A stretch of DNA of 64,000 nucleotides, taken from NCBI GenBank assembly GCA_025062045.1, contig JANXAF010000003.1:41444-105443 (forward strand), in the 5' to 3' direction. Origin of the DNA: Thermodesulfobacteriota bacterium. Lineage in GTDB: Bacteria > Desulfobacterota > Syntrophorhabdia > Syntrophorhabdales > JANXAF01. The position numbers were made by a program, and so were the translations under genes. Below are positions 1 to 64,000 of the stretch, piece by piece. Below the pieces are notes generated by a model that worked only from the letters and a program-made list of their open reading frames with translations, had not been told where the DNA came from and searched no databases. Every line of letters begins with the position of its first letter. Position 1 is the first letter of the stretch.

Positions 1-599
1 ATCTCTATCTCGTCCGATTCTAGGAACTTCACATTCTTTTTTCCCTGAGTGAAAGCGATGACTTCAGATATAGGAAAACCACATTTATCAGTTTTGAAGT
101 GCATTGGAATAGTAATTTTCGGTTTTATAGACTCCATGACCTGCGTCGCCTCTTTGGCATCTATGGTGTAGTAACCGCCAACTGGAATGAGTAACACATC
201 AACCCTTCCTATCTCTTCAAGCTTTTTATCGTCGAGAGTGTGACCTAAATCTCCGACGTGTAAGATTCTAACATCGTCAGCATCAATTAAAAACATTAAA
301 TTTTTCCCTCTTTCCCGACCTGATGAGGGATCGTGAAAGGTGGGGATTGCCTTTATTCTTACACTTTTTATCTCTCTCTCCCCTTCATCTTTTACCAATT
401 CAAACTTACCTTTTATGTCCTTAACGTAGCCGTGATCATCATGGTCATGGCTTGTAAGAACGATGTCCGCCTCATCCTCTATCCGACCGTACGAAAGAGC
501 GCCTCCGTAAGCTCCTGACTGGTAAGGATCTATTATGATCTTCACCCCTTTTTCAGTGGTGATCTTAAAAGCGGCGTGTCCGTACCATTTCAGTCTCAT
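1..599 (-). CDS. MBL-fold metal-dependent hydrolase (UPF0173-like); C-terminus runs off the window
   Basis: My own minus-strand translation from the ATG at 599-597 reads MRLKWYGHAAFKITTEKGVKIIIDPY...LTSHDHDDHGY...ILHVGDLGH, with an HxHxDH-type metal motif. AGGAGG lies 5 nt upstream. It is absent from the ORF track because it is open at the window edge. Confidence 0.8.
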   Translation of the reverse strand, partial: MRLKWYGHAAFKITTEKGVKIIIDPYQSGAYGGALSYGRIEDEADIVLTSHDHDDHGYVKDIKGKFELVKDEGEREIKSVRIKAIPTFHDPSSGRERGKNLMFLIDADDVRILHVGDLGHTLDDKKLEEIGRVDVLLIPVGGYYTIDAKEATQVMESIKPKITIPMHFKTDKCGFPISEVIAFTQGKKNVKFLESDEIE

Positions 600-707
600 A
601 TCTTCCTCCTTTTTCCCAAATGATACAATTTACGATTCTTCTCTGTCAAGGTTCGGTAAAATCAAAAGGATTGAAAAAATTATTAGAAAACGTAAAATAG
701 AGCGAAA

Positions 708-1454
708 GTGATACACATCGAAAGAGTAGGTAAAGGACCGAAAATCGTTTTCATACACGGATCCGGATGGAATACAAAAGTATGGAAAAACCAAAAAGAG
801 TATCTTAAAGACCTCTTCGAGGTTATTCTCGTTGATCTTCCAGGACACGGAAATTCTAAGGGAGAAGCTCCAAGATCTGTGGAAGAATACTCGGAAGTTT
901 TAGATAAGGTACTTTTGGAAAACTTAATCGATAAATCATATATTTGTGGGCATTCTCTCGGAGGGGCGATAGCTATGTATTTGGCCCTAAAAAGGGATGA
1001 ACTAATCAAGGGATTGATTGTAATTGGAAGCGGGGCGAGGCTTAAAGTCCTTCCAGAAATCTTAAATGGTGTATTACCCGAAAAAGAAAAGACTATTCGT
1101 TTCGTTAACTCATTAGCCTTTTCTTCCAAGGCAGAGAAAGAACTAATAGAAAAAAGCGTCTCCCAGATGATGGAGTGTCCCAGTTACGTACTTTTTAACG
1201 ATTTTTCCGCGTGTCATAACTTTGATGTTATGGACAAGGTTAAATACATTAAAGTTCCCACCCTTATCGTCTGTGGAGTCGACGACATGCTTACGCCCGT
1301 TAAGTATTCTCAGTACCTCCATAAGGAGATAAAAAATTCAAAGCTTGTACTTATAGAAGGCGCGGGCCATATGGTCATGATGGAGAAACCGATGGAACTA
1401 AATGTGGCCATCGAGTCCTTTGTAAAAGATCTGGAAAAAGGTTTTAGGGGCTAG
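708..1454 (+). CDS. alpha/beta-fold serine hydrolase (esterase/lipase-like)
   Basis: 248 aa with a GTG start. Has the nucleophile elbow GHSLGG, an HGSG oxyanion region, and a C-terminal GAGH catalytic His context. Confidence 0.8.
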   Translation: MIHIERVGKGPKIVFIHGSGWNTKVWKNQKEYLKDLFEVILVDLPGHGNSKGEAPRSVEEYSEVLDKVLLENLIDKSYICGHSLGGAIAMYLALKRDELIKGLIVIGSGARLKVLPEILNGVLPEKEKTIRFVNSLAFSSKAEKELIEKSVSQMMECPSYVLFNDFSACHNFDVMDKVKYIKVPTLIVCGVDDMLTPVKYSQYLHKEIKNSKLVLIEGAGHMVMMEKPMELNVAIESFVKDLEKGFRG

Positions 1455-1457
1455 ATT

Positions 1458-2963
1458 ATGGATGTTATAGTTGAGACAAAAAGAGGGAGACTAAAAGGAC
1501 AAAAACTTGGTGATCTTTACGTCTTTAAAGGGGTGCCATACGCAGAACCTCCAATAGGGGATCTTCGCTGGATGCCACCAAAAATGAAAGAACCTTACGG
1601 AGACATATGGGATGCTATAGAATACGGTTCCATATGCCCTCAGCCGGAGTTGGAGCTTAAAGGACTAGCAAGTTTCAAAGAAAGACAAAGTGAAGACTGC
1701 CTATACCTCAACATTTATACACCTGGGCTTGACCCAAAAAAGAGACCGGTTATGTTTTTCATACATGGAGGCGCATTTACCGTCGGTTCTTCCTCTCACC
1801 CTTTATACAGAAAAGGAAAGATGGCATTGAGAAATGACATTGTGCTTGTAACGATAAACTACAGACTTGGTCCATTGGGATTTTTAAGACTTAAGGAGAT
1901 TGGAGATGGAAGAATTAATTCCACCGGTAATGAAGGTCTTATGGATCAGATGTGTGCACTTATGTGGGTAAAAGAGAATATTGAGGCCTTTGGAGGGGAT
2001 CCCGATAACATAACACTTTTTGGGGAGTCGGCGGGAGGAATATCCATTTTTTGTCTAATCTCCATGGCGAAAGACATTAACCTTTTCAGACGGATTATAG
2101 TTCAGAGCGCAAATCCCTGCGCAATCTTTGAGAGGGAAAGGGCAAATAGTTACGCGAGAAGTTTGCTCAAAATATTAAACATAGAAGAGAATAAAATCGA
2201 TTTGCTAAAGGATCTTCCTTTTCACAAACTTGTCAAAGCTTCCGAAATACTTAGGGAAAGGATAGGTGAGTTGACAGTCTTTTCCCCAAATGTGGATGGG
2301 GAGTCGATTAAAGAAAAGCCCCTAAGCGTCATAAAGGAAAAGATAAGAGAAATGCCAATCCTTATCGGAACTAACGCAAACGAGTGGAATTTCTTTTGCC
2401 TTACAGATCCAAGGCTCCTAAATATAGATATGGACGAGCTTTATAGGATTTTAGGGAAGTCTTATCAAAAAAAAGGGGTCAAACTGATAATCGACTATTA
2501 CCGTCAAAAGCTTGAAAGAGAAGGGTTAAAACCAGAACCTTGGCGGATCTATTCGCAGTTTATGACTGACAGTTTCTTTTTAATTCCAACCTTAAAAACG
2601 GTCGACATATGGGTCGAGAAGAAAGAACCGGTGTATCTATATTATTTTACTTGGCAATCGCCATATCTTAATGGGATATTGGGTTCATGCCATACGCTAG
2701 AGCTTGGATTTCTTTTTGGGAACTACGATGAGAGATTTTTTGGATCTGGCAGAGAGGCAAAGAGGCTTTCTCAGGTGATGCAAGACGCATGGACCTCCTT
2801 CTCAAAGGATGGAAAGCCTTTTATCCAAAATCTCGGAGCTTGGAGTGATTATGGGCATGAAAAGAAGGTTATGGTTTTAGGAAAGGAATGCTATCTAACT
2901 CAGGATCCGCACAAAGATACGAGAGATTTTTATACTACACTACTTGAGTACTCGATTAAGTGA
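1458..2963 (+). CDS. type-B carboxylesterase (para-nitrobenzyl-esterase-like)
   Basis: 501 aa. Has FIHGGAFTVGS (oxyanion hole), GESAGG (nucleophile elbow) and an N-terminal G.PYA.PP.G.LRW motif. Starts 3 nt after the previous gene. Confidence 0.85.
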   Translation: MDVIVETKRGRLKGQKLGDLYVFKGVPYAEPPIGDLRWMPPKMKEPYGDIWDAIEYGSICPQPELELKGLASFKERQSEDCLYLNIYTPGLDPKKRPVMFFIHGGAFTVGSSSHPLYRKGKMALRNDIVLVTINYRLGPLGFLRLKEIGDGRINSTGNEGLMDQMCALMWVKENIEAFGGDPDNITLFGESAGGISIFCLISMAKDINLFRRIIVQSANPCAIFERERANSYARSLLKILNIEENKIDLLKDLPFHKLVKASEILRERIGELTVFSPNVDGESIKEKPLSVIKEKIREMPILIGTNANEWNFFCLTDPRLLNIDMDELYRILGKSYQKKGVKLIIDYYRQKLEREGLKPEPWRIYSQFMTDSFFLIPTLKTVDIWVEKKEPVYLYYFTWQSPYLNGILGSCHTLELGFLFGNYDERFFGSGREAKRLSQVMQDAWTSFSKDGKPFIQNLGAWSDYGHEKKVMVLGKECYLTQDPHKDTRDFYTTLLEYSIK

Positions 2964-2984
2964 GACTGAAAAAGGGGTGAAGAT

Positions 2985-4946
2985 ATGGCCCATATACTTT
3001 GGGAACCCACAGAGGAGAGAAAAAAGAATGCCAATATCACTAAATTTATAGAGTACGTTAATAGAAAGTACGGAAAAAACTTTAAAACATACGATGAGCT
3101 TTATGGGTGGTCGATTGAAAGTGTTGCAGATTTTTGGGGATCGGTTTGGGAATTCTGCGGGGTAAAAGCTTCAAAAAAATACTCATCTGTAGTTATAGAT
3201 CCTCAAAGCTTTGATAAAGCCAAATGGTTCGTTGGAGCCGAGCTAAATTTTGCAGAAAATCTTTTGAGATGGAGAGATGATCAGATAGCATTCACGTACG
3301 TTAAAGAGGGCCTAACGGGTAAGCGAACCACAACCTATAAGGATCTTTACAAGGAAGTTGCAAAACTTGCTAACGCGTATAAGGAGGAAGGAATAGAAAG
3401 GAAAGATAGGATAGTAGCTTACATACCCAATGTCATTGAAGCCGCAGTCGGCATGCTCGCAGCCTCAACGGTCGGTGCCATTTGGGCTTCCTGTGGACCA
3501 GAGCTCGGGCCAGATGCGGTGATAGATAGATTCAAAGAGTTAGAGCCTAAAATTCTGATTACTGCTGATGCGTACATCTATAAGGGTCAGGCGTACGATC
3601 TCCTAAAAAATGTGGAAATTATAGCCAAAAACATACCCTCTTTAAAAAAGGTAGTGATTGTACGGTATCTAGAAAGATCTCCCAATATAGGTAGCATCTA
3701 TAACGCAATTTTATACGACGAATTCGTAGAAGGCAAAGCAGAAGAGACAGATTTTGAACAGCTTCCCTCTGATCATCCGCACATAATACTTTTCTCATCG
3801 GGTGTCACTGGAAAGCCAAAGTGCATAGTTCACAGCCTTTCTGGTTCTCTCATTGCCCATCTTAAGACCCACATTCTTCATTTTGACATAAAAAGGGACG
3901 ACAAAGTCCTTTTCCTTTCCAGTCCCACATGGATGGTCTGGAACCTAAAAATAAGCTCTCTTGCTACAGGCTGTAACATCGTTCTTTACGATGGAAATCC
4001 CTTCTACCCTGACTTTGACGTTATCTTTAGGCTCATTATGGAGGAAAAGATCACCTGTCTTGGATGTGGTGCGGCATTTATCCTTTCCCTTATGCGGAGT
4101 GGAGTGAGACCAAAAAGTAGGTACGATCTTTCTAGTTTAAAGACTATATTCCAGACCGCAGCTCCTTTGCCTCAAGAAGGATTCGAGTATGTTTATAGCT
4201 CGATTAAGGAGGATGTTTGTCTATTGTCCGGCCTTGGGGGAACTGATGTTCAATGTGGGATTATAGAAGGGAGTCCAATTCAGCCGGTCTACAAAGGGGA
4301 GATGCCCTCCGGAGCTTTAGGATTCGCTGTGAAAGTTTATGATGAAAAGGGAAGACCTGTTCTTGACGAACCAGGAGAGCTTGTTGTGGAAAAACCATTC
4401 CCGTCAACACCCCTCTATTTTTGGGGAGATGACACGAAAAAGAAATACAAAGAAACTTACTTTTCCCTTTTTCCCAATGTGTGGAGACATGGTGATTTTG
4501 CGGTTCAAAAAAGCGAAACCGGAACTTTTATAGGGCTTGGAAGGTCGGATTTTGTTCTTAAACCGAAGGGGGTTAGGATTGGGCCTGCCGAAATCTACAA
4601 TGTGGTTGAAAGGATAGAAGAAATAGAGGATAGTCTAGTTGTGGGGCAGTCTTTCAAGGGAGACCAAAGGATAATCCTTTTTGTAAAGCTAAAAAGAGGA
4701 TACGAATTGACGGACGAATTGAAAGCAAAAATAAAAAATGAACTTAAATTGCGAGCTTCCGCAAGACATGTGCCTGAAATGATACTTGAGGTTCCTGAGA
4801 TCCCCTACACTGTTAACATGAAAAAAGTAGAAAGCGTTGTCCATAACATAGTGAACGGAAGACCCATTACTAATAGACAGACCCTCATAAATCCGGATTG
4901 CCTAGAGTACTACGAAAAACTCTATTTGGAAAAGCTAAAAGAGTAA
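2985..4946 (+). CDS. acetoacetyl-CoA synthetase (acetoacetate-CoA ligase) family adenylate-forming enzyme
   Basis: 653 aa. The N-terminus ILWEPTEERKKNANITKF...YDELYGWSIESVADFWGSVWEF is typical of AACS. Has the AMP-binding motif SSGVTGKPKCIVHS. Confidence 0.75.
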   Translation: MAHILWEPTEERKKNANITKFIEYVNRKYGKNFKTYDELYGWSIESVADFWGSVWEFCGVKASKKYSSVVIDPQSFDKAKWFVGAELNFAENLLRWRDDQIAFTYVKEGLTGKRTTTYKDLYKEVAKLANAYKEEGIERKDRIVAYIPNVIEAAVGMLAASTVGAIWASCGPELGPDAVIDRFKELEPKILITADAYIYKGQAYDLLKNVEIIAKNIPSLKKVVIVRYLERSPNIGSIYNAILYDEFVEGKAEETDFEQLPSDHPHIILFSSGVTGKPKCIVHSLSGSLIAHLKTHILHFDIKRDDKVLFLSSPTWMVWNLKISSLATGCNIVLYDGNPFYPDFDVIFRLIMEEKITCLGCGAAFILSLMRSGVRPKSRYDLSSLKTIFQTAAPLPQEGFEYVYSSIKEDVCLLSGLGGTDVQCGIIEGSPIQPVYKGEMPSGALGFAVKVYDEKGRPVLDEPGELVVEKPFPSTPLYFWGDDTKKKYKETYFSLFPNVWRHGDFAVQKSETGTFIGLGRSDFVLKPKGVRIGPAEIYNVVERIEEIEDSLVVGQSFKGDQRIILFVKLKRGYELTDELKAKIKNELKLRASARHVPEMILEVPEIPYTVNMKKVESVVHNIVNGRPITNRQTLINPDCLEYYEKLYLEKLKE

Positions 4947-5019
4947 GGTTTTTTAAACAAATGGGCTATTACAGAAAGCTACTTTTTTATTACTCTAGCA
5001 ACTCTAAACCAGAAAAAAC

Positions 5020-6078
5020 TTAAATTTTAACTTTTAACAGCCATTCCCTTGTCCTTCCAGTGATTATGAGTTTTTTTTCTTTTAAATCAGCGCACGTCTT
5101 TGAACCGGTAAGAAACATGGCCACTTTTAGCTCAAGAAAAAAATTTTCTAGAAATTCGATAGTTTGCTCCACACCATTTACGGCAGATAGTAGAAGAGGT
5201 CTTGCCATCCCCACCAAATCGGCCCCAAGTGCTATGGCTTTTGCTGCATCAAGCCCTGTTCTTATGCCTCCACTGCCTATTATTGGAATGCCTAAATCTT
5301 TCACTTCAATTATGGAGATGGGCGTTGGGATTCCCCAGAAGGCGAAAGTTTGGCAGAGTCTTTGATACGTTTTATTGTTTCTAAGTTCGGCCCTCTTTTT
5401 TTCTATTAAAGCCATACTTGTGCCACCCTTACCCCCAACGTCTATCGCCGAAACACCTATACTTTTAAGTTTAGCAGCCGTTTCTTTAGAGATTCCCGAA
5501 CCCGTTTCCTTTACGATTACTGGGACAGGAAGAACACTGATAAGTCTTTCAATAGCAGAAAAGCAGCCTTTAGCGAAGGGCTCTCCTTCTATCATAACTG
5601 CTTCCTGTAGGAAGTTGAGATGGACGACAAGGGCATCCGCCTCCATCTTTTCCACGATCCTTTTTATTCTCGCTGGATTTTCAGTCGTTACCTGAACTGC
5701 ACCGATGTTGAGAAATAAAGGTACGTCAGGTGATATAAGCTTCGGGATTCTGTATGTTTTCTCGTACTCGTCTGACTCGAGAAGCGGTCTTAAACTTCCC
5801 GTTTCGAGTCCTATGGAGAAGTGTTTTGCCACGAGAGCTAAGACTCTGTTTATTTCTTCAGCTCCGCTCCAGCCTCCTGTGAGTGCCGAAATTATAAAAG
5901 GGTATTTAAAGTGCCATTTGAGGAACGATACTGAAGGATCAACCTCTCTCAAATCTAATTCAGGAAGGCATTCATGTAAGATCTCTATATCCTCCCAAAC
6001 AGAATGTCTAAATTCCACATCTTCTTTTAGAGCTATCTCTACGTGTTCTGACTTCCTTTCTGACGTATCTTTTGTCAC
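5020..6078 (-). CDS. fni: type-2 (FMN-dependent) isopentenyl-diphosphate delta-isomerase
   Basis: 352 aa. Has RKSEHVEIAL, ISALTGG, VIVKETGSGIS, IDVGGKGGTS and GSGGIRTGLDAAKAIALGA, the hallmark IDI-2 motifs. There is a 4-nt overlap with ubiX. Confidence 0.9.
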   Translation of the reverse strand: MTKDTSERKSEHVEIALKEDVEFRHSVWEDIEILHECLPELDLREVDPSVSFLKWHFKYPFIISALTGGWSGAEEINRVLALVAKHFSIGLETGSLRPLLESDEYEKTYRIPKLISPDVPLFLNIGAVQVTTENPARIKRIVEKMEADALVVHLNFLQEAVMIEGEPFAKGCFSAIERLISVLPVPVIVKETGSGISKETAAKLKSIGVSAIDVGGKGGTSMALIEKKRAELRNNKTYQRLCQTFAFWGIPTPISIIEVKDLGIPIIGSGGIRTGLDAAKAIALGADLVGMARPLLLSAVNGVEQTIEFLENFFLELKVAMFLTGSKTCADLKEKKLIITGRTREWLLKVKI

Positions 6079-6653
6079 CTTTTATGGTTCCCCCATCTTT
6101 CAAAGAGGCGGGCATCTATGCCGAACATATCTAGAACCTTACCAACGGTCTGGTCGATGATGTCCTCTATTGATTTAGGTTTATGGTAGAATGAGGGGAC
6201 AGGAGGCATAATAATTCCACCCATCCGAGTCACCCTGAGCATAAGTCTCAAGTGTCCTTCATGTAGAGGGGTTTCTCTCACAACAAGAACGAGCCTTCTT
6301 CTCTCTTTGAGGGTGACATCTGCGGCCCTGACTAAGAGATTGTGATTGAAGGAGTTAGCTATTGCCGAAAGTGTCTTAATGGTGCATGGTATCACTATCA
6401 TCCCATCCATTATGCATGAACCACTGGCAATCGGGGCTGTAAGATCATCTATATCGTAAACCCTTTGGGCCATGGCTTTTACGTCCTCAAGCTTGAATGG
6501 CGTCTCTATTTCGATGTTTTTTATTCCTGCATCAGTTATGATTAAGTGAACCTCTTGCCCCTTTTTATGGAGGATTTCTAGTGTCCTTATCCCGTATACA
6601 ACCCCGGTTGCACCGGTTATTCCTAGTATAATCTTCTTTTTTTCATGAGCCAT
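6075..6653 (-). CDS. ubiX: flavin prenyltransferase UbiX (prFMN synthase)
   Basis: 192 aa. Has GITGATGVVYGIRTLEIL, IVIPCTIKTLSAIANS and PPVPSFYHKP. Overlaps the upstream UbiD gene by 11 nt. Confidence 0.9.
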   Translation of the reverse strand: MAHEKKKIILGITGATGVVYGIRTLEILHKKGQEVHLIITDAGIKNIEIETPFKLEDVKAMAQRVYDIDDLTAPIASGSCIMDGMIVIPCTIKTLSAIANSFNHNLLVRAADVTLKERRRLVLVVRETPLHEGHLRLMLRVTRMGGIIMPPVPSFYHKPKSIEDIIDQTVGKVLDMFGIDARLFERWGNHKR

Positions 6654-7995
6654 ATTTTTTCACTATACTTTCTACGAGTTCCTTTTCCCCTTTCTTTACA
6701 ACAGCCCTTCCCTCCATTTCCTTCCCGTAAGTTGTAGCATTTATTCCAATTTTCGTTACGCCTCCCATTATTTTTGCCTCAGGATCTATTGGTTGACCCT
6801 GCATAGAAAAAAGCAGGATGAGATCATCTTTGGCAAAACATCTGGTAACAATTGCCCACTCAATCTCCTGCAAATCGTAAGGATCGACATCGCTATCTAC
6901 AATAACAGCTTTTTTTATCATGGGAAAAGAAAGGACGAAGTGTAAAAGGTTATTTATCCTCTTCCTCTCCGTAGGGCTTGTGGTTATGACTATCGATGAG
7001 CCAAAAGTCCTTTCGAGAAAAACGATCTCATGTACAAAGGGAAATAGTCTTTTTACGTTTCCTTCCATGTGGGCCTTACTCACAAATGTAAGGTACATAT
7101 CAGCTTCCAAGCTTGTGGGAAGTAACGCGTGATATATGGGGTCTTTCCTGTACGAAATCCTATTTATATGGACAGTAGGTGTCCTTTCAATCGTCATATA
7201 GTACCCACTTATCTCTCCTAGAGGGCCGTCTTTTTCTTCCTCCTCCAGGTGTATTACCCCTTCAAGTATAAACTCCGTTCCGTACGGCACATCTATATCA
7301 GAGTCGAAGGACCTAATAACTGCTATGCTTTCCCCTCGAAGGGAGCCTGCAACTTCAATTTTGTCCACGTTGTTAGGGATCTTAAGAGCCATAGCCATAA
7401 AAGTTAGAGGATCCACACCAATAGATACGGAAACGGGCATTTTTTTATTCTCGAGCTTGTATTTTTCCTTGATATCGGCAAGGGGAGGGTTGACAAGGGA
7501 GATACCGAACCTATTTTTTCCTCTATACTCCATCCTGTGGATCCCTCGCCCAACGACCTTCGTTTCAGGATCATAGGAGGATACAATAGCTGTAGTTATG
7601 TAAGGCGCCGAATCACTTTCATAGTGTTTCAGAATCGGTATTGTCGTAAGGACATCGTCATTTTCGGTCACATTGATAGATATGTAATCGCCTCTTTCTT
7701 GAACGAAGGTCTTTTTTAAAATCCCAGAACTTCTTTCTACAAAGGCAGAGTAAGGATCATTTTCTCCTGGAAAGAGAAGATTGAAAACCTTCTGCGAGGG
7801 TACAAGGTTAGCAACAACTCGACAATCGTAACCGTCCAAACTTTCAAAAAGTAGGGCTTTGCCAGTCCTCGATAGTCTTTGTATGATTTCTGGCAAAGCC
7901 TCCTTTTTGACCTTATCTCGGATCGAGATAAGAAGGTTTTCTCTTTTTAGCAGATCGAGATACTCACGAAGCGATCGAATAATTCCTTTTTCCAT
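6643..7995 (-). CDS. UbiD-family (prFMN-dependent) decarboxylase/carboxylase, third paralog in the operon
   Basis: 450 aa. Has the UbiD signature GRGIHRMEY and DGPLGEISGYY (compare E.GPFGE.TGYY). Its start overlaps the stop of the 81-aa gene (TGATG). Confidence 0.85.
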   Translation of the reverse strand: MEKGIIRSLREYLDLLKRENLLISIRDKVKKEALPEIIQRLSRTGKALLFESLDGYDCRVVANLVPSQKVFNLLFPGENDPYSAFVERSSGILKKTFVQERGDYISINVTENDDVLTTIPILKHYESDSAPYITTAIVSSYDPETKVVGRGIHRMEYRGKNRFGISLVNPPLADIKEKYKLENKKMPVSVSIGVDPLTFMAMALKIPNNVDKIEVAGSLRGESIAVIRSFDSDIDVPYGTEFILEGVIHLEEEEKDGPLGEISGYYMTIERTPTVHINRISYRKDPIYHALLPTSLEADMYLTFVSKAHMEGNVKRLFPFVHEIVFLERTFGSSIVITTSPTERKRINNLLHFVLSFPMIKKAVIVDSDVDPYDLQEIEWAIVTRCFAKDDLILLFSMQGQPIDPEAKIMGGVTKIGINATTYGKEMEGRAVVKKGEKELVESIVKKYGS

Positions 7996-8240
7996 CAGAA
8001 GGGTTTCACTTCTTCAAGTATCATTACCGAACACGGTTTGTCCACAAGCTGCCCTCTCCCAAGCCTTACCCACAAAGTGTTAGGGTATTTAGCTGGATCT
8101 TTGGATATCCGAAATTTAGCGTATATGCCTTTGTATTTGGTTTTTCCAGGGCTTAGATCTCTTAAAACGCCCGTTATTTCCTCGTCCTCTTTGAGTTCTT
8201 CAAAGTCCTTTGTTATGAAAGTGTCGTAGACTTTACCCAT
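7995..8240 (-). CDS. small (81 aa) protein; candidate small subunit of the UbiD/HAD carboxylase complex (PpcC-like by size and position only)
   Basis: GGAGGG SD 5-6 nt upstream of the ATG. Translationally coupled to the downstream UbiD gene. I recognise no motif in it. Confidence 0.6.
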   Translation of the reverse strand: MGKVYDTFITKDFEELKEDEEITGVLRDLSPGKTKYKGIYAKFRISKDPAKYPNTLWVRLGRGQLVDKPCSVMILEEVKPF

Positions 8241-8249
8241 ATTTCCCTC

Positions 8250-9695
8250 CTAATCTTTGAATCCATAGTCCTTCCAATTTTTTATAACCTTCTCTTGTAC
8301 ATCTTTGGGATAAACTTCTCTGAAGCTTACCTTTGTCGGAAGGAAAGCTTTTGGCCACTCCAAAGGAAAGGTGCAATCAAGCACAACCTTAGGAGACTTC
8401 TGAGAAAAGCGTTCTTCCGGACTAGCAAAGGGGTTAAGTGGGGTTCCGGCACCAAAAGGCATAAGTATTGTTCCCCTTACCGGATGCCACTTGGTGCATA
8501 TGGAATGGATGACTTCTTCTAAGCTGTATATGTCCGTAGTGTCGTCCACAACGACAACAATGTGAAACCAGGCGGCCGCTTTGCTTCCAAGAACGAGGGA
8601 TGCAACCTGTTGAGCTATTCCAGAATAAACAGGCTTTACGCCCACAACTAGAAGGTGATGGGTCGATTCTGGCCACATATAAACACCAGTTATGGGCAGT
8701 CCCTGGCTTTTGAGAAGAAGTTCCATGTCCATCGCGAGTGTGAAAGATCTAAGTAGCTGTCCTTCGTCTACCGGAACTCCCATGTTTGAAACGGTCATAA
8801 TCGCGTTTTTTCTCATTGTAATACATTTGACTCTGTAAACGCACCTTTTGTCCCTTGGGCTCGTTCTATACCCGGTATATTCGCCGAATGGCGCCTCTTC
8901 AAGTCTAGCGTTTGGTAAAACCTCGCCCTCTATCACTATCTCGGCAGTTGCAGGAACGTAAAGATCGTTAGTTTCACACTTGACGAGCTTTACTGGCTCG
9001 CCCATAAGCTGCCCTGTGAATTCCGCCTCAGGCAAAGGAGTAGGAGCTAAACTCGCCAAAGCAGACAAAGGATCGGGCCCAATAACTGTGGCAAAAGGCA
9101 TAGGCTTTCCTTTGGCTTCGTACTTTGTGTAGAAGATCTTCCCCATGTCGGAAAAAGGAAGGACAGGTCCAACCATCGTCTTTTCATCGAATATCATCTG
9201 CCTATACATACCCCAGTTTACAAATCCCGTCTCTTCATCTTTTGCCACAATAAAATGCCAAGTGCCTATGTATCGTCCCCCATCGCCGTCGTGAACCATA
9301 GGGGCAGGCAAATCAAATAGGCTTATATCATCTCCATCCAATATTATCTCTTTGCAAGGAGCATCCTTTTTGTCTACAATCTCGGGCTTATGACAAGGCC
9401 CGGATGTTCTCCTCCTCCACTCGTCCACAATTCCAGATATGGGTGTCTCGGGTGGAAGACCAAGGACTACAGCCAATCTTCTCCATGTCGCAATTGGAGC
9501 TCCGAAGGCAGAAAACCCAGGATAGTCTTTAATCTTGTGAAAATAAGGAGCCGGGCCCTTTTTTTCACAGGTCCTTCGGACTATCGCACCAAGTTCCAAA
9601 TCCCAGTCTACCTCCTCGTGGATGTCGACGAGATCACCCGACTTTCTAAGTGCCTCTACATATTCTCTGTTATCGATAAAATACTTGTAAGCCAT
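8250..9695 (-). CDS. UbiD-family carboxylase subunit (phenylphosphate carboxylase alpha/beta-like)
   Basis: 481 aa. Has NWGMYRQMIFDE and EAPFGEYTGYRT UbiD motifs. Sits in an operon with HAD phosphatase-like genes. Confidence 0.8.
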   Translation of the reverse strand: MAYKYFIDNREYVEALRKSGDLVDIHEEVDWDLELGAIVRRTCEKKGPAPYFHKIKDYPGFSAFGAPIATWRRLAVVLGLPPETPISGIVDEWRRRTSGPCHKPEIVDKKDAPCKEIILDGDDISLFDLPAPMVHDGDGGRYIGTWHFIVAKDEETGFVNWGMYRQMIFDEKTMVGPVLPFSDMGKIFYTKYEAKGKPMPFATVIGPDPLSALASLAPTPLPEAEFTGQLMGEPVKLVKCETNDLYVPATAEIVIEGEVLPNARLEEAPFGEYTGYRTSPRDKRCVYRVKCITMRKNAIMTVSNMGVPVDEGQLLRSFTLAMDMELLLKSQGLPITGVYMWPESTHHLLVVGVKPVYSGIAQQVASLVLGSKAAAWFHIVVVVDDTTDIYSLEEVIHSICTKWHPVRGTILMPFGAGTPLNPFASPEERFSQKSPKVVLDCTFPLEWPKAFLPTKVSFREVYPKDVQEKVIKNWKDYGFKD

Positions 9696-9716
9696 ACGTT
9701 CCCCCCTCTTCTGAAT

Positions 9717-10271
9717 TTACAAACTCAAACTGTTTAAAACCTCATCCCATTTTCCCTGTGCCCTAAGTATAAATTCCGCAACCTCCCTTACTACACCTTG
9801 GCCGCCCTTTGCCTCTGTAACCAGATCGGCTATCTCTTTTGCTTCCTTTGAAGCGTCTTGAGGAGCAACGGAGAATCCAGCCCTTCTCATCATTCCAAGG
9901 TCTATCATCTCGTCCCCTATATAACACATCTCTTCATCTCTGAAGCCGTATTTATTTTGCATCTCGGTTGTAAGAGCCATCTTCTGTGAACTTCCCCACA
10001 AAAATTCCTCTGGAACTCCGTAGATCTTTGAGACGGCCTGATCTGCACGGGATATCTTACTTGTGAGGAATGCGGTACGGATTCCCGCTTCATGAAGCAG
10101 CTTAAAACCGATTCTATCCCTTAGAGAGAATCGCTCAGATTTTATACCTTCGGGAGTGTAATATAGGGTGTTGTCGGTTAAGACTCCGTGAATGTCGATG
10201 ACCACGAAAGTGACTTTTTTTGCCTTCTCTATCGCTCCTTCTTTTACTTTTGCATTTTCTCTTAACTTCAT
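9717..10271 (-). CDS. HAD-superfamily KdsC-like phosphatase homolog (phenylphosphate carboxylase delta-like), paralog 2
   Basis: 184 aa. Collinear with KdsC: motif I is DIHGVLTD (KdsC has DVDGVLTD), plus FLTSK, GSSQK and GDEMID. Confidence 0.75.
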   Translation of the reverse strand: MKLRENAKVKEGAIEKAKKVTFVVIDIHGVLTDNTLYYTPEGIKSERFSLRDRIGFKLLHEAGIRTAFLTSKISRADQAVSKIYGVPEEFLWGSSQKMALTTEMQNKYGFRDEEMCYIGDEMIDLGMMRRAGFSVAPQDASKEAKEIADLVTEAKGGQGVVREVAEFILRAQGKWDEVLNSLSL

Positions 10272-10280
10272 AGCGACCCC

Positions 10281-10844
10281 CTATTTGTAACCCATCTTTG
10301 TCACTTTATCGACCCATTCATCCCATATCCCTTTTGCTCTTAAAATGAACTCGCATATTTCTCTCATAGCGCCCCTTCCGCCAGGAACAGATGTTACGTA
10401 GACTGCCAGCTCTTTTACCTCATCTGCCGCGTCACTAGTGGCCACAGGAAATCCAACTTTTTTCATAAAGGGTATGTCGAATAGCTCGTATCCCAAATAA
10501 CCTATCTCTTCGTCCAGAACACCGAATTCCTTCTTTAGTTCTTCCAACTTTGCCATTTTCTCCTTTGGGGTTACCTTGTAATAGTATTTTTCAAGTTTCA
10601 ACTCTTTTGCCCTGTGTAAGCCTTCGTTATCGATTGAAGTGCTATCGAGAAAGATAGGAATAATCCCATTTGCCGAAAGGGAAAGATCACCGAATCCGTC
10701 CATGTGCCAGAAATCGTATCTCCTTTGTCCTTCTTGGTCACAATAGACAGAATCGGTGGTTAGCACACCGTGGATATCGTGGACGAAGACTCTTACCCTT
10801 TTTGCCCTCTCTTCGGCTTCTTTTAGGTTTTTTTCGTGTCTCAT
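10281..10844 (-). CDS. HAD-superfamily KdsC-like homolog, paralog 1, with a degenerate metal-binding motif
   Basis: 187 aa. Motif I is HDIHGVLTTD. Motif IV reads GYELFD instead of GDxxxD. The C-terminal GGRGAMREICEFIL is KdsC-like. Confidence 0.7.
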   Translation of the reverse strand: MRHEKNLKEAEERAKRVRVFVHDIHGVLTTDSVYCDQEGQRRYDFWHMDGFGDLSLSANGIIPIFLDSTSIDNEGLHRAKELKLEKYYYKVTPKEKMAKLEELKKEFGVLDEEIGYLGYELFDIPFMKKVGFPVATSDAADEVKELAVYVTSVPGGRGAMREICEFILRAKGIWDEWVDKVTKMGYK

Positions 10845-10855
10845 GATGCCCCCCT

Positions 10856-12283
10856 TTAAATATCACTTAGACCGAGCTCATCCCAACGGGATTTTACATT
10901 CTTTAAAACCTCCTCATTAAGTCTCACTTCCACAGGCTTCTGGGTCCACTCGTAAGGAATCGTTGCATTTATAAGAATACGGGGAGTGATAAACTTGTTA
11001 TCTTCAGGCCCCAATGACGGATCAAGTGGAGTGGACCTCCCCCTCTGTATTATCTGTGTCCCCCGCAGCGGATTATAACGTACCCCCAATGCCCACCACA
11101 CCCTTGGAAGGTCATCGGCCTCAATATCATCATCAACTACTATCACACCCTTCACTCCATACATTCCTGTATTGGAAGCTATGACGGCATGGGCTACCTG
11201 CTCGGCATGACCTGGATACATCTGTCTTACAGAGACGATGACCCAGAATCTGCCCGCCGCCTCGGGAAGAGTGTAGACAGACTGGATCCCGGGTATCTTC
11301 ATGCTTTCAAGCTCAGTCCAAAGGGCGGCATTCCTGGCGAAGGCGTAAAGCATGTGTTGGTCACCAACCGGTCTACCGACTGTAGTTGCAACAAGTATGG
11401 GGTTTGTTCTAAAGTATATCCTCTTAATCTCTATTACAGGTTTGGGAAGGGGCTTGAAGAGTTCTTCAGTGTAATATCCCGTATACTCGCCAAATGGCCC
11501 TTCTTCCTTCATCACACTGGGATCTATCTCCCCTTCTATTGCTATCTCCGCATCTGCAGGAAATGGCAATCCTGTAAGTTCACCTTTAACTAGATTCAGC
11601 GGTTCTCCCCTCAGTGTGCTTACTGCGTCGTACGCGCTTTTGACACCGGGCAAAGTAGCGGCGCTTGCTATCATTAGCAACGGATCCCCCCCCATAACGA
11701 CACATACTGGCATCTTCTTTCTTGCCTTTGCGTATCTTTGAAGTATCCTGTCTGTCGTCTTTCCTTTAAGGATCTGGACGCCTAAGTGTCTTTCGTCATG
11801 GACACCCATCCTAAAGGTACCGAGATTTATTCTGCCAGTTTCTGGATCCTGACTAACCATATAGACGGCAGTTCCAAAATAGCGATGTCCATCCTTTTCG
11901 TAGTATTTGGGGACCGGAAAATCTAGAACACTGGCCTTATCCCCGTCTTTTACATTTTCAAATATCGGCCCCGTTGATACCTCTTTTGACTCAAGTTGTG
12001 CTTTTGGCTGGGTGAGCGTCTTCATCCATTCCCTCGTAAGCTCAACTAAAGAGGCAGTTCCAGGTTTTCCCATTATGTCCGAGAGTCTCCTTACTGTGGC
12101 ATACAATCCAGTTATTACCGGGCTCGAATAGCCCTTTACGTTTTCGAAAAGCAAGGATGGACCGTTTCTTTCTTCAACGAGTTTAGCCACGTGGGAGAGT
12201 TCGAGGTTCCAATCAACAGGAGCCTTTATCCTTCTTAATTGGCCTTCTTTTTCCCATTTCTGGATGAAGTATCTAAGGTCCAT
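10856..12283 (-). CDS. UbiD-family carboxylase subunit (phenylphosphate carboxylase alpha/beta-like), first gene of the operon
   Basis: 475 aa. Has NLGTFRMGVHDE and EGPFGEYTGYYT. A G-rich SD lies upstream. Confidence 0.8.
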   Translation of the reverse strand: MDLRYFIQKWEKEGQLRRIKAPVDWNLELSHVAKLVEERNGPSLLFENVKGYSSPVITGLYATVRRLSDIMGKPGTASLVELTREWMKTLTQPKAQLESKEVSTGPIFENVKDGDKASVLDFPVPKYYEKDGHRYFGTAVYMVSQDPETGRINLGTFRMGVHDERHLGVQILKGKTTDRILQRYAKARKKMPVCVVMGGDPLLMIASAATLPGVKSAYDAVSTLRGEPLNLVKGELTGLPFPADAEIAIEGEIDPSVMKEEGPFGEYTGYYTEELFKPLPKPVIEIKRIYFRTNPILVATTVGRPVGDQHMLYAFARNAALWTELESMKIPGIQSVYTLPEAAGRFWVIVSVRQMYPGHAEQVAHAVIASNTGMYGVKGVIVVDDDIEADDLPRVWWALGVRYNPLRGTQIIQRGRSTPLDPSLGPEDNKFITPRILINATIPYEWTQKPVEVRLNEEVLKNVKSRWDELGLSDI

Positions 12284-12309
12284 AGCTTAACCCCCCCTTT
12301 TTGTTATCA

Positions 12310-12347
12310 ATTATCAGTGGAATAACCGTGATTGTCAATTCAGTTAT
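12310..12347. promoter_or_regulatory. divergent promoter/operator region between the UbiD operon and the LysR gene
   Basis: On the minus strand: TTGACA (12338-12333), a 17-nt spacer, GATAAT (12315-12310), about 27 nt before the ATG at 12283. On the plus strand: TTGTCA (12332-12337) and TATATA near 12356. Dyads are TTAT-N7-ATAA (12311-12325, T-N11-A type) and ATAAC-N16-GTTAT (12322-12347). Confidence 0.4.
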
Positions 12348-12371
12348 CCTTATGATATATAACTAAAGGTT

Positions 12372-13277
12372 ATGCTCTCTTTCTCCCTCAACTCCCTTCT
12401 CGTCTTCTGCGCTGTCGCAAAATTTGGTAGCTTCTCTAAGGCAGCGGAAGCGCTTTTTATGACACAGCCGGGTGTTTCTAATCACGTAAAGCAGTTGGAA
12501 GCTCAGATAGGAAAAAAGCTCATAGTGAGAGGTAAAAACGGTATACATTTGACGGGTGAGGGAAAAACCGTTTTTAAGTATGCGGAAAGGATCGATAGCC
12601 TCGCAGAAGAACTGGAAAGGTACATAAGGAATGTAAAAAAAGAAGAGAGTGTGGTTTTAAGGATCGCCATAACTACTGTATATTCAAAAGTTTTGATACC
12701 CACGCTCCTAGGTAGCTTTATAAGGAACTACCCTAATGTCACCATAAAGTTGGATCTAGCCAATACCCAAGAGATGTTAGGAAAAGTTTTAAAAGGTGAA
12801 GTTGACTGTGCAATCTTGGCCAATGCTAAAAGATCCAAAAGGATAGAAGTGGTACCACTTGTGCGAGAGGAACTGGTTCTCATTACAGACAAGGCACATC
12901 CGCTCAGTGCGTATGAAACGGTCTCTTTAAAAGAGATCGCAAAATTTCCGCTCATTATGAGGGAGGAAGGATCTGCCACAAGAAAGGTCGTTCTTCAGGC
13001 CTTTGAATCTCTGCGGATCAAACCTTCCATAGTATTCGAGGTAAAAAGTACTGAGTTTATAAAGGAATGGGTGATGGAGGGAAGAGGGATTTCAATTCTC
13101 ATAAATAGAGCCATTTCTGAGGAAGAGAAGAAACACATGAACGTCATAAAGATTGAAGAGCCCCTGTACCTTGAGGTTTCAATAGTTTTTTTAAAATCGA
13201 ATAGGACAAACCACGCAATAGAAAGATTTGTAAACCATATAGAGGAGCTCAAATCGAAATCCCTTCTTTGTTCGTGA
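12372..13277 (+). CDS. LysR-type transcriptional regulator
   Basis: 301 aa. Has an N-terminal wHTH (FCAVAKFGSFSKAAEALFMTQPGVSNHVKQLE) and a C-terminal substrate-binding fold. Divergent from the UbiD operon. Confidence 0.9.
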   Translation: MLSFSLNSLLVFCAVAKFGSFSKAAEALFMTQPGVSNHVKQLEAQIGKKLIVRGKNGIHLTGEGKTVFKYAERIDSLAEELERYIRNVKKEESVVLRIAITTVYSKVLIPTLLGSFIRNYPNVTIKLDLANTQEMLGKVLKGEVDCAILANAKRSKRIEVVPLVREELVLITDKAHPLSAYETVSLKEIAKFPLIMREEGSATRKVVLQAFESLRIKPSIVFEVKSTEFIKEWVMEGRGISILINRAISEEEKKHMNVIKIEEPLYLEVSIVFLKSNRTNHAIERFVNHIEELKSKSLLCS

Positions 13278-13392
13278 AGGACGATAAGTTTTCATTATAA
13301 TCAATAAGATAATGTGATTTGACCTTTTTTCTCTTTTTTCACAAAGATAACAATAGCTACACTGTAGAGTAAGCCATAAGGGGGGGTAAATT

Positions 13393-13977
13393 ATGGGACA
13401 GAAAGATTGGGCTAATCCTGCGCCATGGGCTATCCAGTCCGTGGCTGTTCTTACGGCCTGTGCAGGTTTTGTTTTTGCTGGACTTGTGCCTGAATCTAGC
13501 GTACCACTTATAATTGGGATTCTACTTTCCTGCGTAATTCCACAGCTAATAGGAGGCATAATCCTATTCAGAAGAAATGAAATCCTTCTAGGTACCATCT
13601 GTGCTCTTTTCGGCACAGTGATAACGATGGGGGCTGCCTTTACCCTTTACGAGATCGTGTTTATGGCTCCGAAAGCGGGTGCTTTTACCCCGGAACTCTT
13701 GGGAGTGTTTTGGTTCGTGCTTTTTATAATAACTGAGGTTTTTGCCATCGGTTTCGGAAGGGCAAGCTGGTTTTTACTTCTTGGAATAGCTGAAGTGGGA
13801 GTGGCATTCCTCTTTTTGAGCATCAACGCATGGACGGGTTCCCAGATTGCTGGAATTATCGGAGGCTGGCTCCTTATTTTATTTTCTGCTTTTTGCATCT
13901 ATGCTTCTTCGGCTCTTCTTCTTGCCGAGCATTTTGAAAAACCTATCTTACCGATAGGAAGGCCTATATTCAAATAA
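13393..13977 (+). CDS. AceTr / GPR1-FUN34-YaaH (SatP-like) family carboxylate channel
   Basis: 194 aa with about 6 hydrophobic helices. Has the N-terminal family signature ANPAPW (E. coli SatP has ANPAPLG) and the C-terminal LPIG as in SatP. Strong GGGGGG SD. Confidence 0.7.
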   Translation: MGQKDWANPAPWAIQSVAVLTACAGFVFAGLVPESSVPLIIGILLSCVIPQLIGGIILFRRNEILLGTICALFGTVITMGAAFTLYEIVFMAPKAGAFTPELLGVFWFVLFIITEVFAIGFGRASWFLLLGIAEVGVAFLFLSINAWTGSQIAGIIGGWLLILFSAFCIYASSALLLAEHFEKPILPIGRPIFK

Positions 13978-13988
13978 AGGGGGGAACT

Positions 13989-15842
13989 ATGAGACATACC
14001 ACGAAATTTCCTGACCCACACGAATATTTAAAAGAGATACCAGAAGAACTCTCCGGCTGGGAGGAGATGTACCCGCCCCACTTCCTCTTCGGAAAAGAAA
14101 GAGAGGAGTGGGAAAAAAGACAATTCTGGTATTTGGACAAGATACATGCTCCGAACCCGATGCCACCACTCGATCACATATTCCAGCAAGCTTGGCAGAT
14201 CTCACTCTCCCAGCACACTACAAGAGTTTTCTGTATTCCTCCTGCCCAAGGCGTAGCCCACAGAATAGTTGGGTGCTACCAGTACATCTGTGCAGTTGAG
14301 CCGCCACCTGAGGAAATAGTTGCCGAAAAGGCGGTCTTTTTCAAAGAGAGGGCCCATTACCCTGTTGAGCACTATGATGAACTATGGGATGAGTGGCTGA
14401 AAAGGTTCAGAGCCCTGGGAGAAGAATTACGAAACATTAAGGTACCGGAGCTATTACCGAAGTATCTTTCCCGGGAAGAGGTTTATCCCAACGACTACAG
14501 AGGTTACACTCAGGCGTACGAACTTATAGAAGCCTTCGACAGAATGGTTGACCTTTTGTACAAGGGGTGGCAGTACCACTTCAATCTTTTAAACCTTTGT
14601 TACCTTTACTATCTTATGTTTTATGACCTCGCAAGGAAGCTATTTCCGGGAATAAGCGAAAGTGCGATAGGGAAAATGATAGCAGGAGTTGAGGCTTACA
14701 TGTTTAAACCAGAAGAAGAACTCTGCAGACTCGCAAGGAGAGCCCATGCCGAACCGAAAGTTGCGGAGATACTCAAAAAGGATAAGCCCGCAAAAGAGAA
14801 GATGGAGGAACTCAAGACATTTGAGGTTGGAAGAAGATGGCTCGACGAACTTGAGGACTCAAAGGATCCATGGTTCTATGTGAGCTGCGGAAGTGGGTGG
14901 TACCATTACGAGGGAAGCTGGATAAATAATCTTGATATACCTTTCGGATACTTAAAGAGTTATCTCGAAAGGTTGGATAGGGGAGAAAAGATTGAAAGGT
15001 CACTTAGCGAGATTGCGGAAGCGAGAGAAAAGATTGTGAGCGAGTATAAAAGGCTCATAAAGACTGATGAAGACAGAGAAAGCTTTGAGAGTGCCTACCG
15101 CGATTGTCTAACCTTGTACAGATTCGCCGAAGGCCACATATTCTGGGTTGAGAACTGGCTCCACACAATATGGTTCGAAAAGGCAAGAGAAGTCGGAAGG
15201 GTTCTCGTTAAAGCCGGTGCTCTCAAGCACGAAGATGACATATTCATGTTCAACAGGCTCGAAATCCCGACTCTCATAGAAGACGTATGCACCGCCTGGG
15301 CACTTGGAGAGGGGGTACCCACGCTTAAATGGGCTGAGAAGGCAGAGAAGAGAAGAAAGATACTGGAGGCTGCCGCAAAATGGACACCTTCTCCCGCTTT
15401 AGGAGTACCTCCGAAAGAAGTTGCGGAGCCCTTTACTGTTATGCTCTGGGGTATAACGACTGAAAAGGTCGAAGAGTGGTTAAAAGGTGTGTCAATAAAA
15501 CCGGAAGAGGTGGTGGAGATAAAAGGTTTCGCTTCCTCCAAAGGCCAGGTAGAAGGTCCGGCAAGGGTCGTAAAGACCATAGAGGAGATAGTCACGCTCC
15601 AGGAGGGAGAGATACTAGTTTGTCCGTCAACCAATCCATCTTGGGCTCCTGTCTTTACGAAGATAAAAGCGGCTGTTACGGACATTGGAGGGGTTACATG
15701 CCACGCGGCAATCGTGGCAAGAGAATACGGGCTTCCTTCAGTCACTGGGACTGGAATTGCAACCCAGGTGATAAAGACGGGAGACATAATAAGGGTGGAT
15801 GGAGATACAGGTGTTGTGACAATTATAAAAAGGGCCGCATAA
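13989..15842 (+). CDS. PEP-utilising-enzyme family protein with a C-terminal phospho-histidine swivel domain (phenylphosphate synthase alpha-like)
   Basis: 617 aa. The C-terminus VTDIGGVTCHAAIVAREYGLPSVTG is the mobile-domain His motif. The N-terminus PEELSGWEEMYPPHFLF is typical of PpsA-like proteins. Confidence 0.75.
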   Translation: MRHTTKFPDPHEYLKEIPEELSGWEEMYPPHFLFGKEREEWEKRQFWYLDKIHAPNPMPPLDHIFQQAWQISLSQHTTRVFCIPPAQGVAHRIVGCYQYICAVEPPPEEIVAEKAVFFKERAHYPVEHYDELWDEWLKRFRALGEELRNIKVPELLPKYLSREEVYPNDYRGYTQAYELIEAFDRMVDLLYKGWQYHFNLLNLCYLYYLMFYDLARKLFPGISESAIGKMIAGVEAYMFKPEEELCRLARRAHAEPKVAEILKKDKPAKEKMEELKTFEVGRRWLDELEDSKDPWFYVSCGSGWYHYEGSWINNLDIPFGYLKSYLERLDRGEKIERSLSEIAEAREKIVSEYKRLIKTDEDRESFESAYRDCLTLYRFAEGHIFWVENWLHTIWFEKAREVGRVLVKAGALKHEDDIFMFNRLEIPTLIEDVCTAWALGEGVPTLKWAEKAEKRRKILEAAAKWTPSPALGVPPKEVAEPFTVMLWGITTEKVEEWLKGVSIKPEEVVEIKGFASSKGQVEGPARVVKTIEEIVTLQEGEILVCPSTNPSWAPVFTKIKAAVTDIGGVTCHAAIVAREYGLPSVTGTGIATQVIKTGDIIRVDGDTGVVTIIKRAA

Positions 15843-15845
15843 ATT

Positions 15846-15866
15846 CGGGGGCCTTTTCGGCCCCTG
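15846..15866 (+). promoter_or_regulatory. GC-rich intercistronic stem-loop with no T-tract
   Basis: The sequence is cgggggcc-ttttc-ggcccctg: an 8-bp stem (one G-U) and a 5-nt loop between the two synthase-like genes. No U-run follows, so it is not a classic intrinsic terminator. Confidence 0.5.
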
Positions 15867-15888
15867 TCGTCGATTGGGGGGATCTATT

Positions 15889-16950
15889 ATGGGAAAATTC
15901 ACCAAAGGATTCCATGAGATAAGAAAGGACATGTTCCAAATTTGCGGTGGAAAGGCTTCGCATCTAGGGGAGCTAACAAGTATAGGACTTAATGTTCCGT
16001 ATGGTTTTTGCGTCACCGCGGACGCTTTTTTCCATCATCTTAGAAAAAACAACCTCGAAAAGAGAGTATTTGAGATCGCAAAAACGATAAACTACGACGA
16101 CATATCAGATCTTGATAGAAAAACGGAAGAGATCCGTTCGCTAATTGAAAACGCGGATATGCCAGATGAAATTGCGGATGAAATAGTGGAAGGGTACGAA
16201 AGTTTAGGAAAGGACGAACCTTATGTGGCTGTGCGTTCGTCGGTTGCCATAAAGGATAGTGACATATCCTCATTTCCGGGACTCATGGACACGTACCACT
16301 ACGTAAAAGGAACTCAAGCAATTATGGACTACGTAAAGAAATGTTGGGCTTCGGTTTTTACGTCCAGGGCAACGGCAGCGCGGTATAGAAAAGGGATAGA
16401 ACACGAAAGGGCAATAATCGCGCCTATTATCCAGAGGATGGTAAATGCAAAGTGCGCCGGTGTTATGTTTACATTGAACCCCGTAGATGGAGACGTATCC
16501 AAAATCGTGATAGAAGGTGCTTGGGGAATAGGGGAAGGGGTCGTATCCGGAAATGTGACACCCGACAGATTCGTGATAGACAAAATATTGCTCGAAATTA
16601 ACGAGCGGAAAGTCTCCTTAAAAACGGTGAAGTACGTTTACGACCCGGAACTAAAACGACCATCATACAAGGAAGTACCAGAGGAAGATAAAAGTAGATG
16701 CTGTTTAGAGGAAAAGGAGATAATGGAACTTGTAAGACTCGCAAAACTTATAGAAAACCACTACAAGACTCCCATGGATATAGAGTGGGCTGTGGATAAA
16801 GACTTTGAATTTCCGAAGAACGTTTTTATACTCCAGGCCCGGGCCGAGTCTGTCTGGAGTAAGAAAAAAGCAGAGCCTGTAATAGGTAAAAAGAGTAGTT
16901 ATGAACTCTTGATGGAAAGGGCCATGAAAACTATAAAGGTTGGACAATAA
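15889..16950 (+). CDS. PPDK_N / ATP-grasp nucleotide-binding protein (phenylphosphate synthase beta-like)
   Basis: Has GGKASHLGEL...GLNVPYGFCVT and AVRSSVAIKDSDISSFPGLMDTY (PEP synthase N-domain pattern). I prefer the ATG at 15889 (GGGGGGA SD 6 nt upstream) over the track's TTG at 15874. Confidence 0.75.
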   Translation: MGKFTKGFHEIRKDMFQICGGKASHLGELTSIGLNVPYGFCVTADAFFHHLRKNNLEKRVFEIAKTINYDDISDLDRKTEEIRSLIENADMPDEIADEIVEGYESLGKDEPYVAVRSSVAIKDSDISSFPGLMDTYHYVKGTQAIMDYVKKCWASVFTSRATAARYRKGIEHERAIIAPIIQRMVNAKCAGVMFTLNPVDGDVSKIVIEGAWGIGEGVVSGNVTPDRFVIDKILLEINERKVSLKTVKYVYDPELKRPSYKEVPEEDKSRCCLEEKEIMELVRLAKLIENHYKTPMDIEWAVDKDFEFPKNVFILQARAESVWSKKKAEPVIGKKSSYELLMERAMKTIKVGQ

Positions 16951-17039
16951 CGAAGATAAGTCAAGACTTTAACCTAGAATTTTCTTGACATTCGCGATCT
17001 TTTTCGGTCTAGTTCAATAACGAATGTAAAACGGAGGGT

Positions 17040-18374
17040 ATGGTCATGGCAGAAAGAGATAGTATCTATTGGAATCCGATTCTAGAGACTATGCCTAAAG
17101 AGAAACTAAGGGAATTGCAAATAAAGAAGTTCAAAAGGATCTTTGAGTGGGCTTACAACAATTCTCCTTTTTACAGAAGGCTCTACAAAGAGGCAGGCAT
17201 TGAACCAGAAGACATAAAGTCATACGAAGACATAAAAAAAGTCCCAAAGATAGACAAAGGGATGTTGAGGGATGTTCAAACGAGAGAGCCATTCCCATAT
17301 GGAGATATACTTGCCGTTCCTTTAAGAGAAGTTGTTGTTTTCAGGCAGACGAGCGGAACGACAGGAACCCCTGTTTACCAAGCCGACACTTGGCAGGACT
17401 GGGAATGGTGGTCGGAATGCTGGGCATACATACTTTACGCACAGGGCTACAGAGAAGAAGATCGAGTCTTTCTTCCCTTTGGTTACAACGTGTTCGTTGC
17501 TTTCTGGGCGGCCCATTATGCTGCAGAAAAGATAGGATGTGAAGTTGTCCCGGGTGGGGTACTCGACACGGAAGCAAGGATCTTAAAAATGCAGGAGCTT
17601 AAATGTACGGCCTTTGCCGCAACCCCCACATACGTACTGGGTATGGCAGATACAGCGAGGAAAATGGGTATAGATCCAAGATCTTTGGGAATAAAGAGAA
17701 TTACATGTGCGGGTGAGCCGGGTGCGAGCATTCCGGCAACTAAAAAGAGAATTGAAGAGGCTTGGGGAGCAAAAGTTTATGATCATGCGGGTGCAACAGA
17801 GATCGGTGCGTGGGGATACATGTGCACTGAGCAGACGGGATTACACGTAAATGAAGCCTTCTTCCTTGTGGAGATTGAGGATGTGGAGACGGGTGAGATA
17901 GTAGAGGAGCCGATGAAGAACGGAAAGATGATCGTGACGGCTTTCGACAGATACGCAAAGCCCTGTATCCGTTTTGATTCGAAGGATATCATAAGGTGGG
18001 CAAACTACGATTGTCCCTGTGGCAGAACTTTTAGACTAATAGATGGCGGAGTAATAGGAAGGGCAGACGACATAACAAAGGTAAAAGGTGTACTACTTGC
18101 CCCAACTGCCATCGAAGAGGTAGTCCGGAGTTTTAAGGAGCTGAGTAACGAGTATGAGGTTATAGTCTCTAAAAAGGGCGACATAGATGACATACTCTTA
18201 AAAATTGAAATATTGCCCGAATACGAAAGTAAAAGAGAGGATATTCTTTCAAGACTTAAAGACCAGCTAAGGCTAAAGACGAATCTCGGTTACAGAATTG
18301 AAGTACACCCATTCGGTTCCCTTCCTAGGTACGATGTAAAGGCAAAGAGATTCAAAGACTTAAGGAAGCAGTAA
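17040..18374 (+). CDS. PaaK / coenzyme-F390-synthetase family aryl-acid CoA ligase
   Basis: 444 aa. Has RQTSGTTGTP and ITCAGEPG, and the PaaK-type short architecture. The true start may be the ATG at 17046. Confidence 0.75.
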   Translation: MVMAERDSIYWNPILETMPKEKLRELQIKKFKRIFEWAYNNSPFYRRLYKEAGIEPEDIKSYEDIKKVPKIDKGMLRDVQTREPFPYGDILAVPLREVVVFRQTSGTTGTPVYQADTWQDWEWWSECWAYILYAQGYREEDRVFLPFGYNVFVAFWAAHYAAEKIGCEVVPGGVLDTEARILKMQELKCTAFAATPTYVLGMADTARKMGIDPRSLGIKRITCAGEPGASIPATKKRIEEAWGAKVYDHAGATEIGAWGYMCTEQTGLHVNEAFFLVEIEDVETGEIVEEPMKNGKMIVTAFDRYAKPCIRFDSKDIIRWANYDCPCGRTFRLIDGGVIGRADDITKVKGVLLAPTAIEEVVRSFKELSNEYEVIVSKKGDIDDILLKIEILPEYESKREDILSRLKDQLRLKTNLGYRIEVHPFGSLPRYDVKAKRFKDLRKQ

Positions 18375-18386
18375 GGGAGGACTGTT

Positions 18387-18569
18387 ATGGAGCATTACGA
18401 CATTTTCGCAATGGATAAAAAGATACAGGAGATAAAGGAAGCGGTCAAAGAACTCGAGAGGCTTGGGGAAGGAATAGAGGCTGTAAAAAGGAACTTAGTG
18501 CGACTTAAAGCGACTCTAAAGATGCTTGAACTAAATATCTCTGATGTAAAGCTTGTCTATCCTTCTTGA
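18387..18569 (+). CDS. 60-aa predicted helical/coiled-coil protein, unknown function
   Basis: Strong GGGAGG SD 7 nt upstream. Heptad-like K/E/L composition. 12 nt downstream of the ligase. Its 3' end overlaps the convergent Mo-enzyme gene by 13 nt. Confidence 0.5.
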   Translation: MEHYDIFAMDKKIQEIKEAVKELERLGEGIEAVKRNLVRLKATLKMLELNISDVKLVYPS

Positions 18570-20647
18570 GGATCAAGCCGTACTATCCTACAAGGTATCG
18601 CCCTAAGGTTGGGTGTCCCGAACTCCCTTCCAAACGGGGGGCTATCGTCTGTTAGGATATTTATATTGGACCTATCCCATCCGAATAAAGTCTCTTCCTT
18701 TTCCTCAGGAAAGTACCATCCGTAATCGCATAAAACTGTATTTTCGTGAATGTCCGGATTTATCTTTACCTTTTGGAGTATCCTTCCTTGCCGGGTTTCG
18801 ATGTATACGTAAGAACCCTCTTTTAAACCGAAAGATTCTGCAACGTCTGGATGGATCTCCACGCAGGGCTCAGGATACTTTTTTCTCAAAGCTTCTATAT
18901 TTTTTCCTCCAGAGTGTCTAAAATATGTGCGCTTAAGACTCGTAAGGATTAGAGGATATTGAGGATCTTTATCTTCACAAAGAACCTTTTCCAAATCGAC
19001 GGAAGGTAAAGGGGGAAAACCCCATTCTTCCAATCTTTTTGAATATATCTCCACCTTGCCAGAAGGCGTTGGGAAACCGTTTTGTATGTGATGGTTAGGT
19101 TTTGGCTCACCCTTTACGTATCCGATCTCGCATAAATCGTCAAACCTTATCCCTAAAGGAGAAAGGATGTAGTCGAGACACTCTTTTTCGGTTTTCCAGA
19201 AAAGATCTCCGAATCCGCAGGGAATGGAGAGTGCTCTTAAAATCTCATAATCCGATTTTGCTAGACCCACGTTTACCACTTTTTTCTGAGCCGAAAGGAC
19301 AGGGAGCGAATACGGTGGAAGGGAGAGGCTATCGAATTCAAAGAAAGTGGCCGAGGGAAGGAAATAGTGCGCTAAAGAGGCAGTTGGGGTCATAAAATGA
19401 TCAGAAACGACAAGAAGTTCAACCTTTCTTAGAGCTTCGTACACTTTTTTGGCATTCGGATAAGTAAGGAGAAAGTTTCCACCTTGAATGAATAAACCCT
19501 TTATTGGATAGGGGTCCTCTTTAAGGATGGCTTCAATTACAAGCTGAGGCAGCGCATAATAAAGATTGGGTAGCATGTAGCCTTTTCCACCGATCCTCCT
19601 TTTCCTCTCCTCCAAAGAGAGAAGGTTATGTAAGGTTAGTTCGGAAGAACCCCTTTCGATTATCGATGGAGCCTTGTAGTATATGTCCCCACCTGGAATA
19701 TTGAGATTTCCGGAAATAGCCCTCAAGATACATATCGCTCTTGCCGTCTGGAAGTTCTGAGTTGTGTGATCTATTCCGTTTCCCCATTGAATAACTGAAG
19801 GTTTAAGTCCTGCGTAGGCTTTTGCGATCTTTAAGATGAGATCCTTCGGTACGTCAGTTAATTTCTCCACCACTTCGGGTTTGAATGGATCCAACGTGTT
19901 TTTCAATTCTCCGAAGCCTATAGTATACTTCTCAACGAAATCTCTATCGTAAATTTCCTCTTTGACAATGACATAGATGAGGCCTAAGGCCAAAAGAAGA
20001 TCACTCCCAGGCCTTATCTTCACCCATAGATCCGCAATTTTTGCAATCTCAGTCTTTATGGGATCGATAACTATGAGAAAGGCTCCGCTTTTTTTTGCAT
20101 CTTTTATTCTCTCGTAAACATGATGAAGCGTCTCAGAGACGTTATTGGCCCATACTACAATGCACTTGGGTGGGTACTCGAGATCACATATCGCGTAAAA
20201 ACCGTAAGTCAATGTGGATGCCATCCTGCGCGGAATAAAGCAAACGTGTGCCATCGATGTGATATTTGGGCTTCCGAAAGCGTTGGCAAAACGGGAAAGG
20301 TAATCGTCGTGGAGACCCTTTGCAGACCCTCTCATGAAAACTATAGATTCCGGCCCGTATTGAGCCTTTATCTCCAATAACTTTTCAGCAATTTCTCCTA
20401 TTGCCTCATCCCAGGATATTTTTTTCCAAAGCTTCCCTTCTTTACGTAAGGGTATAGTGATCCTTTCTGGATGGTAAAGATAATCTATGGAGGTTAGCCC
20501 CTTTATGCAGAGCTTTCCTCGATTAAGAGGGTGATCAGGATCCCCCCTTACTTCGACGACCTTTGAATCCGAAACTTTAACGATGATTCCGCACCCTATC
20601 TGGCAAAGACCACAGGTGCTTTTAATCTCTCTTTGAGCGTATCTCAT
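18557..20647 (-). CDS. cytoplasmic molybdopterin (Mo/W-bisPGD, DMSO-reductase superfamily) enzyme with an N-terminal [4Fe-4S] site
   Basis: 696 aa. Has the N-terminal C-x2-C-x3-C...C motif (CGLCQIGCG...KLCIKG). No twin-arginine signal. A candidate metal-ligand Cys lies in SMAHVCFIP. FMTPTASLAHYFLP, TPSGKVEIYS and PNLRA are collinear with acetylene-hydratase-type members as I recall them. Confidence 0.8.
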   Translation of the reverse strand: MRYAQREIKSTCGLCQIGCGIIVKVSDSKVVEVRGDPDHPLNRGKLCIKGLTSIDYLYHPERITIPLRKEGKLWKKISWDEAIGEIAEKLLEIKAQYGPESIVFMRGSAKGLHDDYLSRFANAFGSPNITSMAHVCFIPRRMASTLTYGFYAICDLEYPPKCIVVWANNVSETLHHVYERIKDAKKSGAFLIVIDPIKTEIAKIADLWVKIRPGSDLLLALGLIYVIVKEEIYDRDFVEKYTIGFGELKNTLDPFKPEVVEKLTDVPKDLILKIAKAYAGLKPSVIQWGNGIDHTTQNFQTARAICILRAISGNLNIPGGDIYYKAPSIIERGSSELTLHNLLSLEERKRRIGGKGYMLPNLYYALPQLVIEAILKEDPYPIKGLFIQGGNFLLTYPNAKKVYEALRKVELLVVSDHFMTPTASLAHYFLPSATFFEFDSLSLPPYSLPVLSAQKKVVNVGLAKSDYEILRALSIPCGFGDLFWKTEKECLDYILSPLGIRFDDLCEIGYVKGEPKPNHHIQNGFPTPSGKVEIYSKRLEEWGFPPLPSVDLEKVLCEDKDPQYPLILTSLKRTYFRHSGGKNIEALRKKYPEPCVEIHPDVAESFGLKEGSYVYIETRQGRILQKVKINPDIHENTVLCDYGWYFPEEKEETLFGWDRSNINILTDDSPPFGREFGTPNLRAIPCRIVRLDPQEG

Positions 20648-21633
20648 AGTTTAAAAAGAGTTTTTGCATTTTCGGAGAAGATCTTTTGGCCTTCCTCAGT
20701 AGAGAGATTTAGAGATTTGAGACTCTCTATTGCCCTTTCCACACCTCCTATTGGATGAGGATAATCGGTCCCAAAGAGCACATGGTCGATCCCCATGTAT
20801 TCTATCGCACACCTCATCGCGGGCAAGTGGAAGGAGACGGTGTCGATGTAAACGTTCGTTTTGTAATATATAGAAGGTTTTTTCATTGCTGAAAATTTAA
20901 AATCCTTTCCGTAGGTTTCATATGCGTCATCCACTCTTCTCACCAGATAAGGAAATACCCCTCCAAGGTGAGGATGGATGACCTTTAGGTTTTGAAACCT
21001 GTCGAAAACACCGAATAGTATGAGTCCTGCAACTGCAATAGTCGTATCCATGATGAATCCAAAAAGGGGGATTGGCATCATGACCTTTTTTAGAACTGTT
21101 GTAGTAATAGGAGGTCCTGGATGAACAAGGATTGGAAGATCAAAATTCGATGCGGCCTCGTATATCGGATAAAATTCCTGGAAGTATATCGGTTTACCAG
21201 CGACATTTGAGAACATAATAACTCCTTTTGCGTCAAGATCCCTCTTTGCCCGTTCTAGTTCCTTTACTGATGCTAAAACGTCTTGAATGGGAAGAGTCGC
21301 CAAAAAATGAAGTCTCCCTTTGCTCTTTTGACATATGGAAGCAAAATAGTCATTGAGCTTTTTTGCCCAAAAAACACCATCCCTTTTAGGCAGTAACTCT
21401 ACACTCGGTGTCGTAAGACTCATCAGATTGACATCTATTCCTTTTTCATCCATATCCTTGATCCTTTCTTCCACATCCAAATGTCCCTTTTTTTCGATTG
21501 TTGCAAGCCTCGTTCCCTTAAAGTAGATGAGAATCTTCTCTTCCTTTTTTCTGATCGTTATCGTTTTAGAGTGGCTTTCCAGATAGTCAAGCCATTCTTT
21601 CGGGTATAAATGGTTATGGACATCTATTAACAA
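20644..21633 (-). CDS. amidohydrolase_2 (ACMSD/gamma-resorcylate-decarboxylase family) protein with the canonical HxH motif
   Basis: 329 aa. Has IDVHNHLYP, ILVHPG, IHPHLGG and LFGTDYPH. There is a 4-nt ATGA overlap with the Mo-enzyme gene. Confidence 0.8.
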   Translation of the reverse strand: MLIDVHNHLYPKEWLDYLESHSKTITIRKKEEKILIYFKGTRLATIEKKGHLDVEERIKDMDEKGIDVNLMSLTTPSVELLPKRDGVFWAKKLNDYFASICQKSKGRLHFLATLPIQDVLASVKELERAKRDLDAKGVIMFSNVAGKPIYFQEFYPIYEAASNFDLPILVHPGPPITTTVLKKVMMPIPLFGFIMDTTIAVAGLILFGVFDRFQNLKVIHPHLGGVFPYLVRRVDDAYETYGKDFKFSAMKKPSIYYKTNVYIDTVSFHLPAMRCAIEYMGIDHVLFGTDYPHPIGGVERAIESLKSLNLSTEEGQKIFSENAKTLFKL

Positions 21634-21642
21634 ATCACCCTC

Positions 21643-21846
21643 CTAGTAAAGCATCTCCACAGGGAAGAAAATCTTTATGGCACCCATCGGACACTCAAGT
21701 CTACAGGACCCACAGTGCCAGCATTCATCGGCATACTTGACAATTGGCATATTTTTTTCGGAATCGAAATGTATAACATCCAAAGGACATATCTTATCGC
21801 ACATCCCACATCCAGAACATCTATCCATATCTATATTCGGGGGCAT
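21643..21846 (-). CDS. 2x[4Fe-4S] mini-ferredoxin, AprB-N-terminal-domain-like (copy A)
   Basis: 67 aa. Has CSGCGMCDKICP and CWHCGSCRLECP. Overall pattern is MPP.I....C.GC...C....K......CW.C..C...CP.GAI. Confidence 0.85.
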   Translation of the reverse strand: MPPNIDMDRCSGCGMCDKICPLDVIHFDSEKNMPIVKYADECWHCGSCRLECPMGAIKIFFPVEMLY

Positions 21847-21861
21847 GTTGTCACCTAATCC

Positions 21862-23547
21862 TTAAGGAATTTTGTCATAGCTTAACTTTTTAAACTCTTT
21901 TACAACTTTCCCATCTTTCTGAAAGATCACTATTTCCCCCTCAAACTCTTCCTTTGTCTCCGGATAGTCAGAACGGAAATGGAAGATTCCGAACCTAGTT
22001 TCTTTCCTTTCCAACGAAGCATGGCACATGATCGTACCGATATCTATCAGTTGGTTTGTTTCATGAACTCTCATAAGCTCGTGAAAATCTTTTGCCTTGA
22101 GAGCTTGCGCCTCCTCTTTTAAGCTTTGAAGCTTATCTATTGCCAGATTTAAACTTTTTTCATTTCTTACGGGTCCTGCGTATTCCCACATCACTCTCCT
22201 TATTACATTTTCCACTGTTTTATGATCTAGATTTCCAGTGACCCATAGCGGTCTATAGATTGCTTCTTTTAGTCTCTGAATCTCTTTTTTATCGACTCTT
22301 ATTGGGTGAGAGTAGTTTTTGGCATATTCAGCCGCCACTTTGCCGGAAAGATATCCTCCGGTTGTGCACAAATGCACGCATCGCATCTGGTCAGTACAGT
22401 CACCACAGGCAAAGAGGCCTTCTATCGAACTTGATGTCCTCTCGTCTATCATTATTCCGCTTCCACAAACTTCAGAAGGACCTGCCTGCATACCTTCCGA
22501 ATACATAACCTCCAAAGGTTCTTTAGAGAGATCCACCCCCTTTTGTTCCAAAAAATCAGGAAGGGTATCTTTGTCGTAACCGAGTGTCCGTTTTAGATGG
22601 TTTAGATCAGCTTCCGAGAGGTGGGTACAGTCGATGTAAATCGGTCCGTTTCCCATTTGGATCTCTTTCATGACCGCATAAACAAGCATACTTCTTGGAG
22701 CTTTGTTCCCCATAGGATGGTATTTTGCCATAAATTCCTCGCCGTAAGCGTTGATCAACCTTCCACCCATTCCCATAAGAGCGTTCAATCCGGCCGCACT
22801 GAACCCTTTCGGCACGACCGTAATCCTCATGTACTCCATGTTTGCGAGCTTGGCACCGACTTTATAAGCCATAACTTGTGCTGCTCCAGTATTTTGTGGA
22901 CACTGCCAAGTATTAAAAGGGAGCCCTGTTGGGTTATGGAAGAGCCTTGTTGTGCATCCTGTGGCTAAAATAGTCGCCTTCGCTTTAACTATATAAAAAT
23001 CCCCCGTTCTTATATTAAAGCCAACTGCGCCTATAACTCGTTCCCCATCATAGAGGAGATCGGTCATCATACATCTCTCTAAGGCAAAGACCCCAAGTCT
23101 TCTTGCTTCTTTTGCTAAAGCCGGTTTGAGATTCTTACCGTTAAAGTTTATGAAATAGGGTCCTGGCTGTCCTAAGGACTGGGTCCTAAGATACTTACCG
23201 TCACTCTGTTTAAGGGTGCATCCTATCTTTTCCATCCTTTCTAGTGCCGCCTCAAGTTCCTTGCAGAAGACTGCATCCTGTACCTTCAAATCTACTGCTC
23301 CTCGGGCGATCTTCGCCACATAACTTAGGTACGCTTCTCTCGTATCCCACGGTCCTGTATTGAGATAGGCCATGAAATGGTCAACCCCTCCGGCGGTTGC
23401 CCCGCATCTTTCGAGTGTCCCTTTATCTGCCACTATAACTTTTACGTTTTTCTCTAGTGCGCCAAGCGCCGCATTATTACCGGCAAGCCCACCGCCTACT
23501 ATGAGAACGTCCGTTTCGAATTCGTATTCTCTTATGTTTCCGATCAT
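21862..23547 (-). CDS. AprA-like FAD flavoprotein of the succinate dehydrogenase/fumarate reductase/APS reductase superfamily (copy A)
   Basis: 561 aa. Has an N-terminal DVLIVGGGLAGNNAA dinucleotide fold. FYIVKAKATILATG, NAYGEEF, GPIYID and DFHELMRVHE...RKETRFGIFHFRSDYPE are collinear with A. fulgidus AprA as I recall it. Confidence 0.75.
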   Translation of the reverse strand: MIGNIREYEFETDVLIVGGGLAGNNAALGALEKNVKVIVADKGTLERCGATAGGVDHFMAYLNTGPWDTREAYLSYVAKIARGAVDLKVQDAVFCKELEAALERMEKIGCTLKQSDGKYLRTQSLGQPGPYFINFNGKNLKPALAKEARRLGVFALERCMMTDLLYDGERVIGAVGFNIRTGDFYIVKAKATILATGCTTRLFHNPTGLPFNTWQCPQNTGAAQVMAYKVGAKLANMEYMRITVVPKGFSAAGLNALMGMGGRLINAYGEEFMAKYHPMGNKAPRSMLVYAVMKEIQMGNGPIYIDCTHLSEADLNHLKRTLGYDKDTLPDFLEQKGVDLSKEPLEVMYSEGMQAGPSEVCGSGIMIDERTSSSIEGLFACGDCTDQMRCVHLCTTGGYLSGKVAAEYAKNYSHPIRVDKKEIQRLKEAIYRPLWVTGNLDHKTVENVIRRVMWEYAGPVRNEKSLNLAIDKLQSLKEEAQALKAKDFHELMRVHETNQLIDIGTIMCHASLERKETRFGIFHFRSDYPETKEEFEGEIVIFQKDGKVVKEFKKLSYDKIP

Positions 23548-23549
23548 GG

Positions 23550-24575
23550 CTAATTTAGTCTCAGTAATCTTTTTGCATTTCCCTCAAATATAGCAGTCTT
23601 GTCTTCCTCCGTAAGAATGTCGAGAGTCTCGATTATATGGATAGTTTCTCTTATGTAAGGAGAGTCCTCCTCGTGTATGTTTGGACGTGAGTCGAAGGGC
23701 ATGTCGGTTCCAAATAGTACATGATCGACCCCAAAAAAGAGGATTCCACACCTTGTGGATTCTTTTGCGCCGAAAAGAGCTGTGTCCGCATAGAACATTT
23801 TAAAGTAATCGATCGGTCTTTTCTTCATAGATTTTATGAGGGATTCGTAGTCTTCACCGGAAGTCCTAGAACCGAGCATGTCCCATGCTGGTCCAACCCT
23901 TCCAGCCTGGTAAGGTGCTATCCCGCCCAGGTGATGGGTTATTATCTTTATGGAGGGGTACTTCTCGAAGATTCTGGAGAAGACTAAGTGTGCCATGCAC
24001 ACACTCGTCTCATACGGCCATCCGAATATGAACCATATCTCGTAATGGCTTTTCGTTTCCGCCTTATAATCGGGAAAGTCAGAACCCCTCGTGGGGTGTA
24101 TCCATATGGGTCTTTCGATTTCTGCCATGTATTTGAATAGGGGTTCAAATTCTGGCCTATCCAATGGTTTCCCAAGGACATTGGTAAAGAGCTGAATCCC
24201 GAAAGCTCCAAGCTCATCTATTGCACGTTGAGCCTCTTTTAGTGAAGCGTCTATGTCATTCAATGGAAGGGAGGCGACAAACCCCAAAAACCTATCGGGG
24301 TATCTATCTACGATCTCTTTCATTGAGTCATTTGCGATCCTTGCAAGCTCGTATGTGACATTCGGTGGGCCGAATGTTTCGATTGGTGGAGCCGCAAGGG
24401 TCAAAACCTGAACGTAATTTTCAAACTTATCCATGATTCTAAATCTGTCTTCGAGCTCGTAGAGGGCATAAATATTTCGCACCCTTTTGTTCATATCTTT
24501 CGCATGGGGCGCGAGCTTTTGGACCTTATCCAGGTATTTTTTTGGCAAGATGTGGCAGAACATATCGATCTTCAT
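23550..24575 (-). CDS. amidohydrolase_2 (ACMSD-family) protein, atypical F-x-H N-terminal motif (copy A)
   Basis: 341 aa. Has KIDMFCHILP (ACMSD has KIDIHSHILP), PIWIHP, ITHHLGG and LFGTDMPFD. Confidence 0.8.
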   Translation of the reverse strand: MKIDMFCHILPKKYLDKVQKLAPHAKDMNKRVRNIYALYELEDRFRIMDKFENYVQVLTLAAPPIETFGPPNVTYELARIANDSMKEIVDRYPDRFLGFVASLPLNDIDASLKEAQRAIDELGAFGIQLFTNVLGKPLDRPEFEPLFKYMAEIERPIWIHPTRGSDFPDYKAETKSHYEIWFIFGWPYETSVCMAHLVFSRIFEKYPSIKIITHHLGGIAPYQAGRVGPAWDMLGSRTSGEDYESLIKSMKKRPIDYFKMFYADTALFGAKESTRCGILFFGVDHVLFGTDMPFDSRPNIHEEDSPYIRETIHIIETLDILTEEDKTAIFEGNAKRLLRLN

Positions 24576-26452
24576 CTCTTACTCCTCTTTATCCATTCGT
24601 AGATTATAAAGGGGGCCGATATTGAAAGGCCTACTATATCGTAAATTACTCCCGGCACCATAACTGTGAGACCACTTAGGAATAGAATCGCCCTGACCCA
24701 TAATTTTAGTTCGCTAAAAAGATAGCCCTCAACTCCGATAGCGAGAAGTACCACACCTATGACTCCAAAAATTATGGACTCGACTATTTCGATAGGTGAC
24801 CCGATGAGGATTAGACTCGGTTTAAATATGAATATGAAGGGCACAATGTAAGCAACGATACCTAGCTTCATCGCCTGGTATGCGGTTTTGAGCATATCAT
24901 CCTCTGCTATAGCCGCTGCCGCGTACGCTGCAAGGCAAACAGGTGGGGTGAGAAAAGAAAGAACTGCGAAATAAAAGACGAAAAAATGGGCAAGAATCGG
25001 TTGTATTCCAAGCTCAATAAGGGCGGGGGCAGCAAGCGTTACCATAAGGAGATAAGAACCGGTTGCGGGCATTCCCATACCGAGAATCACTGCTCCAAAT
25101 GCCGTAAGGAGAAGTAGAGGTACGATCTTCTTCCCGGCAAGTTCAACTAGAAGAGCTGAGAACGAAAATGCAAGTCCCGTAATGGAAAGAATCCCTATAA
25201 GAATTCCAGCTCCTGCACATGTTATACAGATCTCCAGGAAAAATCTTCCACATTCCGAGAATATGGGGAAGATACTTTTTGCTCTCACTCTTTTTAGCAC
25301 GAGCCACCCTAGAAGAAATGCGAATGCTGTAGTATAGATACCCGCGTATTCAGCCTCCATCTGCTTAAAAAAGAGAAGATATATGAGAAGTAGAAATGGG
25401 ATGGATATAAGCCAATTCTTTTTCAAAGTTTGGTATAGGGATGGGATTTTACTTTTCTCCATCCCTTTAAGTCCCAACTTTGCGGCCTCCAGATCTACTT
25501 GAACGAAAACGGCAAAATAGTAAAGTAAAGCGGGTATTATGGCGGCGATAGCGACCTTTGCGTATGGAATTCCTAGAAAGGTGGCCATGATAAATGCCGA
25601 CGCTCCCATAATGGGAGGCATAATCTGGCCGCCTGTTGAAGAGACGGCCTCTACAGCCCCTGCGTAGTAAGGCTTGTAGCCGGCTTTCTTCATAAGAGGT
25701 ATGGTGAATGTGCCTGTTGTTACAACGTTGGCAACCGCGCTTCCAGAAATCATGCCGAAAAGGGAAGATGCGAAAACAGCTACCTTCGCCTGACCTCCTC
25801 TAAATCTTCCTAAAATCGATGTTGCCACATCGTTAAAAAACTCACCCAAGCCGACCTTTGATATGGTCTGTCCGAATAGAATGAATACGAGAACGACTGT
25901 GGATGATACGATAACAGGAACCCCAATTATCCCTTGAGGATCAACGTAGAGGTAGTTGGCCAAATTCTTCCAAGAGACACTCTTTAGGCCTAGTGGAAGG
26001 TGGGAAAGAAAAAGGGCGACCAGTATGAAAAAGACGATAATTACTAAAAAAGGGTATCCCGTAACCCTTCTTATTGCCTCAAGGGTAAGTAGGATGGCAA
26101 GTATGCCTAAAAAGATCCTGTGGGGTTTTAAGAGCCCGACTTCTATCATTATTTCGTCGTAGAAGATGCCCAGATAAAAGAAGCAGAAAAGAGAAACAGA
26201 TGCAAAGACGAAATCGTAAAAAGGGACTTTATCTGAGGTTATCCTTCTTGAGGGACGGATGAATATAAAAGTTGAAAAGAGTGTAAGTCCGTAGATCAAA
26301 GCTACCCATTGGTGGATGTGGAATGACTTAGAGAAGTATGCAGGGAGGTTTAGAATAGCTGTTATCGCAAGGAGGGGGATAAGGAATAGGCCTAAGTTTC
26401 CGACTATCTTCGCTATCCCCCCCGGATCCCTAAAACGGGATACCCTTTCCAT
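24572..26452 (-). CDS. TRAP transporter fused permease (TAXI-associated DctQM-type)
   Basis: 626 aa and polytopic. Has GGQAKVAVFASSLFGMISGSAVANVVTTGTFTIPLMKKAGY. It is a clear paralog of 42451..44301. Confidence 0.85.
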   Translation of the reverse strand: MERVSRFRDPGGIAKIVGNLGLFLIPLLAITAILNLPAYFSKSFHIHQWVALIYGLTLFSTFIFIRPSRRITSDKVPFYDFVFASVSLFCFFYLGIFYDEIMIEVGLLKPHRIFLGILAILLTLEAIRRVTGYPFLVIIVFFILVALFLSHLPLGLKSVSWKNLANYLYVDPQGIIGVPVIVSSTVVLVFILFGQTISKVGLGEFFNDVATSILGRFRGGQAKVAVFASSLFGMISGSAVANVVTTGTFTIPLMKKAGYKPYYAGAVEAVSSTGGQIMPPIMGASAFIMATFLGIPYAKVAIAAIIPALLYYFAVFVQVDLEAAKLGLKGMEKSKIPSLYQTLKKNWLISIPFLLLIYLLFFKQMEAEYAGIYTTAFAFLLGWLVLKRVRAKSIFPIFSECGRFFLEICITCAGAGILIGILSITGLAFSFSALLVELAGKKIVPLLLLTAFGAVILGMGMPATGSYLLMVTLAAPALIELGIQPILAHFFVFYFAVLSFLTPPVCLAAYAAAAIAEDDMLKTAYQAMKLGIVAYIVPFIFIFKPSLILIGSPIEIVESIIFGVIGVVLLAIGVEGYLFSELKLWVRAILFLSGLTVMVPGVIYDIVGLSISAPFIIYEWIKRSKR

Positions 26453-26455
26453 CCT

Positions 26456-27469
26456 TTACCTTTTTAGCTGAGCGATAAGCCTGGACTGGATCTCTTCCAT
26501 CTCTTTTGTCCAGAGTCCTTTTTCTTTGAAGTATTTGACTACGCCAGGATGGTAAGGGATTACTATATCCTTAGAGACGAAAACGTCTTGATCCCAATCT
26601 TTTAAGAGTTTATGGACAAGCTCAAACTCTTTATAGTTCTCATAAAGAGCCTTGACTATTGTATAAGCGACACTGTCAGGGAGCTCAGCCGTTGTTGCGA
26701 GATAGATGTCATAGACCCATAGGTACTGTTCCCCGCTTATGCCGACCGTACCAGGTCCTTCCTTAACCTTTGCCATGTAACCTGGAAAATACTTTTTCAT
26801 CCTCTCAACGAGATGGGGTGAGGGATCGAGTGGCAAGTATCTGGCACCCTTTTTAGCGTTGAGTTCCTCGATCACGGGAGAACCGAGCGTTATTGTGCCT
26901 GAAGCATCGGCCCTACCCTCGATTACCGCTTTTACCCCATCGGGTGGGGAATGGACAGGGACCATTATCACGTCTTTTTCCTCGAGCCCTCCGTTGGCTA
27001 AAAGGGCTAGGGTCTGGAGTGTTATGGAAGTCCTAGGGTATTTCCCTGCCACCTTCTTCCCTTTAAGATCGGCTATCTTTCTTACAGGAGAGTCCTTAGG
27101 CACAACGATTCCGATCTTATTCGGGACAGTGGGCGTGAGGATTCTCAAATTCGGAAAGCCCTTTCCCTGAGAAAGTTTCTCCCATTCGTACTTGCCTAAA
27201 ACTGCCATCTCCGCGTCCCACATGTTCATGACTCCTAGTTGTATCTCACCCCTTGCCATATAAGGCATCCACGCCTCCGGCCCCGACATCGGTTTAACTA
27301 TCGCCTTAAGGTTAGTCTTTTCATTTATGACTTTTGCTGCGGCAACACCGATTGTGTGGAAGAACGCACCTATTGGATTCGTTCCAATGTTTATCTGATC
27401 GGTCGAAAAGGAAAGATTGGCGAAAAATAGTATGAAAGAGGCTAAAAAAAGAAGAGTTGTCACTTTCAT
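26456..27469 (-). CDS. TAXI-family TRAP solute-binding protein with signal peptide
   Basis: Has the N-terminal signal MKVTTLLFLASFILFFANLSFS and a periplasmic-binding fold. I prefer the ATG at 27469 (GGGGG SD) over the track's GTG at 27484. Confidence 0.75.
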   Translation of the reverse strand: MKVTTLLFLASFILFFANLSFSTDQINIGTNPIGAFFHTIGVAAAKVINEKTNLKAIVKPMSGPEAWMPYMARGEIQLGVMNMWDAEMAVLGKYEWEKLSQGKGFPNLRILTPTVPNKIGIVVPKDSPVRKIADLKGKKVAGKYPRTSITLQTLALLANGGLEEKDVIMVPVHSPPDGVKAVIEGRADASGTITLGSPVIEELNAKKGARYLPLDPSPHLVERMKKYFPGYMAKVKEGPGTVGISGEQYLWVYDIYLATTAELPDSVAYTIVKALYENYKEFELVHKLLKDWDQDVFVSKDIVIPYHPGVVKYFKEKGLWTKEMEEIQSRLIAQLKR

Positions 27470-27480
27470 GTTTACCCCCT

Positions 27481-28230
27481 TCACGTTCTTTTTTGTGAAA
27501 AATAGTCGCTTTTTGCAAGCGCTTTCTCCATAACATCACCCACGTATCTTAGGTGATCTTCCAGTAACCTTTTCACCTCCTCTTTTTTTCCGTTTTTTAA
27601 GGCAAGAACTATCTTTTCGTGATCTGCAACGTTCTTTTTAGGAAAAGAAAAGGGAAGTTTCACCTGACTTCTAAAATCCGAAACGACCGTCATTATGAGT
27701 TCTATTACTAGGATGAAGACCGAATTCTTGGAGATCCTTGCCAGGTGTCTGTGAAACTCGATATTTTCGTGGAAAGGCTGAATTTTGTTCTTTATCTTTT
27801 CCTTCGACACTCGAACGTTCTCTTCAAGCGTTCGAATGTCTTCGGCGGTAACATTTTCTAAAACATGCTTTATCATAATCTTTTCGATCTCAATCCGTGC
27901 AACCGTGAGATCGTGGATATCTATCTTTCTCATAAGAAATGCTTCAAGAAAGAGGTTAGAAAATGTGTTCATTATTGTGTCGGCAACAAATGCTCCCTTA
28001 CCTAAACCTTTCTCAACTTTTATATAGCCTGAAAGCTCAAGTAGTCTCATGGCCTCTCTTATCGTCTGTCTTCCAACGTTAAATTTCCTTGCAAGCTCAG
28101 ATTCTGACGGAAGCCTATCGCCAGGTTTAAGCTCACCGGCTAAAATGAGCCTCTTAATCTCGTCTGAGACGACTTCAAACGTTCTCTTTCTAATGATGGG
28201 GGTAACGTTGAGAAGATGTGATACAGTCAT
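27481..28230 (-). CDS. GntR-family (FadR/FCD-type) transcriptional regulator
   Basis: 249 aa. Has the wHTH LPSESELARKFNVGRQTIREAMRLLELSGYI and an all-helical C-terminal domain. It is the first gene of the operon. Confidence 0.85.
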   Translation of the reverse strand: MTVSHLLNVTPIIRKRTFEVVSDEIKRLILAGELKPGDRLPSESELARKFNVGRQTIREAMRLLELSGYIKVEKGLGKGAFVADTIMNTFSNLFLEAFLMRKIDIHDLTVARIEIEKIMIKHVLENVTAEDIRTLEENVRVSKEKIKNKIQPFHENIEFHRHLARISKNSVFILVIELIMTVVSDFRSQVKLPFSFPKKNVADHEKIVLALKNGKKEEVKRLLEDHLRYVGDVMEKALAKSDYFSQKRT

Positions 28231-28240
28231 AATGTCATAC

Positions 28241-28269
28241 TTTTTACACCTTTATTTGGGGGATGTCAA
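28241..28269 (-). promoter_or_regulatory. putative sigma70-type promoter of the GntR-led operon, possibly giving a near-leaderless mRNA
   Basis: On the minus strand: TTGACA (28269-28264), a 17-nt spacer, TAAAAA (28246-28241), then 10 nt with no SD before the ATG at 28230. Confidence 0.35.
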
Positions 28270-28377
28270 GAAAAGCGGATAACAAGTAAAAAATCCTTAG
28301 GATTGCGTATAGAACAAATTTTGTTAGACCAATAGGTGTGGACAAGGAAAAAAAAATCGATTAAACTTATACCAAAT

Positions 28378-28453
28378 CGGGGCGTGGCGCAGCCTGGTCT
28401 AGCGCACTTGCTTGGGGTGCAAGAGGTCGCAGGTTCAAATCCCGTCGCCCCGA
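28378..28453 (+). tRNA. tRNA-Pro (anticodon GGG)
   Basis: Hand-folded cloverleaf. Acceptor CGGGGCG/CGCCCCG plus discriminator A. D-arm GCGC-AGCCTGGTCTA-GCGC. Anticodon arm CTTGC-TTGGGGT-GCAAG. T-loop TTCAAAT, with the T-stem carrying one G-U and one A-C mismatch. No encoded CCA. Confidence 0.85.
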
Positions 28454-28483
28454 TTGTTCATTTTACGGGCTTGAGGGGAAATC

Positions 28484-29233
28484 TTGCTAATCCTCCTTAC
28501 AAACGACGACGGTATAAATTCAGAAGGTATAAAGTACCTCAAAGAAAATCTATCGACAAAACACGAAGTTTTCGTAGTAGCACCGGACAGAGAGAGAACC
28601 TGTTCTGCCCATTCGATTACTCTCCATAAACCTTTAAGGATCACCAAGCATGAGGATCGCGTTTTTTCGACGAACGGTACACCTGCTGATTGCGTCCTTT
28701 TAGGGGTAAAGTGTGTTATTAAAAGACTACCTGATCTTGTCATCTCAGGAATAAATGGAGGTCCTAACCTTGGTCAGGACATATTCTATTCTGGCACGGT
28801 CGCAGCAGCAAGAGAAGGTGCCTTTTTAGGGATTCAGTCCATCGCAGTCTCAATAAACACTTACTTTGGTTTCAGATTCGAAGATGCCACGAAAATTGTG
28901 GAAGACATTATCCGAAGGTTAATGAAAAATCCGCTTCCAAAGGGTATCTTTCTCAACATCAACATTCCCAATCTTCCCTACGGGGAGATTAAAGGGTTTA
29001 TGGTCACATCACCCGGTGTGAGAATATACGACGACAAAGTTATAGAAAGGGAGGACCCGAGGGGAAAAAAGTACTACTGGATAGGTGGTAGTATAAATAA
29101 CGTAAAACCTAAGCGAGGAACAGACTTCTATGCTGTCAAAGAAGGATACGTGTCCGTCACACCACTTGACGCCTATTATCCAGCAAGCAGATCGAAAGAT
29201 TTGGTCAAAAAAATTTTCCGGAGGTGTCTATGA
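28484..29233 (+). CDS. surE: 5'/3'-nucleotidase SurE
   Basis: 249 aa with a TTG start. Has the hallmark ILLTNDDGINSEGI. Confidence 0.9.
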   Translation: MLILLTNDDGINSEGIKYLKENLSTKHEVFVVAPDRERTCSAHSITLHKPLRITKHEDRVFSTNGTPADCVLLGVKCVIKRLPDLVISGINGGPNLGQDIFYSGTVAAAREGAFLGIQSIAVSINTYFGFRFEDATKIVEDIIRRLMKNPLPKGIFLNINIPNLPYGEIKGFMVTSPGVRIYDDKVIEREDPRGKKYYWIGGSINNVKPKRGTDFYAVKEGYVSVTPLDAYYPASRSKDLVKKIFRRCL

Positions 29234-30333
29234 AGGTCACTCTTTCGGTGATTAAGGCGGATATTGGAAGCATTGGAGGTCACCTAAGGCCGAGCAGTCA
29301 GGTTTTGACAAGGGTAAGGGAATATGTGGCGGAAAACGGTAAGGATCTCATATACGATTTTTTCGTATCGTATACGGGAGATGACATAGCGATTCTTTTC
29401 TCACACGGTTTGGGCGTGGGAAATGAAAAGATCCATAAACTCGCATGGGATGCGTTTGTTGCTGGAACAGAGGTCGCAAAAAGTCAAGGTTTGTACGGGG
29501 CGGGACAGGATCTTTTAAAAGATTCTTTTTCTGGAAATGTCAGGGGAATGGGTCCTGCCGTGTGCGAAATGGAGTTTGAAGAAAGACCGAACGAACCCTT
29601 CGTTCTTTTTGCCGCGGATAAAACGGATCCCGGTGCGTACAATCTTCCCCTTTATTTAGCATTTGCGGACCCAATGTACAACTCGGGTCTCATCCTTTCT
29701 CCGAATATGGAGAAGGGGTTTAAATTCACCATAATGGATGTGAGCTATACGGAAGGGGACAGAATTATAGAACTTTATGCTCCCGAGGATCTCTACGACA
29801 TAGCAGCTCTTTTGAGGGACAACGAGCGGTTTGTTATCGAATCTATCCATTCCAGAGAGACTGGTGAAATAGGGGCGTGCGTGAGTACGACAAGACTCCA
29901 CAATATAGCGGGAAAGTACATAGGAAAGGACGACCCAGTTATGCTTGTTAGAGTTCAGGGGCCTTTTCCGGCAACGGGTGAGCTTTTGGCACCTTTTAGC
30001 ATCGGACACTACGTTGCCGGATTCATGAGGGGAAGTCATACGGGCCCTCTCATGCCGGTAAAGATGAACTCCAGCGTTTCATATTTCGACGGACCCCCTT
30101 GTGTCTGTGCCATAGGATTTTGCGTTCACAACGGAAAATTGACGGAGCCGGCAGATTGTTTCGACCATCCTTACTGGGACTGGGTTAGACAAAACGTATC
30201 TAGAAAGGCAACGGAGATGAGAATGCAAGGGTTCTCGGGTTGTGCTATGCTGCCATACTCTGAGCTTGAATATGGAGGAATTGTCAAAAAGATGGAAAAA
30301 CTGGAACGGAAATTCAAAGTCAGGGGGCGGTAA
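29230..30333 (+). CDS. fbp: fructose-1,6-bisphosphate aldolase/phosphatase (class V FBPase)
   Basis: Has MKVTLSVIKADIGSIGGH, and its length of about 367 aa is typical. The ATG at 29230 is preceded by GGAGG and overlaps the surE stop (ATGA). Confidence 0.9.
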   Translation: MKVTLSVIKADIGSIGGHLRPSSQVLTRVREYVAENGKDLIYDFFVSYTGDDIAILFSHGLGVGNEKIHKLAWDAFVAGTEVAKSQGLYGAGQDLLKDSFSGNVRGMGPAVCEMEFEERPNEPFVLFAADKTDPGAYNLPLYLAFADPMYNSGLILSPNMEKGFKFTIMDVSYTEGDRIIELYAPEDLYDIAALLRDNERFVIESIHSRETGEIGACVSTTRLHNIAGKYIGKDDPVMLVRVQGPFPATGELLAPFSIGHYVAGFMRGSHTGPLMPVKMNSSVSYFDGPPCVCAIGFCVHNGKLTEPADCFDHPYWDWVRQNVSRKATEMRMQGFSGCAMLPYSELEYGGIVKKMEKLERKFKVRGR

Positions 30334-30335
30334 GT

Positions 30336-31646
30336 TTGAAGTTCTTCATCGAAACTATGGGATGCCAAATGAATGAGCACGATTCTGAAAAGATGGCATC
30401 CCTCCTAAAGGGAAGAGGATTTGAAGAAGTGAGTGATCCTCTGCATGCAGATGTCGTAATTGTAAATAGTTGCTGTGTGAGAAAGAAGGCGGAAGAGAAG
30501 TTTTTAAGCTACCTCGGCAGGCTAAGAAGGTTAAAAGGGAAAAAAAACCTGATTATAGGAGCAACCGGTTGTATTGTTCAACTAGAAAAGGAAGCATTAG
30601 TCGAAAGAATGGGATATGTGGATTTCTTCCTCGGCCCTTCTTCTATCCACAAAATAGTAGATGCCGTAGAGACGGCAAAGAGAGGCATAAGATATTGGGA
30701 CTTCACTGAGGACGGAACCGAAACGCTCTGTCTGAAACCTGCAACGGAGCAAAAAAAGATAAAAGCTTACGTTACGATCATGAAGGGCTGCAATAACTTC
30801 TGTAGCTACTGTATTGTCCCATACACCAGGGGAAGGGAAGAGAGTAGAAGAAGCGAAGAAATACTTGACGAAATAAGAATGCTCGCCGAAAGTGGTGTAA
30901 AAGAGATAACCTTACTCGGTCAAAATGTAAATTCCTACAACAGAGGCTCAAACGACATCCCATTTCCGGAATTACTGAAGAGAATTAATGAAATACAGGG
31001 AATTGAACGAATAAGATTCGTGACTTCTCATCCCAAAGATCTCTCCGACGATCTTATAAACTGTTTTGGAACGTTAAGTAAGCTCTGTGAACATATTCAC
31101 CTTCCCTTCCAGTCTGGTTCAAATAAGATACTTGCCCTCATGAATAGGAATTACACGAAGGAAGAGTACCTTGAGAAAGTCGAAAAACTGAGGAAGGTTT
31201 GTCCGGGAATTGCTATAACTGCTGATTGCATCGTTGGATTTCCTGGAGAAGAGGATGAAGATTTTGAAGAGACCATGGATCTTGTAAGGAGGGTTAGATT
31301 TCACAATATCTTCTCGTTCGCCTACTCCCCAAGAAAGTATACTTCGGCACTTCTTCTACCCAATCCTGTGCCGAGAGAAAAAGCATTGGAAAGACTCTAC
31401 ATACTCCAAAAAGAACAAAAAAGGATAACACTCGAACGGAACATGGAGCTCGAGGGAAAAAAGGTGGAGGTACTGATAGAAGGGGTGAGCAAAAAGTCAA
31501 GCTCAGAACTTACGGGGCGCACAAGGACAAATGTAATTGTAAATTTCGAGGGACCTATGGGGCTTATAGGAAGGACGGTTGAAGTTCTTGTGACAAAAGG
31601 TTATGCTAATTCGGTAAAGGGGGTTCTTATAGGGCACCAAAAGTAA
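30336..31646 (+). CDS. miaB: tRNA-i6A37 methylthiotransferase MiaB
   Basis: 436 aa with a TTG start. Has an N-terminal UPF0004 domain (ETMGCQMNEHDSE), the radical-SAM motif CNNFCSYCIVP, and a C-terminal TRAM domain. Confidence 0.9.
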   Translation: MKFFIETMGCQMNEHDSEKMASLLKGRGFEEVSDPLHADVVIVNSCCVRKKAEEKFLSYLGRLRRLKGKKNLIIGATGCIVQLEKEALVERMGYVDFFLGPSSIHKIVDAVETAKRGIRYWDFTEDGTETLCLKPATEQKKIKAYVTIMKGCNNFCSYCIVPYTRGREESRRSEEILDEIRMLAESGVKEITLLGQNVNSYNRGSNDIPFPELLKRINEIQGIERIRFVTSHPKDLSDDLINCFGTLSKLCEHIHLPFQSGSNKILALMNRNYTKEEYLEKVEKLRKVCPGIAITADCIVGFPGEEDEDFEETMDLVRRVRFHNIFSFAYSPRKYTSALLLPNPVPREKALERLYILQKEQKRITLERNMELEGKKVEVLIEGVSKKSSSELTGRTRTNVIVNFEGPMGLIGRTVEVLVTKGYANSVKGVLIGHQK

Positions 31647-31662
31647 AAAATAGGAGGAAAAC

Positions 31663-32160
31663 ATGTTACGAGAAATGAGGGTTGCCGGCATAACGGTTGA
31701 TCCATTCACCAACACGCCCATTGTCATTCTAAAGGACATGGAAGATAGGGATGTTCTTCCGATCTGGATAGGATTGTTGGAGGCAAGCAGTATAGCCACG
31801 GCCTTGGAACATTTGCCAACACCAAGGCCTATGACTCATGATCTCATGAAAAACATTCTTGAGAGTTTAGGGGTAAGGGTGGTGAAGATAGAGATTAACG
31901 ATCTTAGGGACAACACTTACTACGCTTTAATCCACTTGGACATAAATGGCAGAAGGCTTGTTATAGATTCCAGACCTTCTGATGCGATAGCCCTTGCCCT
32001 TCGGGTTGAAGCACCGATTTATGTTGATGAGGAAGTACTTAGAAAATCCCAAAGGGCAGATGTCGAAAAGAAGGGAGACAAGGTCGTTACCGATTCAAAA
32101 GAATGGGAGGACATCTTAGAAAGCCTTTCTCCAGATGATTTCGGCAAATACAAAATGTAA
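31663..32160 (+). CDS. bifunctional nuclease (BFN/DUF151) family protein
   Basis: 165 aa. Has PIVILKD...LPIWIG..EA..I, RPMTHDL and IDSRPSDAIALAL. Confidence 0.8.
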   Translation: MLREMRVAGITVDPFTNTPIVILKDMEDRDVLPIWIGLLEASSIATALEHLPTPRPMTHDLMKNILESLGVRVVKIEINDLRDNTYYALIHLDINGRRLVIDSRPSDAIALALRVEAPIYVDEEVLRKSQRADVEKKGDKVVTDSKEWEDILESLSPDDFGKYKM

Positions 32161-32162
32161 CC

Positions 32163-32819
32163 ATGATAGACCTTCACACCCACTCTTTGCTGAGCGACGG
32201 GGAACTTGTGCCGTCCGAGCTTGCGCGAAGGGCATACGTAAAAGGGTACAAAGTAATTGGGATATCCGATCACGCTGACTTAACGAATTTCGAAAGAATA
32301 ACTCAGTCCATCCTAAAGATAACGGAAGGCCAATACTGGGGAATTAAGATAGTTCCGGGAATAGAGCTCACCCACGTTCCTGCATCCATGTTGAAAAACG
32401 TAATAGAAAGGGTGAGAAAAGAAGGGATATGTTATGTAACTGTGCACGGAGAAACGATCACCGAACCGGTTGAGGAAGGTACAAATAGAGCCGCTATAGA
32501 GGCAGGATGTGACATTCTAGCCCATCCAGGCCTAATAAATGAAGAGGATGTGAAACTTGCTGCAAAAATGGGAGTTTTTTTGGAGATAAGCGCAAGGAAA
32601 GGACATTCTTTGGGAAACGGGAGAGTGGCAATGCTTTCAAAAAAGTACGGGGCCAAGCTCATATTTGGAAGTGATGCCCATAGCCCGAGTGACCTTGTGG
32701 ACGAAACTTTAGCGAAAAAGATCGTCGTTGGTGCGGGGTTGGATGAGGACGACTTTTACGAAATGCAAAAAGTTGCATGGGAGTTTGTAAAAGAAATTGA
32801 AAGAAGGAAAGGAAGATGA
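32163..32819 (+). CDS. PHP-domain phosphoesterase (possible histidinol-phosphatase)
   Basis: 218 aa. Has the N-terminal IDLHTHSLLSDG and later SDHAD, VHGE and GSDAHS metal-ligand motifs. There is a 4-nt overlap with hisC. Confidence 0.7.
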   Translation: MIDLHTHSLLSDGELVPSELARRAYVKGYKVIGISDHADLTNFERITQSILKITEGQYWGIKIVPGIELTHVPASMLKNVIERVRKEGICYVTVHGETITEPVEEGTNRAAIEAGCDILAHPGLINEEDVKLAAKMGVFLEISARKGHSLGNGRVAMLSKKYGAKLIFGSDAHSPSDLVDETLAKKIVVGAGLDEDDFYEMQKVAWEFVKEIERRKGR

Positions 32820-33883
32820 AATTCAGCGTTGATGAAAGGCTAAAAAACCTTCCTTCTTACCCTAAGGCTTCCGCATACGGGTATAATGGTTCCTTCGTCC
32901 AACTTTCCGCAAACGAAAGTCCCTATCCACCTTCTCCGCACGTAATCTCCGCCCTCATAGACTCTCTTATGTATCTTAACAGGTATCCACCCAGCGAAAA
33001 CGAGTTAAAAGAGGCGATAGCGAAAAGATTCAACGTGGCTTCTGAGAATGTGATAATCGGGTGTGGATCGAATGAGATCATAGAGCTTGTATTGAAGGTG
33101 TCAAAAAAAGAGAGTAAAAACAAAGTCATCATACCCCATCCAACTTTCGCTTTTTACGCAATAGCGGCAAATATATACGGCTACGAGGTAATTAGGGTCC
33201 CCCTTAGAGATTTTCGCATTTCCCTCGATGAAATAAAAAAAAACTTGGATGAGAAAGTAAGGGTCATATTCCTTTCGAATCCCAATAATCCTACAGGGAC
33301 CATAATGAAAAGGGATGAGTTTGAGTCGTTCATAGCGGAGATACCCCCGGAGATTCTTCTAGTGATAGACGAAGCATACTACGAGTTCGTAGAATCGAAG
33401 GAGTATCCGACTTCGTCCAAATACATCGAACGGGTGCCGGTTATAACTCTGCGAACTTTTTCCAAAGCGTATGGACTTGCAGGATTAAGAGTTGGCTATG
33501 GTATTGGCGATGCGGAGTTTATAGAGATTCTCCATAAGGCAAGGCAGCCATTCAGCATAAGTAGTTTAGCACTTGTAGCGGCTAAAGCTGCTTTGGAGGA
33601 TGCCTCATATACTAAGAAGATCGTAAAATCTATTTTAAAACAAAAGGAGATACTTTACGATGGTCTTCGCGAGATTGGAATCGAGTTTGTTCCCAGTGAG
33701 GCGAATTTTGTTCTAGTAAAATTCGGGAAGGGGGCGGAGAATATTTGCAGAATGCTTTTAGAGCAAGGTATTATAGTCCGATGGATGGGGCCTATGGGGC
33801 TTCCGGAATACGTCCGAGTTACAGTAGGAAAGAAAGAAGAGACCGAGTTGTTCTTAGGTACACTCAGGAGGCTTGTAAGCTGA
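32816..33883 (+). CDS. hisC: histidinol-phosphate aminotransferase
   Basis: 355 aa. Has LSANESPYPPSP, NPNNPTG, and the PLP-lysine context TFSKAYGLAGLRVGY. Confidence 0.9.
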   Translation: MKFSVDERLKNLPSYPKASAYGYNGSFVQLSANESPYPPSPHVISALIDSLMYLNRYPPSENELKEAIAKRFNVASENVIIGCGSNEIIELVLKVSKKESKNKVIIPHPTFAFYAIAANIYGYEVIRVPLRDFRISLDEIKKNLDEKVRVIFLSNPNNPTGTIMKRDEFESFIAEIPPEILLVIDEAYYEFVESKEYPTSSKYIERVPVITLRTFSKAYGLAGLRVGYGIGDAEFIEILHKARQPFSISSLALVAAKAALEDASYTKKIVKSILKQKEILYDGLREIGIEFVPSEANFVLVKFGKGAENICRMLLEQGIIVRWMGPMGLPEYVRVTVGKKEETELFLGTLRRLVS

Positions 33884-33884
33884 G

Positions 33885-34547
33885 ATGAAAAAACTGATAA
33901 TCACCATAGATGGCCCGTCGGGAGCTGGGAAAAGCACTGTGGCTAAAATCCTAGCGGAAAAACTGAACTACAAATACATCGACACAGGTGCGATGTTCAG
34001 AGGGGTTGCATATGCGTATAAGCAGAAAGGGAAAGTGGCTAAAATAGAGGATATTTTGAGGGATCTAGGGCTCAATTTCGAGTTCGAAAAAGAAACGAAA
34101 GTTTTTTTTGAAGGGGTGGAACTCAGAGATGAACTTCGGGAACCCGAAATTTCGATGCTCGCATCTAAGCTTTCAAAGAATCCTGCTGTTAGAGAGTACC
34201 TAAAAGAATTGCAAAGAGAGGCTGGGAAAAACGGAGGAATAGTAATAGAAGGGAGAGATACGGGAAGTGTGGTCTTTCCAGATGCGGATCTTAAATTTTT
34301 TCTCGACGCTAATTTGGAGGAGAGGGCTAGACGGAGGTTCTTGGAATTAAAGAGAAAAAAAGATGATGTAGACTTTGAAACTGTAAAGCTAGAGATAGAA
34401 ATAAGGGATAAAGAGGATAGCCAGAGGAAAATAGCTCCCCTTGTTATTCCGCCAGGTGCCTTCTATTTGGATACTACGTATATGACGGTAGAGCAAGTAG
34501 TTGACGAACTTTTAAGAAGGATCCGGATTGATTATGGAGATAGTTAG
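33885..34547 (+). CDS. cmk: cytidylate kinase
   Basis: 220 aa. Has the P-loop IDGPSGAGKST and YIDTGAMFR. Confidence 0.9.
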   Translation: MKKLIITIDGPSGAGKSTVAKILAEKLNYKYIDTGAMFRGVAYAYKQKGKVAKIEDILRDLGLNFEFEKETKVFFEGVELRDELREPEISMLASKLSKNPAVREYLKELQREAGKNGGIVIEGRDTGSVVFPDADLKFFLDANLEERARRRFLELKRKKDDVDFETVKLEIEIRDKEDSQRKIAPLVIPPGAFYLDTTYMTVEQVVDELLRRIRIDYGDS

Positions 34548-35373
34548 GGCAAACAATTCGGGTTTCTGTTTCGGAGTGCGAAGAGCAGTTGACATGGTAT
34601 CCCGATTACTGGAAAAAAAAGAAGGCCCAATCTACACAATCGGTCCCATAATTCACAATCCTGATATGGTTCGGCTTTTAGAGGAGAAAGGGGTTATTCC
34701 TGTAGAAGACGTAAAAGAAGTGGTTCGAGGGACCGTGGTCTTTAGAACTCACGGGATACTTAAAGAGGAGGAAGATTACATAAGGAGCAAAAGAATAAAA
34801 GCTATAGATGCTACCTGCCCTTTTGTGAAGAGAGTAAGAAAGGAAGCTTGCAAGTTGAAAAAGAGCGGATACAAGGTTGTAATAGTCGGAGACAGAGAGC
34901 ACCAAGAAGTCAAAAGTATATTGAGTTACGTAGGGAATGATGGTATTGTAATTGAGCATCCGCAAGAGATAAAGGGCAAAAAGATAGGAATTGTAAGCCA
35001 GACTACACAGAGCCGCGAAGTCCTAAAGAAAGTCGTAGATAGGCTTCTTGAGACTGCGGAAGAGATAAAGGTGGTAAATACAATATGCGAAGCCGTGGAA
35101 AGAAGGCTGAAAGAGGCAATAAGTATAGCCGAAATAGCCGATGTTATGATAGTCGTAGGGGGGAAGGAGAGTTCTAACACAAAAAAACTATTCAAAGCTG
35201 TAAAAAACGTAAGGCCTCGTTCGTACCATGTGGAGAACGAGGAAGATTTAGACCCCCTGTGGTTTAAAGGTGTCCGGGTTGTGGGCCTTACTGGCGGAAC
35301 ATCAACGCCCGATTTTATTATGGACAGGGTCTATTACCGCATAAAAAACGTGTGTGGGGGAAAGGATGGCTGA
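34534..35373 (+). CDS. ispH: 4-hydroxy-3-methylbut-2-enyl diphosphate reductase
   Basis: Has MEIVRANNSGFCFGVRRAV, ATCPFV and NTICEAV, which carry the three cluster cysteines. The ATG at 34534 is preferred over the track's TTG at 34528. Confidence 0.9.
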   Translation: MEIVRANNSGFCFGVRRAVDMVSRLLEKKEGPIYTIGPIIHNPDMVRLLEEKGVIPVEDVKEVVRGTVVFRTHGILKEEEDYIRSKRIKAIDATCPFVKRVRKEACKLKKSGYKVVIVGDREHQEVKSILSYVGNDGIVIEHPQEIKGKKIGIVSQTTQSREVLKKVVDRLLETAEEIKVVNTICEAVERRLKEAISIAEIADVMIVVGGKESSNTKKLFKAVKNVRPRSYHVENEEDLDPLWFKGVRVVGLTGGTSTPDFIMDRVYYRIKNVCGGKDG

Positions 35374-36982
35374 GATAGTAGAAATCGGAAGAGAAGAAAA
35401 GGTAGACACGGAGATCAACGCACTTTATGAATCTTCAATGAAAAACCTTCAGGAAGGGAATATCCTTAAGGGAAAAGTCATAGCCATAAGTGAAGACTCG
35501 GTGATAGTCGATGTGGGACTGAAATCTGAGGGAAAGGTCCCCCTTAGTGAGTTTCTGGATCGGGAAGGGAAACCCAAAGTCTCTATAGGTGACACTTTTG
35601 AGGTAATGATTGTGGGGAAAGAGAAAGAGTTTGGACTTCTGCTTTTATCTAAACAGAAGGCCGACAACGTGAGGCTATGGGAAAGGATAAGACGATCTTT
35701 GGAAGGGGGAGAGTTCGTAGACGGAGAGATTATCTCCCAGGTAAAAGGCGGTTTTCTCGTTGATATAGGGATTAAAGCCTTCCTCCCTCTTAACCATGCG
35801 GATAAAAGGCCTGTGAAAAACCCGGAGTCATTTGTTGGAAGGAGATCTAAGTTCAAGGTACTAAAAGTTAATAACAAAAAAGGTGGTGTTGTTGTCTCGA
35901 GGAAGTTATACCTAATAGAGGAAGCGGAGAGGAAAAGAAGAGAGTTCTGGAAAAACGCTAAAGTGGGAGAAGCCATGTATGGGCTTGTAAGGAAAATAAG
36001 TGATGAGGGAGCGCTCGTTGATTTAGATGGGGTATCCGGTTTCCTCCCCGCTGAGGAGATAAGCTGGGGAAGAGTTTTACATCCCAGGGACTATCTCCGC
36101 CCCGGTGACGAAATTCGGGTGAAAATCATAGAGCTCGATAGGGAAAACGAAAATGTAAAGCTAAGTATGAGGAGGCTAAAACCAGATCCCTGGGAGAAGA
36201 TAGATGAAAAGTACAAAAAAGGTTCCAAGGTCCAGGGAAAAGTGGTCGGCTTAACGGATTACGGTGCCTTCGTGGAGCTTGAAAAAGGTGTTGAAGGTCT
36301 TTTACATGTAAGTGAGATAAGCTGGGACAAAAATTTAAAAAATCCAAAAGAGGTCCTTTCGAAGGGTAAGATTGTAGATGTTATGGTGCTTGATGTTGAC
36401 AAGGAGAAAAGAAGGATATCTCTGAGTATGAAGCAACTTTACGATCCGTGGGAGGTGGTACAGACTCTATACCCGCCCGGAACAGTGGTCACGGGAAAAA
36501 TAAAAAACTATACGGACTTTGGCATATTTGTTGGACTTGAGGAAGGAATAGATGGGTTAGTACACATATCTGAGGTATCATGGTCAAGAAGAAAATTACC
36601 GCTATCCGAGATGTTTAAAAAGGGTGAAACCGTTAAGGCCCTCGTTCTTAACGTTGATAAAGAGCAGAAGAAGTTTTCGTTGAGCATAAAAAGGCTAAAA
36701 ACCACCGATCCGTGGATGGGCATTTCCGAAAGATTGAAATCTGGAGATGTGGTGGAGGGATATGTTACGAGCATCGTCGATTTTGGAATCTTTGTAGAAA
36801 TTGAGGAGGGTGTTGAAGGACTTGTGCATGTATCACAGATGGACGGAGTCAAAGGCAAAAAGCCAGCGGACATTTTTAAAATCGACGAAAAGCTGAAGGT
36901 GAGAATTCTAAACGTGGATGAGAAAGCGAAAAAGATAGCTTTGAGCTTAAAAGGTGTTGAAATTGAAAAAGGGGAGGAGTAA
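35366..36982 (+). CDS. rpsA: 30S ribosomal protein S1
   Basis: About 538 aa. Has six recognisable S1 repeats (G..V.G.V......GAFV.l..g..GLlH.SE). The cmk-ispH-rpsA order is conserved. The ATG at 35366 follows a GGGGGA SD. Confidence 0.9.
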   Translation: MAEIVEIGREEKVDTEINALYESSMKNLQEGNILKGKVIAISEDSVIVDVGLKSEGKVPLSEFLDREGKPKVSIGDTFEVMIVGKEKEFGLLLLSKQKADNVRLWERIRRSLEGGEFVDGEIISQVKGGFLVDIGIKAFLPLNHADKRPVKNPESFVGRRSKFKVLKVNNKKGGVVVSRKLYLIEEAERKRREFWKNAKVGEAMYGLVRKISDEGALVDLDGVSGFLPAEEISWGRVLHPRDYLRPGDEIRVKIIELDRENENVKLSMRRLKPDPWEKIDEKYKKGSKVQGKVVGLTDYGAFVELEKGVEGLLHVSEISWDKNLKNPKEVLSKGKIVDVMVLDVDKEKRRISLSMKQLYDPWEVVQTLYPPGTVVTGKIKNYTDFGIFVGLEEGIDGLVHISEVSWSRRKLPLSEMFKKGETVKALVLNVDKEQKKFSLSIKRLKTTDPWMGISERLKSGDVVEGYVTSIVDFGIFVEIEEGVEGLVHVSQMDGVKGKKPADIFKIDEKLKVRILNVDEKAKKIALSLKGVEIEKGEE

Positions 36983-37155
36983 TGCCAATAAGCAAGGATC
37001 TACTCGAAATCCTTTGCTGTCCCAAGTGTAAAGGAGATGTGGTTCTTACAGAAAAGGAAGATGGTCTTGTTTGCCAAAGTTGTAAGCTCATTTATCCAAT
37101 AATCGATGATATTCCAATAATGCTTATCGATGAAGCGAAAAAGTTTGATACCTAA
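36982..37155 (+). CDS. Trm112/UPF0434-family small zinc-ribbon protein
   Basis: 57 aa, below the ORF-track cutoff and translated by hand: MPISKDLLEILCCPKCKGDVVLTEKEDGLVCQSCKLIYPIIDDIPIMLIDEAKKFDT. Its start overlaps the rpsA stop (TAATG). Confidence 0.8.
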   Translation: MPISKDLLEILCCPKCKGDVVLTEKEDGLVCQSCKLIYPIIDDIPIMLIDEAKKFDT

Positions 37156-37185
37156 GTTTTTTATGAAACCTGCCAGGACCTAGTT

Positions 37186-37989
37186 TCATTTCCTATTTCG
37201 GTAAACTAAGGATTCCACAAAAGACCCGAGATCCTGTAAGATCTCCTCCTTCTTGAGGTTTTTTTTGAGATAGGGGAAAAGATCGAAACCGATCATGCGA
37301 CCACATGCCCTGAGAAGTAAGACTTTCTCCTTTTTTTCGAGGTACAACTCTCCTTTTTTTTCAAAAGCCCTAACGTGTCTGTGGAGCCTGAGTATCATTT
37401 TAACTAAATCGTTTGGTCTTCTACTCATTCTTAGTTTTGCTCTGTCAAAGTCGAGAACGCAAAGTTTTTTCGAATCTATAGCAAGTATATTCAGTAGATG
37501 AAAATCAGGGTGGAACAGGCGTAGATTATAAAGCTCGGCAAGAAGCCGCGCAAGGGAATAAATGTACCTTGCCCTTCTTAGACCTCTCGTCTCTTTCAAA
37601 ACTTCCAAAAAGGGTTTGGAATTCTCAATCCGTTCCGTAATAAGGTAAAGCTTTTTAAAGAGAAGTCCCCTTTTGACAATTGCGCAGTAAGGAGTGGGGC
37701 AGATAAAACCCCTCTCTTTAAGGTAAAAGAGGACTGACAGCTCTCGGATTGCCCTTTTTTCCGAAAAGTAATTGTCTCTGGTTATGAGCCTTAGTAAGCC
37801 TCCGTGGACATATTTCCGTAACGCAAGAACCTTCCCGTCGCATTTTATAAATAGCACTTTTCCCCTTTTAAAAAGAGAAGCCTTTGAATAATTCTCCACC
37901 AGTCTTACAAGTTCGTATTGCGAAAGTACACTCCCTTTGAAGACTATCTTATAGCTCCCAATTGATATAGACTTTAATTCGCCGTTCAC
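37186..37989 (-). CDS. lipopolysaccharide-kinase (Kdo/WaaP/InaA) family protein kinase-like protein
   Basis: 267 aa. Has the catalytic-loop-like FHPDFHLLNIL and the metal-binding LDFDRA. Confidence 0.65.
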   Translation of the reverse strand: MNGELKSISIGSYKIVFKGSVLSQYELVRLVENYSKASLFKRGKVLFIKCDGKVLALRKYVHGGLLRLITRDNYFSEKRAIRELSVLFYLKERGFICPTPYCAIVKRGLLFKKLYLITERIENSKPFLEVLKETRGLRRARYIYSLARLLAELYNLRLFHPDFHLLNILAIDSKKLCVLDFDRAKLRMSRRPNDLVKMILRLHRHVRAFEKKGELYLEKKEKVLLLRACGRMIGFDLFPYLKKNLKKEEILQDLGSFVESLVYRNRK

Positions 37990-38702
37990 AGGAGGTACTG
38001 AGTTCTTACGCGTTTTAAACTCCTAAATATGTTCTTCTTAACGTCCGGGTTTATCGCTTCGAGTTCTTTTATGATCTCTTTCACCTTTCTTCTTTTGGAT
38101 GTGTCTTTTTGCGGACATAAAGATTCGATAACTGGCAGGCCTAAAGCCTCGGACAATTTTTTTAAGTACTTTTCCTCCACATAAGCAAGCGGCCTAATGA
38201 TGGCTAAAGTACCGCCGAACATCTCTTGGTACGGTCGCATCGTCGATATCTCCCCATTAAAAAAGAGGTTTAAAAGCATGGTTTCGGCTATATCGTCCAT
38301 ATGGTGTCCGAGGGCTATCTTTGTGCACTTTTCTTTTTTGGCCGTATCGAAAAGGGCCTTTCTTCTATTCCAGCTACACCAAAAACAGTCGAAATTTTTA
38401 TTTGTTTTCCACCAAGCTTCTGGGGGTGAAGCTATAACATAATCGATCGATTCCTTCTTAAAATATTTTACGAGACAATCCTTGTCTATCCACTCAAAGC
38501 CCATATCCACAAAACAAGCCAAGATCTCATACTTTTTAGGAACGAACCTTATCCTTTCCTTGAGTATCTTTAACATGCAGAGACTGTCCTTCCCGCCTGA
38601 GACCGCAACTAACACTCTATCTTTTTCGTCTATCATTTTATAATCCCAAATCGCCTTCCCTACCTTTTTGGATGTAAAGAAAAAGAGCCCGTCCACGTTC
38701 AT
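37986..38702 (-). CDS. PP-loop ATPase, TtcA-like tRNA thiolation enzyme
   Basis: 238 aa. Has the PP-loop VAVSGGKDS, GHHMDD, and Cys pairs (CFWCSW, LCPQKD). Confidence 0.75.
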   Translation of the reverse strand: MNVDGLFFFTSKKVGKAIWDYKMIDEKDRVLVAVSGGKDSLCMLKILKERIRFVPKKYEILACFVDMGFEWIDKDCLVKYFKKESIDYVIASPPEAWWKTNKNFDCFWCSWNRRKALFDTAKKEKCTKIALGHHMDDIAETMLLNLFFNGEISTMRPYQEMFGGTLAIIRPLAYVEEKYLKKLSEALGLPVIESLCPQKDTSKRRKVKEIIKELEAINPDVKKNIFRSLKRVRTQYLL

Positions 38703-39238
38703 ATGGCTTTAAGTAGATGATCGACGTCACTTTTAGCAAGCATTATGGCATCCTTTTTTTCGTCGCAACCTTTTGCTTCTATGTGACCTATGTGGTCAAT
38801 TCCCAAAAGATTAAAGGTCTTCCTAAACATGATGAGGGCCGAATCCATCATATCCTTATCATCTCCGCCACTGGTCATTAGAGTTATCGCTTTTTTACCT
38901 TTTATCCTGGAATTATAATTCCTGTCCATAAACGCCATCATTCTATCGATTACGAGTTTTAACTGGGCAGAAACCGAAAACCAGTAAACCGGTGAAGCAA
39001 AGACTATAATGTCAGAATCGTATACATACTTTCTAACATCCTTCATATCGTCTTTAATTTTGCAGTTGCCTTCATCTAGACACATAAGACAACCCTGACA
39101 TGGCCTTATGTTTAAATCGTTAAGGTAAAGAATCCTTACGGAGTGTCCTTTCTTTTCTAAACCCTCTATGAGGTGATTTAGAAGCCTTTTGGTATTTCCG
39201 TCCCTTCTTGGACTTCCGAAGAGAACTGTCACGTTCAT
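38699..39238 (-). CDS. iron-sulfur flavoprotein (Isf) / NADPH-dependent FMN reductase family
   Basis: Has MNVTVLFGSPRRDGNT (flavodoxin-like) and a compact C-x2-C-x2-C-x5-C motif (CQGCLMCLDEGNC). GGGAGG SD sits before the ATG at 39238. The track's 58-aa N-terminal extension is rejected. Confidence 0.8.
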   Translation of the reverse strand: MNVTVLFGSPRRDGNTKRLLNHLIEGLEKKGHSVRILYLNDLNIRPCQGCLMCLDEGNCKIKDDMKDVRKYVYDSDIIVFASPVYWFSVSAQLKLVIDRMMAFMDRNYNSRIKGKKAITLMTSGGDDKDMMDSALIMFRKTFNLLGIDHIGHIEAKGCDEKKDAIMLAKSDVDHLLKAI

Positions 39239-39338
39239 AAAGAACCTCCCTTTATCATTTTGGCTAAAAATAATAAACGAAAGAATGCGCCATGTAAAAT
39301 GGGTTTGAACCGTAAAACTTACACAGCTAAAATGGAAA

Positions 39339-39800
39339 GTGGTGCAAAATAGGTCTCTAGATCTATTAAAACTTACAGCGATCGTATTTTTTCTCTTTTT
39401 GGAGACAGAGATCATTCTTGTTAGAGTTTCGCCGGGAAAGACAATATACTACACTTCCGTGAAAGACGGAGACACTTTAGAACTTTCACACGTAAATTCT
39501 ATCTACGAAAGAGAGGTTAAAGAGGTGCTTAGAGTTGAAAGAGGTTATATAGAACTTTCAGAGGTTATTACAGACTCTTACGGAGTAAAAGAATACTACC
39601 TGCTTGACAACTTTGAAACTAAAAGGGGATGGAAAGTCATCCGCTTAAGGAACACAGAAGAGAGAAATTTTAGCTTGAAAATCAAAGATAGGTCTGTCGG
39701 AATTGAAAAATACGCGGACATGTCTATTGAGATAGAGATACGCGGAGCATTTTTTGCATACGGACTTTTTCTCATTCTGTGTTATATTTGGGTACATTAA
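39339..39800 (+). CDS. membrane-anchored hypothetical protein, DUF1850-like (TAXI-TRAP accessory?)
   Basis: 153 aa with a GTG start. Has an N-terminal TM helix. The central LELSHVNSIYEREVKEVLRVERGYIEL resembles the HSV...E.F.V core of DUF1850 as I remember it. The start is uncertain. Confidence 0.4.
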   Translation: MVQNRSLDLLKLTAIVFFLFLETEIILVRVSPGKTIYYTSVKDGDTLELSHVNSIYEREVKEVLRVERGYIELSEVITDSYGVKEYYLLDNFETKRGWKVIRLRNTEERNFSLKIKDRSVGIEKYADMSIEIEIRGAFFAYGLFLILCYIWVH

Positions 39801-39852
39801 CTTGTGTCTTACTTGTCACATAATATTAAAAACTTCCTAATGGGGGTGCCAT

Positions 39853-41406
39853 ATGCATCTTGGCCAGCTATTAGAAAGGTCCGCAACACTTTATCCTTCA
39901 AAAAAGGCTATGATTTGCCACTCGGGAAGATTCACCTACAGAGAGGTTAGAGAAAGGGTATTAAGACTCTGCAACCTTTTAAGAAAAAATGGAATAGGGC
40001 CAAAAAGAAGCGTTGCCATCATCTCGTACAACTGCCACAGATTCTTTGAAGCGTACTTTTCGTGCGCCATCGTCGGCGCATTTCTCGTTCCCATAAACTT
40101 TAGACTAAGTCCTCAAGAGGTGCACTTCATCCTAAAAGATGCTGAAGTCTCTCTACTCATTAGCCATTTCGATTTTGAACATTTACTTTCCGACTGGATA
40201 CGTAATGAGGGGAAAAACGTACCGGTTTTTTGGATAGATCCGCCAAGCGATGACTATCAATCGTACGAACGGGCCATTTCAGGTGAATCTTCAATTTATG
40301 ACGAAAAATGGGGACCGGGAGACGATCTTACTGCTCAAATATATTACACCAGCGGCACAACCGGGAGGCCAAAAGGGGTGATGCTCTCCCATAAAAACTG
40401 TTACATTCACGCCCTTTCTGCTATTGCTGAACTTAAGCTTACGGATGAAGATGTGTGGTTACATGTCGCTCCCATGTTCCACCTGGCCGATGCATGGGCC
40501 ACATGGGCAGTAACCTGGGTTGGAGGAACCCATGTGATGGTAAAGAGGTTCGATCCGAAAGAAGTGTTAGAGACGATCGAAAAAGAAAAGGTCACGATAA
40601 CTAACATGATTCCAACGATGTTGAACCTTCTCGTAAAGCATCCGGATTTTCGAAAGTTTGACTACTCGAGCTTAAGAGTCATGTTAAGCGGAGGAGCTCC
40701 GATAGCACCTGAGCTTGTGCGAATGATAATGGAAGGTTTCGGATGTGACTACATTCAGACTTACGGTATGACCGAGACAAGTCCCTACCTTACTGTATCG
40801 ATACTTAAAGACCATCTCAAAAAACTTCCTCCGGAAGAACAGTTCACATTCAAAGCAAAGACGGGAAGACCGTTTTTGTGTATCGATCTTAAAGTTGTAA
40901 GAGATGATGGAAAAGAGGTGGAGCCAGACGGAAAGGAAGTCGGAGAAATAATAGTAAAAGGTGACAGCGTTATGAGTGGATACTGGAAATTACCAGAGGA
41001 GACACAGAAAACACTAAAAGACGGATGGCTTTATACAGGGGATCTGGCCACAATAGACAAAGAAGGTTACGTAAACATAGTCGATAGAAAAAAGGATATG
41101 ATAATAACTGGAGGTGAAAATGTCTATTCCACCGAGGTGGAGGCGGTTCTTTACGAAAATCCAAAAGTGTTAGAGGCCGCTGTCTTCGGTTTGCCAGACG
41201 AGGTGTGGGGAGAGATAGTCTGCGCTGCAGTTGTACTTAAGCCAGAAACTTACGCGAATGAACAGGAATTGATAGATTTTTGTAAGGAGCGGCTTGCAAG
41301 ATACAAAGCGCCTAAAAAGATTTTCTTTTTGGATGAGTTGCCCAAAACTGGGTCGGGAAAAATTGCCAAAAGGATTTTGAGGGAGCAGTTCAAGAGTGAA
41401 AAGTAG
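39853..41406 (+). CDS. AMP-dependent acyl-/aryl-CoA ligase (FadD/MenE-like clade)
   Basis: 517 aa. Has YTSGTTGRPKGVMLSH, YGMTET, TGDLATIDKEGY and PKTGSGKI. Confidence 0.85.
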   Translation: MHLGQLLERSATLYPSKKAMICHSGRFTYREVRERVLRLCNLLRKNGIGPKRSVAIISYNCHRFFEAYFSCAIVGAFLVPINFRLSPQEVHFILKDAEVSLLISHFDFEHLLSDWIRNEGKNVPVFWIDPPSDDYQSYERAISGESSIYDEKWGPGDDLTAQIYYTSGTTGRPKGVMLSHKNCYIHALSAIAELKLTDEDVWLHVAPMFHLADAWATWAVTWVGGTHVMVKRFDPKEVLETIEKEKVTITNMIPTMLNLLVKHPDFRKFDYSSLRVMLSGGAPIAPELVRMIMEGFGCDYIQTYGMTETSPYLTVSILKDHLKKLPPEEQFTFKAKTGRPFLCIDLKVVRDDGKEVEPDGKEVGEIIVKGDSVMSGYWKLPEETQKTLKDGWLYTGDLATIDKEGYVNIVDRKKDMIITGGENVYSTEVEAVLYENPKVLEAAVFGLPDEVWGEIVCAAVVLKPETYANEQELIDFCKERLARYKAPKKIFFLDELPKTGSGKIAKRILREQFKSEK

Positions 41407-41425
41407 AATCAAGTTCAAAAATTCC

Positions 41426-41454
41426 TTGACAAAGGGGCTATGCACATATATTGT
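41426..41454 (+). promoter_or_regulatory. putative sigma70-type promoter for the second TAXI-TRAP transporter genes
   Basis: TTGACA (41426-41431), a 17-nt spacer, TATTGT (41449-41454). GGAGGGG SD sits before the ATG at 41485. Confidence 0.4.
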
Positions 41455-41484
41455 ATACAGAAACAAAAATGAAGGAGGGGTCCC

Positions 41485-42432
41485 ATGAAAAAAATTGTGT
41501 TTGTGGCCACAATTTTAACTTTTATGCTTTCGGCGTCTCTTGGTTTAGCACAGACGAAGATCACAATCGCGACTGGCGGGACAGGAGGCGTATACTATCC
41601 TTACGGGGGCACAATGGCTGAGATTATATCGAAGTACGTTCCGGGCGTTACGGCGACTGCGGAGGTAACGGGCGCTTCAGTTGAGAATGTGAGGCTTGTC
41701 GGTTTAAAAAAGGCGGAGCTTGGCCTTGCAATGAACGACACAGTATACCAGGCGTATAAGGGAGAGGGAAAGTTTGCGGATGGAAAGATAGACTCTTTAA
41801 GAACTGTCTTTCAGATGTATCCTAATCTCTATCACATTGTGACACTAAAGAAATATCCAATTTACAGAATTTCGGATTTGAAAGGCAAAAAAGTCTCTGT
41901 TGGCGCACCCGGAAGTGGAACAGAACTCAAGACGAGCCAGGTTCTTCCCGCCTTAGGGGTTCATTACAAAGACATGAAGGTTTTTAGGCTCTCTTTTGCT
42001 GAGAACACAACACAGCTTAGGGACGGAACGATTGAAGTTGGTATATGGTCTGTTGCTCCACCGACTTCTTCTATCATAGATCTTGCAACAACCCACGAGA
42101 TCAGATTCATTCCGTTCTCGAAAGAAGAGATAGAGATAATAGAAAAATCCTACCCCTATTATGTTGCTACAGTCATTCCAAAAAATACTTACAAAGGTCA
42201 AACAGAAGACGTGCCCACGATTGCGGTTTGGAATTCAGTTGTCTGCCACAAAGATCTGCCAGAGGATCTTGTTTACAGGATCACGAAGGCAATCTTTGAA
42301 AATAAAAAGATGTTGGTGGACACCCACAAAATTGCTGAATTTACTAGTCCGGAAATTTCGGCTACAAAGAGCCCGATCCCCATACACCCTGGGGCCTTAA
42401 GATACTACAAGGAGATTAAGGTTATAAAGTAA
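41485..42432 (+). CDS. TAXI-family TRAP solute-binding protein
   Basis: 315 aa with a signal peptide. Has the hallmark TIATGGTGGVYYPYGG. Confidence 0.9.
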   Translation: MKKIVFVATILTFMLSASLGLAQTKITIATGGTGGVYYPYGGTMAEIISKYVPGVTATAEVTGASVENVRLVGLKKAELGLAMNDTVYQAYKGEGKFADGKIDSLRTVFQMYPNLYHIVTLKKYPIYRISDLKGKKVSVGAPGSGTELKTSQVLPALGVHYKDMKVFRLSFAENTTQLRDGTIEVGIWSVAPPTSSIIDLATTHEIRFIPFSKEEIEIIEKSYPYYVATVIPKNTYKGQTEDVPTIAVWNSVVCHKDLPEDLVYRITKAIFENKKMLVDTHKIAEFTSPEISATKSPIPIHPGALRYYKEIKVIK

Positions 42433-42450
42433 CCTAAAAAGAGAGGGGCC

Positions 42451-44301
42451 ATGACAAAACTCGCAAAAATAGTGGGGGTTCTTTTTGCCGTTGCAATGTC
42501 ACTTTTTCACCTTTACACCGGAGGATTTGGAAGTTTAGATCCGTGGACACAAAGGGTCGTGCATTTAAGTTTGGGTCTTGTTGTGGCCTTCCTCACCTAT
42601 CCTGCCCTGAAAGGAAAAGAGATAGGGTTACTCGATGTTGTTCTTTCGGGCCTCAGTATTCTTTCGGGACTCTACATACTCGTCAACATGGACGCTATCA
42701 TCGATCGGGCAGGAATGCCAAGCAAATGGGATGTCTTCTTTGGGTTACTAACAATCGGTCTTGTTCTTGAAATGACAAGAAGGGTCATAGGGCTTCCCCT
42801 CGTGATTGTAGCCCTCGTTTTTCTCTTCTATGCCTATTTTGGTCCATACCTTCCGTCAACAATAGCCCACAAGGGATACGACTTAGAGAGGATAGCGGCC
42901 CATATGTATACCACCTTAGAGGGGATATACGGCATACCGATTGGTGTTTCAGCAACGTTCGTAATACTTTTCGTTATTTTTGGCGCATTTCTAGAGGCTA
43001 CAAAGACGGGAGATTTTTTTATTAATCTCGCCAATAGTATAGCAGGCAAGGCCGTAGGTGGACCGGCAAAGGTTGCGGTGATATCTAGTGGTTTTTTTGG
43101 CACAATTTCTGGAAGTGCTGTGGCAAATGTCGTAGGAACTGGAACGTACACGATTCCTCTTATGAAAAAAACAGGCTATCGTCCCCATTTTGCTGGAGCC
43201 GTTGAAGCTGTTGCATCAAGCGGCGGACAACTGATGCCTCCCGTTATGGGAGCTGCGGCATTCGTTATATCAGAGATGACAGGAATAAGCTATCTCAACA
43301 TATGTATCGCCGCACTAATTCCGGCAATACTTTACTACACAGGACTTTTTACAGCGGTTCATCTTGAGGCGAAAAGATCGGGTCTTAGGGGACTTACAGA
43401 CGAAGAAGTTCCAAAACTTGGCCACACCTTGAAGAGTCAGGGATACCTTGCAATATCTGCGTTTGTTCTCGTTTATTTTCTCGCCGTAAGACTTACATCT
43501 CCTTCTTATGCTGCCTTTTGGGCAATTATATCGGCAATTATACTGAGTTTTGTAAAAAAAGAGACAAGACTCGGGGTTCGGGGATTTGTTAGAGCATTAG
43601 AGGCCGGGGCCAAAGGGGCGTTAAGTGTTGTTGCAGCGTGTGCCGCCGCAGGGATTGTCGTTGGAGTTGTCACGCTTACGGGATTGGGTCTTAAATTTTC
43701 AGGGATGGTTCTTTCTTTGGCTCATGGAAACATTTATTTAACTCTCATCTTCACAATGATCGCCTCTTTGATACTCGGTATGGGTCTTCCAACAACAGCG
43801 GCGTACATAATATGTGCTATCCTTGCCGTACCGGCCCTCAAAAATCTTGGAGTGAACGTGCTTGCAGCCCACCTTTTTGTCTTTTACTTTGCCATCATAT
43901 CAGCGATAACTCCACCCGTCGCACTTGCAGCCTATGCGGGAGCAGGGATTGCAAAAAGTGACCCCATGAAGACAGGCTGGACTGCATGTAGGATCGGGCT
44001 TGCCGCATTCATAATTCCTTACATATTCGTCTTTAATCCGGCTCTTCTAATGCAGGGTAAGTTTTTAGAAATACTGTGGATCAGCCTTACCGCATTTGTT
44101 GGGACGTCTTTACTTGCATCGTCAACCATAGGCTGGCTTTTGACGAATCTCTCTATCTGGGAAAGAGCATTAGTATTTTTTAGCTCAATATGCCTAATTG
44201 AGCCTAGGCTCACGACTGACCTCCTATCCCTTCTCTTTTTCTTGCCGGTACTCCTAAACCAGCTGAGACTTTCAAGAAGAAAAAAATTTACCGCTAATTA
44301 G
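42451..44301 (+). CDS. TRAP transporter fused permease (TAXI-associated)
   Basis: 616 aa and polytopic. Has GGPAKVAVISSGFFGTISGSAVANVVGTGTYTIPLMKKTGY. Confidence 0.9.
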   Translation: MTKLAKIVGVLFAVAMSLFHLYTGGFGSLDPWTQRVVHLSLGLVVAFLTYPALKGKEIGLLDVVLSGLSILSGLYILVNMDAIIDRAGMPSKWDVFFGLLTIGLVLEMTRRVIGLPLVIVALVFLFYAYFGPYLPSTIAHKGYDLERIAAHMYTTLEGIYGIPIGVSATFVILFVIFGAFLEATKTGDFFINLANSIAGKAVGGPAKVAVISSGFFGTISGSAVANVVGTGTYTIPLMKKTGYRPHFAGAVEAVASSGGQLMPPVMGAAAFVISEMTGISYLNICIAALIPAILYYTGLFTAVHLEAKRSGLRGLTDEEVPKLGHTLKSQGYLAISAFVLVYFLAVRLTSPSYAAFWAIISAIILSFVKKETRLGVRGFVRALEAGAKGALSVVAACAAAGIVVGVVTLTGLGLKFSGMVLSLAHGNIYLTLIFTMIASLILGMGLPTTAAYIICAILAVPALKNLGVNVLAAHLFVFYFAIISAITPPVALAAYAGAGIAKSDPMKTGWTACRIGLAAFIIPYIFVFNPALLMQGKFLEILWISLTAFVGTSLLASSTIGWLLTNLSIWERALVFFSSICLIEPRLTTDLLSLLFFLPVLLNQLRLSRRKKFTAN

Positions 44302-45556
44302 TTCTGTGAGCCTTAAGGTAGTATCTATGGTCTTGGAGTTTTTTTCCGAAAACAGCATTCCGAAAAGCTCAGAGAGTTTAAATTTTCCCGATAGATAAGC
44401 TTTTATGCCTTCCCATATCAGACACGGGCTAAAATAGGAAATTTTGTAAAGGTTACAGAATTCCTTATAGAAATCTTCGAGATCGAGTTTAGTTGGCAAA
44501 ACAGAGTGGGCTATGTCGAAAAGATCAAAATCGAAGGAAGTTATTTCACTTTTGAGATCTTCGTAAAGCTTTGTTCCGTGAAGGAGGGTGAAGACAGAAA
44601 AAGTAGGTGTCTTTATGCCCCTAGAGACAAGATAGGTAGAGATCTTTCTAAAATCTTCCTTGCCGTATGCCGGATCTATTATGAAAGAAGCCCAGACCTG
44701 AATCTTTAGATCTCTTAAACGCTCAATGACCATGTCGTTAAAACGTACCTTCGTCTTTTTATTACGGGCGTATAATTCTTCGTCGTCTCTTTTTTCGAAC
44801 CCAATAAATACGCCCCTAAGCCATATTTTTTTCCAAAGCTTCACAAGATCAGCGTAAGTTGCGATGGTGTCGCTTCTAGCTTGGAACGTGTAACGTTTTT
44901 TTATCCCAAATTCTCTTAATTAAAAGAGCTATTCTTTCTGCCCTTTTTGGACTCCGAAGAAAATTTTTGTCCACAAGTAGGACGCAGGGTTCATCGAGTC
45001 GATTGAGTTCTTCAACGACCCTCTCGGCAGTCTTCATCCTCACTTGTCTTTCGTAAAACTGCCATACATAAAAAAAGAGCACCGATGAAAACAACCCCTC
45101 GATGTTTTAAAAAGAGCCAAAGATTTTTGAAACCCAAGATGATAATTTTGTCTCTTCACAAATCCCTTCTCGGGATTGGAAGGGAGTCCAGGTCGTCTTT
45201 TTTAGCCTTCCCCTCTGAAAAAGAATCTTTCGTTTTCCCTTATTGCAAGTCCCTTAACCTCCTTGAGATCAGCCCCTTCCGAATACCATCAATTTAGAAA
45301 ATGTCCTCTCACCCTCCCCAATCACAACTACGTCGCATGTACTGTCCGAAAGAGTGGTAAGATTAAGCGAAGCGTGCTCTCCCCCTACGGCTATCATTGT
45401 TTTGGGTAATATCTCTTTTATCCTTTTTTTAAGCTTTACGAGAGGATTGTGATCTACGGTGTAAGAAAGGTTTATATCCCGCGTACGTCCGGACGGAAGT
45501 ATGAAAGAAAGGAGTGGAGTCTTTTTTCGAACCTCAAATCCAATATCTGTATTTCA
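44272..45556 (-). pseudogene. decayed B12-binding radical-SAM gene (multiple frameshifts and stops)
   Basis: Hand translation in shifting frames gives these fragments: B12-domain IKEILPKTMIAVGGEHAS...DVVVIGEGERTF, then ADLKEVKGLAIRENERFFF, then LFKTSRGCFHRCSFF (a broken CxxxCxxC), then RMKTAERVVEELNRL...LLVDKNF, then RGVFIGFEKRDDE...IQVWASFIIDP. There are at least four frame breaks, mostly at A/T homopolymer runs, for example 45070-45076 and about 44886-44892. Confidence 0.75.
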
Positions 45557-45767
45557 TCCTCTTTATTGTCGCCAGCTATACATTCTAAACCCTAAGGCTC
45601 CGCAACAACCATCCGGGTAAAGCCGAGGGCGCCACTTTTTGGGTGAAGAAGAATCTTCACGTGTGAGTCGATTATACAACGTTGAAGGTTAAATGCACGA
45701 TACAGAATTTGACATTTTTCAATTTTTTCTCAAGCCGTTTTCAAAGTAAAAAGTTTTTTTAGTTCTT

Positions 45768-46766
45768 TTAGTTTAACTTAAGGATCCTTTGGGCGTTTTT
45801 GTAAAAGACCTTTTCCTTTACAGAGTGTGAGTCTATCATACTCTCCAAAGCCTCAATGGTGGAACGGATTGATATATCGCCATTTTCCACATCGTACGGC
45901 ATGTCAGTTCCAAAAAGGAGATGATCTTCGCCAAAGAACTCAAGGGCGCATCTTAAAGCCAGAGGATTTCCATTCAGTGCAGTATCCGCATAGAACATCC
46001 TATAGTATTCGATCGGATGTTTTTTTAAACCAGGAAAAAACTTGAGTCCGAGCCGTTCCAGTCCATTGTCGTAATGGACAACTATGCGATTCGAAAGATA
46101 AGGTATCATACCACCGGCATGATGAGTTATAAATTTGATGTTTGGTAGACGCTCAAATATGCCAGAAAATACAAGCCTCGTCATGGCTTTTGCAGTTTCA
46201 AAAGGCCATCCAAATATCGAAAATATCTGGTGGTAAGAGAATTGCTCTACGGCGTAATCGGGCTCACTAGAGCTTCTCATGGGATGTATCCAGATGGGAA
46301 GATCATAATCTGCCATAAGTTTGTAAAGCGGAAAGAGCTCTTCAGAACTTAGTGGTTTTCCAAGAACCCTAGTGTAGATCTGAATACCTTTAAATTTAAG
46401 CTTTTCTATAGCCCTCTTTGTCTCCTCAATAGCGATACTTATGTTGTTAAGTGGGATATTTGCGATGGCTCCCACAAATCTGTCAGGATAATTCTCTACT
46501 AGTTCTGCCATTTCATCGTTACATATACGTGCGAGACGCAAAGCCTCATCGGGGTCGCTAACTACCTCTTCGATGGGAGGCATCGTCGTCGAGATAACCT
46601 GTTTGTATCCTTCGTACTTTTCCATTTTTTTTATCCTTCCATAAAAGTCGGTAAGGATAGGACGTTTATCTTGCACCGCCTTTTCGGTAGGAAACCTATC
46701 GGCGTATTTGTAAAGAGCTTCCTTGTACTTAGGAAGCATGACGTGATTAAAGATATCTATCTTCAT
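45768..46766 (-). CDS. amidohydrolase_2 (ACMSD-family) protein, atypical F-x-H motif (copy B)
   Basis: 332 aa. Has KIDIFNHVMLP, PIWIHP, ITHHAGG and LFGTDMPYD. Roughly half the residues are identical to 23550..24575 over a hand-aligned core of about 130 aa. Confidence 0.8.
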   Translation of the reverse strand: MKIDIFNHVMLPKYKEALYKYADRFPTEKAVQDKRPILTDFYGRIKKMEKYEGYKQVISTTMPPIEEVVSDPDEALRLARICNDEMAELVENYPDRFVGAIANIPLNNISIAIEETKRAIEKLKFKGIQIYTRVLGKPLSSEELFPLYKLMADYDLPIWIHPMRSSSEPDYAVEQFSYHQIFSIFGWPFETAKAMTRLVFSGIFERLPNIKFITHHAGGMIPYLSNRIVVHYDNGLERLGLKFFPGLKKHPIEYYRMFYADTALNGNPLALRCALEFFGEDHLLFGTDMPYDVENGDISIRSTIEALESMIDSHSVKEKVFYKNAQRILKLN

Positions 46767-46783
46767 ACTTCCCTCCTAAAACC

Positions 46784-48274
46784 TTATTTTCGCTTCTTCT
46801 TGAAAGCGGAGATCACAAGGATCAAAACGACAAGAATTATGGTGAGAGAAATTGGTCGCCTAAAAAGGGTCAGGTAATCGCCCTGAAACGCAATCAGCAT
46901 CTGGCGCATGTTGAGGTCCAATAATTTCGAGAGAACCATCGACAAGACCAATGGAGCAGGTTCAAACTCAAGCTTCCTCAAAAAATAGCCGATGAGCCCA
47001 AAGACGCAAACGACGTAAACGTCGAACACACTGTTATTTATACTATACGCCCCTATAACACACAAAAGAAGAATGAGCGGGTAAAGAATCCTGGGTGATA
47101 TCTTAAGTATTTGAACCCAAAGCGGGATAAGGGGAAGGTTGAGTATGAGTAACATCACATTTCCGATGTACATGCTACTTATTACTCCCCAGAAGATGTC
47201 CGGTTTCTCTTTAAGTAAAAGCGGACCGGGAACTATTCCGTGTACGAGGAAAGCTCCAAAAAGGACCGCAAGCATAACGTTGGGAGGAATACCTAGCACT
47301 AGAAGAGGGACAAAAGAAGTTGAAGCAGCTGCGTTGTTTGCAGATTCAGGCGCAGCAACCCCTTCTACTGCTCCAGACCCAAACTTCTCAGGACTTTTTG
47401 AGAACCTCTTCTCGACGCCATATGCCAGAAATGAAGCCACAACTGGTCCGCCACCAGGTAGTAAACCGAGCATAAAACCGACCAATGAGCCCCTAAGAAT
47501 AGCCCATTTGGCCTCCAACCAGTCCCGGTAAGTGAGGAAGAGGTTTCTGATCTTTGTTCTTACGAGCTCGGGTTCTACAATTCTTTCCATGTTTACGAGA
47601 ACTTCTCCTATTCCGAAAAGACCCATTGCCACCTGTGCTATGCCTAAGCCCTCGAAAAGATAAGGAATGCCAAAGGTGAAACGCTGTGCGGATGTGATAG
47701 GATCGAGTCCCACACACCCAAGAATGAGTCCAAAAACACACATTATGAAAGCTTTTATCCTAGAGCCGTGGGAGACGTAAACGACGAAAGTGAGTCCAAG
47801 CAAAACCAAAGCAAAATACTCACAAGGACCGAATCTTAAGGCTAAACCCACAAGGGGTTTTGCGATAAGCGTAAGCCCTATTATTCCAAAAGTTCCGGCT
47901 ATGAATGAACCGATTGCGGCTATGGCTAAAGCAGATGCAGCGCGGCCAGCCCTTGCCATTTGGTAGCCATCGAGACAGGTGATTACACTTGCCGCCTCGC
48001 CAGGGACGTTAAGAAGAATTGATGTTGTGGATCCGCCGTACATGGCCCCGTAGTATATCCCGGCAAGCATAATTATCGATCCGGCAGGCGGTAACTTGAA
48101 TGTCAAAGGAAGGAGTATGGAAATGGCTGCAACAGGCCCAAGACCAGGCAAAACCCCAATTAGGGTTCCTAGTGTAGCTCCCGCCAAACACAAAATCAGA
48201 TTTTCGGGGGTCAGTGCGATTGAAAAACCATAAATCAAACTAGAAAGTGTATCGCTTACCACTTCAACCCCCAA
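46784..48274 (-). CDS. tctA: tripartite tricarboxylate transporter large permease TctA
   Basis: Polytopic. Has GTLIGVLPGLGP and GLLPGGGP, which are TctA signatures. The track ORF extends to 48391 but that part overlaps tctB. A TTG at 48274 or a GTG at 48262 is a more plausible start. Confidence 0.8.
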   Translation of the reverse strand: MGVEVVSDTLSSLIYGFSIALTPENLILCLAGATLGTLIGVLPGLGPVAAISILLPLTFKLPPAGSIIMLAGIYYGAMYGGSTTSILLNVPGEAASVITCLDGYQMARAGRAASALAIAAIGSFIAGTFGIIGLTLIAKPLVGLALRFGPCEYFALVLLGLTFVVYVSHGSRIKAFIMCVFGLILGCVGLDPITSAQRFTFGIPYLFEGLGIAQVAMGLFGIGEVLVNMERIVEPELVRTKIRNLFLTYRDWLEAKWAILRGSLVGFMLGLLPGGGPVVASFLAYGVEKRFSKSPEKFGSGAVEGVAAPESANNAAASTSFVPLLVLGIPPNVMLAVLFGAFLVHGIVPGPLLLKEKPDIFWGVISSMYIGNVMLLILNLPLIPLWVQILKISPRILYPLILLLCVIGAYSINNSVFDVYVVCVFGLIGYFLRKLEFEPAPLVLSMVLSKLLDLNMRQMLIAFQGDYLTLFRRPISLTIILVVLILVISAFKKKRK

Positions 48275-48686
48275 AAAGGCTTCCTCGGGGTAGTGGCACC
48301 TGAAGAAGGATCTTAAAAACGATATATGATAGAAATGATGCCGAAAGAGAATAGATGACCGATCTTGGTAATTTAAAACCGCAGAGTGCAAAGATAAAGA
48401 TCATAAAAAGTATAGTCGCTACGAGAAACCCTAAAAGTTCAAGGACCAAGGCATACGTAAAGAGGAGAGTGAAGACTAATACAGGCCTTTTCCAGTAAAT
48501 TGGGACCTCATCCGCTTTACTCTTCATGTACAAGACTACCGAAAGAATAATGAGTATCGACGATGAAAAAAAGGGCAGAAAGCCAGGTCCGGGCGAAGAA
48601 AAACCGATCTTCAGCTTGAACGAAACATAAAGCACGTAGATACCGACCAGTAGGAAAAGAAGCGAAGCTATCTGCCCTTTCTTCAT
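48264..48686 (-). CDS. tctB: tripartite tricarboxylate transporter small permease TctB
   Basis: 140 aa with four hydrophobic helices. Lies between tctC and tctA. Confidence 0.7.
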   Translation of the reverse strand: MKKGQIASLLFLLVGIYVLYVSFKLKIGFSSPGPGFLPFFSSSILIILSVVLYMKSKADEVPIYWKRPVLVFTLLFTYALVLELLGFLVATILFMIFIFALCGFKLPRSVIYSLSASFLSYIVFKILLQVPLPRGSLFGG

Positions 48687-48690
48687 CCCC

Positions 48691-49662
48691 TTAGTACGGT
48701 CTGGTTGCCGATTCCTTAATAAGCCCGGTTTCTTTCAGAGTCTTTTCCAGTTTGAACCACATGGTCCTTAAATATTCCGTGTACTCCTTCGATCCCATAA
48801 ATATCGGTATCATGTCCAAACTATCGAGAACGCGCTTGAACTCAGGTGAATCTTTTGCCTTGCTAAAGGCATCCTCCAATTTTCTGACCACCTCATCAGG
48901 CATCTTTGCAGGGCCCAGAATAGAAAATACCGTTTCGTTAACAAAGTCGTATCCCAGTTCCTTTAAAGTAGGGACTTCAGGATGCTTAGGATTTCTTGTT
49001 GCCTGATGGTAAGCAAGTACTCTGATCTCACCCGATCTCACATATGGAGCATGCTCCGGTCCGGAAGAGCAGATATCCACGTGACCTCCAAGGAGAGCAA
49101 CAAGAGCATCTTTTGACCCGGGATAGGGGACATGGATTATGTCGAGTTTATCTTTGAATTTCACGTATTCCATCGCATGGTGCATGGCAGTGCCAACTCC
49201 GGCTGAGCTGTACTTTAGCTTGCCCGGATTCTTTTTTGCGTACTCCACGAGCTCTGCATGAGTCTTCCAGGGAGCGTCTTTTCTCACACATGTTGCATTC
49301 TGTGGAGACGCAAACGCAACAATTGGAGTAAAGCTCGCTAAAGGTTTGAAACTCACTTGCTGAAAGTGTGGTGCCCTTATTATGCCTGTACTAGTTGCAG
49401 CACAAAGGAGGTATCCGTCAGGTTTTGCGGTCGAAATCAGGGTAGGTGCTACTGTTCCGCCACCTCCAGGCTTATACTCGATAATGAAACTGGTCCCCAA
49501 AAATTTTTCAGCAGCCGAGCACAGGGCCCTCGTTGTAAGATCCATCGATCCACCAGCTGTGAATGCCACATATACAGTTATAGGTCTTTCCGGATATCCG
49601 GCGGCAAAAACCTTTCCACAAATAAAGGCTAAGAGCAAAATAAAGAGAATTTTTTTAAACAT
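48691..49662 (-). CDS. tctC: tripartite tricarboxylate transporter substrate-binding protein TctC (Bug family)
   Basis: 323 aa with a signal peptide. Has YPERPITVYVAFTAGGSMDLTTR and KPGGGGTV. Confidence 0.85.
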   Translation of the reverse strand: MFKKILFILLLAFICGKVFAAGYPERPITVYVAFTAGGSMDLTTRALCSAAEKFLGTSFIIEYKPGGGGTVAPTLISTAKPDGYLLCAATSTGIIRAPHFQQVSFKPLASFTPIVAFASPQNATCVRKDAPWKTHAELVEYAKKNPGKLKYSSAGVGTAMHHAMEYVKFKDKLDIIHVPYPGSKDALVALLGGHVDICSSGPEHAPYVRSGEIRVLAYHQATRNPKHPEVPTLKELGYDFVNETVFSILGPAKMPDEVVRKLEDAFSKAKDSPEFKRVLDSLDMIPIFMGSKEYTEYLRTMWFKLEKTLKETGLIKESATRPY

Positions 49663-49885
49663 GGTTCCCTCCCCTTTTATAGGATAACATCAAAGGCAGT
49701 GGTATCCTAAGCTTTATAGCCCCGTTCGGACATTCCTCTACACACAATCGACAGTGAAAGCAGAATTCCGGGTAGGCAACATGAGGGACACTGTCTTTTT
49801 CGCTGCCAAAATACACATCTTCCGAGCACACATCAACACATTTTCCGCAGGCCGAACAGAGCTCAGGTTCTATCACTGGAGGCAT
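49655..49885 (-). CDS. 2x[4Fe-4S] mini-ferredoxin, AprB-N-terminal-domain-like (copy B)
   Basis: 76 aa. Has CSACGKCVDVCS and CFHCRLCVEECP. It is a clear homolog of 21643..21846 (MPP.I....CS.CG.C...C...V....SEK......Y.E.C.HC..C..ECP.GAIK). Confidence 0.85.
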   Translation of the reverse strand: MPPVIEPELCSACGKCVDVCSEDVYFGSEKDSVPHVAYPEFCFHCRLCVEECPNGAIKLRIPLPLMLSYKRGGNHV

Positions 49886-49888
49886 AAA

Positions 49889-51550
49889 TCAGATTCTTTT
49901 CCAAGTGTATACTAATTTTCCATCCTCTTTGCGGAAGAAAAGCCCTTTCTCGTTTAAGCTAGGATCTAGGAAAGGATAATCCATCCTCTTATGAAAGCCT
50001 CTACTTTCCTTTCTCTCGATCGCACCTAAAAATACAATTTCCGCAAGATCAAGAAGGTTAAATACCTCTAGTACTCTTGCAACTTCCCATTGATTTCTGG
50101 CAGTGGCGGTCTTGTAAAATTTTTCTTTTAGCCTTTTCAAATTCTCGTATCCAGCACAGAGAAGGTTTTCATACCTCAAAGTTCCCGCATAGTCCCACAT
50201 TATCTGTTGAAGACATATATTGGCCTCAAACCAAGTAGCCCCAACTTTTCTGTTTCTAATTTCTGCCAAAAATTCCTGAAGACGCGCTGTAAGCTCCTTG
50301 AGTATCATAGATTCCTTTTTTTCCACCTTATTTACCAGGCTTGCCGCATTTTGTCCGGCAATCCAGCCAAGTGTTGCCGCAGGCCCCACTCCGACCATTA
50401 CCTCATCACCGGCTGCAAAGACTTGTGGCTTTGAAGTCCTACATTCTGTATCTATCCATATTTTCCCTTCAGGAATTAGATGATACGTCATGAATTCTAC
50501 CTTGTCCTTTTTGAGGTCAATCCCTTCTTCTTTTACGTGATCGAGAAGAGAAGCCATCCCTTCGTGTAAGAAAAATTCAATCATGTATTCGTAGTCTTCA
50601 TCGGTTATGCCCTCCATATCCATATAGACAGGGCCTCTTCCTTTTCGAACTAATATTTCAGGCAAATCTGGCCTTGCCTCGAGTACCATATCACCGTACA
50701 ACCTTTCTGGCCTCTTAACGTATGGGCCGCAGGGTTTACCGTTCCCGTCCTTTAGCACTCCAACCCAAGTTGCCTGCCCAAACCTGGCAAAGTACTTAGG
50801 TCCCATGTGCCTTTTTGGCAATTCGGGACTCACTATATCTATGCCCGCCCTGAGCGCCATTGCCCTGCCATCCCCTGTCAATGTTAGGCAATTAGGGGTG
50901 CTGGAGAGCCAACCAGGTACTGGAGGAGGGTATAGCCTATCTGTCGTTCCCGTTGCAAGAACAACAGCCCTGGAAACATACACATGAATCTTTTCTTCCC
51001 TCGTATGAATCGCCAAAACCGCACACGGAGAGTCTTCTTCTATGATCAAATCCTTTGCCATCACTCTGTTATGAATCTTCACTCCCCTTTCCTGAGCCTT
51101 TCTGTAAAGAACCTTTTTTTGATTTTTGCCCCTGTATTTTAGATGGGTAAAAACCTCCCCGGGAAAAGAATGGCCCGCAAATTCCCATTTCTTTCCATTC
51201 CTCATCGGTATTCCCCAGTCGTCCCACACCTTTACGATTTCAAATGAATGTTCAAGAAATTTTTTTATCACCGCAGGAGGTGTACCAGATTGCATGATCG
51301 CAAGCTTCGGGCCTTTAAGACACTCTTTTAAAAAGGAGTCAAGATCCGCTCCGTGTACTTCAGGGATGTAACACCAGAAATGATCGTTTCCAGATCTTCC
51401 ACGACCGCTGAATTCGGCATTGCCTTTTTCAATTACAATCACATCCGCGCCTTTGTCTTTTGCTGAAATGGCAGCCATAAGTCCAGCTATTCCACCACCA
51501 ACACACAATACATCAGTAGTATACATTTCTATGGGGTAGGAAAAAACCAT
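49889..51550 (-). CDS. AprA/SdhA-superfamily FAD flavoprotein (copy B)
   Basis: 553 aa. Has DVLCVGGGIAGLMAA, VVLATGTT, FAAGDE and a C-terminal ERKESRGFHKRMDYP (SDH/FRD/NadB/AprA signature). The start may be M1 (leaderless) or M9. Confidence 0.75.
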   Translation of the reverse strand: MVFSYPIEMYTTDVLCVGGGIAGLMAAISAKDKGADVIVIEKGNAEFSGRGRSGNDHFWCYIPEVHGADLDSFLKECLKGPKLAIMQSGTPPAVIKKFLEHSFEIVKVWDDWGIPMRNGKKWEFAGHSFPGEVFTHLKYRGKNQKKVLYRKAQERGVKIHNRVMAKDLIIEEDSPCAVLAIHTREEKIHVYVSRAVVLATGTTDRLYPPPVPGWLSSTPNCLTLTGDGRAMALRAGIDIVSPELPKRHMGPKYFARFGQATWVGVLKDGNGKPCGPYVKRPERLYGDMVLEARPDLPEILVRKGRGPVYMDMEGITDEDYEYMIEFFLHEGMASLLDHVKEEGIDLKKDKVEFMTYHLIPEGKIWIDTECRTSKPQVFAAGDEVMVGVGPAATLGWIAGQNAASLVNKVEKKESMILKELTARLQEFLAEIRNRKVGATWFEANICLQQIMWDYAGTLRYENLLCAGYENLKRLKEKFYKTATARNQWEVARVLEVFNLLDLAEIVFLGAIERKESRGFHKRMDYPFLDPSLNEKGLFFRKEDGKLVYTWKRI

Positions 51551-51558
51551 AACAATAG

Positions 51559-51588
51559 ACTATAAATGGTTAAGAGTCAGGATGTCAA
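51559..51588 (-). promoter_or_regulatory. putative sigma70-type promoter of the flavoprotein-led operon, possibly leaderless
   Basis: On the minus strand: TTGACA (51588-51583), an 18-nt spacer, TATAGT (51564-51559), then only 8 nt with no SD before the ATG at 51550. Confidence 0.4.
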
Positions 51589-51615
51589 GGATAATCGAGT
51601 AGAATAGTTGAAATG

Positions 51616-51688
<73 letters not shown>

Positions 51689-51834
51689 ACAGTCTTTATT
51701 TTAATAGAAGCTTTTTGCTCGTGTCAAGGGTCATCCAATTATGCTTTCCTTGTTTTTCCTCACTGGAAATCGATATTGAAGAGGGACCAGGGAAAGTTTT
51801 ATACTGATGGAAAAACAAAAGGGGGTTTCGATAC

Positions 51835-53487
51835 ATGAAATATCTTCGAGGTTTTACTCCGTATCCAAAAGAAGAAAGACTAAGGTATAAAAAACTGGGT
51901 ATATGGAGGGGGATCACATTTGGAGATTTGATTGACAGGGCGGCAGATATTTATCCGAGAAGAGAAGCCCTTGTCGATAAAGACATGAGGTTTACCTATT
52001 CTGAGGTTAGAGAGCGAGTGAATCGGCTCGCAGTTGGATTTATCGAGTTAGGCATAAAAAAGGCTGAAAGGGTTTTGCTTCAGTTACCGAACTGGGCCGA
52101 GTTCGTTTTCGCGTATTTCGCTCTTCAAAAGATAGGAGCAATCCCTGTGCTCCTCATAGACAGGTACAGGCAGTACGAAATTTCCCACCTCTTTAAACTT
52201 ACGGGGGCTAAGACATGGATAGTACCTGAGGCTTATGGAAAGACCGATTACATACCCATAATAAGGGATGTTCTTGCCACAACGAAGGGCATAAAAAACG
52301 TTATACTCGTAAGAAGCAAGAATCAGAATGGGTTTACGAGCCTAGAAAGACTTTTAGATACGAAAATAGACGAATCTTCACTTAGGTTACTGGAGAAGAG
52401 AAGACCTGATCCTATGCAGGTAGCCCATATGGGTCCAACAGGAGGGACAACAGGTCTACCAAAGGTCGTCCCGAGAACGCACAATGACTACTTGTGCAGG
52501 GTTGAGTACTCTGCTTACGCCCTTGAGATGACATTAAATGATATAACTCTAATCTGCGCTCCCATTGGCCACGATATGGCCTTCAGCATGGGTCTTTGCA
52601 CGACTCTTTTTTCGTTCGGAAAGGTTGTGATGTTGGACTCAACAAGAGCCCAAGACATACTCCCTACGATTGAAAAAGAAAAAGTAACATACACTTGCTG
52701 GACACCTACATTTGTCGCCAGAATCCTAGAGTTCGAAGGCCTAAAGGATTACGATCTGAGCTCGCTTAAAAAAATGTACTGCGGCGGTGGAGCAAGCTCG
52801 CCTAAGCTTGTGAGAGAGGCGATAGAGAAATTGAGATGTATTTACGTTAACGCATATGGCGGTACGGAAGGGATGAAAGCTCAGACGAGATTAGATGATC
52901 CACTGGATATTGTAGAGAGAACGGTGGGAAAGAAGGTCTGCCCATACGACATCTATAAAATTGTGGATGAGAAAGGAAACGAGCTTCCTTTTGGCAAACA
53001 GGGCGAGCTTGTCATAAAAGGTCCATGCGTCTTTACAGGTTATTACAACGCTCCTGAGGAAAATGAGAAAGTATTTACTAAAGATGGGTTTTTCAGAACC
53101 GGAGATTTGGCAATGATGGACGAGGAAGGAAACATAACAATAACAGGAAGGATAAAGGAGATGATAAATAGGGGTGGAGAGAGTATAAGTGCTACGGAGA
53201 TAGAAAATCTCATATTAAGCCATCCGAAGGTTGCCCTTGTGGCGGTCATAGGAATGCCTGATGTGACGATGGGAGAGAGGGTCTGTGCCTACATAAAACC
53301 AAAGGAGGGGGAGACGATAACCTTTGATGAAATAATAGCCCATCTTAAAGAGAAGAAAGCTTCAGTTCTTCAGTTTCCCGAGCGAATAGAATTTGTGGAT
53401 TCCATGCCCCTTACAGCGGCTAATAAGATAGATAAGAGGGCTTTGAGGGAAGACATAAAGAGAAAGATTGGCTGGAAGGACGAATGA
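51835..53487 (+). CDS. EntE/DhbE-clade aryl-acid adenylating enzyme (aryl-CoA/AMP ligase)
   Basis: 550 aa. Collinear with E. coli EntE as I recall it: RYKKLGIWRG.TFGDLI, TGGTTGLPKVVPRTHNDY, TRLDD, INRGGESISATEIENLILSHP and FPERIEFVDSMPLTAANKIDKRAL. Confidence 0.8.
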   Translation: MKYLRGFTPYPKEERLRYKKLGIWRGITFGDLIDRAADIYPRREALVDKDMRFTYSEVRERVNRLAVGFIELGIKKAERVLLQLPNWAEFVFAYFALQKIGAIPVLLIDRYRQYEISHLFKLTGAKTWIVPEAYGKTDYIPIIRDVLATTKGIKNVILVRSKNQNGFTSLERLLDTKIDESSLRLLEKRRPDPMQVAHMGPTGGTTGLPKVVPRTHNDYLCRVEYSAYALEMTLNDITLICAPIGHDMAFSMGLCTTLFSFGKVVMLDSTRAQDILPTIEKEKVTYTCWTPTFVARILEFEGLKDYDLSSLKKMYCGGGASSPKLVREAIEKLRCIYVNAYGGTEGMKAQTRLDDPLDIVERTVGKKVCPYDIYKIVDEKGNELPFGKQGELVIKGPCVFTGYYNAPEENEKVFTKDGFFRTGDLAMMDEEGNITITGRIKEMINRGGESISATEIENLILSHPKVALVAVIGMPDVTMGERVCAYIKPKEGETITFDEIIAHLKEKKASVLQFPERIEFVDSMPLTAANKIDKRALREDIKRKIGWKDE

Positions 53488-53518
53488 TCCTTATTTTGAT
53501 TGAAATTGGCCAGATATT

Positions 53519-54034
53519 ATGTTAAAAGAATCAGGTGTCAAAGTGGGTTTAACCCACTTTTTTAGTATGGGAGAAATGGAAAATCCTATCGTTGAGAGGA
53601 TTAAAGATCTGGTAAAACCTATCCTTGAAGAGGAAGGGATCGATCTCGTAGAGATAGAATTCAGGCCCAAAGGAAAGAGGTGGCTTCTAAGACTTTACAT
53701 AGACAAAGAAGGCGGAATCAATATCGGTGACTGTGAAAAAGTAAGTAGAGAGCTTAGTACCCTTTTGGATGTGGAGGACTTAATAGACCATCCGTATACT
53801 CTGGAAGTCTCTTCTCCAGGTCTTACAAGGCAGCTAAAAAGGGCGGAAGAATTTAAAAAGTACAAGGGAAGGCTCTGTAGAATAATCACAAAAAGAGCCC
53901 TTGATGGAAGGACCGATTTTTTGGGCGAGATTGGTGAAGTACAAAAAGAGGGTGTGGAGTTGAAAGGGAAGGACAGATCCGTAATCATACCGTTTGAGGC
54001 AATAAAAAAGGCCAATTTAGAATTTCAGATTTAG
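53519..54034 (+). CDS. rimP: ribosome maturation factor RimP
   Basis: Has LVEIEFRPKGKRWLLRLYIDKEGGI and LEVSSPGL.R.L. Sits before nusA. The true start is probably an internal ATG near 53567-53576. Confidence 0.85.
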   Translation: MLKESGVKVGLTHFFSMGEMENPIVERIKDLVKPILEEEGIDLVEIEFRPKGKRWLLRLYIDKEGGINIGDCEKVSRELSTLLDVEDLIDHPYTLEVSSPGLTRQLKRAEEFKKYKGRLCRIITKRALDGRTDFLGEIGEVQKEGVELKGKDRSVIIPFEAIKKANLEFQI

Positions 54035-54040
54035 AGAATC

Positions 54041-55303
54041 ATGGCTGGCTATTTTGGACTGAATTACGTGATAGAGCAGGTAGGGAAAGAGAAGGGCATC
54101 CCAAAGGAAACGATCATAAAAGTGTTGGAAGAAGCTCTGCTCCAGACTTGTAAAAAGAAGTTTGGGCAACATCTGGACCTTGAAGCGAGATATAACGAGG
54201 AGTTAGACGAAATTGAAATATTCCAATTCAAGACCGTTGTGGAAAATCCAAAAAATACCGACACTGAGATTTCTATCGAAGAGGCAAAGAAACATGATCC
54301 CGAATGTATGGTGGGGGATAGCATAGGGATAAAGCTTGATACTTCCGCCCTAGGTAGAATAGCGGCTCAGACGGCAAAGCAGATCTTGCTTCAAAAGATA
54401 AGGAATGTGGAGAGCGAGGTTGCCTATAACGAATACATAAATAGGAAAGGGACAATTGTATCTGGAATAGTACAAAGAGTCGAAAAGAACCACTACGTTG
54501 TCAACTTGGGAAAGGCAGAAGCGATTCTTCCTTTTAGAGAGACTATCCCAGGAGAAGTTTTCAAACAGAGAGACAGAATAAAGGGGTACATACTCGATGT
54601 GGAAAAGGGACAGAGGGGCTGTACGATACTTCTTTCTAGAACGCATCCCGGTTTCCTTATAAAGTTATTTGAGATGGAAGTCCCTGAAATTCAGGAAGGG
54701 ATAGTAAAGATAAAAGGTGCAGCAAGAGAACCTGGTGAGAGAGCGAAAATTGCTGTGCACAGTGAGGATCCTGATGTGGACCCCATAGGAGCCTGTGTGG
54801 GTATGAAGGGATCTAGAGTCCAGGCAGTCGTTCAGGAGCTAAAAGGCGAAAAGATCGATATAGTTCCATGGAGTCCCGATCCGGCAAAGTACGTGTACAA
54901 CGCACTGGCCCCGGCGAAGGTTTCTAAAGTTTACATAAATGAGGACGAAAAGTCGATGGAGATCGTGGTAAGCGATGATCAGCTATCGTTGGCGATAGGA
55001 AAGAAGGGGCAGAATGTTAGACTTGCATCGAAACTTACCGGATGGAGGATTGATATAGTTAGCGAATCTGAGGTGGAGAGGTCATCGAAGGTTGTGATAA
55101 CTGAGCTTATGGAAAAACTGAACATAAACGAGATACTCGCACGGATACTTTACGACGAATATTTAAGAGAGCCAGAAGATATTGCCAAGCTGACCCCTGA
55201 AGAGATGAATAAAATCACGAGCATAGCTATAGATGATTGTAAAAACATAATTGAGAAAGCCAAGAACTACGTCTCTAAAACTTCCCATGACAGGGTGGAG
55301 TAA
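54041..55303 (+). CDS. nusA: transcription termination/antitermination factor NusA
   Basis: 420 aa. Has S1 and two KH domains (GACVGMKGSRVQAVVQEL, AIGKKGQNVRLASKLTGWRIDI). Confidence 0.95.
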   Translation: MAGYFGLNYVIEQVGKEKGIPKETIIKVLEEALLQTCKKKFGQHLDLEARYNEELDEIEIFQFKTVVENPKNTDTEISIEEAKKHDPECMVGDSIGIKLDTSALGRIAAQTAKQILLQKIRNVESEVAYNEYINRKGTIVSGIVQRVEKNHYVVNLGKAEAILPFRETIPGEVFKQRDRIKGYILDVEKGQRGCTILLSRTHPGFLIKLFEMEVPEIQEGIVKIKGAAREPGERAKIAVHSEDPDVDPIGACVGMKGSRVQAVVQELKGEKIDIVPWSPDPAKYVYNALAPAKVSKVYINEDEKSMEIVVSDDQLSLAIGKKGQNVRLASKLTGWRIDIVSESEVERSSKVVITELMEKLNINEILARILYDEYLREPEDIAKLTPEEMNKITSIAIDDCKNIIEKAKNYVSKTSHDRVE

Positions 55304-57988
55304 ATGACGAAGATAAAGCTCACAACGCTCAAGGATAAATCCTCCGACGACGAACTTCTGCTCAGACTTAAAACGATGGGTGTTAAGATAAAGGATAAGG
55401 CTGAAGAAGAGCAGAAGGATGAGCAAAGAACGGAGGAAAGAAAGGAAGAACCGGCCTTTATCGAAAAAAGACTAACATCAACGATAATAAGGAGACGAAT
55501 AGCTACACCACAGAGGGAGGAAGAAAAACCTCTCCAAGCTGAAAAGGAAACTGTTCCGCCGAAAGAGGAAACTCAGACGAAAATCGCAGAAAGAGTGAGA
55601 CTAATAGAGGAACAGAGAACTGAAATCGAAGAAGTAAAAAGACCGGAGCCTTCCGCGGCAGAAGAGATTCCGAAAAAGGAAGAAGAAAAAATTCCTGAAA
55701 CGAGACAGAAGGTAAGGATAGAGCCTATCTCTGAACCAAAACCGGAAATAAAGGTAAAAGAGAAGGAAGAGGAACTGAGGTTAGAAATTGTAAAGCCGGA
55801 GGCACCTCCACAAAGAGTTCCAACTGTGGAAGTCCAGATCGAGGGAAAATCCATAGCTGAGTTTTCCTTTGATAGACCAAAGGGAGACTTTGAACTTATA
55901 GGAGAGGAGAAAGAGAAAGAAATCACAAGGGTTTTGGAAGAAGCTTATGGGAAAGACTTGGACGTTGACTTCACTTACGTGGAGGAAGAGGAGGACGAGA
56001 GAAAGAGGAGAAAAGTTGAAAAGCTTCTTCGGAGATTTGAGGAACTGGAGATAGAAGAAGAAAGGCTAAAAAAGAAAATTTTGCCCAAAAGGAAAGTGCT
56101 TGTTCAAGAGGAGATCCAGCCGAGAAAGAAACAGAAAGTCTTTGAATTTCCTGTGCAGAAGGGCAAAAAGGAAAAGAGAGTTGAGAAGGAGGAAGAAAAA
56201 AAACCAGAACCCGTAAAGCAGGTAAAAAAGACGGTAAAAATCGGAGACGAGATACAGGTCGGAGAACTTGCGAAGAGGATGGGGATAAAAGTCCAGGAAC
56301 TTATAGGTAAGCTTCTATCTTTAGGGGTTATTGCCACTATCAACCAAAAGATCGATTTTGACACCGCTTATCTCGTGGCGCAGGAATTTGGGTGTGAGCT
56401 CGAAAAGGAGCTCTCGATAGAAGAAGAGTTTTTCGCAAAAGAAGAGGAGATGCAGGATAGACCTGAGGACCTAAAGCCTAGACCTCCTGTTGTCACGATC
56501 ATGGGTCACGTTGATCACGGAAAAACTCTTTTGTTAGACACCATAAGGCACACAAATGTGGCTGAGAAGGAGGCGGGAGGAATAACTCAGCATATAGGCG
56601 CGTACATGGTGAATGTGGACGGTAAAGACATAATCTTCCTGGACACTCCTGGACACGAGGCTTTCACGGCAATGAGGGCTAGAGGGGCACAGGTGACAGA
56701 CATAGTCGTGCTTGTGGTTGCGGCAGATGATGGTGTTATGCCGCAGACGATTGAAGCCATAAACCACGCAAAAGCCGCATCTTGCCCTATAGTCGTGGCC
56801 ATAAACAAAATAGATAAACCTAATGCAAACCCAGAAAAGGTCATGAAAGACTTGGCTGAGCTTGGGCTTGTACCTGAGGAATGGGGAGGAAACACTCTCT
56901 ACGCAAAAATATCGGCAAAGAAAAAGATAGGGATAAAAGAGCTCCTAGAATTGATAATCCTTCAAGCTGAGATGCTTGAACTCAAGGCTAATCCGAATAA
57001 GCCGGCAAGAGGCGTGATCATAGAATCTAAAATGGATAAAGGGCATGGACCCGTAGGTACAGTCATAATCCAGGAAGGGACTTTAAAGGTCCATGATCCT
57101 TTCATAGCAGGAACAGTTTTTGGAAGGGTCCGAGCCATGTTTGACGATAAGGGGCAGAGACTGGACGTAGCCACCCCTTCAATGCCGGTACTTGTTACTG
57201 GGTTTTCGGAAGTTCCACAGGCCGGCGACAAGTTCATCGTGACAAGTGAGGAAAAGTACGCAAAGGAGTTGTCTAAGTTTAGATTGGAAAAATTAAAAGA
57301 AAAAGAGTTTTCCTCAGTAAAGAGAGCTAGCCTTGAGGACCTCTACGTAAAAGCCTCTGAGTCGGAAAAGGTAACACTAAATGTGATAATAAAGAGCGAC
57401 ACAAGAGGCACGGCAGATGCAATATGTGAGGCCCTGAAAAGAGTTGGGAATGAGAAGGTCGAAGTTAACATACTCCATAGCGGGGTGGGAGCAATCACGG
57501 AAACCGATGTTAATTTGGCCATGGCATCGGGTGCAATAATACTTGGGTTTAACACAAAGCCTGTACATAAAGCAAAGGAGCTTGCCGAAAGGGAAAACAT
57601 AGAGGTCAGAACTTATTCGGTTATATATGACCTAATAGATGACGTCAAAAAGGCTTTGGAAGGGAGACTCAAGCCAAAGATCGTGGATGTGTATATTGGA
57701 AAAGCGGAAGTGAGGAAGATCTTCCATATCTCAAAAGTCGGTACGGTCGCAGGCTGTTTTGTTTCAGAAGGGAAGGTTTTGAGGAGTGCAAATGTGAAAC
57801 TCATAAGGAATGGGGAGGAGATTTTTAGCGGAAAAGTGAAGTCTTTAAAAAGGTTTAAAGACGACGTAAAAGAAGTGGCTCAGGGATACGAATGCGGTAT
57901 AGCGCTTGATGGAACAGACGATATCCAAGAGGGGGACATCCTTCAGTTTTACGTACAAGAAAAAGAAGCACAGAGAATTGAGGGGTAA
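55304..57988 (+). CDS. infB: translation initiation factor IF-2
   Basis: 894 aa. Has an E/K-rich N-terminal region and the G-domain motifs [13 protein letters not shown] and NKID. Starts directly after the nusA stop. Confidence 0.95.
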
Positions 57989-57993
57989 AAGAG

Positions 57994-58293
57994 ATGTTCG
58001 TCGGAATATCCAGCGTAGAGATATTCCTTCCGGATAACCATTCCTTGAAAGACAAGAGGCAGGCGATAAAAAAGATAGTCGAAAAGGCCCGCTCCAGATT
58101 TAACATTTCCATAATTGAGGTAAACAAATCGAACTTATGGCAAAAGGCTTGCGTTGGCTTCTCAGTTGTGGGAGAGAACGTAGATCAGATAAACAGGATC
58201 ATCGAGGATGTACACAGTTTCATAGAGAGTCTGTATATAGGAAAAGTAATAGATACGAGAACCGAGATAATTAAGATGGGAAATGAAATATAG
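57994..58293 (+). CDS. DUF503 (YlxP-like) protein
   Basis: 99 aa. Has SLKDKRQ...I..K....FN.S..E motifs and the conserved position between infB and rbfA. Confidence 0.8.
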   Translation: MFVGISSVEIFLPDNHSLKDKRQAIKKIVEKARSRFNISIIEVNKSNLWQKACVGFSVVGENVDQINRIIEDVHSFIESLYIGKVIDTRTEIIKMGNEI

Positions 58294-58633
58294 AAAGTTC
58301 AGGATCCAAGATCTTTTGCGCGAAGAGATTTCGGTCATAATCCAAAGGGAACTTCGAGATCCTGGTTTGGGGTTGGTGACTATAATCGATGTGGAAATGT
58401 CTGAAGATTTGAGACAGGCTAAGGTCTACTACAGTGTTTACGGGTCCGAAAGTGACTGGCAGAAGACGAAAGAGGCCCTGGACAGATCGAAGGGATACAT
58501 AAAGTTTTTGCTTGGAAAAAGGATAAGGATAAAGTATATGCCTGATCTGGCCTTCTTACCTGACAGATCCTACGAGAGAGTGTTAAGGATCGGTGCCATA
58601 TTGAGTAAAAATAAAGATGCCGCAAAAGATTAA
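58283..58633 (+). CDS. rbfA: ribosome-binding factor A
   Basis: 116 aa. Has LREEISVIIQRELRDP....VTI..VE.S.DL..AKVY. Confidence 0.9.
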   Translation: MKYRKFRIQDLLREEISVIIQRELRDPGLGLVTIIDVEMSEDLRQAKVYYSVYGSESDWQKTKEALDRSKGYIKFLLGKRIRIKYMPDLAFLPDRSYERVLRIGAILSKNKDAAKD

Positions 58634-59567
58634 AAAGATTTTAAAAAAAAACGAGAGTTTTCTCCTTTGCACTCACGTTGATCCAGACGGTGACGCTTTA
58701 GGTTCACTCTTTGCCACGTATTTTTGGTTAAGGCAGATGGGAAAATCGGTGCGGGTCTACCTTGAAGATCGGATACCTTACAGATATGCCTTCCTTCCTC
58801 GCCCAGAGAGTTTGGAAGTTCAAATAAGGGACTTAAATTTTGATGCTGTGTTTGTGTTAGACTGCGGGGATATAAGTAGACTGGGAAAAAGCTATGAATT
58901 AATATCCAGACACACTCTTATAATCAACATTGATCACCACGAAACGAACCGCCGTTTCGGAAAGATAAACTATGTCCGCCCTAATGCATCTTCAACAGCC
59001 GAGATAATTTTCAATATATTCAGCTCATTAGGTACAAAAATAACTTGGGAGATAGCCATAAACATCTACACGGCCATCTTCACAGATACGGGTTCTTTCA
59101 GATTTCCAAACACTAACGCCAAAGCGTTTCAGATATGTGGAAAACTGGTGAGATATGGCATCTCTCCAGCATATGTTGCCGAGATGGTTTACGAAAATCA
59201 CCCCAAAGAACGGTTTCTGCTTCTTTCAGAAGTACTAAGAACCCTGGAAGTGTCAGAGGGCGGAAAAGTGGGTATAGCTCTTATAACTTCTGACATGTAC
59301 CGTAGGGCCAATGCCTCCTATGAACATTCGGATGGGTTCGTGGAGTACATAAAGGAGTTGAGAGATGTCAAGCTTGCCATAGTCATAAGAGAACTTGAGA
59401 ACGGGAAATGTAAGGTGAGTATGAGATCAAAAGACGACTTAGACGTTGCCCGTATATGCCAAACGTTTGGGGGAGGCGGACATAAAAATGCGGCAGGATG
59501 TGTTTTGGAGGGTAGACCTGATAAGGTAAAAGAGATTATAAAGGAGACTGTGCTTAAAAAAGTATGA
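58617..59567 (+). CDS. nrnA: DHH/DHHA1 phosphoesterase (NrnA-like oligoribonuclease/pAp phosphatase)
   Basis: 316 aa. Has HVDPDGDALGS, DHH (NIDHHETN) and GGGGHKNAAG. Confidence 0.85.
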   Translation: MPQKIKKILKKNESFLLCTHVDPDGDALGSLFATYFWLRQMGKSVRVYLEDRIPYRYAFLPRPESLEVQIRDLNFDAVFVLDCGDISRLGKSYELISRHTLIINIDHHETNRRFGKINYVRPNASSTAEIIFNIFSSLGTKITWEIAINIYTAIFTDTGSFRFPNTNAKAFQICGKLVRYGISPAYVAEMVYENHPKERFLLLSEVLRTLEVSEGGKVGIALITSDMYRRANASYEHSDGFVEYIKELRDVKLAIVIRELENGKCKVSMRSKDDLDVARICQTFGGGGHKNAAGCVLEGRPDKVKEIIKETVLKKV

Positions 59568-60457
59568 ACGGGTTTTTGATAATCGACAAGTCTAGTGGGA
59601 TGACATCCTTTGATGTTATAAGGAGGCTTAAAAGGATCGCCAAGTTTAAAAAAATAGGGTACGTGGGCACCCTTGACAAGAACGCAACCGGGATTCTTCC
59701 TGTTGCTATAAACGAGGGTGTGAAACTTATTCCTTACATCGAAGACATGGAGAAACGTTATATAGCCCGAATCCTTTTGGGGGTTGTAACAAATACTTAC
59801 GATGTCCAGGGGAAGGTGCTAAGTAGAACCGAGCCTCCCAAATTCGATCAAAAGTTTATAGAAGAGACTCTTCAAAAATTTCGGGGAAGGATAAGACAGA
59901 GGATCCCTCCATTTTCGTCAAAAAAAGTTGGTAGAAAACCGCTTTACAAACTGGCTAGAAAGGGTATCCAGGTAGAACCGATGTTTAAAGATGTTGAGAT
60001 ATATGATATAAAATTAACAAGTTACGAACACCCTTATATTGACATCGAACTTTCCTGTTCAAAGGGGACCTATGTGAGAAGCTTGGCAAACGATTTAGGA
60101 GAGATGTTAGGTTGTGGTGCTACTTTATATTCCCTTAAAAGGACAAGACACGGCGAATTTGGGGAGGAACTGGCGGTAAAGGTGGAAGACATAAAAACGG
60201 TAGAGGACATAGAAAAGAACCTAATACCGTGTGAAAAGGCTTTAAGTGCCAGTAAAGAAGTGATCATAGAGAAGCCGCTTGAAAGGTTTTTAAGACATGG
60301 CATGCCCATTCCTATTTTTGGCAACGCTAAAGATTTTAAGGAGGGCGAACTGACTAAAATACTAAACAAGGAAGGAAAAATGATGGCCATCGGAATTGCC
60401 GATCCTTCCTCGAAGATTATAAAGGTAAAAAGGCTCATGAACGTGTGGGAGGTATGA
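59564..60457 (+). CDS. truB: tRNA pseudouridine-55 synthase
   Basis: 297 aa. Has [16 protein letters not shown] and [12 protein letters not shown] (catalytic Asp), plus a C-terminal PUA-like region. Confidence 0.92.
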
Positions 60458-60458
60458 T

Positions 60459-60728
60459 ATGCCCTTAGACAAAGAGAGAAAGAGAGAGATTATCGAAAGT
60501 TTCAGGCTCCATGAGACCGACACTGGTTCTCCCGAAGTACAGATTGCTCTATTGACTGAAAGGATAAGATTACTTACTGAACATTTCAAAAGGTTCCCGA
60601 AAGATCACAATTCTAGAAGGGGGCTCCTCATGCTTATCGGTCAAAGGAGGAGCTTGCTAAATTATCTGAAAAACAAAAATTTGGAAAGGTACAGAAAGTT
60701 AATTGAAAAATTAGGTTTGAGGAAATAG
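60459..60728 (+). CDS. rpsO: 30S ribosomal protein S15
   Basis: 89 aa. Has [19 protein letters not shown]...H.KDHHSRRGLL. Confidence 0.95.
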
Positions 60729-60739
60729 GGTTAGGTTTT

Positions 60740-62818
60740 ATGCAAAAGCGCACCATTACTATTGAATTTGCTAACCGGCCACTGAGTATAACTGTCGGAG
60801 AGATGGCAAAGCAGGCCGACGGCAGTGTGCTTGTTCAATACGCCGACACGGCCGTTTTGGTTACGGCGGTTGCTGAAAGAAAGGAGACGGACCTAGATTT
60901 TCTTCCCCTTACAGTCAATTACCAAGAGATGTCATACGCGGCTGGACGTTTTCCCGGGGGTTTTTTTAAAAGAGAGGGAAGACCATCGGACAGAGAAATC
61001 CTCATATCAAGACTCATCGATAGACCCTTAAGACCCCTTTTTCCCAAAGGCTTTAACAGAGAAGTCCAGATTATTGCAACGGTCCTTAGTGCCGACCAGG
61101 AGAATGACCCGGCCATCCTTGGGATAATTGGAGCTTCTTGTGCGCTTACTTTATCCGAAATACCCTTCGAAGGCCCAATTGCTGGTGTAAAGATAGGAAG
61201 GAAAAACGGATCATTCATCATTAATCCCACAACCTCCGAGATGGAAGAGAGCGACATGGAAATAGTTGTAGCGGGTACGAAGGATGCGATCATAATGGTT
61301 GAGGGAGGGGCTAAATTTGTAAAAGGCGAAGACCTGATTGACGCGGTCCATTTTGGACACAAAAGCATGCTCCCATTGATAGAATGTCAGGAAAGGCTAA
61401 AAGAAGAACTAGGAATAAAAAAGTGGATCTTTGTCGAACCAGAGATAAGAAAAGAACTAAAAGAAGAGGTTAAAGAAAAAATCAAAGATGACATAAACGA
61501 GGCATTAGCTATACCCGAAAAGAAAAAAAGGAGGGAGAGACTAAAGGAGATAAAGGAGAGTCTTTCAAAACTCTATCCGGATGTGAGTGTTAAAGATCTC
61601 GGAAAGATATTTGACGACGTACTAAGGGAACTTATGCGAGAAAAGCTGCTCACTACCGGTTTGCGGATTGATGGACGGAAGCCCAATGAGATAAGGGCAG
61701 TGGAAGCAAAGGTTGGAATCTTTCCGAGGACTCATGGTTCAGCTCTCTTCACAAGAGGAGAAACCCAGGCATTAGCTATAACAACCTTCGGTACTTCCGA
61801 AGACGAGCAAAAAGTTGAATCTCTACTCGAAGGCGAAGTCTTCAAAGCATTCATGGTCCATTACAATTTTCCGCCATTTTCCGTTGGAGAGGTAGCTCCC
61901 CTTAGGGCACCCACAAGGAGGGAAATTGGACATGGCTATCTAGCGGAGAGAGCTCTCTCCCCTATACTTCCGCCAAAGGACGAATTTCCCTACACCATAA
62001 GAATAGTTTCAGAGATTCTGGAATCTAATGGATCTTCCTCCATGGCTACGGTCTGTAGTGGGTGTCTTTCTTTGATGGATGCAGGCGTTCCGATAAAGGA
62101 ACCCGTTGCAGGTATAGCGATGGGTCTCGTAAAAGAGGGAGACAGAGAGATCATTCTCTGGGACATACTGGGGGATGAAGACCATTTGGGCGATATGGAC
62201 TTTAAAATTGCGGGATCCAAAAGGGGTGTAACAGCTATCCAGATGGATCTCAAGATAAAGGGCATAACAAAAGACACAATGCTCAGGGTCGTAAAAGAGG
62301 CTCAGGAAGGCATAGAAAAAATACTATCCATCATGACTCAGGTCATGCCAAAACCCAGAGAGAAACTGTCTCCTTACGCTCCAAGGATTCTCACGGTCAA
62401 GATAAACCCTGAAAAGATAAGGGACATAATTGGCCCCGGTGGAAAAGTGATAAAGAGCATAATAGACCAAACAGGTGTAAAGATTGACATAGAAGATTCA
62501 GGGATGATAAAAGTGGCCTCCCACAATGAGGCTTCAGCACTTAGGGCAATTGAGTTGATAAAAGAAGCAGCAAGGGAGGTTGAGCTCGGAGCTATCTACC
62601 AGGGCAAGGTTAAAAGGATAGTTGATTCTGGGGTAATCGTTGAGATATGGCCGGGCTCGGACGGTTTCGTCCACATAAGCCAGCTTGCAGACGGATACAT
62701 AAGGAGGATTCAGGACATAGTGAAAGAAGGGGACACGATCCCTGTGAAGGTCATAGAGATAGATCAGTTTGGAAGGATCAAACTTTCGAGGAAAGCTGCC
62801 CTCAGGGAAAGAAAATGA
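60740..62818 (+). CDS. pnp: polyribonucleotide nucleotidyltransferase (PNPase)
   Basis: 692 aa. Has two RNase PH domains, KH (IRDIIGPGGKVIKSI) and S1 (GKVKRIVDSGVIVEI). Confidence 0.95.
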   Translation: MQKRTITIEFANRPLSITVGEMAKQADGSVLVQYADTAVLVTAVAERKETDLDFLPLTVNYQEMSYAAGRFPGGFFKREGRPSDREILISRLIDRPLRPLFPKGFNREVQIIATVLSADQENDPAILGIIGASCALTLSEIPFEGPIAGVKIGRKNGSFIINPTTSEMEESDMEIVVAGTKDAIIMVEGGAKFVKGEDLIDAVHFGHKSMLPLIECQERLKEELGIKKWIFVEPEIRKELKEEVKEKIKDDINEALAIPEKKKRRERLKEIKESLSKLYPDVSVKDLGKIFDDVLRELMREKLLTTGLRIDGRKPNEIRAVEAKVGIFPRTHGSALFTRGETQALAITTFGTSEDEQKVESLLEGEVFKAFMVHYNFPPFSVGEVAPLRAPTRREIGHGYLAERALSPILPPKDEFPYTIRIVSEILESNGSSSMATVCSGCLSLMDAGVPIKEPVAGIAMGLVKEGDREIILWDILGDEDHLGDMDFKIAGSKRGVTAIQMDLKIKGITKDTMLRVVKEAQEGIEKILSIMTQVMPKPREKLSPYAPRILTVKINPEKIRDIIGPGGKVIKSIIDQTGVKIDIEDSGMIKVASHNEASALRAIELIKEAAREVELGAIYQGKVKRIVDSGVIVEIWPGSDGFVHISQLADGYIRRIQDIVKEGDTIPVKVIEIDQFGRIKLSRKAALRERK

Positions 62819-62824
62819 AAAGAG

Positions 62825-64000
62825 ATGTTCAGAAAGACAGTTCTCAATAATGGTCTTACTGTAATAACCGAGTCAGTTCCACATTTTTCAACCGTTTCAA
62901 TTGGAATGTGGTGGAAGACAGGGGGAAGATATGAGAATCCCCAAAATAATGGGATCTCTCACTTTATCGAACATATGCTTTTCAAAGGAACAGAAAAGAG
63001 GTCTGCTTACGAGATAGCTAGAGAAATTGATGCGGTTGGTGGGACGATCAATGCTTTTACGGGGAAAGAGTATTCATGTCTTTATGCCAAAGTTTTAAGA
63101 AAGGACGTGGATCTTTGCCTCGATATTCTATCCGATATGTACAGGCACTCTCTTTTTTCGGATGAGGACATAGAGAAAGAGAAGTATGTCGTCACACAGG
63201 AGATAAGAATGATCGAGGATAACCCGGAAGAGTACATATTCGACTTTTTCTACGCAAATTATTTTAAGAATCACGGTCTAGGTCTTCCAATCTTGGGAAA
63301 TAAAGAAAATGTGGAATCCTTTAGGCGTGATATTTTGATGGAGCATTTCAAAATGAATTATTCTCCCGAAAAAATGGTCATTACTGCCTCGGGAAGGATA
63401 GAACACGAGGAATTTTTAAAAAAAATTGAGACCCTGTTTGGATCAATAGAAAATGAAGAGGCTTCCATTCAAATTGATGACCCTGTACCTAAGTCTCAAA
63501 CAACGATTGACGTCTTTCGCAAGGACTTAGAGAGCCTATACATCCTTGTAGGAACAGAAGGTGTAAGTCAGATAGATGAAAAGAGGTACATATTATATTT
63601 GCTTAATGCCATATTCGGAGGAAGCATGAGTTCTCGCCTGTTCCAAGAGATCAGGGAGAAAAGAGGCCTTGTTTACTCCATATACTCATACGTTAACTGT
63701 TACTTCGACACCGGAACTTTTGGCGTGTCAACATCGACTTCACCCGGTGATGCGCATGAGGTAATAAAGCTCATAAAGAAAGAGATTTTGACCCTAAAGG
63801 AGAAAGGGATCTCCGAAAGCGAGCTCAGATTCGCCAAAGAGCATATAAAGGGAAACCTACACATAAGTCTGGAGAACACCGAGGCTAGGATGGGTAGAAT
63901 CGCAAAAAACGAGATTTACTTCGGTAGATACATACCTGTTAGAGAGACTCTAAGGGCTATAGATAAAGTCACCGTCCGGGACGTTAACGAGCTGGCAAGA
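62825..64000 (+). CDS. M16-family (pitrilysin-like) zinc peptidase, 3' end off the window
   Basis: Hand-translated: MFRKTVLNNGLTVITE...GISHFIEHMLFKGT, with the inverted zinc motif HxxEH. In frame to the window end (392 codons). Confidence 0.85.
   Translation, partial: MFRKTVLNNGLTVITESVPHFSTVSIGMWWKTGGRYENPQNNGISHFIEHMLFKGTEKRSAYEIAREIDAVGGTINAFTGKEYSCLYAKVLRKDVDLCLDILSDMYRHSLFSDEDIEKEKYVVTQEIRMIEDNPEEYIFDFFYANYFKNHGLGLPILGNKENVESFRRDILMEHFKMNYSPEKMVITASGRIEHEEFLKKIETLFGSIENEEASIQIDDPVPKSQTTIDVFRKDLESLYILVGTEGVSQIDEKRYILYLLNAIFGGSMSSRLFQEIREKRGLVYSIYSYVNCYFDTGTFGVSTSTSPGDAHEVIKLIKKEILTLKEKGISESELRFAKEHIKGNLHISLENTEARMGRIAKNEIYFGRYIPVRETLRAIDKVTVRDVNELAR

Follow-up and report, generated by a model that had tools for sequence, protein, structure and literature searches.

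The window analysed here, a 64-kb (64,000-nucleotide) stretch of DNA from a Thermodesulfobacteriota bacterium, carries on its minus strand an operon that runs from position 12283 to position 5020 in the gene order ppcB-ppcD-ppcD-ppcA-ppcC-UbiD3-UbiX-IDI-2 (Table 1). PpcA and PpcB both exceed the equivalog cut-offs of the phenylphosphate carboxylase alpha and beta subunit profiles, PpcC reaches 42 bits against TIGR02725, which is under the equivalog cut-off of 135.55, and the tandem ppcD pair is kept in metagenomic loci. A phenylphosphate-synthase-like gene pair on the opposite strand, recognized by NF006153 (816 bits), by the N-terminal part of PEP synthase (337 bits) and also by Pfam, puts the operon in phenol catabolism. 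From ppcC onwards successive genes overlap, by 1 nt between ppcC and UbiD3 (TGATG), by 11 nt between UbiD3 and UbiX and by 4 nt between UbiX and IDI-2 (GTGA), and the source contig and three independent assemblies carry identical gene calls. The open reading frames of the last three genes, the 450-aa length of UbiD3 and the 11-nt and 4-nt overlaps are exactly those given in a first-pass annotation of this DNA. The promoter-like site upstream of ppcB lies within the divergent intergenic region common to ppcB and a LysR-family regulator gene, and the position of the latter is the same in three related loci (L001, assembly GCA_033581755.1, as well as L005 and L006). Inside the operon, the minus strand has no terminator-like site whose stem exceeds 6 pairs, and no FMN or other riboswitch was found in the operon leader, the Rfam scan of the window having returned only two tRNAs. 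An acetoacetate-CoA ligase gene adjoins the operon at 2985-4946.

Table 1. Positions of the ppc operon genes and of associated features in the window.
Feature	Position	Strand	Profile match or description
IDI-2, type 2 FMN-dependent isopentenyl-diphosphate isomerase (predicted)	5020..6078	-	352 aa, GTG start; TIGR02151, 374.6 bits (cut-off 281.3)
UbiX, flavin prenyltransferase (predicted to make prFMNH2)	6075..6653	-	192 aa; TIGR00421, 257.5 bits (cut-off 108.9)
UbiD3	6643..7995	-	450 aa; TIGR00148 (generic UbiD), 267.4 bits (cut-off 244.85)
ppcC, putative small gamma subunit	7995..8240	-	PF09662, 48.1 bits (cut-off 25)
ppcA, phenylphosphate carboxylase alpha subunit, UbiD family	8250..9695	-	TIGR02723, 646.6 bits (cut-off 564.6)
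ppcD-like HAD phosphatase, copy 2	9717..10271	-	TIGR02726, 132.7 bits (cut-off 281.95); Hydrolase_3
ppcD-like HAD phosphatase, copy 1, KdsC-like	10281..10844	-	TIGR02726, 103.1 bits (equivalog cut-off 281.95)
ppcB, phenylphosphate carboxylase beta subunit, UbiD family	10856..12283	-	TIGR02724, 621.6 bits (cut-off 468.95)
Promoter-like site TTGACA-17-GATAAT	12310..12338 (12338->12310)	-	11/12 matches, best of the region, upstream of ppcB
LysR-family regulator, divergent from operon	12372..13277	+	HTH_1 and LysR_substrate
Phenylphosphate-synthase-like pair	13989..16950	+	PEP-utilising, 617 aa, and PPDK_N, 358 aa
ispH, last MEP-pathway enzyme	34528..35373	+	TIGR00216, 270.1 bits (cut-off 187.85)

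The terminal gene belongs to the IDI-2 family, with a full-length score above the equivalog cut-off, and its product is predicted to have isomerase activity. Its best match in the PDB is the IDI-2 of S. shibatae (2zru, E 2e-69), and the motifs HLNxxQE, KETG, GGxGGT and GGIRxG fall in invariant columns when 27 sequences, the window protein among them, are aligned; the window protein also keeps R8-K9, S95 and R97. The latter three elements, together with HLNxxQE and KETG, are what we take to be the substrate-binding residues of the S. shibatae structure. The family and all of the conserved motifs are common to the window protein and to the housekeeping type 2 enzymes of archaea, Chloroflexota and Firmicutes; in contrast to these, the window gene lies inside a catabolic operon, is coupled to ubiX and is found in an organism that has ispH. 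The presence of ispH in the window, claimed in the first-pass annotation, is confirmed, the gene standing in the usual cmk-ispH-rpsA arrangement and being called from 34528, with the earlier start, 34534, at an in-frame ATG. No genes for mevalonate kinase, phosphomevalonate dehydratase, isopentenyl-phosphate kinase or the HMG-CoA steps were detected among the annotated open reading frames of the 64-kb window. Since IDI genes are common in bacteria that use the MEP pathway, where they are dispensable, the presence of IDI-2 is by itself unremarkable.

The position of IDI-2 beside UbiX is a different matter. IDI-2 adjoins UbiX in the two nearest relatives of the window (IDI-2 identity 64% and 59%), in both of which the whole UbiD3-UbiX-IDI-2 trio is present and the genes downstream are not the same. 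The same adjacency occurs in UbiD-carboxylase clusters that are unrelated to the window operon and come from Dehalococcoidia, Actinomycetota and uncultured lineages. UbiX-linked IDI-2 proteins are distributed over at least three separate IDI-2 lineages; within the clade of the window protein, 9 of the 12 members with known context are UbiX-linked. Among the 80 matches listed in an IDI-2 profile search, only 3, all of them bacterial, have a UbiX gene at a distance of 10 kb or less, and no archaeal IDI-2 among these matches has either a UbiX or a UbiD-like gene within 10 kb. The linkage is therefore no general property of the family. A recent transfer of the window IDI-2 was also considered from base composition, for which GC (0.42, against 0.42-0.47 in neighbouring genes) and GC3 (0.38, slightly low) are uninformative.

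The core order ppcB-D-D-A-C-UbiD3-UbiX is conserved in 56 metagenomic loci, in about 31 of which the gene directly after UbiX encodes an archaeal-type riboflavin kinase (RibK), and in the lineage of the window IDI-2 occupies this slot that is usually filled by RibK. The survey of fni-ubiX adjacency that the first-pass annotation had proposed is accordingly positive for the two nearest relatives and for unrelated clusters, and negative for most of the operon relatives; because most of these are without an adjacent IDI-2, the gene is an optional add-on and not a requirement. Elsewhere the two enzymes occur together, in the orders UbiX-UbiD4-RibK::HAD-IDI-2 (L129-132), UbiD-IDI-2-RibK-(split-barrel protein)-UbiX (L007, L146 and L151, with a HAD gene that overlaps UbiX in L007) and RibK-UbiD-IDI-2-UbiX-split-barrel, the last as a stand-alone set (L148). 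On one contig, an IDI-2::RibK fusion is encoded 2 nt upstream of UbiX, and in a Dehalococcoidia locus (L009) a ppc-like cluster that also contains 4-hydroxybenzoyl-CoA-reductase-like genes begins with IDI-2 and UbiX, which share a 4-nt overlap. The split-barrel (PNPOx-like) proteins of the related cassettes gave no significant sequence match to solved structures, including PhdC. A search of the open literature, that is, outside subscription journals, found no paper that ties IDI-2 or riboflavin kinase to UbiX clusters.

The window UbiX scores above its family cut-off and is matched over its full length by solved UbiX enzymes, 15 UbiX/Pad1 sequences in the PDB being found at E <1e-35, with A. 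niger PAD1 as the best match (E 4.5e-58), and its phosphate-site residues E127 (RETP) and Y156 (SFY) align with E162 and Y191 of AnUbiX. Gln168 aligns with Q203 of AnUbiX and corresponds to the position of F181 in PaUbiX; the equivalent residue is Gln in all 46 ppc-type UbiX sequences and His in the other IDI-2-linked UbiX proteins, and the Phe of DMAP-specific UbiX occurs in none of the ppc-type or other IDI-2-linked sequences compared. UbiX enzymes that are specific for DMAPP exist, and in the fungal protein the Gln contacts the beta-phosphate of DMAPP (PMC6541611). The presence of this Gln suggests that the window UbiX probably uses DMAPP directly, with the proviso that the choice of Gln or His versus Phe does not alone set donor specificity (PMC6541611), and a phosphatase step for the donor may be unnecessary. 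The motif SIEDxIDQ(S/T)VG is likewise common to the window protein and to the DMAPP-specific A. niger PadA1/UbiX and S. cerevisiae Pad1, and it includes the Gln that hydrogen-bonds to the DMAPP beta-phosphate. Unlike these fungal enzymes, the window UbiX is bacterial and comes from an anaerobe, and its use of DMAPP is predicted from sequence. Of the earlier view that UbiX needs a dimethylallyl monophosphate, what survives is that some enzymes do so; the need is not universal, and the Gln of the DMAPP-specific enzymes is the residue found here.

UbiD3 has the three-domain UbiD fold (UbiD_N, UbiD and UbiD_C in Pfam), and its AlphaFold model (pLDDT 84.6) superimposes on HmfF with a TM score of 0.87 (E 6e-47). 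HmfF, the 2,5-furandicarboxylate decarboxylase (PDB 6h6v), is the closest solved relative, alike in size, fold and IHR motif, with an identity of about 25-27%. The Mn2+ ligands of Fdc1 are N168, H191 and E233 (PMC4947166), and at these three positions UbiD3 has G149, P170/P171 and K212, respectively, thereby lacking all of them. In contrast, the Asn/His/Glu metal ligands are intact in HmfF, E. coli UbiD and VdcC, and PpcA keeps the Asn and the Glu. The ligand-less signature is found in 240 of 240 UbiD3 homologues, while the Arg/Asp/Glu network is kept in UbiD3 as R154, D256 and E261 (R173, E277 and E282 in Fdc1), its Arg and second Glu being present in all 240. UbiD3 thus belongs, by these residues, to a large UbiD subfamily without canonical metal ligands, and its description in the first-pass annotation as a shorter, divergent paralogue holds as regards the 450-residue length and falls short of this subfamily character. 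The gene lies between ppcC and UbiX in each of the 56 loci, and homologues of the UbiD3 type travel with UbiX, IDI-2 and RibK. Residue patterns and gene position are what suggest that UbiD3 may be a cofactor-handling protein rather than an ordinary decarboxylase.

Taken together, these observations make it probable that the 3' end of the ppc operon is a cassette that supplies prFMN to the carboxylase subunits of the UbiD family. UbiX would prenylate reduced FMN to prFMNH2, and IDI-2 would convert IPP, which IspH of the MEP pathway releases as its main product, into DMAPP; with IDI-2 translationally coupled to ubiX, the dimethylallyl pool would rise exactly on operon induction. In the related operons, RibK in the IDI-2 slot would supply FMN, the other substrate of UbiX, and UbiD3 would most likely receive, mature or deliver prFMN for PpcA and PpcB. 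The proposal that a ubiX-coupled IDI-2 is a dedicated supplier of dimethylallyl groups, made in the first-pass annotation, gains strong support from the gene context that recurs in at least three lineages, from the fusion to RibK and from ispH. The accompanying term 'self-contained' was an overstatement, the window being without the riboflavin kinase (no tblastn match to RibK at E <=1e-5) and without the split-barrel flavoprotein of the fuller versions of the module. A more general formulation, which we put forward tentatively, is that strict anaerobes capable of carboxylating phenol, and probably also benzene and naphthalene, share a modular, exchangeable prFMN cassette in which UbiX is combined with the substrate suppliers IDI-2 (DMAPP) and archaeal-type RibK (FMN), a split-barrel flavoprotein and a dedicated UbiD-fold protein without the Mn2+ site, the last serving as an oxygen-independent maturase or chaperone for loading the catalytic subunits of the UbiD type.

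An ordinary housekeeping isomerase at the operon end, adjusting the IPP/DMAPP balance for quinones and undecaprenyl phosphate without any special tie to prFMN, would agree with the frequency and dispensability of IDI genes in MEP bacteria, with the RibK-type operons that have no IDI-2 after UbiX, and with the close Chloroflexota homologues of the window IDI-2, which at 3 loci stand in housekeeping contexts with no UbiX nearby. Translational coupling to the gene that closes a catabolic operon flanked by a LysR regulator is not expected of such an enzyme, however, and the pairing with UbiX recurs across IDI-2 lineages and several phyla, extends to a RibK fusion beside UbiX and is missing from the archaeal IDI-2 loci among the matches listed, which makes this reading unlikely. 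It is extremely improbable that the UbiD3-UbiX-IDI-2 trio represents part of a modified mevalonate pathway of the archaeal type and serves isoprenoid synthesis instead of cofactor supply. That pathway, in work attributed to Hayakawa and colleagues in 2018, reportedly relies on UbiX, IDI-2 and an anhydromevalonate-phosphate decarboxylase of the UbiD family, in parallel with the trio; the window IDI-2 is 41-48% identical to archaeal and Chloroflexota IDI-2, and acetoacetate-CoA ligase is encoded next door. The explanation was rejected on the absence of mevalonate-route genes from the annotated window, on the fixed place of UbiD3 in ppc operons and on the lack of a UbiD-like gene near archaeal IDI-2 among the matches listed, to which are added the presence of ispH and the JGI auto-annotation of the UbiD3 clade as HmfF-like, not as the mevalonate-pathway decarboxylase. 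IDI-2 might also take part in prFMN synthesis by other chemistry, either converting isopentenyl monophosphate to DMAP after the action of a HAD phosphatase or acting mainly as a reduced-FMN-binding partner of UbiX. Both IDI-2 and UbiX require reduced FMN, and HAD phosphatases do recur in these clusters (the RibK::HAD protein of L129-132, the HAD/UbiX overlap of L007 and the tandem ppcD genes here), but operons that lack IDI-2 have the two tandem ppcD genes as well, the IDI-2 score exceeds the equivalog cut-off, the retained motifs are those of diphosphate-using enzymes, and the window UbiX has the Gln of DMAPP-using enzymes; such a role seems quite unlikely.

The extra UbiD- and UbiX-like genes of phenol clusters have long been interpreted as hydroxybenzoate decarboxylases. 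UbiD3 could, in keeping with this, be a catalytic (de)carboxylase, such as a 4-hydroxybenzoate decarboxylase/phenol carboxylase that works independently of ATP, or else a structural component, the third, of the carboxylase complex, and not a handler of the cofactor, a possibility that we regard as real if doubtful. Its complete UbiD fold and its retained Arg/Asp/Glu network are consistent with such a function, as are the ubiX-like gene of the Desulfatiglans anilini phenol cluster, which is induced by phenol (PMC7500099), and the reported naphthalene carboxylase cluster with four UbiD-like genes (PMC12016498). Against it, all three of the Mn2+ ligands by which characterized UbiD enzymes anchor the phosphate of prFMN are replaced, and proteins of the UbiD3 type group with UbiX, IDI-2 and RibK, both in varied clusters and in the stand-alone set of L148, rather than with catalytic subunits.

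The prFMN-dependent UbiD enzymes carry out difficult reactions, including anaerobic phenol carboxylation and probably that of benzene and naphthalene, and they are sought as biocatalysts, for which heterologous activation often fails. The supply of prFMN and its oxidative maturation without oxygen, as well as the role of unexplained ubiD and ubiX neighbours, are among the questions of the field (PMC10865409). IDI-2 and the archaeal-type RibK are clonable candidates for enzymes that provide, from within the operon, both substrates of UbiX, and the large metal-ligand-less UbiD-fold subfamily, a constant companion of UbiX in these clusters, is a further candidate; if the cassette functions as proposed, its co-expression could improve how much holo-enzyme is obtained from UbiD carboxylases that are difficult to produce in active form.

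In the known UbiX-UbiD systems with the chaperone LpdD or the maturase PhdC, the UbiX gene also lies beside its UbiD client, and additional operon genes aid delivery of the active cofactor (PMC10865409, PMC13040415), as is proposed here. The difference is that the extra genes of the present operons would act upstream, on substrate supply, through IDI-2 (DMAPP) and, in relatives, RibK (FMN). The phenylphosphate carboxylase clusters of Thauera aromatica, Aromatoleum and D. anilini resemble the window operon in their UbiD-like alpha and beta subunits and adjacent phenylphosphate synthase genes, and their small gamma subunit and HAD delta subunit have putative counterparts in it; no mention of IDI-2 or RibK was found in the accessible literature on these clusters. 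Compared with them, the window operon is distinguished by two putative delta paralogues, a conserved third UbiD without metal ligands and a terminal IDI-2.

The carboxylase operon of the window comprises eight tightly packed genes on the minus strand, running from 12283 to 5020, and their family assignments are firm (see the table). The first-pass annotation had described the UbiD, UbiX and type 2 isopentenyl diphosphate isomerase (IDI-2) genes, overlaps of 11 nt (UbiD3/UbiX) and 4 nt (UbiX/IDI-2) and an ispH gene, all of which are confirmed by the gene calls and family scores. The UbiX/IDI-2 junction reads GTGA. In addition to these overlaps, ppcC shares 1 nt (TGATG) with the gene for UbiD3, the third UbiD-like protein. 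A near-consensus promoter-like site lies directly 5' of ppcB, with a divergent LysR gene opposite, and a search of the minus strand in the operon interior found no strong terminator-like site. On the opposite strand, at 13989-16950, lie phenylphosphate-synthase-like genes.

Coordinates of the features discussed, in the window and in comparison loci (L-numbers)
Feature	Locus	Coordinates	Strand	Remarks
ppcB	window	10856-12283	-	621.6 bits
ppcD-like HAD phosphatases, tandem pair	window	10281-10844; 9717-10271	-	both below PpcD equivalog cut-off
ppcA	window	8250-9695	-	646.6 bits
ppcC	window	7995-8240	-	
UbiD3, 450 aa	window	6643-7995	-	match to generic UbiD model only; ligand-less
UbiX	window	6075-6653	-	257.5 bits
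IDI-2	window	5020-6078	-	TIGR02151, 374.6 bits (equivalog cut-off 281.3)
ispH	window	34528-35373		usual cmk-ispH-rpsA arrangement
Ligand-less UbiD	L007	8529-9905		
Ligand-less UbiD	L009	15469-16836	-	
Ligand-less UbiD	L129	9998-11305; 11890-13269		
Ligand-less UbiD	L146	6620-8023		
Ligand-less UbiD	L148	554-1915		
Five-gene set	L148	133-4209		
IDI-2::RibK fusion	L145	319-1953		544 aa
UbiX	L145	1955-2545		
RibK-like genes	within L089-L128	e.g. L091 5627-5992; L092 12052-12417		PF01982; 3' of UbiX
UPF0261	L006	8478-9716		directly after IDI-2
UPF0261	L005	~11080-12270		fragmentary; directly after IDI-2
UPF0261	L129	7056-8282		
UPF0261	L092, L100, L112, L117, L123			upstream regions
194-aa membrane protein	window	13393-13977	+	
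Hydrolase/esterase/ligase trio	window	708-4946	+	
Fructose-1,6-bisphosphate aldolase/phosphatase	window	29224-30333	+	NF041126, 552 bits
Region downstream of synthase genes	window	17040-27484		
Second flavoprotein and TAXI-TRAP set	window	41485-51550		

The nearest homologues of the window's IDI-2 (64% and 59% identity, in L005 and L006) belong to operons of the same gene order, with overlapping or abutting genes and different genes downstream. When metagenomes were scanned with the UbiD3 clade as seed, 56 loci were obtained; practically all of them carry ppcB-ppcD-ppcD-ppcA-ppcC-UbiD3-UbiX as far as the contigs extend, which makes UbiD3 and UbiX fixed parts of the operon type. The slot 3' of UbiX is variable among related operons, within a context sample that extends to the contig ends and to the look-ups made. 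In about 31 related ppc operons, a small protein of the RibK family (archaeal-type CTP-dependent riboflavin kinase) is encoded directly 3' of UbiX and no IDI-2 was found in this slot; in the window's lineage RibK is absent and IDI-2 takes the position. The adjacency of IDI-2 and UbiX, which had been read as a possible supply module, thus holds in L005 and L006 and fails in most operon relatives, so that IDI-2 is better regarded as an optional add-on.

In loci L129-L132, whose PpcA and PpcB are 75-84% identical to those of the window, UbiX is followed by a fourth UbiD-like gene and a RibK::HAD fusion, and these in turn by an IDI-2 that scores above the equivalog cut-off, yet is only ~34% identical to the window's IDI-2. 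Their UbiD3 (47-49%) and UbiX (54-56%) also fall far below the identities of the catalytic subunits, which suggests that the accessory genes at the 3' end evolve, or are exchanged, more quickly than the catalytic core. The PpcD-like pair is kept in nearly all of the 56 related loci; the phenylphosphate carboxylase of Thauera has one delta subunit only.

The closest solved relative of UbiD3 is HmfF (E 6e-47), on which its AlphaFold model (pLDDT 84.6) superposes with a TM-score of 0.87, and UbiD3 therefore has a complete UbiD fold. In Aspergillus niger Fdc1, N168, H191 and E233 bind the Mn2+ that anchors the phosphate of prenylated FMN (prFMN), and R173, E277 and E282 lie around the cofactor (PMC4947166). 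In the alignment, the metal ligands correspond to G149, P170/P171 and K212 in UbiD3, and the residues around the cofactor to R154, D256 and E261. While the Asn, His and Glu ligands are kept in HmfF, E. coli UbiD and VdcC, and Asn and Glu in PpcA, all three are replaced in UbiD3. The Gly, Pro-Pro and Lys substitutions recur in UbiD genes adjoining IDI-2, RibK or UbiX (L007, L009, L129, L146 and L148) and in every one of 240 database homologues, which form two sub-branches; the Arg/Glu(Asp)/Glu network is kept in this ligand-less subfamily. The subfamily is large and strongly conserved, unlike a decaying paralogue.

From these patterns we infer that UbiD3 receives prFMN, matures it or delivers it, and that Lys212 possibly takes the place of the metal. 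A serious rival is that UbiD3 is a catalytic or structural part of the carboxylase; across the loci compared, the position of the ligand-less UbiD gene tracks the cofactor genes and not the catalytic subunits. Accessory proteins of UbiD activation are known, for instance LpdD as a chaperone and PhdC as a maturase (PMC10865409, PMC13040415), and many genes neighbouring ubiD or ubiX are without explanation, with maturation in obligate anaerobes being an open question in the field (PMC10865409). Phenol clusters with UbiX genes have also been described (PMC7500099). A literature search, with subscription journals outside its scope, returned nothing that connects UbiX clusters with IDI-2 or with riboflavin kinase, and no description of a ligand-less UbiD subfamily.

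Beyond this operon type, an IDI-2 profile was run against species-representative genomes. Of the 80 loci kept, most of them from archaea and Chloroflexota, 3 have UbiX within 10 kb of IDI-2 (L009, L013, L020), and none of the archaeal loci does. In L009 (Dehalococcoidia), a 4-nt overlap joins IDI-2 to UbiX at the head of a cluster that includes two Ppc-like and one further UbiD gene, a HAD gene and 4-hydroxybenzoyl-CoA-reductase-like genes. Of the two actinomycetotal loci, L013 has an adjacent UbiD gene and in L020 none was detected. The L007 and L146 clusters, with ParA-like ATPases, several UbiD-like genes and small genes, end in a UbiD-IDI-2-RibK-(split-barrel flavoprotein)-UbiX cassette that is also found in L151 and is accompanied in L007 by a HAD gene and ribBA. 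The five genes of L148 (RibK, ligand-less UbiD, IDI-2, UbiX and a split-barrel, PNPOx-like protein) stand alone, with carboxylase subunits absent from the 7 kb downstream and the contig ending shortly upstream. In L145, UbiX follows an IDI-2::RibK fusion after 2 nt; as judged from its domains, the makers of both UbiX substrates are here joined in one polypeptide. A simple neighbour-joining distance tree places the window's IDI-2 in a bacterial clade in which 12 members have a known context; UbiX is linked to 9 of these, the other three being Chloroflexota genes in a housekeeping setting. Because the Actinomycetota pair and L129-L132 are lineages apart from this clade, the linkage has at least three separate origins.

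The need of UbiX for dimethylallyl monophosphate (DMAP), assumed in the first-pass annotation, is not general: the enzyme is DMAPP-specific in A. niger and in E. coli K-12, that of E. coli O157 accepts both donors, and that of Pseudomonas aeruginosa is DMAP-specific, its Phe181 (Gln203 in the fungal and His164 in the O157 enzyme) blocking the beta-phosphate (PMC6541611). The window's UbiX has its best match among solved structures in the A. niger enzyme and aligns Gln168 with Gln203, within a near-identical SIEDxIDQ(S/T)VG motif. Gln is found here in 46 of 46 ppc-type UbiX sequences and His in the other IDI-2-linked UbiX; within the alignment, Phe occurs only in the Archaeoglobus and Aquifex reference structures. 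Direct use of DMAPP by the window's UbiX is plausible, and stops short of proof because the residue at this position does not set specificity alone (PMC6541611).

Upon induction of the operon, two abundant UbiD-family subunits would need loading with prFMN. IspH releases mostly IPP, part of which IDI-2 would convert to DMAPP; UbiX would combine this with reduced FMN to give prFMNH2, and UbiD3 may hand on or mature the cofactor. In sister lineages, RibK would raise FMN instead of, or besides, the IDI-2 step. Gene identities, coupling, recurring context, the fusion and the residue patterns are observations; this flow of substrates and the part played by UbiD3 are inferred.

Several neighbouring genes also recur. 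A UPF0261 gene (Tm-1-like, putative ATP-binding) is found at variable positions in related clusters and is absent from the window. The 194-aa multi-pass membrane protein, encoded between the LysR and phenylphosphate-synthase-like genes, is conserved in L001 (assembly GCA_033581755.1) and L005; it resembles GPR1/FUN34/YaaH channels only weakly, with scores below threshold, and may be a phenol-related transporter. Convergent with the operon end, genes for an alpha/beta hydrolase, a carboxylesterase-type protein and an acetoacetate-CoA ligase are syntenic in L005 and partly present in L006. Downstream of the synthase genes are a PaaK-like CoA ligase (possibly a 4-hydroxybenzoate-CoA ligase), a molybdopterin oxidoreductase, an AprA/SdhA-like flavoprotein and a TAXI-TRAP transporter under a GntR-type regulator, and a second flavoprotein and TAXI-TRAP set lies further along. 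The window also encodes a bifunctional fructose-1,6-bisphosphate aldolase/phosphatase, a type of enzyme seen more often in archaea and in deep-branching bacteria.

Follow-up and report, generated by a model that had tools for sequence, protein, structure and literature searches.

Organization of the Locus

Within the window, i.e., the whole stretch of 64,000 nucleotides that was analyzed, two KdsC-like genes of the HAD type lie side by side in an operon for a phenylphosphate carboxylase. An earlier note on this DNA had placed the pair at 9717-10844, and these coordinates correspond exactly to two complete ORFs of the minus strand. The following genes and features were assigned:

12310-12338, minus strand: promoter-like site TTGACA-17-GATAAT upstream of ppcB, 11/12 matches in a consensus scan, a pattern match only
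10856-12283, minus strand: ppcB, UbiD-family beta subunit, first gene of the operon; TIGR02724, 621.6 bits (cut-off 468.95)
10281-10844, minus strand: upstream HAD paralog (family B, putative delta-prime), complete ORF, 187 aa
9717-10271, minus strand: downstream HAD paralog (family A, putative delta), complete ORF, 184 aa
8250-9695, minus strand: ppcA, UbiD-family alpha subunit; TIGR02723, 646.6 bits (cut-off 564.6)
7995-8240, minus strand: ppcC, gamma subunit, 81 aa; PF09662 (Phenyl_P_gamma), 48.1 bits (cut-off 25)
6643-7995, minus strand: third UbiD-family gene of the operon; Pfam UbiD_N, UbiD and UbiD_C, TIGR00148 with 267 bits
6075-6653, minus strand: UbiX flavin prenyltransferase, which makes prFMN; TIGR00421, 257.5 bits
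5020-6078, minus strand: type 2 isopentenyl-diphosphate isomerase, last gene of the operon; TIGR02151, 374.6 bits (cut-off 281.3)
13989-15842, plus strand: divergent ppsA-like gene, phenylphosphate synthase; NF006153, 816 bits
15874-16950, plus strand: divergent ppsB-like gene, phenylphosphate synthase, resembling the N-terminal part of PEP synthase

The gene order is thus ppcB, HAD, HAD, ppcA, ppcC, with the HAD pair directly upstream of ppcA. Both HAD genes are encoded on the same strand with a gap of 9 nt, and in front of each lies a G-rich ribosome-binding site. The sequence reads TAA-AGGGGGGCATC-ATG after ppcB and TAG-GGGGGTCGCT-ATG between the two HAD genes. A scan of the operon sequence revealed no convincing terminator inside it. 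The pair is accompanied by only one set of alpha, beta and gamma genes.

A similarly organized cluster is that of Thauera aromatica, in which a KdsC-like HAD gene is part of a ppcB-delta-ppcA-ppcC cluster adjoining phenylphosphate synthase genes. The position directly upstream of ppcA is common to the window, Thauera aromatica (locus L070) and 55 other HAD-bearing loci. However, T. aromatica carries one HAD gene at this position where the window has two, which agrees with the single delta subunit that the earlier note had ascribed to the classical cluster.

Affiliation of the Two HAD Proteins

Both paralogs matched the HAD model Hydrolase_3 of Pfam as well as the KdsC and phenyl_P_delta models of NCBIfam, and in sequence searches both retrieved KdsC crystal structures (E values of 1e-30 for the downstream and 7e-27 for the upstream copy). 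The PpcD equivalog TIGR02726 was the best-scoring model for both, although the scores of 132.7 and 103.1 bits are far below its cut-off of 281.95. This cut-off presumably reflects seed sequences of the Thauera/Aromatoleum type; sequences of that type reached only 142-157 bits against the profiles built here from families A and B. With the KdsC subfamily model TIGR01670 (cut-off 106.95) the downstream copy scored just above the threshold (111.7) and the upstream copy below it (88.4), and with the KdsC equivalog NF007019 (cut-off 208) both stayed far below (112.6 and 95.1, respectively).

KdsC shares with the window proteins the fold, the size, a flap hairpin between motifs I and II and a C-terminal helix with a tail. 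The AF2 models of both copies (pLDDT 88.8 for the upstream and 89.0 for the downstream copy, pTM 0.85-0.87) contain this hairpin, which is the region of lowest confidence, as expected of an element that becomes ordered only in the oligomer. A structure search was performed with the model of the upstream copy alone, and its best PDB matches were all KdsC with a TM score of about 0.8. No structure of a phenylphosphate carboxylase or of a delta subunit was found in sequence and structure searches of the PDB.

The genomic context differs: kdsC genes are embedded in the order kdsD-kdsC-lptC-lptA-lptB of lipopolysaccharide synthesis, whereas the context in the window is aromatic (phenol) degradation. 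An identity of the pair as ordinary KdsC was rejected on the basis of gene context, phylogeny and the D-x-H motif described below. The assignment of both proteins as delta-like HAD subunits of KdsC fold belonging to the phenylphosphate carboxylase operon is supported.

Conserved Motifs

Motifs I and IV of the two copies were read from the sequence:

10176-10196, minus strand: motif I of the downstream copy, D-I-H-G-V-L-T, D26-T32 (His28 codon 10188-10190)
9900-9917, minus strand: intact motif IV of the downstream copy, G119-D-E-M-I-D124
10758-10778, minus strand: motif I of the upstream copy, D-I-H-G-V-L-T, D23-T29 (His25 codon 10770-10772)
10476-10493, minus strand: degenerate motif IV of the upstream copy, G118-Y-E-L-F-D123 (Tyr119 codon 10488-10490)

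They agree with the earlier reading of D-I-H-G-V-L-T in both copies, GYELFD upstream and GDEMID downstream. The KdsC motif given there for comparison, D-V-D-G-V-L-T, is likewise in accordance with the KdsC structures, which read D-V-D-G-V-L-(S/T) in contrast to the D-I-H-G-V-L-T of the window proteins. The residue at Asp+2 of motif I is the general acid/base of HAD enzymes (bioRxiv 10.64898/2026.09.11.751015), and neither copy has an Asp there (His28 downstream, His25 upstream).

Apart from this exchange, the downstream copy has kept its catalytic motifs. The nucleophile Asp26 and Lys97 of motif III are present in 121/121 members of family A, Thr70 of motif II does not vary and corresponds in the alignment to the Thr of KdsC and of Thauera PpcD, and the motif IV consensus of the family is GDEMID, with G, D, E and the second D in all 121 sequences and M and I in 120. 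Its flap has been altered, the Gly of the DG.G motif being replaced by Arg (D52-R53, Arg53).

In the upstream copy the nucleophile Asp23 is kept (121/121 members of family B), and His22, His25, Thr29 and Asp123 are invariant within the family as well; motif III comprises Lys96, the position being occupied by Lys in 114 and Arg in seven members. On the basis of these residues the upstream copy might still have some phosphoryl-binding or transfer function. The first Asp of motif IV is a direct Mg ligand, as follows from homology with KdsC and phosphoserine phosphatase. The earlier note had described the loss of this ligand for the window copy, and the loss extends over the family: the position is taken by Cys in 101, Ser in 12 and Tyr in five of 121 members, Tyr being the residue in the window, which results in the pattern G[C/S/Y]ExxD with an invariant second Asp. 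A family-wide loss of the putative Mg-ligand Asp from the upstream paralog is thereby supported, and the Cys found in most members could bind a softer metal.

A second exchange in the upstream copy, which the earlier note had missed, concerns motif II, where the Thr position is occupied by Asp67. This Asp is invariant across family B and is directly followed by a Ser or Thr in the upstream copy, and a shifted register of motif II is possible.

The flap of the upstream copy has retained the ancestral form WHMDGFGD with the Gly of the DG.G motif, DGFG being kept throughout family B, and its C-terminal KMGYK tail is invariant in the family. Family B has invariant surface-type motifs of its own in addition to the KMGYK tail, both of which are missing from family A. 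Measured against the residues conserved across the sampled KdsC-like groups, the losses are complementary: the motif II Thr and the motif IV Asp in family B, the flap Gly in family A.

Phylogeny and Distribution

D-x-H was present in all 240 closest homologs examined (120 per paralog), with the His invariant in both families. Among the 150 nearest cluster representatives at 50% identity, there were 143 motif I-type matches with Asp at +2, and true D-x-H occurred in the family A cluster only. In a neighbor-joining tree of 174 columns the D-x-H sequences formed a clade with a bootstrap support of 99/100, to which both paralogs belong together with a single-copy form occurring mainly in Bacillota. 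Family A, family B and the Thauera-type clade were each recovered in 100 of 100 replicates, and in 70 replicates families A and B were each other's closest relatives, with the single-copy D-x-H form outside. All PpcD-like sequences stood apart from 20 KdsC representatives in 77/100 bootstraps; the window proteins, in a clade apart from these KdsC sequences, may share their descent with the characterized PpcD. A first midpoint-rooted neighbor-joining tree had placed the single-copy group beside family B, a position which reached a bootstrap value of only 8/100 and was rejected.

PpcD of Thauera, Aromatoleum and Sulfuritalea is encoded by one copy with the canonical motifs DVDGVMTD and GDDLVDL in 26/26 loci, in contrast to the two copies of the window with His at Asp+2, one of which is also degenerate in motifs II and IV. 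Judged from these alignments, D-x-H is a conserved trait of one clade and no sequencing quirk, and it is not common to all PpcD proteins. The earlier note had also named canonical DxD in PpcD homologs, together with a placement among ordinary KdsC phosphatases, as findings that would speak against its reading; the former was encountered in the Thauera type, whereas neither protein falls among ordinary KdsC.

The single-copy D-x-H delta was found in Thermincola (L020), Moorellales (L042 and L068) and Syntrophomonadaceae (L023). It reads D-V-H-G-V-L-T and GDEIID, its gene has the position upstream of ppcA that the window pair has, and it shares the 99%-supported clade with this pair. Intact motifs II and IV as in family A are joined here with a flap of the type H-x-DGFG and a C-terminal K..G tail as in family B. 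As far as the compared sequences tell, this form combines features that were later split between the two paralogs.

The two copies of the window share 38% identity, and each belongs to a large, highly conserved family of its own. Of the 80 genome loci retrieved, 17 carry the ordered pair, B followed by A. They belong mostly to Thermodesulfobacteriota and Syntrophorhabdia, and in 15 of them the pair is located immediately upstream of ppcA. Families A and B branch in parallel across the pair loci. The low identity, the two separate families and the conservation of the ordered pair across many loci indicate, at the level of sequence comparison, that the duplication is old and not recent; the expression "tandem duplicated" of the earlier note is thus not appropriate in the sense of a local event.

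Both paralogs are under strong purifying selection with dN/dS values of 0.02-0.10, for which about half of the sequence pairs were excluded because of saturated synonymous sites. Where dS was measurable, the values amounted to 0.04-0.10 for the downstream and 0.02-0.09 for the upstream paralog, so that selection on the degenerate copy is as strong as on the intact one. In the related lineage L081 the upstream copy is even more degenerate (DVPGVLT with Pro at Asp+2, and GSQVTE), and its partner reads DIHGVLT and GDEIID.

Paired delta genes or D-x-H were not mentioned in the literature found on ppcD, the delta subunit, prFMN structures and Syntrophorhabdus. In Desulfatiglans anilini a solitary KDO-8-P phosphatase gene at another genomic location is taken as the putative delta (PMC6114531, PMC7500099). 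This case was dropped as a precedent for two delta subunits, since a lone gene away from the cluster has no bearing on the question.

Discussion

In anaerobic phenol degradation, phenylphosphate carboxylase is the key enzyme for the formation of the C-C bond, and it catalyzes one of the rare biological para-carboxylations that run to completion. To our knowledge, all mechanistic information on it originates from the Thauera enzyme. PpcD of T. aromatica is its 18-kDa delta subunit (Schuhle and Fuchs 2004, via PMC6114531, PMC7500099), which presumably takes the phosphate off phenylphosphate and delivers phenolate to the carboxylase core (PMC6114531, PMC7500099). For Thauera only, it is reported to restore phenylphosphate carboxylation to the alpha/beta/gamma core and, alone, to hydrolyze phenylphosphate slowly (PMC6114531). 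By analogy, the same role is presumed for the delta of the window.

From the observed anatomy, conservation, selection, phylogeny and operon context we infer a division of labor within a hetero-oligomer and a role for the His. With some reservation we consider it probable that the pair serves the phenylphosphate carboxylase of strict anaerobes as a hetero-oligomer of KdsC type, in which a catalytic delta is joined by a delta-prime without catalytic function. The downstream protein would be the catalytic delta, having retained Asp26, Thr70, Lys97 and the GDEMID metal site. Its Asp26 would accept the phosphoryl group from phenylphosphate, and phenolate would be handed over to the UbiD-type alpha/beta/gamma core. 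With His28 in place of the general acid/base, a neutral imidazole would be unable to protonate the phenolate, a good leaving group as it stands; the same residue could still activate water for hydrolysis of the acyl-phosphate. The upstream protein, from which the Mg-ligand Asp and the phosphate-binding Thr are gone, would be a non-catalytic or strongly impaired delta-prime.

KdsC-type HADs are tetramers in which the cap over each active site is contributed by the neighboring subunit. For this reason it is proposed that delta and delta-prime co-assemble, e.g., as A2B2, in which the flap and tail of delta-prime might complete or gate the active site of delta, or dock delta onto the carboxylase core. 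KdsC-fold units without phosphatase residues, beside or within an active enzyme, are also represented by two other cases resembling delta-prime in this respect. The C-terminal domain of vertebrate CMP-sialic acid synthetase (PDB 3ewi), which was among the PDB matches of the window proteins, is an inactive KdsC-like domain that functions as a tetramerization platform. The fused double KdsC P0363 (L086) comprises one canonical and one degenerate domain (N-V-D, GGELTD) and is encoded in an LPS gene cluster, a true KdsC context. Unlike the window, neither case involves a phenylphosphate carboxylase or D-x-H.

The earlier proposal that the degenerate copy is a structural or regulatory subunit gains weight from Asp67 in motif II, from the more degenerate relative in L081 and from the equally strong purifying selection. 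Less could be retained of the proposal that the loss of Asp+2 would fit the release of phenolate instead of phenol. The only biochemically studied PpcD type, that of Thauera and Aromatoleum, keeps DVDGVMTD and GDDLVDL, and loss of Asp+2 is therefore not needed for phenylphosphate carboxylation. Since the Thauera-type protein works with DxD as a single copy, the chemistry requires neither the His nor a second subunit, and the argument is at most a clade-specific refinement.

It is possible but rather improbable that phosphotransfer from aryl phosphates is catalyzed by both paralogs, by the upstream one with another metal site (Cys/His/Asp; e.g., Mn, Fe or Zn) or another substrate such as a different phenolic phosphate or phenylphosphoamidate. 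The conservation of Asp23, His22, His25, Thr29, Lys and Asp123 in family B and its strong purifying selection are compatible with an active enzyme, as is the predominance of Cys at the lost Asp position (101/121), and the phenylphosphate carboxylase of Thauera works with either Mg2+ or Mn2+ (PMC6114531). Yet this position is not kept as a ligand, being Cys, Ser or Tyr, with Tyr in the window itself; an acidic Asp67 in place of the motif II Thr should repel phosphate; the upstream copy of L081 has Pro at Asp+2 and GSQVTE as motif IV; and only a single alpha/beta/gamma gene set stands beside the pair. It is likewise improbable that the upstream copy functions in assembly or docking with the UbiD-type subunits, and not delta, as its target, e.g., delta-prime with beta and delta with alpha. 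The order ppcB, delta-prime, delta, ppcA, which sets each HAD gene beside one UbiD paralog, would suit such a function, and so would the invariant surface-type motifs and KMGYK tail that family A lacks; accessory proteins assisting UbiD enzymes are known, LpdD being an example (PMC10865409). Against it, the single-copy clusters of the Thauera and Bacillota types have the same alpha/beta pair with one HAD, and the flap and tail of B type are already found on the single-copy D-x-H form.

A much smaller chance is given to the idea that the pair is a phosphoryl-transfer relay and no hydrolase, sparing the phosphoryl group of phenylphosphate. The Thr at +2 of P-type ATPases is associated with a long-lived aspartyl-phosphate, and the aspartyl-phosphate on the catalytic subunit might be long-lived as well without the general base at Asp+2. 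The conserved His/Asp-rich pocket of the degenerate partner (His22, Asp23, His25, His47, Asp67) might then hand the phosphoryl group on to an acceptor other than water. A redundant recent tandem duplicate with one decaying copy and no special function has a practically negligible probability: the two genes are neighbors of similar length with the same orientation, and catalytic residues are missing from one of them, but the copies share only 38% identity, both families are large and highly conserved, and the pair is conserved with parallel branching over many loci, with dN/dS of the degenerate copy at 0.02-0.09. The reading as a recent duplicate or pseudogene was rejected because of these identity, conservation and selection data.

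Many strict anaerobes, among them Thermodesulfobacteriota, Syntrophorhabdia and Desulfosarcina, thus possess a set of small subunits different from that of Thauera, with two paralogs that both carry His at Asp+2. As a natural experiment, the pair bears on the coupling between phosphate removal and carboxylation and on the question of whether phenolate must be preserved as the leaving group. As a catalytic delta with a non-catalytic partner, it would also be a clean example of subfunctionalization into enzyme and pseudoenzyme within a capless HAD tetramer. With the relay, if true, phenol activation would cost energy-limited sulfate reducers and syntrophs less net ATP. Homologous genes are currently labeled "KdsC," "KDO 8-P phosphatase," "HAD hydrolase" or "hypothetical"; these labels hide complete ppc operons in metagenomes and call for a correction of the annotation.

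Organization of the ppc Operon

The two HAD genes belong to a tightly packed minus-strand operon of eight genes, which either overlap or are separated by no more than 21 nt:

12338-12310, minus: promoter-like TTGACA-17-GATAAT, upstream of ppcB
10856-12283, minus: ppcB (TIGR02724, 621.6 bits; cut-off 468.95)
10281-10844, minus: HAD protein, 187 aa, second gene (upstream copy, family B)
9717-10271, minus: HAD protein, 184 aa, third gene (downstream copy, family A)
8250-9695, minus: ppcA (TIGR02723, 646.6 bits; cut-off 564.6)
7995-8240, minus: ppcC (Pfam Phenyl_P_gamma)
6643-7995, minus: third UbiD-family gene, after ppcC
6075-6653, minus: ubiX
5020-6078, minus: type 2 isopentenyl-diphosphate (IPP) isomerase, last gene, overlapping the end of ubiX

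Only 9 nt lie between the HAD genes, each is preceded by a GGGGG-type ribosome-binding site, and no convincing internal terminator was found in the operon. Genes for a LysR regulator and ppsA-like and ppsB-like phenylphosphate synthase genes diverge from it. Between the regulator and the ppsA-like gene, a very hydrophobic 194-aa ORF (13393-13977, plus) without Pfam or NCBIfam match may encode a small membrane protein tied to phenol uptake or tolerance. The operon is closed by the region 5020-6653 (minus), where the IPP isomerase gene, following the third UbiD gene and ubiX, seems to provide the operon with its own dimethylallyl donor for making prFMN. Genes for an alpha/beta hydrolase, a 501-aa carboxylesterase-family protein and an acetoacetate-CoA ligase (708-4946, plus) adjoin the phenol operon, and the esterases might act on phenyl esters to liberate phenol.

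Fold, Motifs and Family Assignment

The earlier note, whose observation of two delta-like HAD subunits was confirmed as a whole and whose interpretation was supported in part, was correct in all its sequence statements: motif I reads D-I-H-G-V-L-T in both proteins, motif IV reads G-Y-E-L-F-D in the upstream and G-D-E-M-I-D in the downstream copy, and KdsC crystal-structure sequences have D-V-D-G-V-L. Pfam and NCBIfam matches assign both proteins to the KdsC-fold HADs, and in a PDB sequence search both matched KdsC structures (E 1e-30 and 7e-27). The AF2 models reached pLDDT 88.8 (upstream) and 89.0 (downstream) with pTM 0.85 and 0.87; for the upstream model, the one searched against the PDB, the best matches were all KdsC (TM ~0.8). 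Sequence searches with both proteins and the fold search with the upstream model found no PpcD structure in the PDB.

Gene context, phylogeny and motif I set the two proteins apart from KdsC. Functionally the pair belongs to PpcD, although both proteins fall below the equivalog cut-off of the PpcD model TIGR02726 (132.7 and 103.1 vs 281.95), which we take to mirror Thauera-type seed sequences. Public annotations of the homologs read ‘KDO 8-P phosphatase’, ‘KdsC family phosphatase’, ‘HAD hydrolase’ or ‘hypothetical protein’. Paired delta genes and D-x-H went unmentioned in full-text literature searches that targeted phenylphosphate carboxylase, ppcD and the delta subunit, which is weak evidence as subscription journals lay mostly outside these searches.

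Distribution and Phylogeny of the D-x-H Type

For an unbiased view of the HAD motifs, ppc loci were collected by a PpcA alignment scan with one genome per species, and profiles of families A and B were used to class every HAD ORF in the 80 loci returned. Three small-subunit architectures were distinguished. The tandem pair, B followed by A, occurs in 17 loci (Thermodesulfobacteriota, Syntrophorhabdia, Desulfosarcina, Desulfobacterales, Deltaproteobacteria and unclassified bacterial MAGs), in 15 of them directly upstream of ppcA. Thirteen loci have a single copy with D-V-H-G-V-L-T and GDE[IV]ID; their hosts include Thermincola, Moorellales, Syntrophomonadaceae, other Bacillota and some deltaproteobacterial MAGs. 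In 26 complete loci and one partial locus the single copy is canonical (D-V-D-G-V-M-T-D, GDDLVDL); among them are those of Thauera aromatica (L070), Aromatoleum, Azoarcus, Sulfuritalea, a Desulfuromonadales and an Ardenticatenaceae genome.

Strict adjacency fails in two loci: L018 (3193-6089) has an AMP-dependent CoA-ligase gene separating B from A, and in L012 (2129-3262) the pair is on the strand opposite to ppcA and ~7 kb away from it. Two single-copy D-x-H clusters (L013, L021) stem from short contigs assigned to Kiloniellaceae and Dermatophilaceae bins. An anaerobic phenol pathway would not be expected in these hosts, and the contigs may have been mis-binned. PpcA-like UbiD matches of 40-48% identity (L057, L059-L061, L064, L065, L067, L069, L071-L080) had no HAD gene within the fetched flanks of up to 10 kb each side and are probably other aromatic (de)carboxylases, not phenylphosphate carboxylases.

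His at the +2 position was found in all 240 closest homologs. Among the best 150 representatives of 50%-identity clusters (1.84 billion proteins), true D-x-H was confined to the family A cluster, and 143 motif I-type matches had Asp at +2. In a neighbor-joining tree (97 sequences, 174 columns, 100 bootstrap replicates) the D-x-H sequences, comprising A, B and the single-copy form, formed one group (99/100). A, B and the Thauera type each received 100, A and B grouped together to the exclusion of the single-copy D-x-H form in 70/100, and all PpcD-like proteins stood apart from KdsC representatives in 77/100. These groupings indicate that D-x-H is a clade trait: it holds throughout A, B and the single-copy form, whereas the Thauera type has DxD. 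The simplest history would be a KdsC-derived PpcD ancestor that gave rise to DxD and DxH lineages, with one later duplication in the DxH lineage producing A and B.

The upstream and downstream proteins share 38% identity, and each has its own large family (531 public proteins at E<=1e-10 for the A query, a count that probably includes single-copy delta types, and 251 for the B query); family A was defined by the best 120 of the 531 matches, all at least 62% identical. Contigs of equal length recurred in the A and B match lists, a first hint that the two genes occur together. The wording ‘tandem duplicated’ is thus not borne out in the sense of a recent event, and a recent duplicate with a decaying copy is excluded by the data. 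That the degenerate upstream copy is not decaying is indicated by its dN/dS of 0.02-0.09 (0.04-0.10 for A), calculated from pairs with unsaturated synonymous sites.

Complementary Losses in Families A and B

Residues were compared by column-by-column conservation of the family alignments. Family A keeps the nucleophile Asp26, Thr70 of motif II, Lys97 of motif III and GDEMID in motif IV, with both Asp in 121/121 sequences; it has no C-terminal extension, and Arg or Lys replaces the ‘D-G-x-G’ flap Gly common to the KdsC-like groups sampled (Asp52-Arg53 in the window). Family B retains Asp23, His25, Thr29, Lys96, the flap W-H-M-D-G-F-G-D and an invariant C-terminus …VTKMGYK, and carries an invariant Asp67 in place of the motif II Thr. 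Its first motif IV position is mostly occupied by Cys (101 of 121 sequences), followed by Ser (12) and Tyr (five, with Tyr119 in the window); the Asp lost here corresponds, by homology with KdsC and phosphoserine phosphatase, to the direct Mg2+ ligand. The single-copy D-x-H form has both sets, namely intact motifs II and IV, an H-x-D-G-F-G flap and a K..G tail. Complementary loss after duplication would be expected to leave this pattern.

Another type of tandem pair was found in two loci of one lineage, with the gene order ppsAB, ppcB, HAD, HAD, ppcA, ppcC:

L081, 4716-5830: tandem HAD pair
L082, 2778-3892: tandem HAD pair

Its upstream copy (P0361) is more degenerate than B (D-V-P-G-V-L-T, G-S-Q-V-T-E), its downstream copy has D-I-H-G-V-L-T and GDEIID, and the two are much closer to each other (54% identity) than the window pair (38%). 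Outside ppc loci, L086 (7001-8062) encodes a fused double KdsC of 353 aa (P0363) in a kdsD-kdsC-lptC-lptA-lptB-rpoN context. Its first domain is canonical (DVDGVLT, GDDLID); the second has Asn for the nucleophile Asp and GGELTD as motif IV, and the protein is an independent catalytic-plus-degenerate KdsC pairing.

B could have an activity of its own that involves another metal or another substrate: its nucleophile is still present, as are several His and Asp, and the lost ligand is often replaced by Cys. The Cys/Ser/Tyr variability at this very position, Asp67 and the L081 variant argue against such an activity. B could also dock onto PpcB instead of A, as hinted at by the gene order, but single-copy systems work with the same alpha/beta pair.

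Proposed Mechanism

Coupling of phenylphosphate to the alpha/beta/gamma core depends in Thauera on the delta subunit, which by itself shows slow phenylphosphate hydrolysis (PMC6114531, PMC7500099). The downstream protein would be delta with this catalytic role, and the upstream protein a non-catalytic partner, delta-prime. KdsC-type HADs have no cap domain; the active site is covered by the flap of a tetramer neighbor and, in Escherichia coli KdsC, also by the neighbor's C-terminal tail. PDB titles among the fold matches, such as ‘YrbI lacking the last 8 residues’, are consistent with this arrangement. Delta-prime would lend its ancestral flap and tail to the active site of delta within a mixed tetramer, a proposal in keeping with the complementary losses, with the fixed gene order and with a tight coupling of translation.

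The earlier note had argued that loss of Asp+2 suits an enzyme releasing phenolate for carboxylation. Since the biochemically characterized enzyme from Thauera carries DxD, this replacement is not required for phenylphosphate carboxylation in general and would be at most a refinement within one clade. Phenolate (pKa ~10) should need little acid catalysis to leave and would have to stay deprotonated for carboxylation; His at +2 could still serve as base for acyl-phosphate hydrolysis.

The phenylphosphate carboxylase small subunit occurs here in a widespread two-paralog D-x-H form, in which a putative division into enzyme (A) and pseudoenzyme (B) finds good support in the sequences. Such a form would be somewhat surprising to specialists and offers clear testable handles on an enzyme without a structure.

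Follow-up and report, generated by a model that had tools for sequence, protein, structure and literature searches.

The closest solved relatives of the flavoprotein described here are the PAPS reductase of M. thermolithotrophicus (8a8o) and the APS reductase subunit AprA (1jnr), to which it is 27-28% identical. The authors of the PAPS reductase study reported that catalytic residues are retained in that enzyme (PMC10322725), and AprAB-like gene pairs of Bilophila wadsworthia have been treated as putative AprAB in a study in which APS stimulated growth (PMC11610557). Among PDB entries, acetylene hydratase (2e7z, 8e-96) matches the Mo/W enzyme of the same locus best, with FdhF and PsrA next in line. 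Characterised TAXI and TTT transport systems typically carry C4-C6 di- or tricarboxylates or glutamate. Here we describe a block of eight genes in which homologues of these proteins stand together, located in a 64,000-nt stretch of DNA (the window) from an uncultured Desulfobacterota metagenome-assembled genome (MAG). As the earlier note on this DNA had supposed, no characterised pathway with this gene set was found in Pfam, NCBIfam, PDB or the literature searched.

Results

All eight minus-strand open reading frames were recovered between positions 18557 and 28230 of the window, and searches with Pfam and NCBIfam profiles upheld the domain calls made for each of the proteins in the earlier note. 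The tight packing reported there was likewise borne out, the successive intergenic distances from the GntR end to the Mo/W end being -4, +3, -4, +2, +15, +9 and -4 nt. Since the identical gene order is kept in at least three other metagenome assemblies (loci L001, L083 and L084, 68-87% identity; the L001 flavoprotein is 77% identical to that of the window), the block is conserved as a unit, and its open reading frames do not stand together by chance. Promoter-like and terminator-like motifs within it showed no excess over shuffled sequence, a result that is compatible with a single transcript but is no proof of one. We consider the eight genes confirmed as a real unit, widely conserved and uncharacterised, which would be an operon for the import and transformation of an organic acid.

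The first gene (27481..28230) encodes a GntR/FCD regulator of 249 aa (PF00392 2.7e-18, PF07729 (FCD) 2e-18) whose best NCBIfam match, the NanR subfamily, scores 133 bits, below the cut-off of 260; orthologues occupy the same position elsewhere, at 77% identity in L001 and at 43-50% in other loci. A putative promoter and operator (28226..28269, minus strand) can be read upstream of this gene, with a -35 element TTGACA (28269-28264), a 17-nt spacer and TAAAAA (28246-28241), followed by TATGAC-N2-TATGAC (28239-28226), a direct repeat overlapping the start codon. The TTTTCTTGACA and AAAGTATGACA(T/A)TATGAC blocks are kept in L001 while the flanking sequence is not. The TAXI-type TRAP solute-binding protein (26456..27484; 342 aa, with an N-terminal signal peptide) starts at a GTG at 27484, the start given in the earlier note being an in-frame alternative ATG at 27469, and it matches TRAP_TAXI TIGR02122 with 147 bits against a cut-off of 84. 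The next gene (24572..26452) encodes a TRAP permease of 626 aa in which the small and large subunits are fused (TRAP_fused TIGR02123, 618 bits against a cut-off of 321; DctM 6e-99). Because the kinship of the binding protein to solved TAXI proteins is distant (E 1e-18), no ligand can be inferred from it. The TAXI proteins of different loci share only 22-36% identity, so that the substrates probably differ between clades.

Two genes encode Amidohydro_2 (ACMSD-family) proteins, AH_A and AH_B, and the motifs by which they had been distinguished earlier, F-x-H and HxH respectively, are both present in the sequence. AH_A (23550..24575; PF04909 6e-33), for which no NCBIfam model matched, begins with D4-M-F6-C7-H8, in which Phe replaces the first His of HxH, and has the invariant residues H160, H214, H215, D291 and R226 (alignment A4). 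In the PDB it is matched best by 3ij6, a hydrolase of L. acidophilus that is uncharacterised and has Y-A-H at the F-C-H position; 3ij6 also leads the Foldseek order, followed by gamma-resorcylate decarboxylase, ACMSD, LigY and LigJ. AH_B (20644..21633, TTG start; PF04909 2e-36) is a canonical, ACMSD/LigW/IDCase-like member with the motif D4-V-H6-N-H8 and the residues H6, H8, H171, H220/H222, D290 and R232/R233. It lies nearest to the non-oxidative decarboxylases of enol-type or hydroxy-aromatic acids (ACMSD 4e-37, 5-carboxyvanillate decarboxylase 9e-35, uracil-5-carboxylate decarboxylase 3e-33, gamma-resorcylate decarboxylase 5e-31) and is most likely a non-oxidative decarboxylase itself.

The last gene (18557..20647) encodes a Mo/W-bis(pyranopterin guanine dinucleotide) enzyme of 696 aa in which the Pfam domains Molybdop_Fe4S4, Molybdopterin and Molydop_binding occur together. 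The protein opens directly with the motif for its single [4Fe-4S] cluster (C12, C15, C19, C47) and carries no twin-arginine leader at its N-terminus, in keeping with the cytoplasmic location proposed before. Where acetylene hydratase has an Asp beside the second cluster Cys, this enzyme has Gln16; C136, the probable metal ligand, is followed by Phe and not by the His of formate dehydrogenases; and the motif C-x-x-P-R-x-x-A-S is common to this enzyme and PsrA.

The FAD flavoprotein (21862..23547; 561 aa) belongs to the fumarate-reductase superfamily (FAD_binding_2 6e-36, Succ_DH_flav_C 2e-15), and all of its NCBIfam equivalog matches fall below their cut-offs (aprA 180 against 642, PRK08275 314 against 587); in Foldseek, 8a8o (28% identity) comes ahead of 1jnr (27%) and FrdA (22%). 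The 67-aa mini-ferredoxin (21643..21846; Fer4 5e-13), with the Cys of its 2x[4Fe-4S] clusters at C10/13/16/20 and C42/45/48/52, covers only positions 1-64 of the 132 in the aprB profile TIGR02060 (44 bits against a cut-off of 136) and thus resembles the ferredoxin domain of AprB without its C-terminal tail. The description of the flavoprotein as AprA-like in the earlier note holds for the fold and the subunit architecture but not for the catalytic and contact residues. The three residues that contact sulfite/APS in AprA are replaced (N74→M59, R265→V245, H398→Q354) and these replacements are invariant throughout the flavoprotein clade, whereas in the same alignments the first two positions are still Asn and Arg in the characterised PAPS reductase. 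Because these residues are not kept, sulfur chemistry is unlikely and the flavoprotein is probably not an APS reductase. The clade has its own active-site signature (D56-H57, R241, R285, Q354, R389) and a specific GG[VI]DHF motif. Confidence in the AlphaFold models is only moderate (pLDDT about 75), and it is the active-site loops that are predicted poorly.

Our neighbourhood survey covered 79 flavoprotein loci, with 46 species-level loci having enough flanking sequence. The combination of flavoprotein, mini-ferredoxin and amidohydrolase is kept far beyond this genome: the mini-ferredoxin gene lies directly 3' of the flavoprotein gene in 45 of the 46 loci, and an Amidohydro_2 gene stands beside it in 17 of them (about 37%; 39 of 79 overall). 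Within the window's own clade every one of the ten full-length loci has an Amidohydro_2 gene, with AH_B orthologues of 57-73% identity in each, and the type of amidohydrolase tracks the flavoprotein clade. The commonest other neighbours are carboxylate importers (TAXI-TRAP at 29-34 of the 79 loci, TctABC at 8-9, and also DASS and DctPQM), the regulators nearby belong to the GntR or IclR type, and many loci have no more than transporter, flavoprotein and ferredoxin. The Mo/W gene adjoins the flavoprotein gene in 15 of the 79 loci, and lies within 4 kb in 4 of the 46, with orthologues (43-68% identity) in three different clades; organic-acid contexts of other kinds also contain homologues (51-54% identity), and homologues repeatedly adjoin TRAP binding proteins, GntR regulators and flavin or Fe-S proteins. 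It is best seen as accessory. Neither among the eight genes nor in those recurrent neighbour clusters that were annotated, which are part of all neighbours, were sat, qmo, dsr or sulfite-exporter genes present.

The hosts of the window's flavoprotein clade are Syntrophorhabdaceae/Syntrophorhabdales, Syntrophaceae and other Desulfobacterota, and MAGs that bear the labels Xanthobacteraceae, Burkholderiales and Rhodospirillaceae also contain relatives of 48-50% identity. The neighbours in Bilophila and some Desulfobacterales relatives are an aminotransferase and 2-hydroxyacid dehydrogenases, which point to aliphatic or amino-acid-derived substrates there; clade-1 loci, including that of Bilophila, combine a class I/II aminotransferase, D-2-hydroxyacid dehydrogenases, a LarA-like racemase, TctABC and a 2-oxoacid:ferredoxin oxidoreductase.

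The genes for the TAXI-TRAP importer and AH_A also stand alone as a module in L080 and L081, the TAXI proteins of L080 and the window being 55% identical. Elsewhere, flavoprotein, ferredoxin and AH_B, with or without the Mo/W gene, have their own transporter (TAXI-TRAP in clades 4 and 6), and L002 and L003 have two transporter sets each. The eight genes are therefore best seen as two joined modules. L002, L003 and L005 have both amidohydrolase genes together with the flavoprotein gene in another order, which suggests selection for co-localisation.

Convergent with the block is a gene for a PaaK-like aryl/acyl-CoA ligase of 444 aa (17040..18374, plus strand; TIGR02155 PaaK 257 bits against a cut-off of 646). 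The ligase is 73% identical to one encoded 2.5 kb downstream of AH_A in L080, and copies of 70-91% identity lie no more than 10 kb from the flavoprotein in L001, L003, L021 and L024. No CoA-transferase or CoA ligase is found inside the conserved core, and the convergent ligase is the presumed downstream partner of the operon. A 60-aa open reading frame with a GGGAGGA ribosome-binding site lies 3' of the ligase gene (18387..18569, plus strand) and overlaps the 3' end of the Mo/W gene convergently by 13 nt; over 46 residues it is 50% identical to a 59-aa open reading frame that follows the ligase in L080.

Discussion

Our preferred reading, to which we assign a probability of roughly 0.4, is that the eight genes form an operon under GntR control for the CoA-independent, peripheral catabolism of an imported organic acid, probably aromatic or otherwise unsaturated, whose product goes to the PaaK-like ligase. 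The first module (GntR/FCD regulator, TAXI binding protein, TRAP permease and AH_A) would take up the acid, and AH_A would open its conversion with a non-oxidative step, whether decarboxylation, hydration or hydrolysis. In the second module (flavoprotein, mini-ferredoxin, AH_B and Mo/W enzyme), the flavoprotein and ferredoxin would form an AprAB-like heterodimer that does not reduce APS or PAPS but catalyses the two-electron reduction or dehydrogenation of a C-C (or C-N) bond in an organic acid, and AH_B would then take the carboxyl group off the resulting enol or vinylogous beta-keto acid. The Mo/W enzyme, Cys-ligated, cytoplasmic and without a partner subunit of its own, could exchange electrons with this ferredoxin or flavoprotein, so that the flavin-dependent reduction is offset by a water-dependent oxidation or hydroxylation; because so few flavoprotein loci have a Mo/W gene, this electron loop cannot be general. 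Such a route would be formally analogous to the hydroxylate-reduce-hydrolyse sequence of nicotinate fermentation or to the gallate-pyrogallol-phloroglucinol route. We infer the reactions from superfamily membership, the flavoprotein clade, the AH_A subfamily and the Mo/W clade having no characterised member; the order of the steps, the direction of electron flow and the aromatic substrate are likewise proposals. The aromatic theme of the earlier note gains from the ligase copies beside these modules elsewhere, but it stays a suggestion, and the neighbours in Bilophila and some Desulfobacterales differ.

A possible but doubtful alternative involves no aromatic ring: the flavoprotein would be soluble and ferredoxin-linked and would reduce or dehydrogenate a substituted fumarate/succinate-type or 2-enoate acid (for example a methyl-, hydroxy- or carboxy-substituted C4-C6 di-/tricarboxylate or an amino-acid-derived enoate), and the amidohydrolases would be a LigJ-like hydratase and a decarboxylase, the whole serving as an electron sink or a route to 2-oxoacids. 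The typical cargo of TAXI and TTT systems, the clade-1 neighbours, the presence of LigJ among the structural relatives of AH_A and the many loci with only transporter, flavoprotein and ferredoxin are all in its favour. The Arg residues with which Sdh/Frd enzymes bind and protonate dicarboxylates also align with R285 and R389, which speaks for this reading and for our preferred one alike, but the argument from carboxylate binding is weak because R285 is kept across the whole superfamily, AprA-type enzymes included, and PAPS-reductase-type enzymes carry Lys at the R389 position. Residue mapping found that the Frd/Sdh His (HPTG), the Thr-Glu hinge and the His of HY.MGG are absent from the flavoprotein, so that classical enoate or fumarate chemistry is not guaranteed, which counts against both readings. 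Moreover, an aliphatic substrate would leave the Mo/W enzyme without a role, AH_B is nearer to the aromatic or enol-acid decarboxylases than to LigJ, and an aromatic acid agrees better with the ligase link and with the hosts found for the window's clade.

We think it unlikely that the block is a mosaic of two or three independent, abutting units (uptake with AH_A; flavoprotein, ferredoxin and AH_B; the Mo/W enzyme) with no single eight-step pathway. Such units do occur separately, as in L080 and L081, in the second transporter sets and in the unrelated contexts of the Mo/W homologues, yet in the window they are joined by overlapping or tightly spaced stop and start codons (TRAP/AH_A -4, AH_A/flavoprotein +2, AH_B/MoW -4) and share a single regulator and a single transporter, the entire order is kept in three other assemblies, and the two amidohydrolases accompany the flavoprotein even in rearranged loci.

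Least probable of all, although the closest solved relatives, the PsrA motif, the Desulfobacterota host, the JGI label 'adenylylsulfate reductase subunit A' for relatives of 52-76% identity and the Bilophila study (L054, from B. wadsworthia ATCC 49260, is a pair of this kind) speak for it, is a true APS/PAPS reductase or a reductive organosulfonate cleavage to sulfite with a Psr/Phs-like Mo/W enzyme handling inorganic sulfur, given the clade-wide loss of all three contact residues, aprA and aprB scores that lie between about one quarter and one third of the respective cut-offs, the absence of sat, qmo, dsr and sulfite-exporter genes from the block and from the annotated neighbour clusters, the relatives in MAGs labelled with the three other host names, and partners that are consistently carboxylate importers and ACMSD-family enzymes. 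The sulfur-enzyme label that such flavoproteins routinely receive, as from JGI and in a Bilophila paper, is probably wrong.

Results

Eight consecutive minus-strand ORFs fill positions 18557-28230 of the window, with intergenic distances of -4, +3, -4, +2, +15, +9 and -4 nt. Pfam and NCBIfam identify their products as a GntR/FCD regulator (27481-28230), a TAXI binding protein (26456-27484), a fused TRAP permease (24572-26452), an Amidohydro_2 protein that we call AH_A (23550-24575), an AprA-like FAD flavoprotein of 561 aa (21862-23547), a mini-ferredoxin (21643-21846), a second Amidohydro_2 protein, AH_B (20644-21633), and a Mo/W-bisPGD enzyme of 696 aa (18557-20647). This bears out the label that an earlier note, made from the sequence alone, had given to each of the eight genes; its description of the operon was accurate and the finding is real. 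The spacing and the conserved gene order, together with internal promoter-like and terminator-like motifs that are no more frequent than in shuffled sequence, are compatible with the single transcript that the note had supposed. The host is an uncultured Desulfobacterota MAG, for which identical proteins are on record.

The upstream border of the block is a tRNA-Pro(GGG) gene on the plus strand (28377-28454), which adjoins the operon promoter on the opposite strand and beyond which lie the housekeeping genes SurE, FBPase and a MiaB-like gene. The complete eight-gene order recurs in three homologous loci from other assemblies (L001, L083 and L084), where the position of the tRNA is held by a divergent gene for a 550-aa AMP-dependent ligase, so the upstream border has been rearranged in the window genome. 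The downstream border is formed by convergent genes, namely a 60-aa ORF, a PaaK-like CoA ligase (17040-18374, plus strand) and a split PEP-utilising/PPDK_N pair. The pair (13989-16950, plus strand) consists of a 617-aa protein with a mobile PEP-utilisers domain, followed by a 358-aa PPDK_N ATP-grasp protein, an arrangement that resembles phenylphosphate synthase; the 617-aa protein passes NCBIfam NF006153 ("hypothetical protein") with 816 bits against a cut-off of 578. Synteny of the pair extends to L001, where it is accompanied by a LysR regulator and a 194-aa protein that has a weak, sub-threshold match to acetate-uptake-transporter models.

The regulator gene is the first of the block. A putative promoter/operator on the minus strand (28226-28269) consists of a TTGACA -35 element, a 17-nt spacer and TAAAAA, followed by the direct repeat TATGAC-N2-TATGAC, which overlaps the ATG of the GntR gene. 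The promoter block and the repeat block are both kept in L001, but the sequence around them is not. The best NCBIfam match of the regulator is NanR, which binds hexamer direct repeats. The repeat is a possible autoregulatory operator, and the mRNA would possibly be near-leaderless. The binding protein and the permease both exceed the curated cut-offs of their models (TIGR02122, 147.3 against 84.35; TIGR02123, 618.4 against 320.65), and by these scores the importer is a bona fide TAXI-TRAP system with a fused DctQM permease. The likeness to TAXI-TRAP systems under a GntR/FCD regulator rests on the two models and on the FCD-type first gene. The window binding protein is only remotely related to the solved TAXI proteins, and because of this distance a ligand cannot be inferred from their structures.

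Among solved structures, the flavoprotein is most closely related to the AprAB-type PAPS reductase from Methanothermococcus thermolithotrophicus (8a8o, E 3e-66) and to AprA (1jnr, E 1e-47), with Sdh, Frd and NadB much more distant. Foldseek searches with an AlphaFold model of moderate confidence (pLDDT 74.7) merely repeated this sequence-based ranking, with identities of 28%, 27% and 22%; the AlphaFold models reach a pLDDT of about 75, and their active-site loops fall below 50. Like AprAB (1jnr/2fja) and PAPS reductase, the window pair has an FAD alpha subunit of about 560 aa from the fumarate-reductase superfamily and a 2x[4Fe-4S] beta ferredoxin encoded directly downstream, and it is to these enzymes that both sequence and fold match best. 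Unlike them, it is only 27-28% identical, three residues are replaced, a distinct motif is present and the ferredoxin is short. The three residues are N74, R265 and H398 of A. fulgidus AprA, which we take to contact sulfite/sulfate and to support the FAD-N5-sulfite adduct. In HMMER alignments to 1jnr_A they correspond to M59, V245 and Q354 of the window flavoprotein, which are invariant across its clade. An AprAB-type PAPS reductase would be expected to keep the catalytic residues of AprA, with exchanges that make room for the 3'-phosphate. The PAPS reductase (MtPAPSR) retains Asn and Arg in the same alignments where the window protein has Met and Val, and its authors report that the catalytic residues are retained (PMC10322725). 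On the strand that bears N74 in AprA, the clade instead shows a GG[VI]DHF segment (D56-H57) without exception; R241, R285, Q354, D386 and R389 are likewise invariant.

The profile scores point the same way. The flavoprotein misses the aprA model TIGR02061 (180 bits against a cut-off of 641.75) and NF005331 (PRK06854-2; 285 against 557), and its best NCBIfam match, PRK08275, reaches 314 bits against 587. The mini-ferredoxin has all eight Cys of a 2x[4Fe-4S] protein in only 67 aa; the aprB model TIGR02060 covers it at profile positions 1-64 of 132, with 44 bits against 135.65, and it has no counterpart of the AprA-wrapping C-terminal tail that follows the ferredoxin domain of AprB. In context, too, the flavoprotein is unlike AprAB, since its neighbours are carboxylate importers and ACMSD-family enzymes. 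We rejected an APS or PAPS reductase identity on residues, model cut-offs and gene context.

The comparison with the flavoproteins of Frd/Sdh and with L-aspartate oxidase is similar in outcome. The fold is shared and two Arg align (the "APRD" Arg, R285, and the "HGANR" Arg, R389), but these are the only ones: the His of HPTG, the Thr-Glu hinge and the His of HY.MGG are absent, their positions being V245, N255 and G352, as is the covalent-FAD His, at whose position the window protein has G49 (C48-G49). The partner is a two-cluster ferredoxin instead of the three-cluster SdhB, and the operon is without a membrane anchor. As far as sequence-based membership tests reach, they show the flavoprotein to be neither an AprA, nor a PAPS reductase, nor an Frd/Sdh subunit.

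A search of 1.84 billion representatives returned 501 clusters at 50% identity that are related to the flavoprotein at E <= 1e-30. Many of them have a G-x-D-H motif in place of the AprA-type G-x-[ND]-A-[IL]-N, and the full window signature is found only in the two nearest clusters, at an identity of at least 47%. R285 is conserved throughout this radiation, and PAPS-reductase-type members have Lys at the position of R389. R285 and R389 had at first seemed to us to speak for a carboxylate substrate. The survey leaves them as weak evidence for one, because the first residue is superfamily-wide and the second is replaced in the PAPS-reductase type. Distant members of the radiation (27-29% identity) occur on plasmids of Mesorhizobium japonicum (pMLa, L088) and Paraburkholderia sprentiae (L089), in another conserved and likewise uncharacterised unit, where flavoprotein and ferredoxin are joined by a HEAT-repeat protein and by a DUF971 or gamma-butyrobetaine-hydroxylase-like protein, and to which L089 adds a GntR regulator and an ABC transporter; PGAP calls the flavoprotein of this unit a fumarate reductase subunit. 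The search of plasmids from cultured Proteobacteria gave only proteins of 27-31% identity from a different sub-clade, which has no bearing on the clade of the window.

For the conservation of the neighbourhood we surveyed one genome per species and found 113 flavoprotein loci, of which 79 were kept (47-77% identity), and counted neighbours by searching the six-frame ORFs of these loci with the eight window proteins (BLASTP). The mini-ferredoxin was present in 71 of the 79, an Amidohydro_2 gene in 39, the fused TRAP permease in 34, the TAXI protein in 29, the GntR regulator in 16 and the Mo/W enzyme in 15. In the stricter subset of 46 loci that have 4 kb or more of flank to either side, where only genes on the same strand and within 4 kb were counted, the ferredoxin was found in 45, any amidohydrolase in 17, any TAXI/TRAP gene in 22, GntR in nine and Mo/W in four. 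Among the findings that would refute its reading, the earlier note had named a lack of conservation, outside this genome, of the neighbourhood of flavoprotein, ferredoxin and amidohydrolase; at the scale of 79 loci the neighbourhood recurs, and this refutation fails.

Gene context follows flavoprotein clade, as set by identity clustering. In the window's own clade (L001-L010), a TAXI-TRAP system and an orthologue of AH_B (57-73% identity) are present in all ten loci, and four of the ten have an AH_A orthologue (62-86%); their MAGs are labelled Deltaproteobacteria, Thermodesulfobacteriota, Syntrophorhabdus/Syntrophorhabdaceae/Syntrophorhabdales and Syntrophaceae. A second clade combines TAXI-TRAP, an AH_B-like gene, the flavoprotein and the ferredoxin, with or without a Mo/W gene.

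In two Syntrophorhabdales-type MAGs (L007, 4094-9446; L009, 4116-9439) a DsrMKOP-like set stands upstream of the flavoprotein gene, comprising a NarI-like cytochrome b, an HdrD/DsrK-like Fe-S protein, a Tat-signal Fe-S protein and an NrfD-type membrane protein; both also hold a pyridine-nucleotide-disulfide oxidoreductase. This context hints that the flavoprotein is wired to the quinone pool in some lineages. In L002, L003 (5016-21654) and L005, a complete TAXI-TRAP set stands on either side of the flavoprotein and ferredoxin, and the type of amidohydrolase that follows differs between the two sets, which suggests that two imported substrates converge on one redox enzyme. Downstream, these three loci have genes for a 381-aa Fe-S protein, a DctP protein and a URO-D-like protein; a second Mo/W enzyme, at about 32% identity, is encoded there as well, together with a PsrB-like Fe-S protein. 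A corrinoid O-demethylase that we suspected in L005 resolved into DctQ/DctM and a URO-D-like protein. The MAG of L008 has a second, shorter flavoprotein copy (L012; 477 aa, 66% identical over 81% coverage), near two Mo/W-type genes and PsrB-like Fe-S genes and with no amidohydrolase or TRAP neighbours; it may be a paralogue or a pseudogene.

The two amidohydrolases differ in their metal sites. AH_B has the complete metal and catalytic set (H6-N-H8, H171, H220/H222, D290 and R233, the last being the conserved Arg that in this family comes from the adjacent subunit) and scores 126.6 bits against a cut-off of 26.4 for PF04909. Its nearest matches are ACMSD, 5-carboxyvanillate decarboxylase, uracil-5-carboxylate decarboxylase and gamma-resorcylate decarboxylase (E 1e-31 to 1e-37), all of them non-oxidative decarboxylases of enol-type or hydroxy-aromatic acids. 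On this evidence AH_B is a predicted bona fide member of the ACMSD family, and it shares the full H-x-H...H...H...D and Arg (R233) with ACMSD, LigW, IDCase, gamma-resorcylate decarboxylase, LigJ and LigY. AH_A shares the fold of that family (Amidohydro_2, COG2159) and passes the Pfam domain (115 bits), but it reads F6-C7-H8 in place of H-x-H; the rest of its set (H160, H214, H215, D291) is invariant. It groups with its nearest structure, the uncharacterised 3ij6, whose function is unassigned and which shows the same loss of the first metal-binding His. By its residues AH_A is a divergent ACMSD-family member, of a sub-family that lacks this His and is very abundant (at least 7,986 proteins at E <= 1e-20, hundreds at about 62% identity). 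Unlike the characterised enzymes, AH_A and AH_B both score below every NCBIfam model.

The Mo/W protein is of the three-domain Mo/W-bisPGD type and opens directly on its Fe-S motif, with no Tat leader in front. Its best PDB match is acetylene hydratase (2e7z, 8e-96), whose Cys ligand aligns with C136. It resembles the acetylene hydratase/PsrA/PhsA type in length (about 700 aa in both), N-terminal [4Fe-4S] cluster, Cys ligand and absence of a Tat signal, and it has the C-x-x-P-R-x-x-A-S motif in common with PsrA; it differs in having Gln16 at the position of the catalytic Asp, which in acetylene hydratase adjoins the second cluster Cys, and in being without a PsrB/PsrC partner. An acetylene hydratase identity was rejected for want of that Asp. 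A formate dehydrogenase identity was rejected as well, since the Cys-His pair of those enzymes is absent (the site reads Cys136-Phe137, with no His after the Sec/Cys position) and TIGR01591 gives 359 bits against a cut-off of 666. Homologues of 51-54% identity adjoin DctPQM and an FAD oxidoreductase in L085, GntR, a 393-aa Fe-S protein and DctP in L086, and a GlcD-like flavoprotein, a CCG Fe-S protein and ETF in L087. They seem to form a family of cytoplasmic oxidoreductases for organic acids, which draw on redox proteins encoded nearby; the enzyme is not particular to the pathway of the operon.

Discussion

The earlier note knew of no characterised pathway with this enzyme set, and our searches of Pfam, NCBIfam, the PDB and full-text literature likewise returned no assignment for it. 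We rate the operon as catabolic, with known superfamilies in a combination, and an active-site variant, that have no characterised counterpart. The note's interpretation, an unassigned carboxylate chemistry with an aromatic theme, was reasonable and is upheld in part, in the gene set and the conserved neighbourhood.

Our preferred scheme, to which we give a probability of roughly 40% as a whole, is that an acid would be sensed by the FCD regulator, imported via the TAXI-TRAP system and processed without CoA activation. AH_A would carry out a non-oxidative step, the flavoprotein-ferredoxin pair of AprAB architecture a two-electron redox step on the carbon skeleton, and AH_B the decarboxylation of the activated intermediate. 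The Mo/W enzyme, having no partner of its own, would exchange electrons via the same small ferredoxin, and its water-dependent oxidation would balance the flavin-dependent reduction. The PaaK-like ligase would then thio-esterify the product.

Routes that hydroxylate, reduce and then hydrolyse or decarboxylate are exemplified by nicotinate fermentation in Eubacterium barkeri and by the conversion of gallate to pyrogallol and phloroglucinol in Pelobacter acidigallici. Compared by function alone, the step classes would be alike (a Mo enzyme, a low-potential Fe-S/flavin reductase, an amidohydrolase-type ring hydrolase or a decarboxylase, no CoA ester), but none of the enzymes is homologous at the family level. 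In the known routes the Mo enzyme is XDH-type or Ser-ligated, an SDR or another kind of Fe-S flavoprotein takes part, and the hydrolases are of the Amidohydro_1 or cyclase type. Resorcinol reductase apparently has no sequence on record in the literature that we searched.

One alternative is that the substrate is an aliphatic or amino-acid-derived enoate or dicarboxylate. It is favoured by the contexts of the Bilophila type: in a third clade, to which Bilophila wadsworthia ATCC 49260 (L054) belongs, the flavoprotein and ferredoxin are followed by an AH_A-like gene and then by a class I/II aminotransferase and D-2-hydroxyacid dehydrogenases, and TctABC is found in many of the clade's loci. We consider this alternative rather unlikely.

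Stand-alone units of regulator, TAXI protein, fused TRAP permease and AH_A orthologue exist in two loci, L080 and L081, neither of which has a flavoprotein in the surrounding 10 kb; L081 has a GntR/FCD regulator, and the nearest upstream regulator in L080 is a sigma-54 activator. The window TAXI protein shares 55% identity with its counterpart in L080 but only 22-36% with those of most flavoprotein loci. Both units have a PaaK-like ligase and an ORF of about 60 aa a few genes downstream, and the window ligase is 73% identical to that of L080. In L001, L003, L021 and L024, too, a copy of the ligase (70-91% identity) is found no more than 10 kb from the flavoprotein. Because it scores 257 bits against a cut-off of 646 for TIGR02155 (PaaK), we regard the ligase as a PaaK-family paralogue rather than an assigned PaaK. 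The 60-aa ORF that follows it (18387-18569, plus strand) has a strong GGGAGGA ribosome-binding site and overlaps the 3' end of the Mo/W gene convergently by 13 nt; it is probably a real small gene, since an ORF of 50% identity follows the orthologous ligase in L080. The operon reads as two modules joined through overlapping stop and start codons, the first made up of regulator, importer and AH_A and the second of flavoprotein, ferredoxin, AH_B and Mo/W enzyme, with the CoA ligase placed at the end.

It is also conceivable, at rather long odds, that the operon is a functional mosaic of abutting units. Genuine sulfur chemistry, for which the best-matching enzymes would speak, is improbable: neither sat/ATP sulfurylase nor qmoABC/aprM, APS kinase or sulfite reductase was found in the eight genes or the flanks (12.4-33.9 kb), and sulfate-reduction genes were absent from those recurrent neighbour clusters that we annotated among the 79 loci.

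Returning to the preferred scheme of a CoA-independent carboxylate route, we tentatively offer a wider proposal, which taken jointly is somewhat unlikely to hold in every part. The flavoprotein-ferredoxin clade with the full signature (GG[VI]DHF/R241/Q354/R389) may be a new functional class in the AprA/fumarate-reductase superfamily that reduces or dehydrogenates an unsaturated or hydroxy-aromatic carboxylate, independently of CoA and O2 and at low potential, and does no sulfur chemistry; with dedicated ACMSD-family enzymes it would make up a widespread, hitherto unrecognised peripheral pathway of organic-acid degradation, and in some lineages the cytoplasmic W/Mo enzyme would close an internal electron loop. 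If true, the pathway would span Desulfobacterota, Syntrophorhabdia, Chloroflexota, Archaeoglobi, Bilophila and many Proteobacteria.

These observations bear on how related genes have been named. JGI calls proteins 52-76% identical to the flavoprotein "adenylylsulfate reductase subunit A"; the residue test speaks against an APS reductase role for the clade, with consequences for inferences of sulfur cycling that are based on aprA. The DiSCo paper described "AprAB-like" paralogues with a tail-less AprB, linked to sulfur-assimilation genes (PMC8477390); these correspond to the PAPS-reductase type and not to the clade of the window. In Bilophila wadsworthia, two AprAB-like pairs were annotated as putative AprAB without an enzymatic test and were used to propose APS respiration (PMC11610557).

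The uncharacterised radiation is very large; one solved function would seed annotation in many genomes. Bilophila wadsworthia is culturable and carries a relative, and the binding protein and both amidohydrolases are soluble and suited to ligand and activity screens. If the route is real, it would open a new way into the anaerobic breakdown of organic acids, possibly ones that stem from lignin or plants, with CoA-independent flavin/Fe-S, Mo/W and metal-dependent decarboxylase chemistry that precedes an aryl-CoA ligase. The feature is conserved, widespread, directly testable and mis-annotated in a way that bears on sulfur-cycle and gut-microbiome inference; were the proposed class correct, the "aprA" genes of sulfur-cycle surveys and of gut Bilophila studies would be genes of carbon metabolism.
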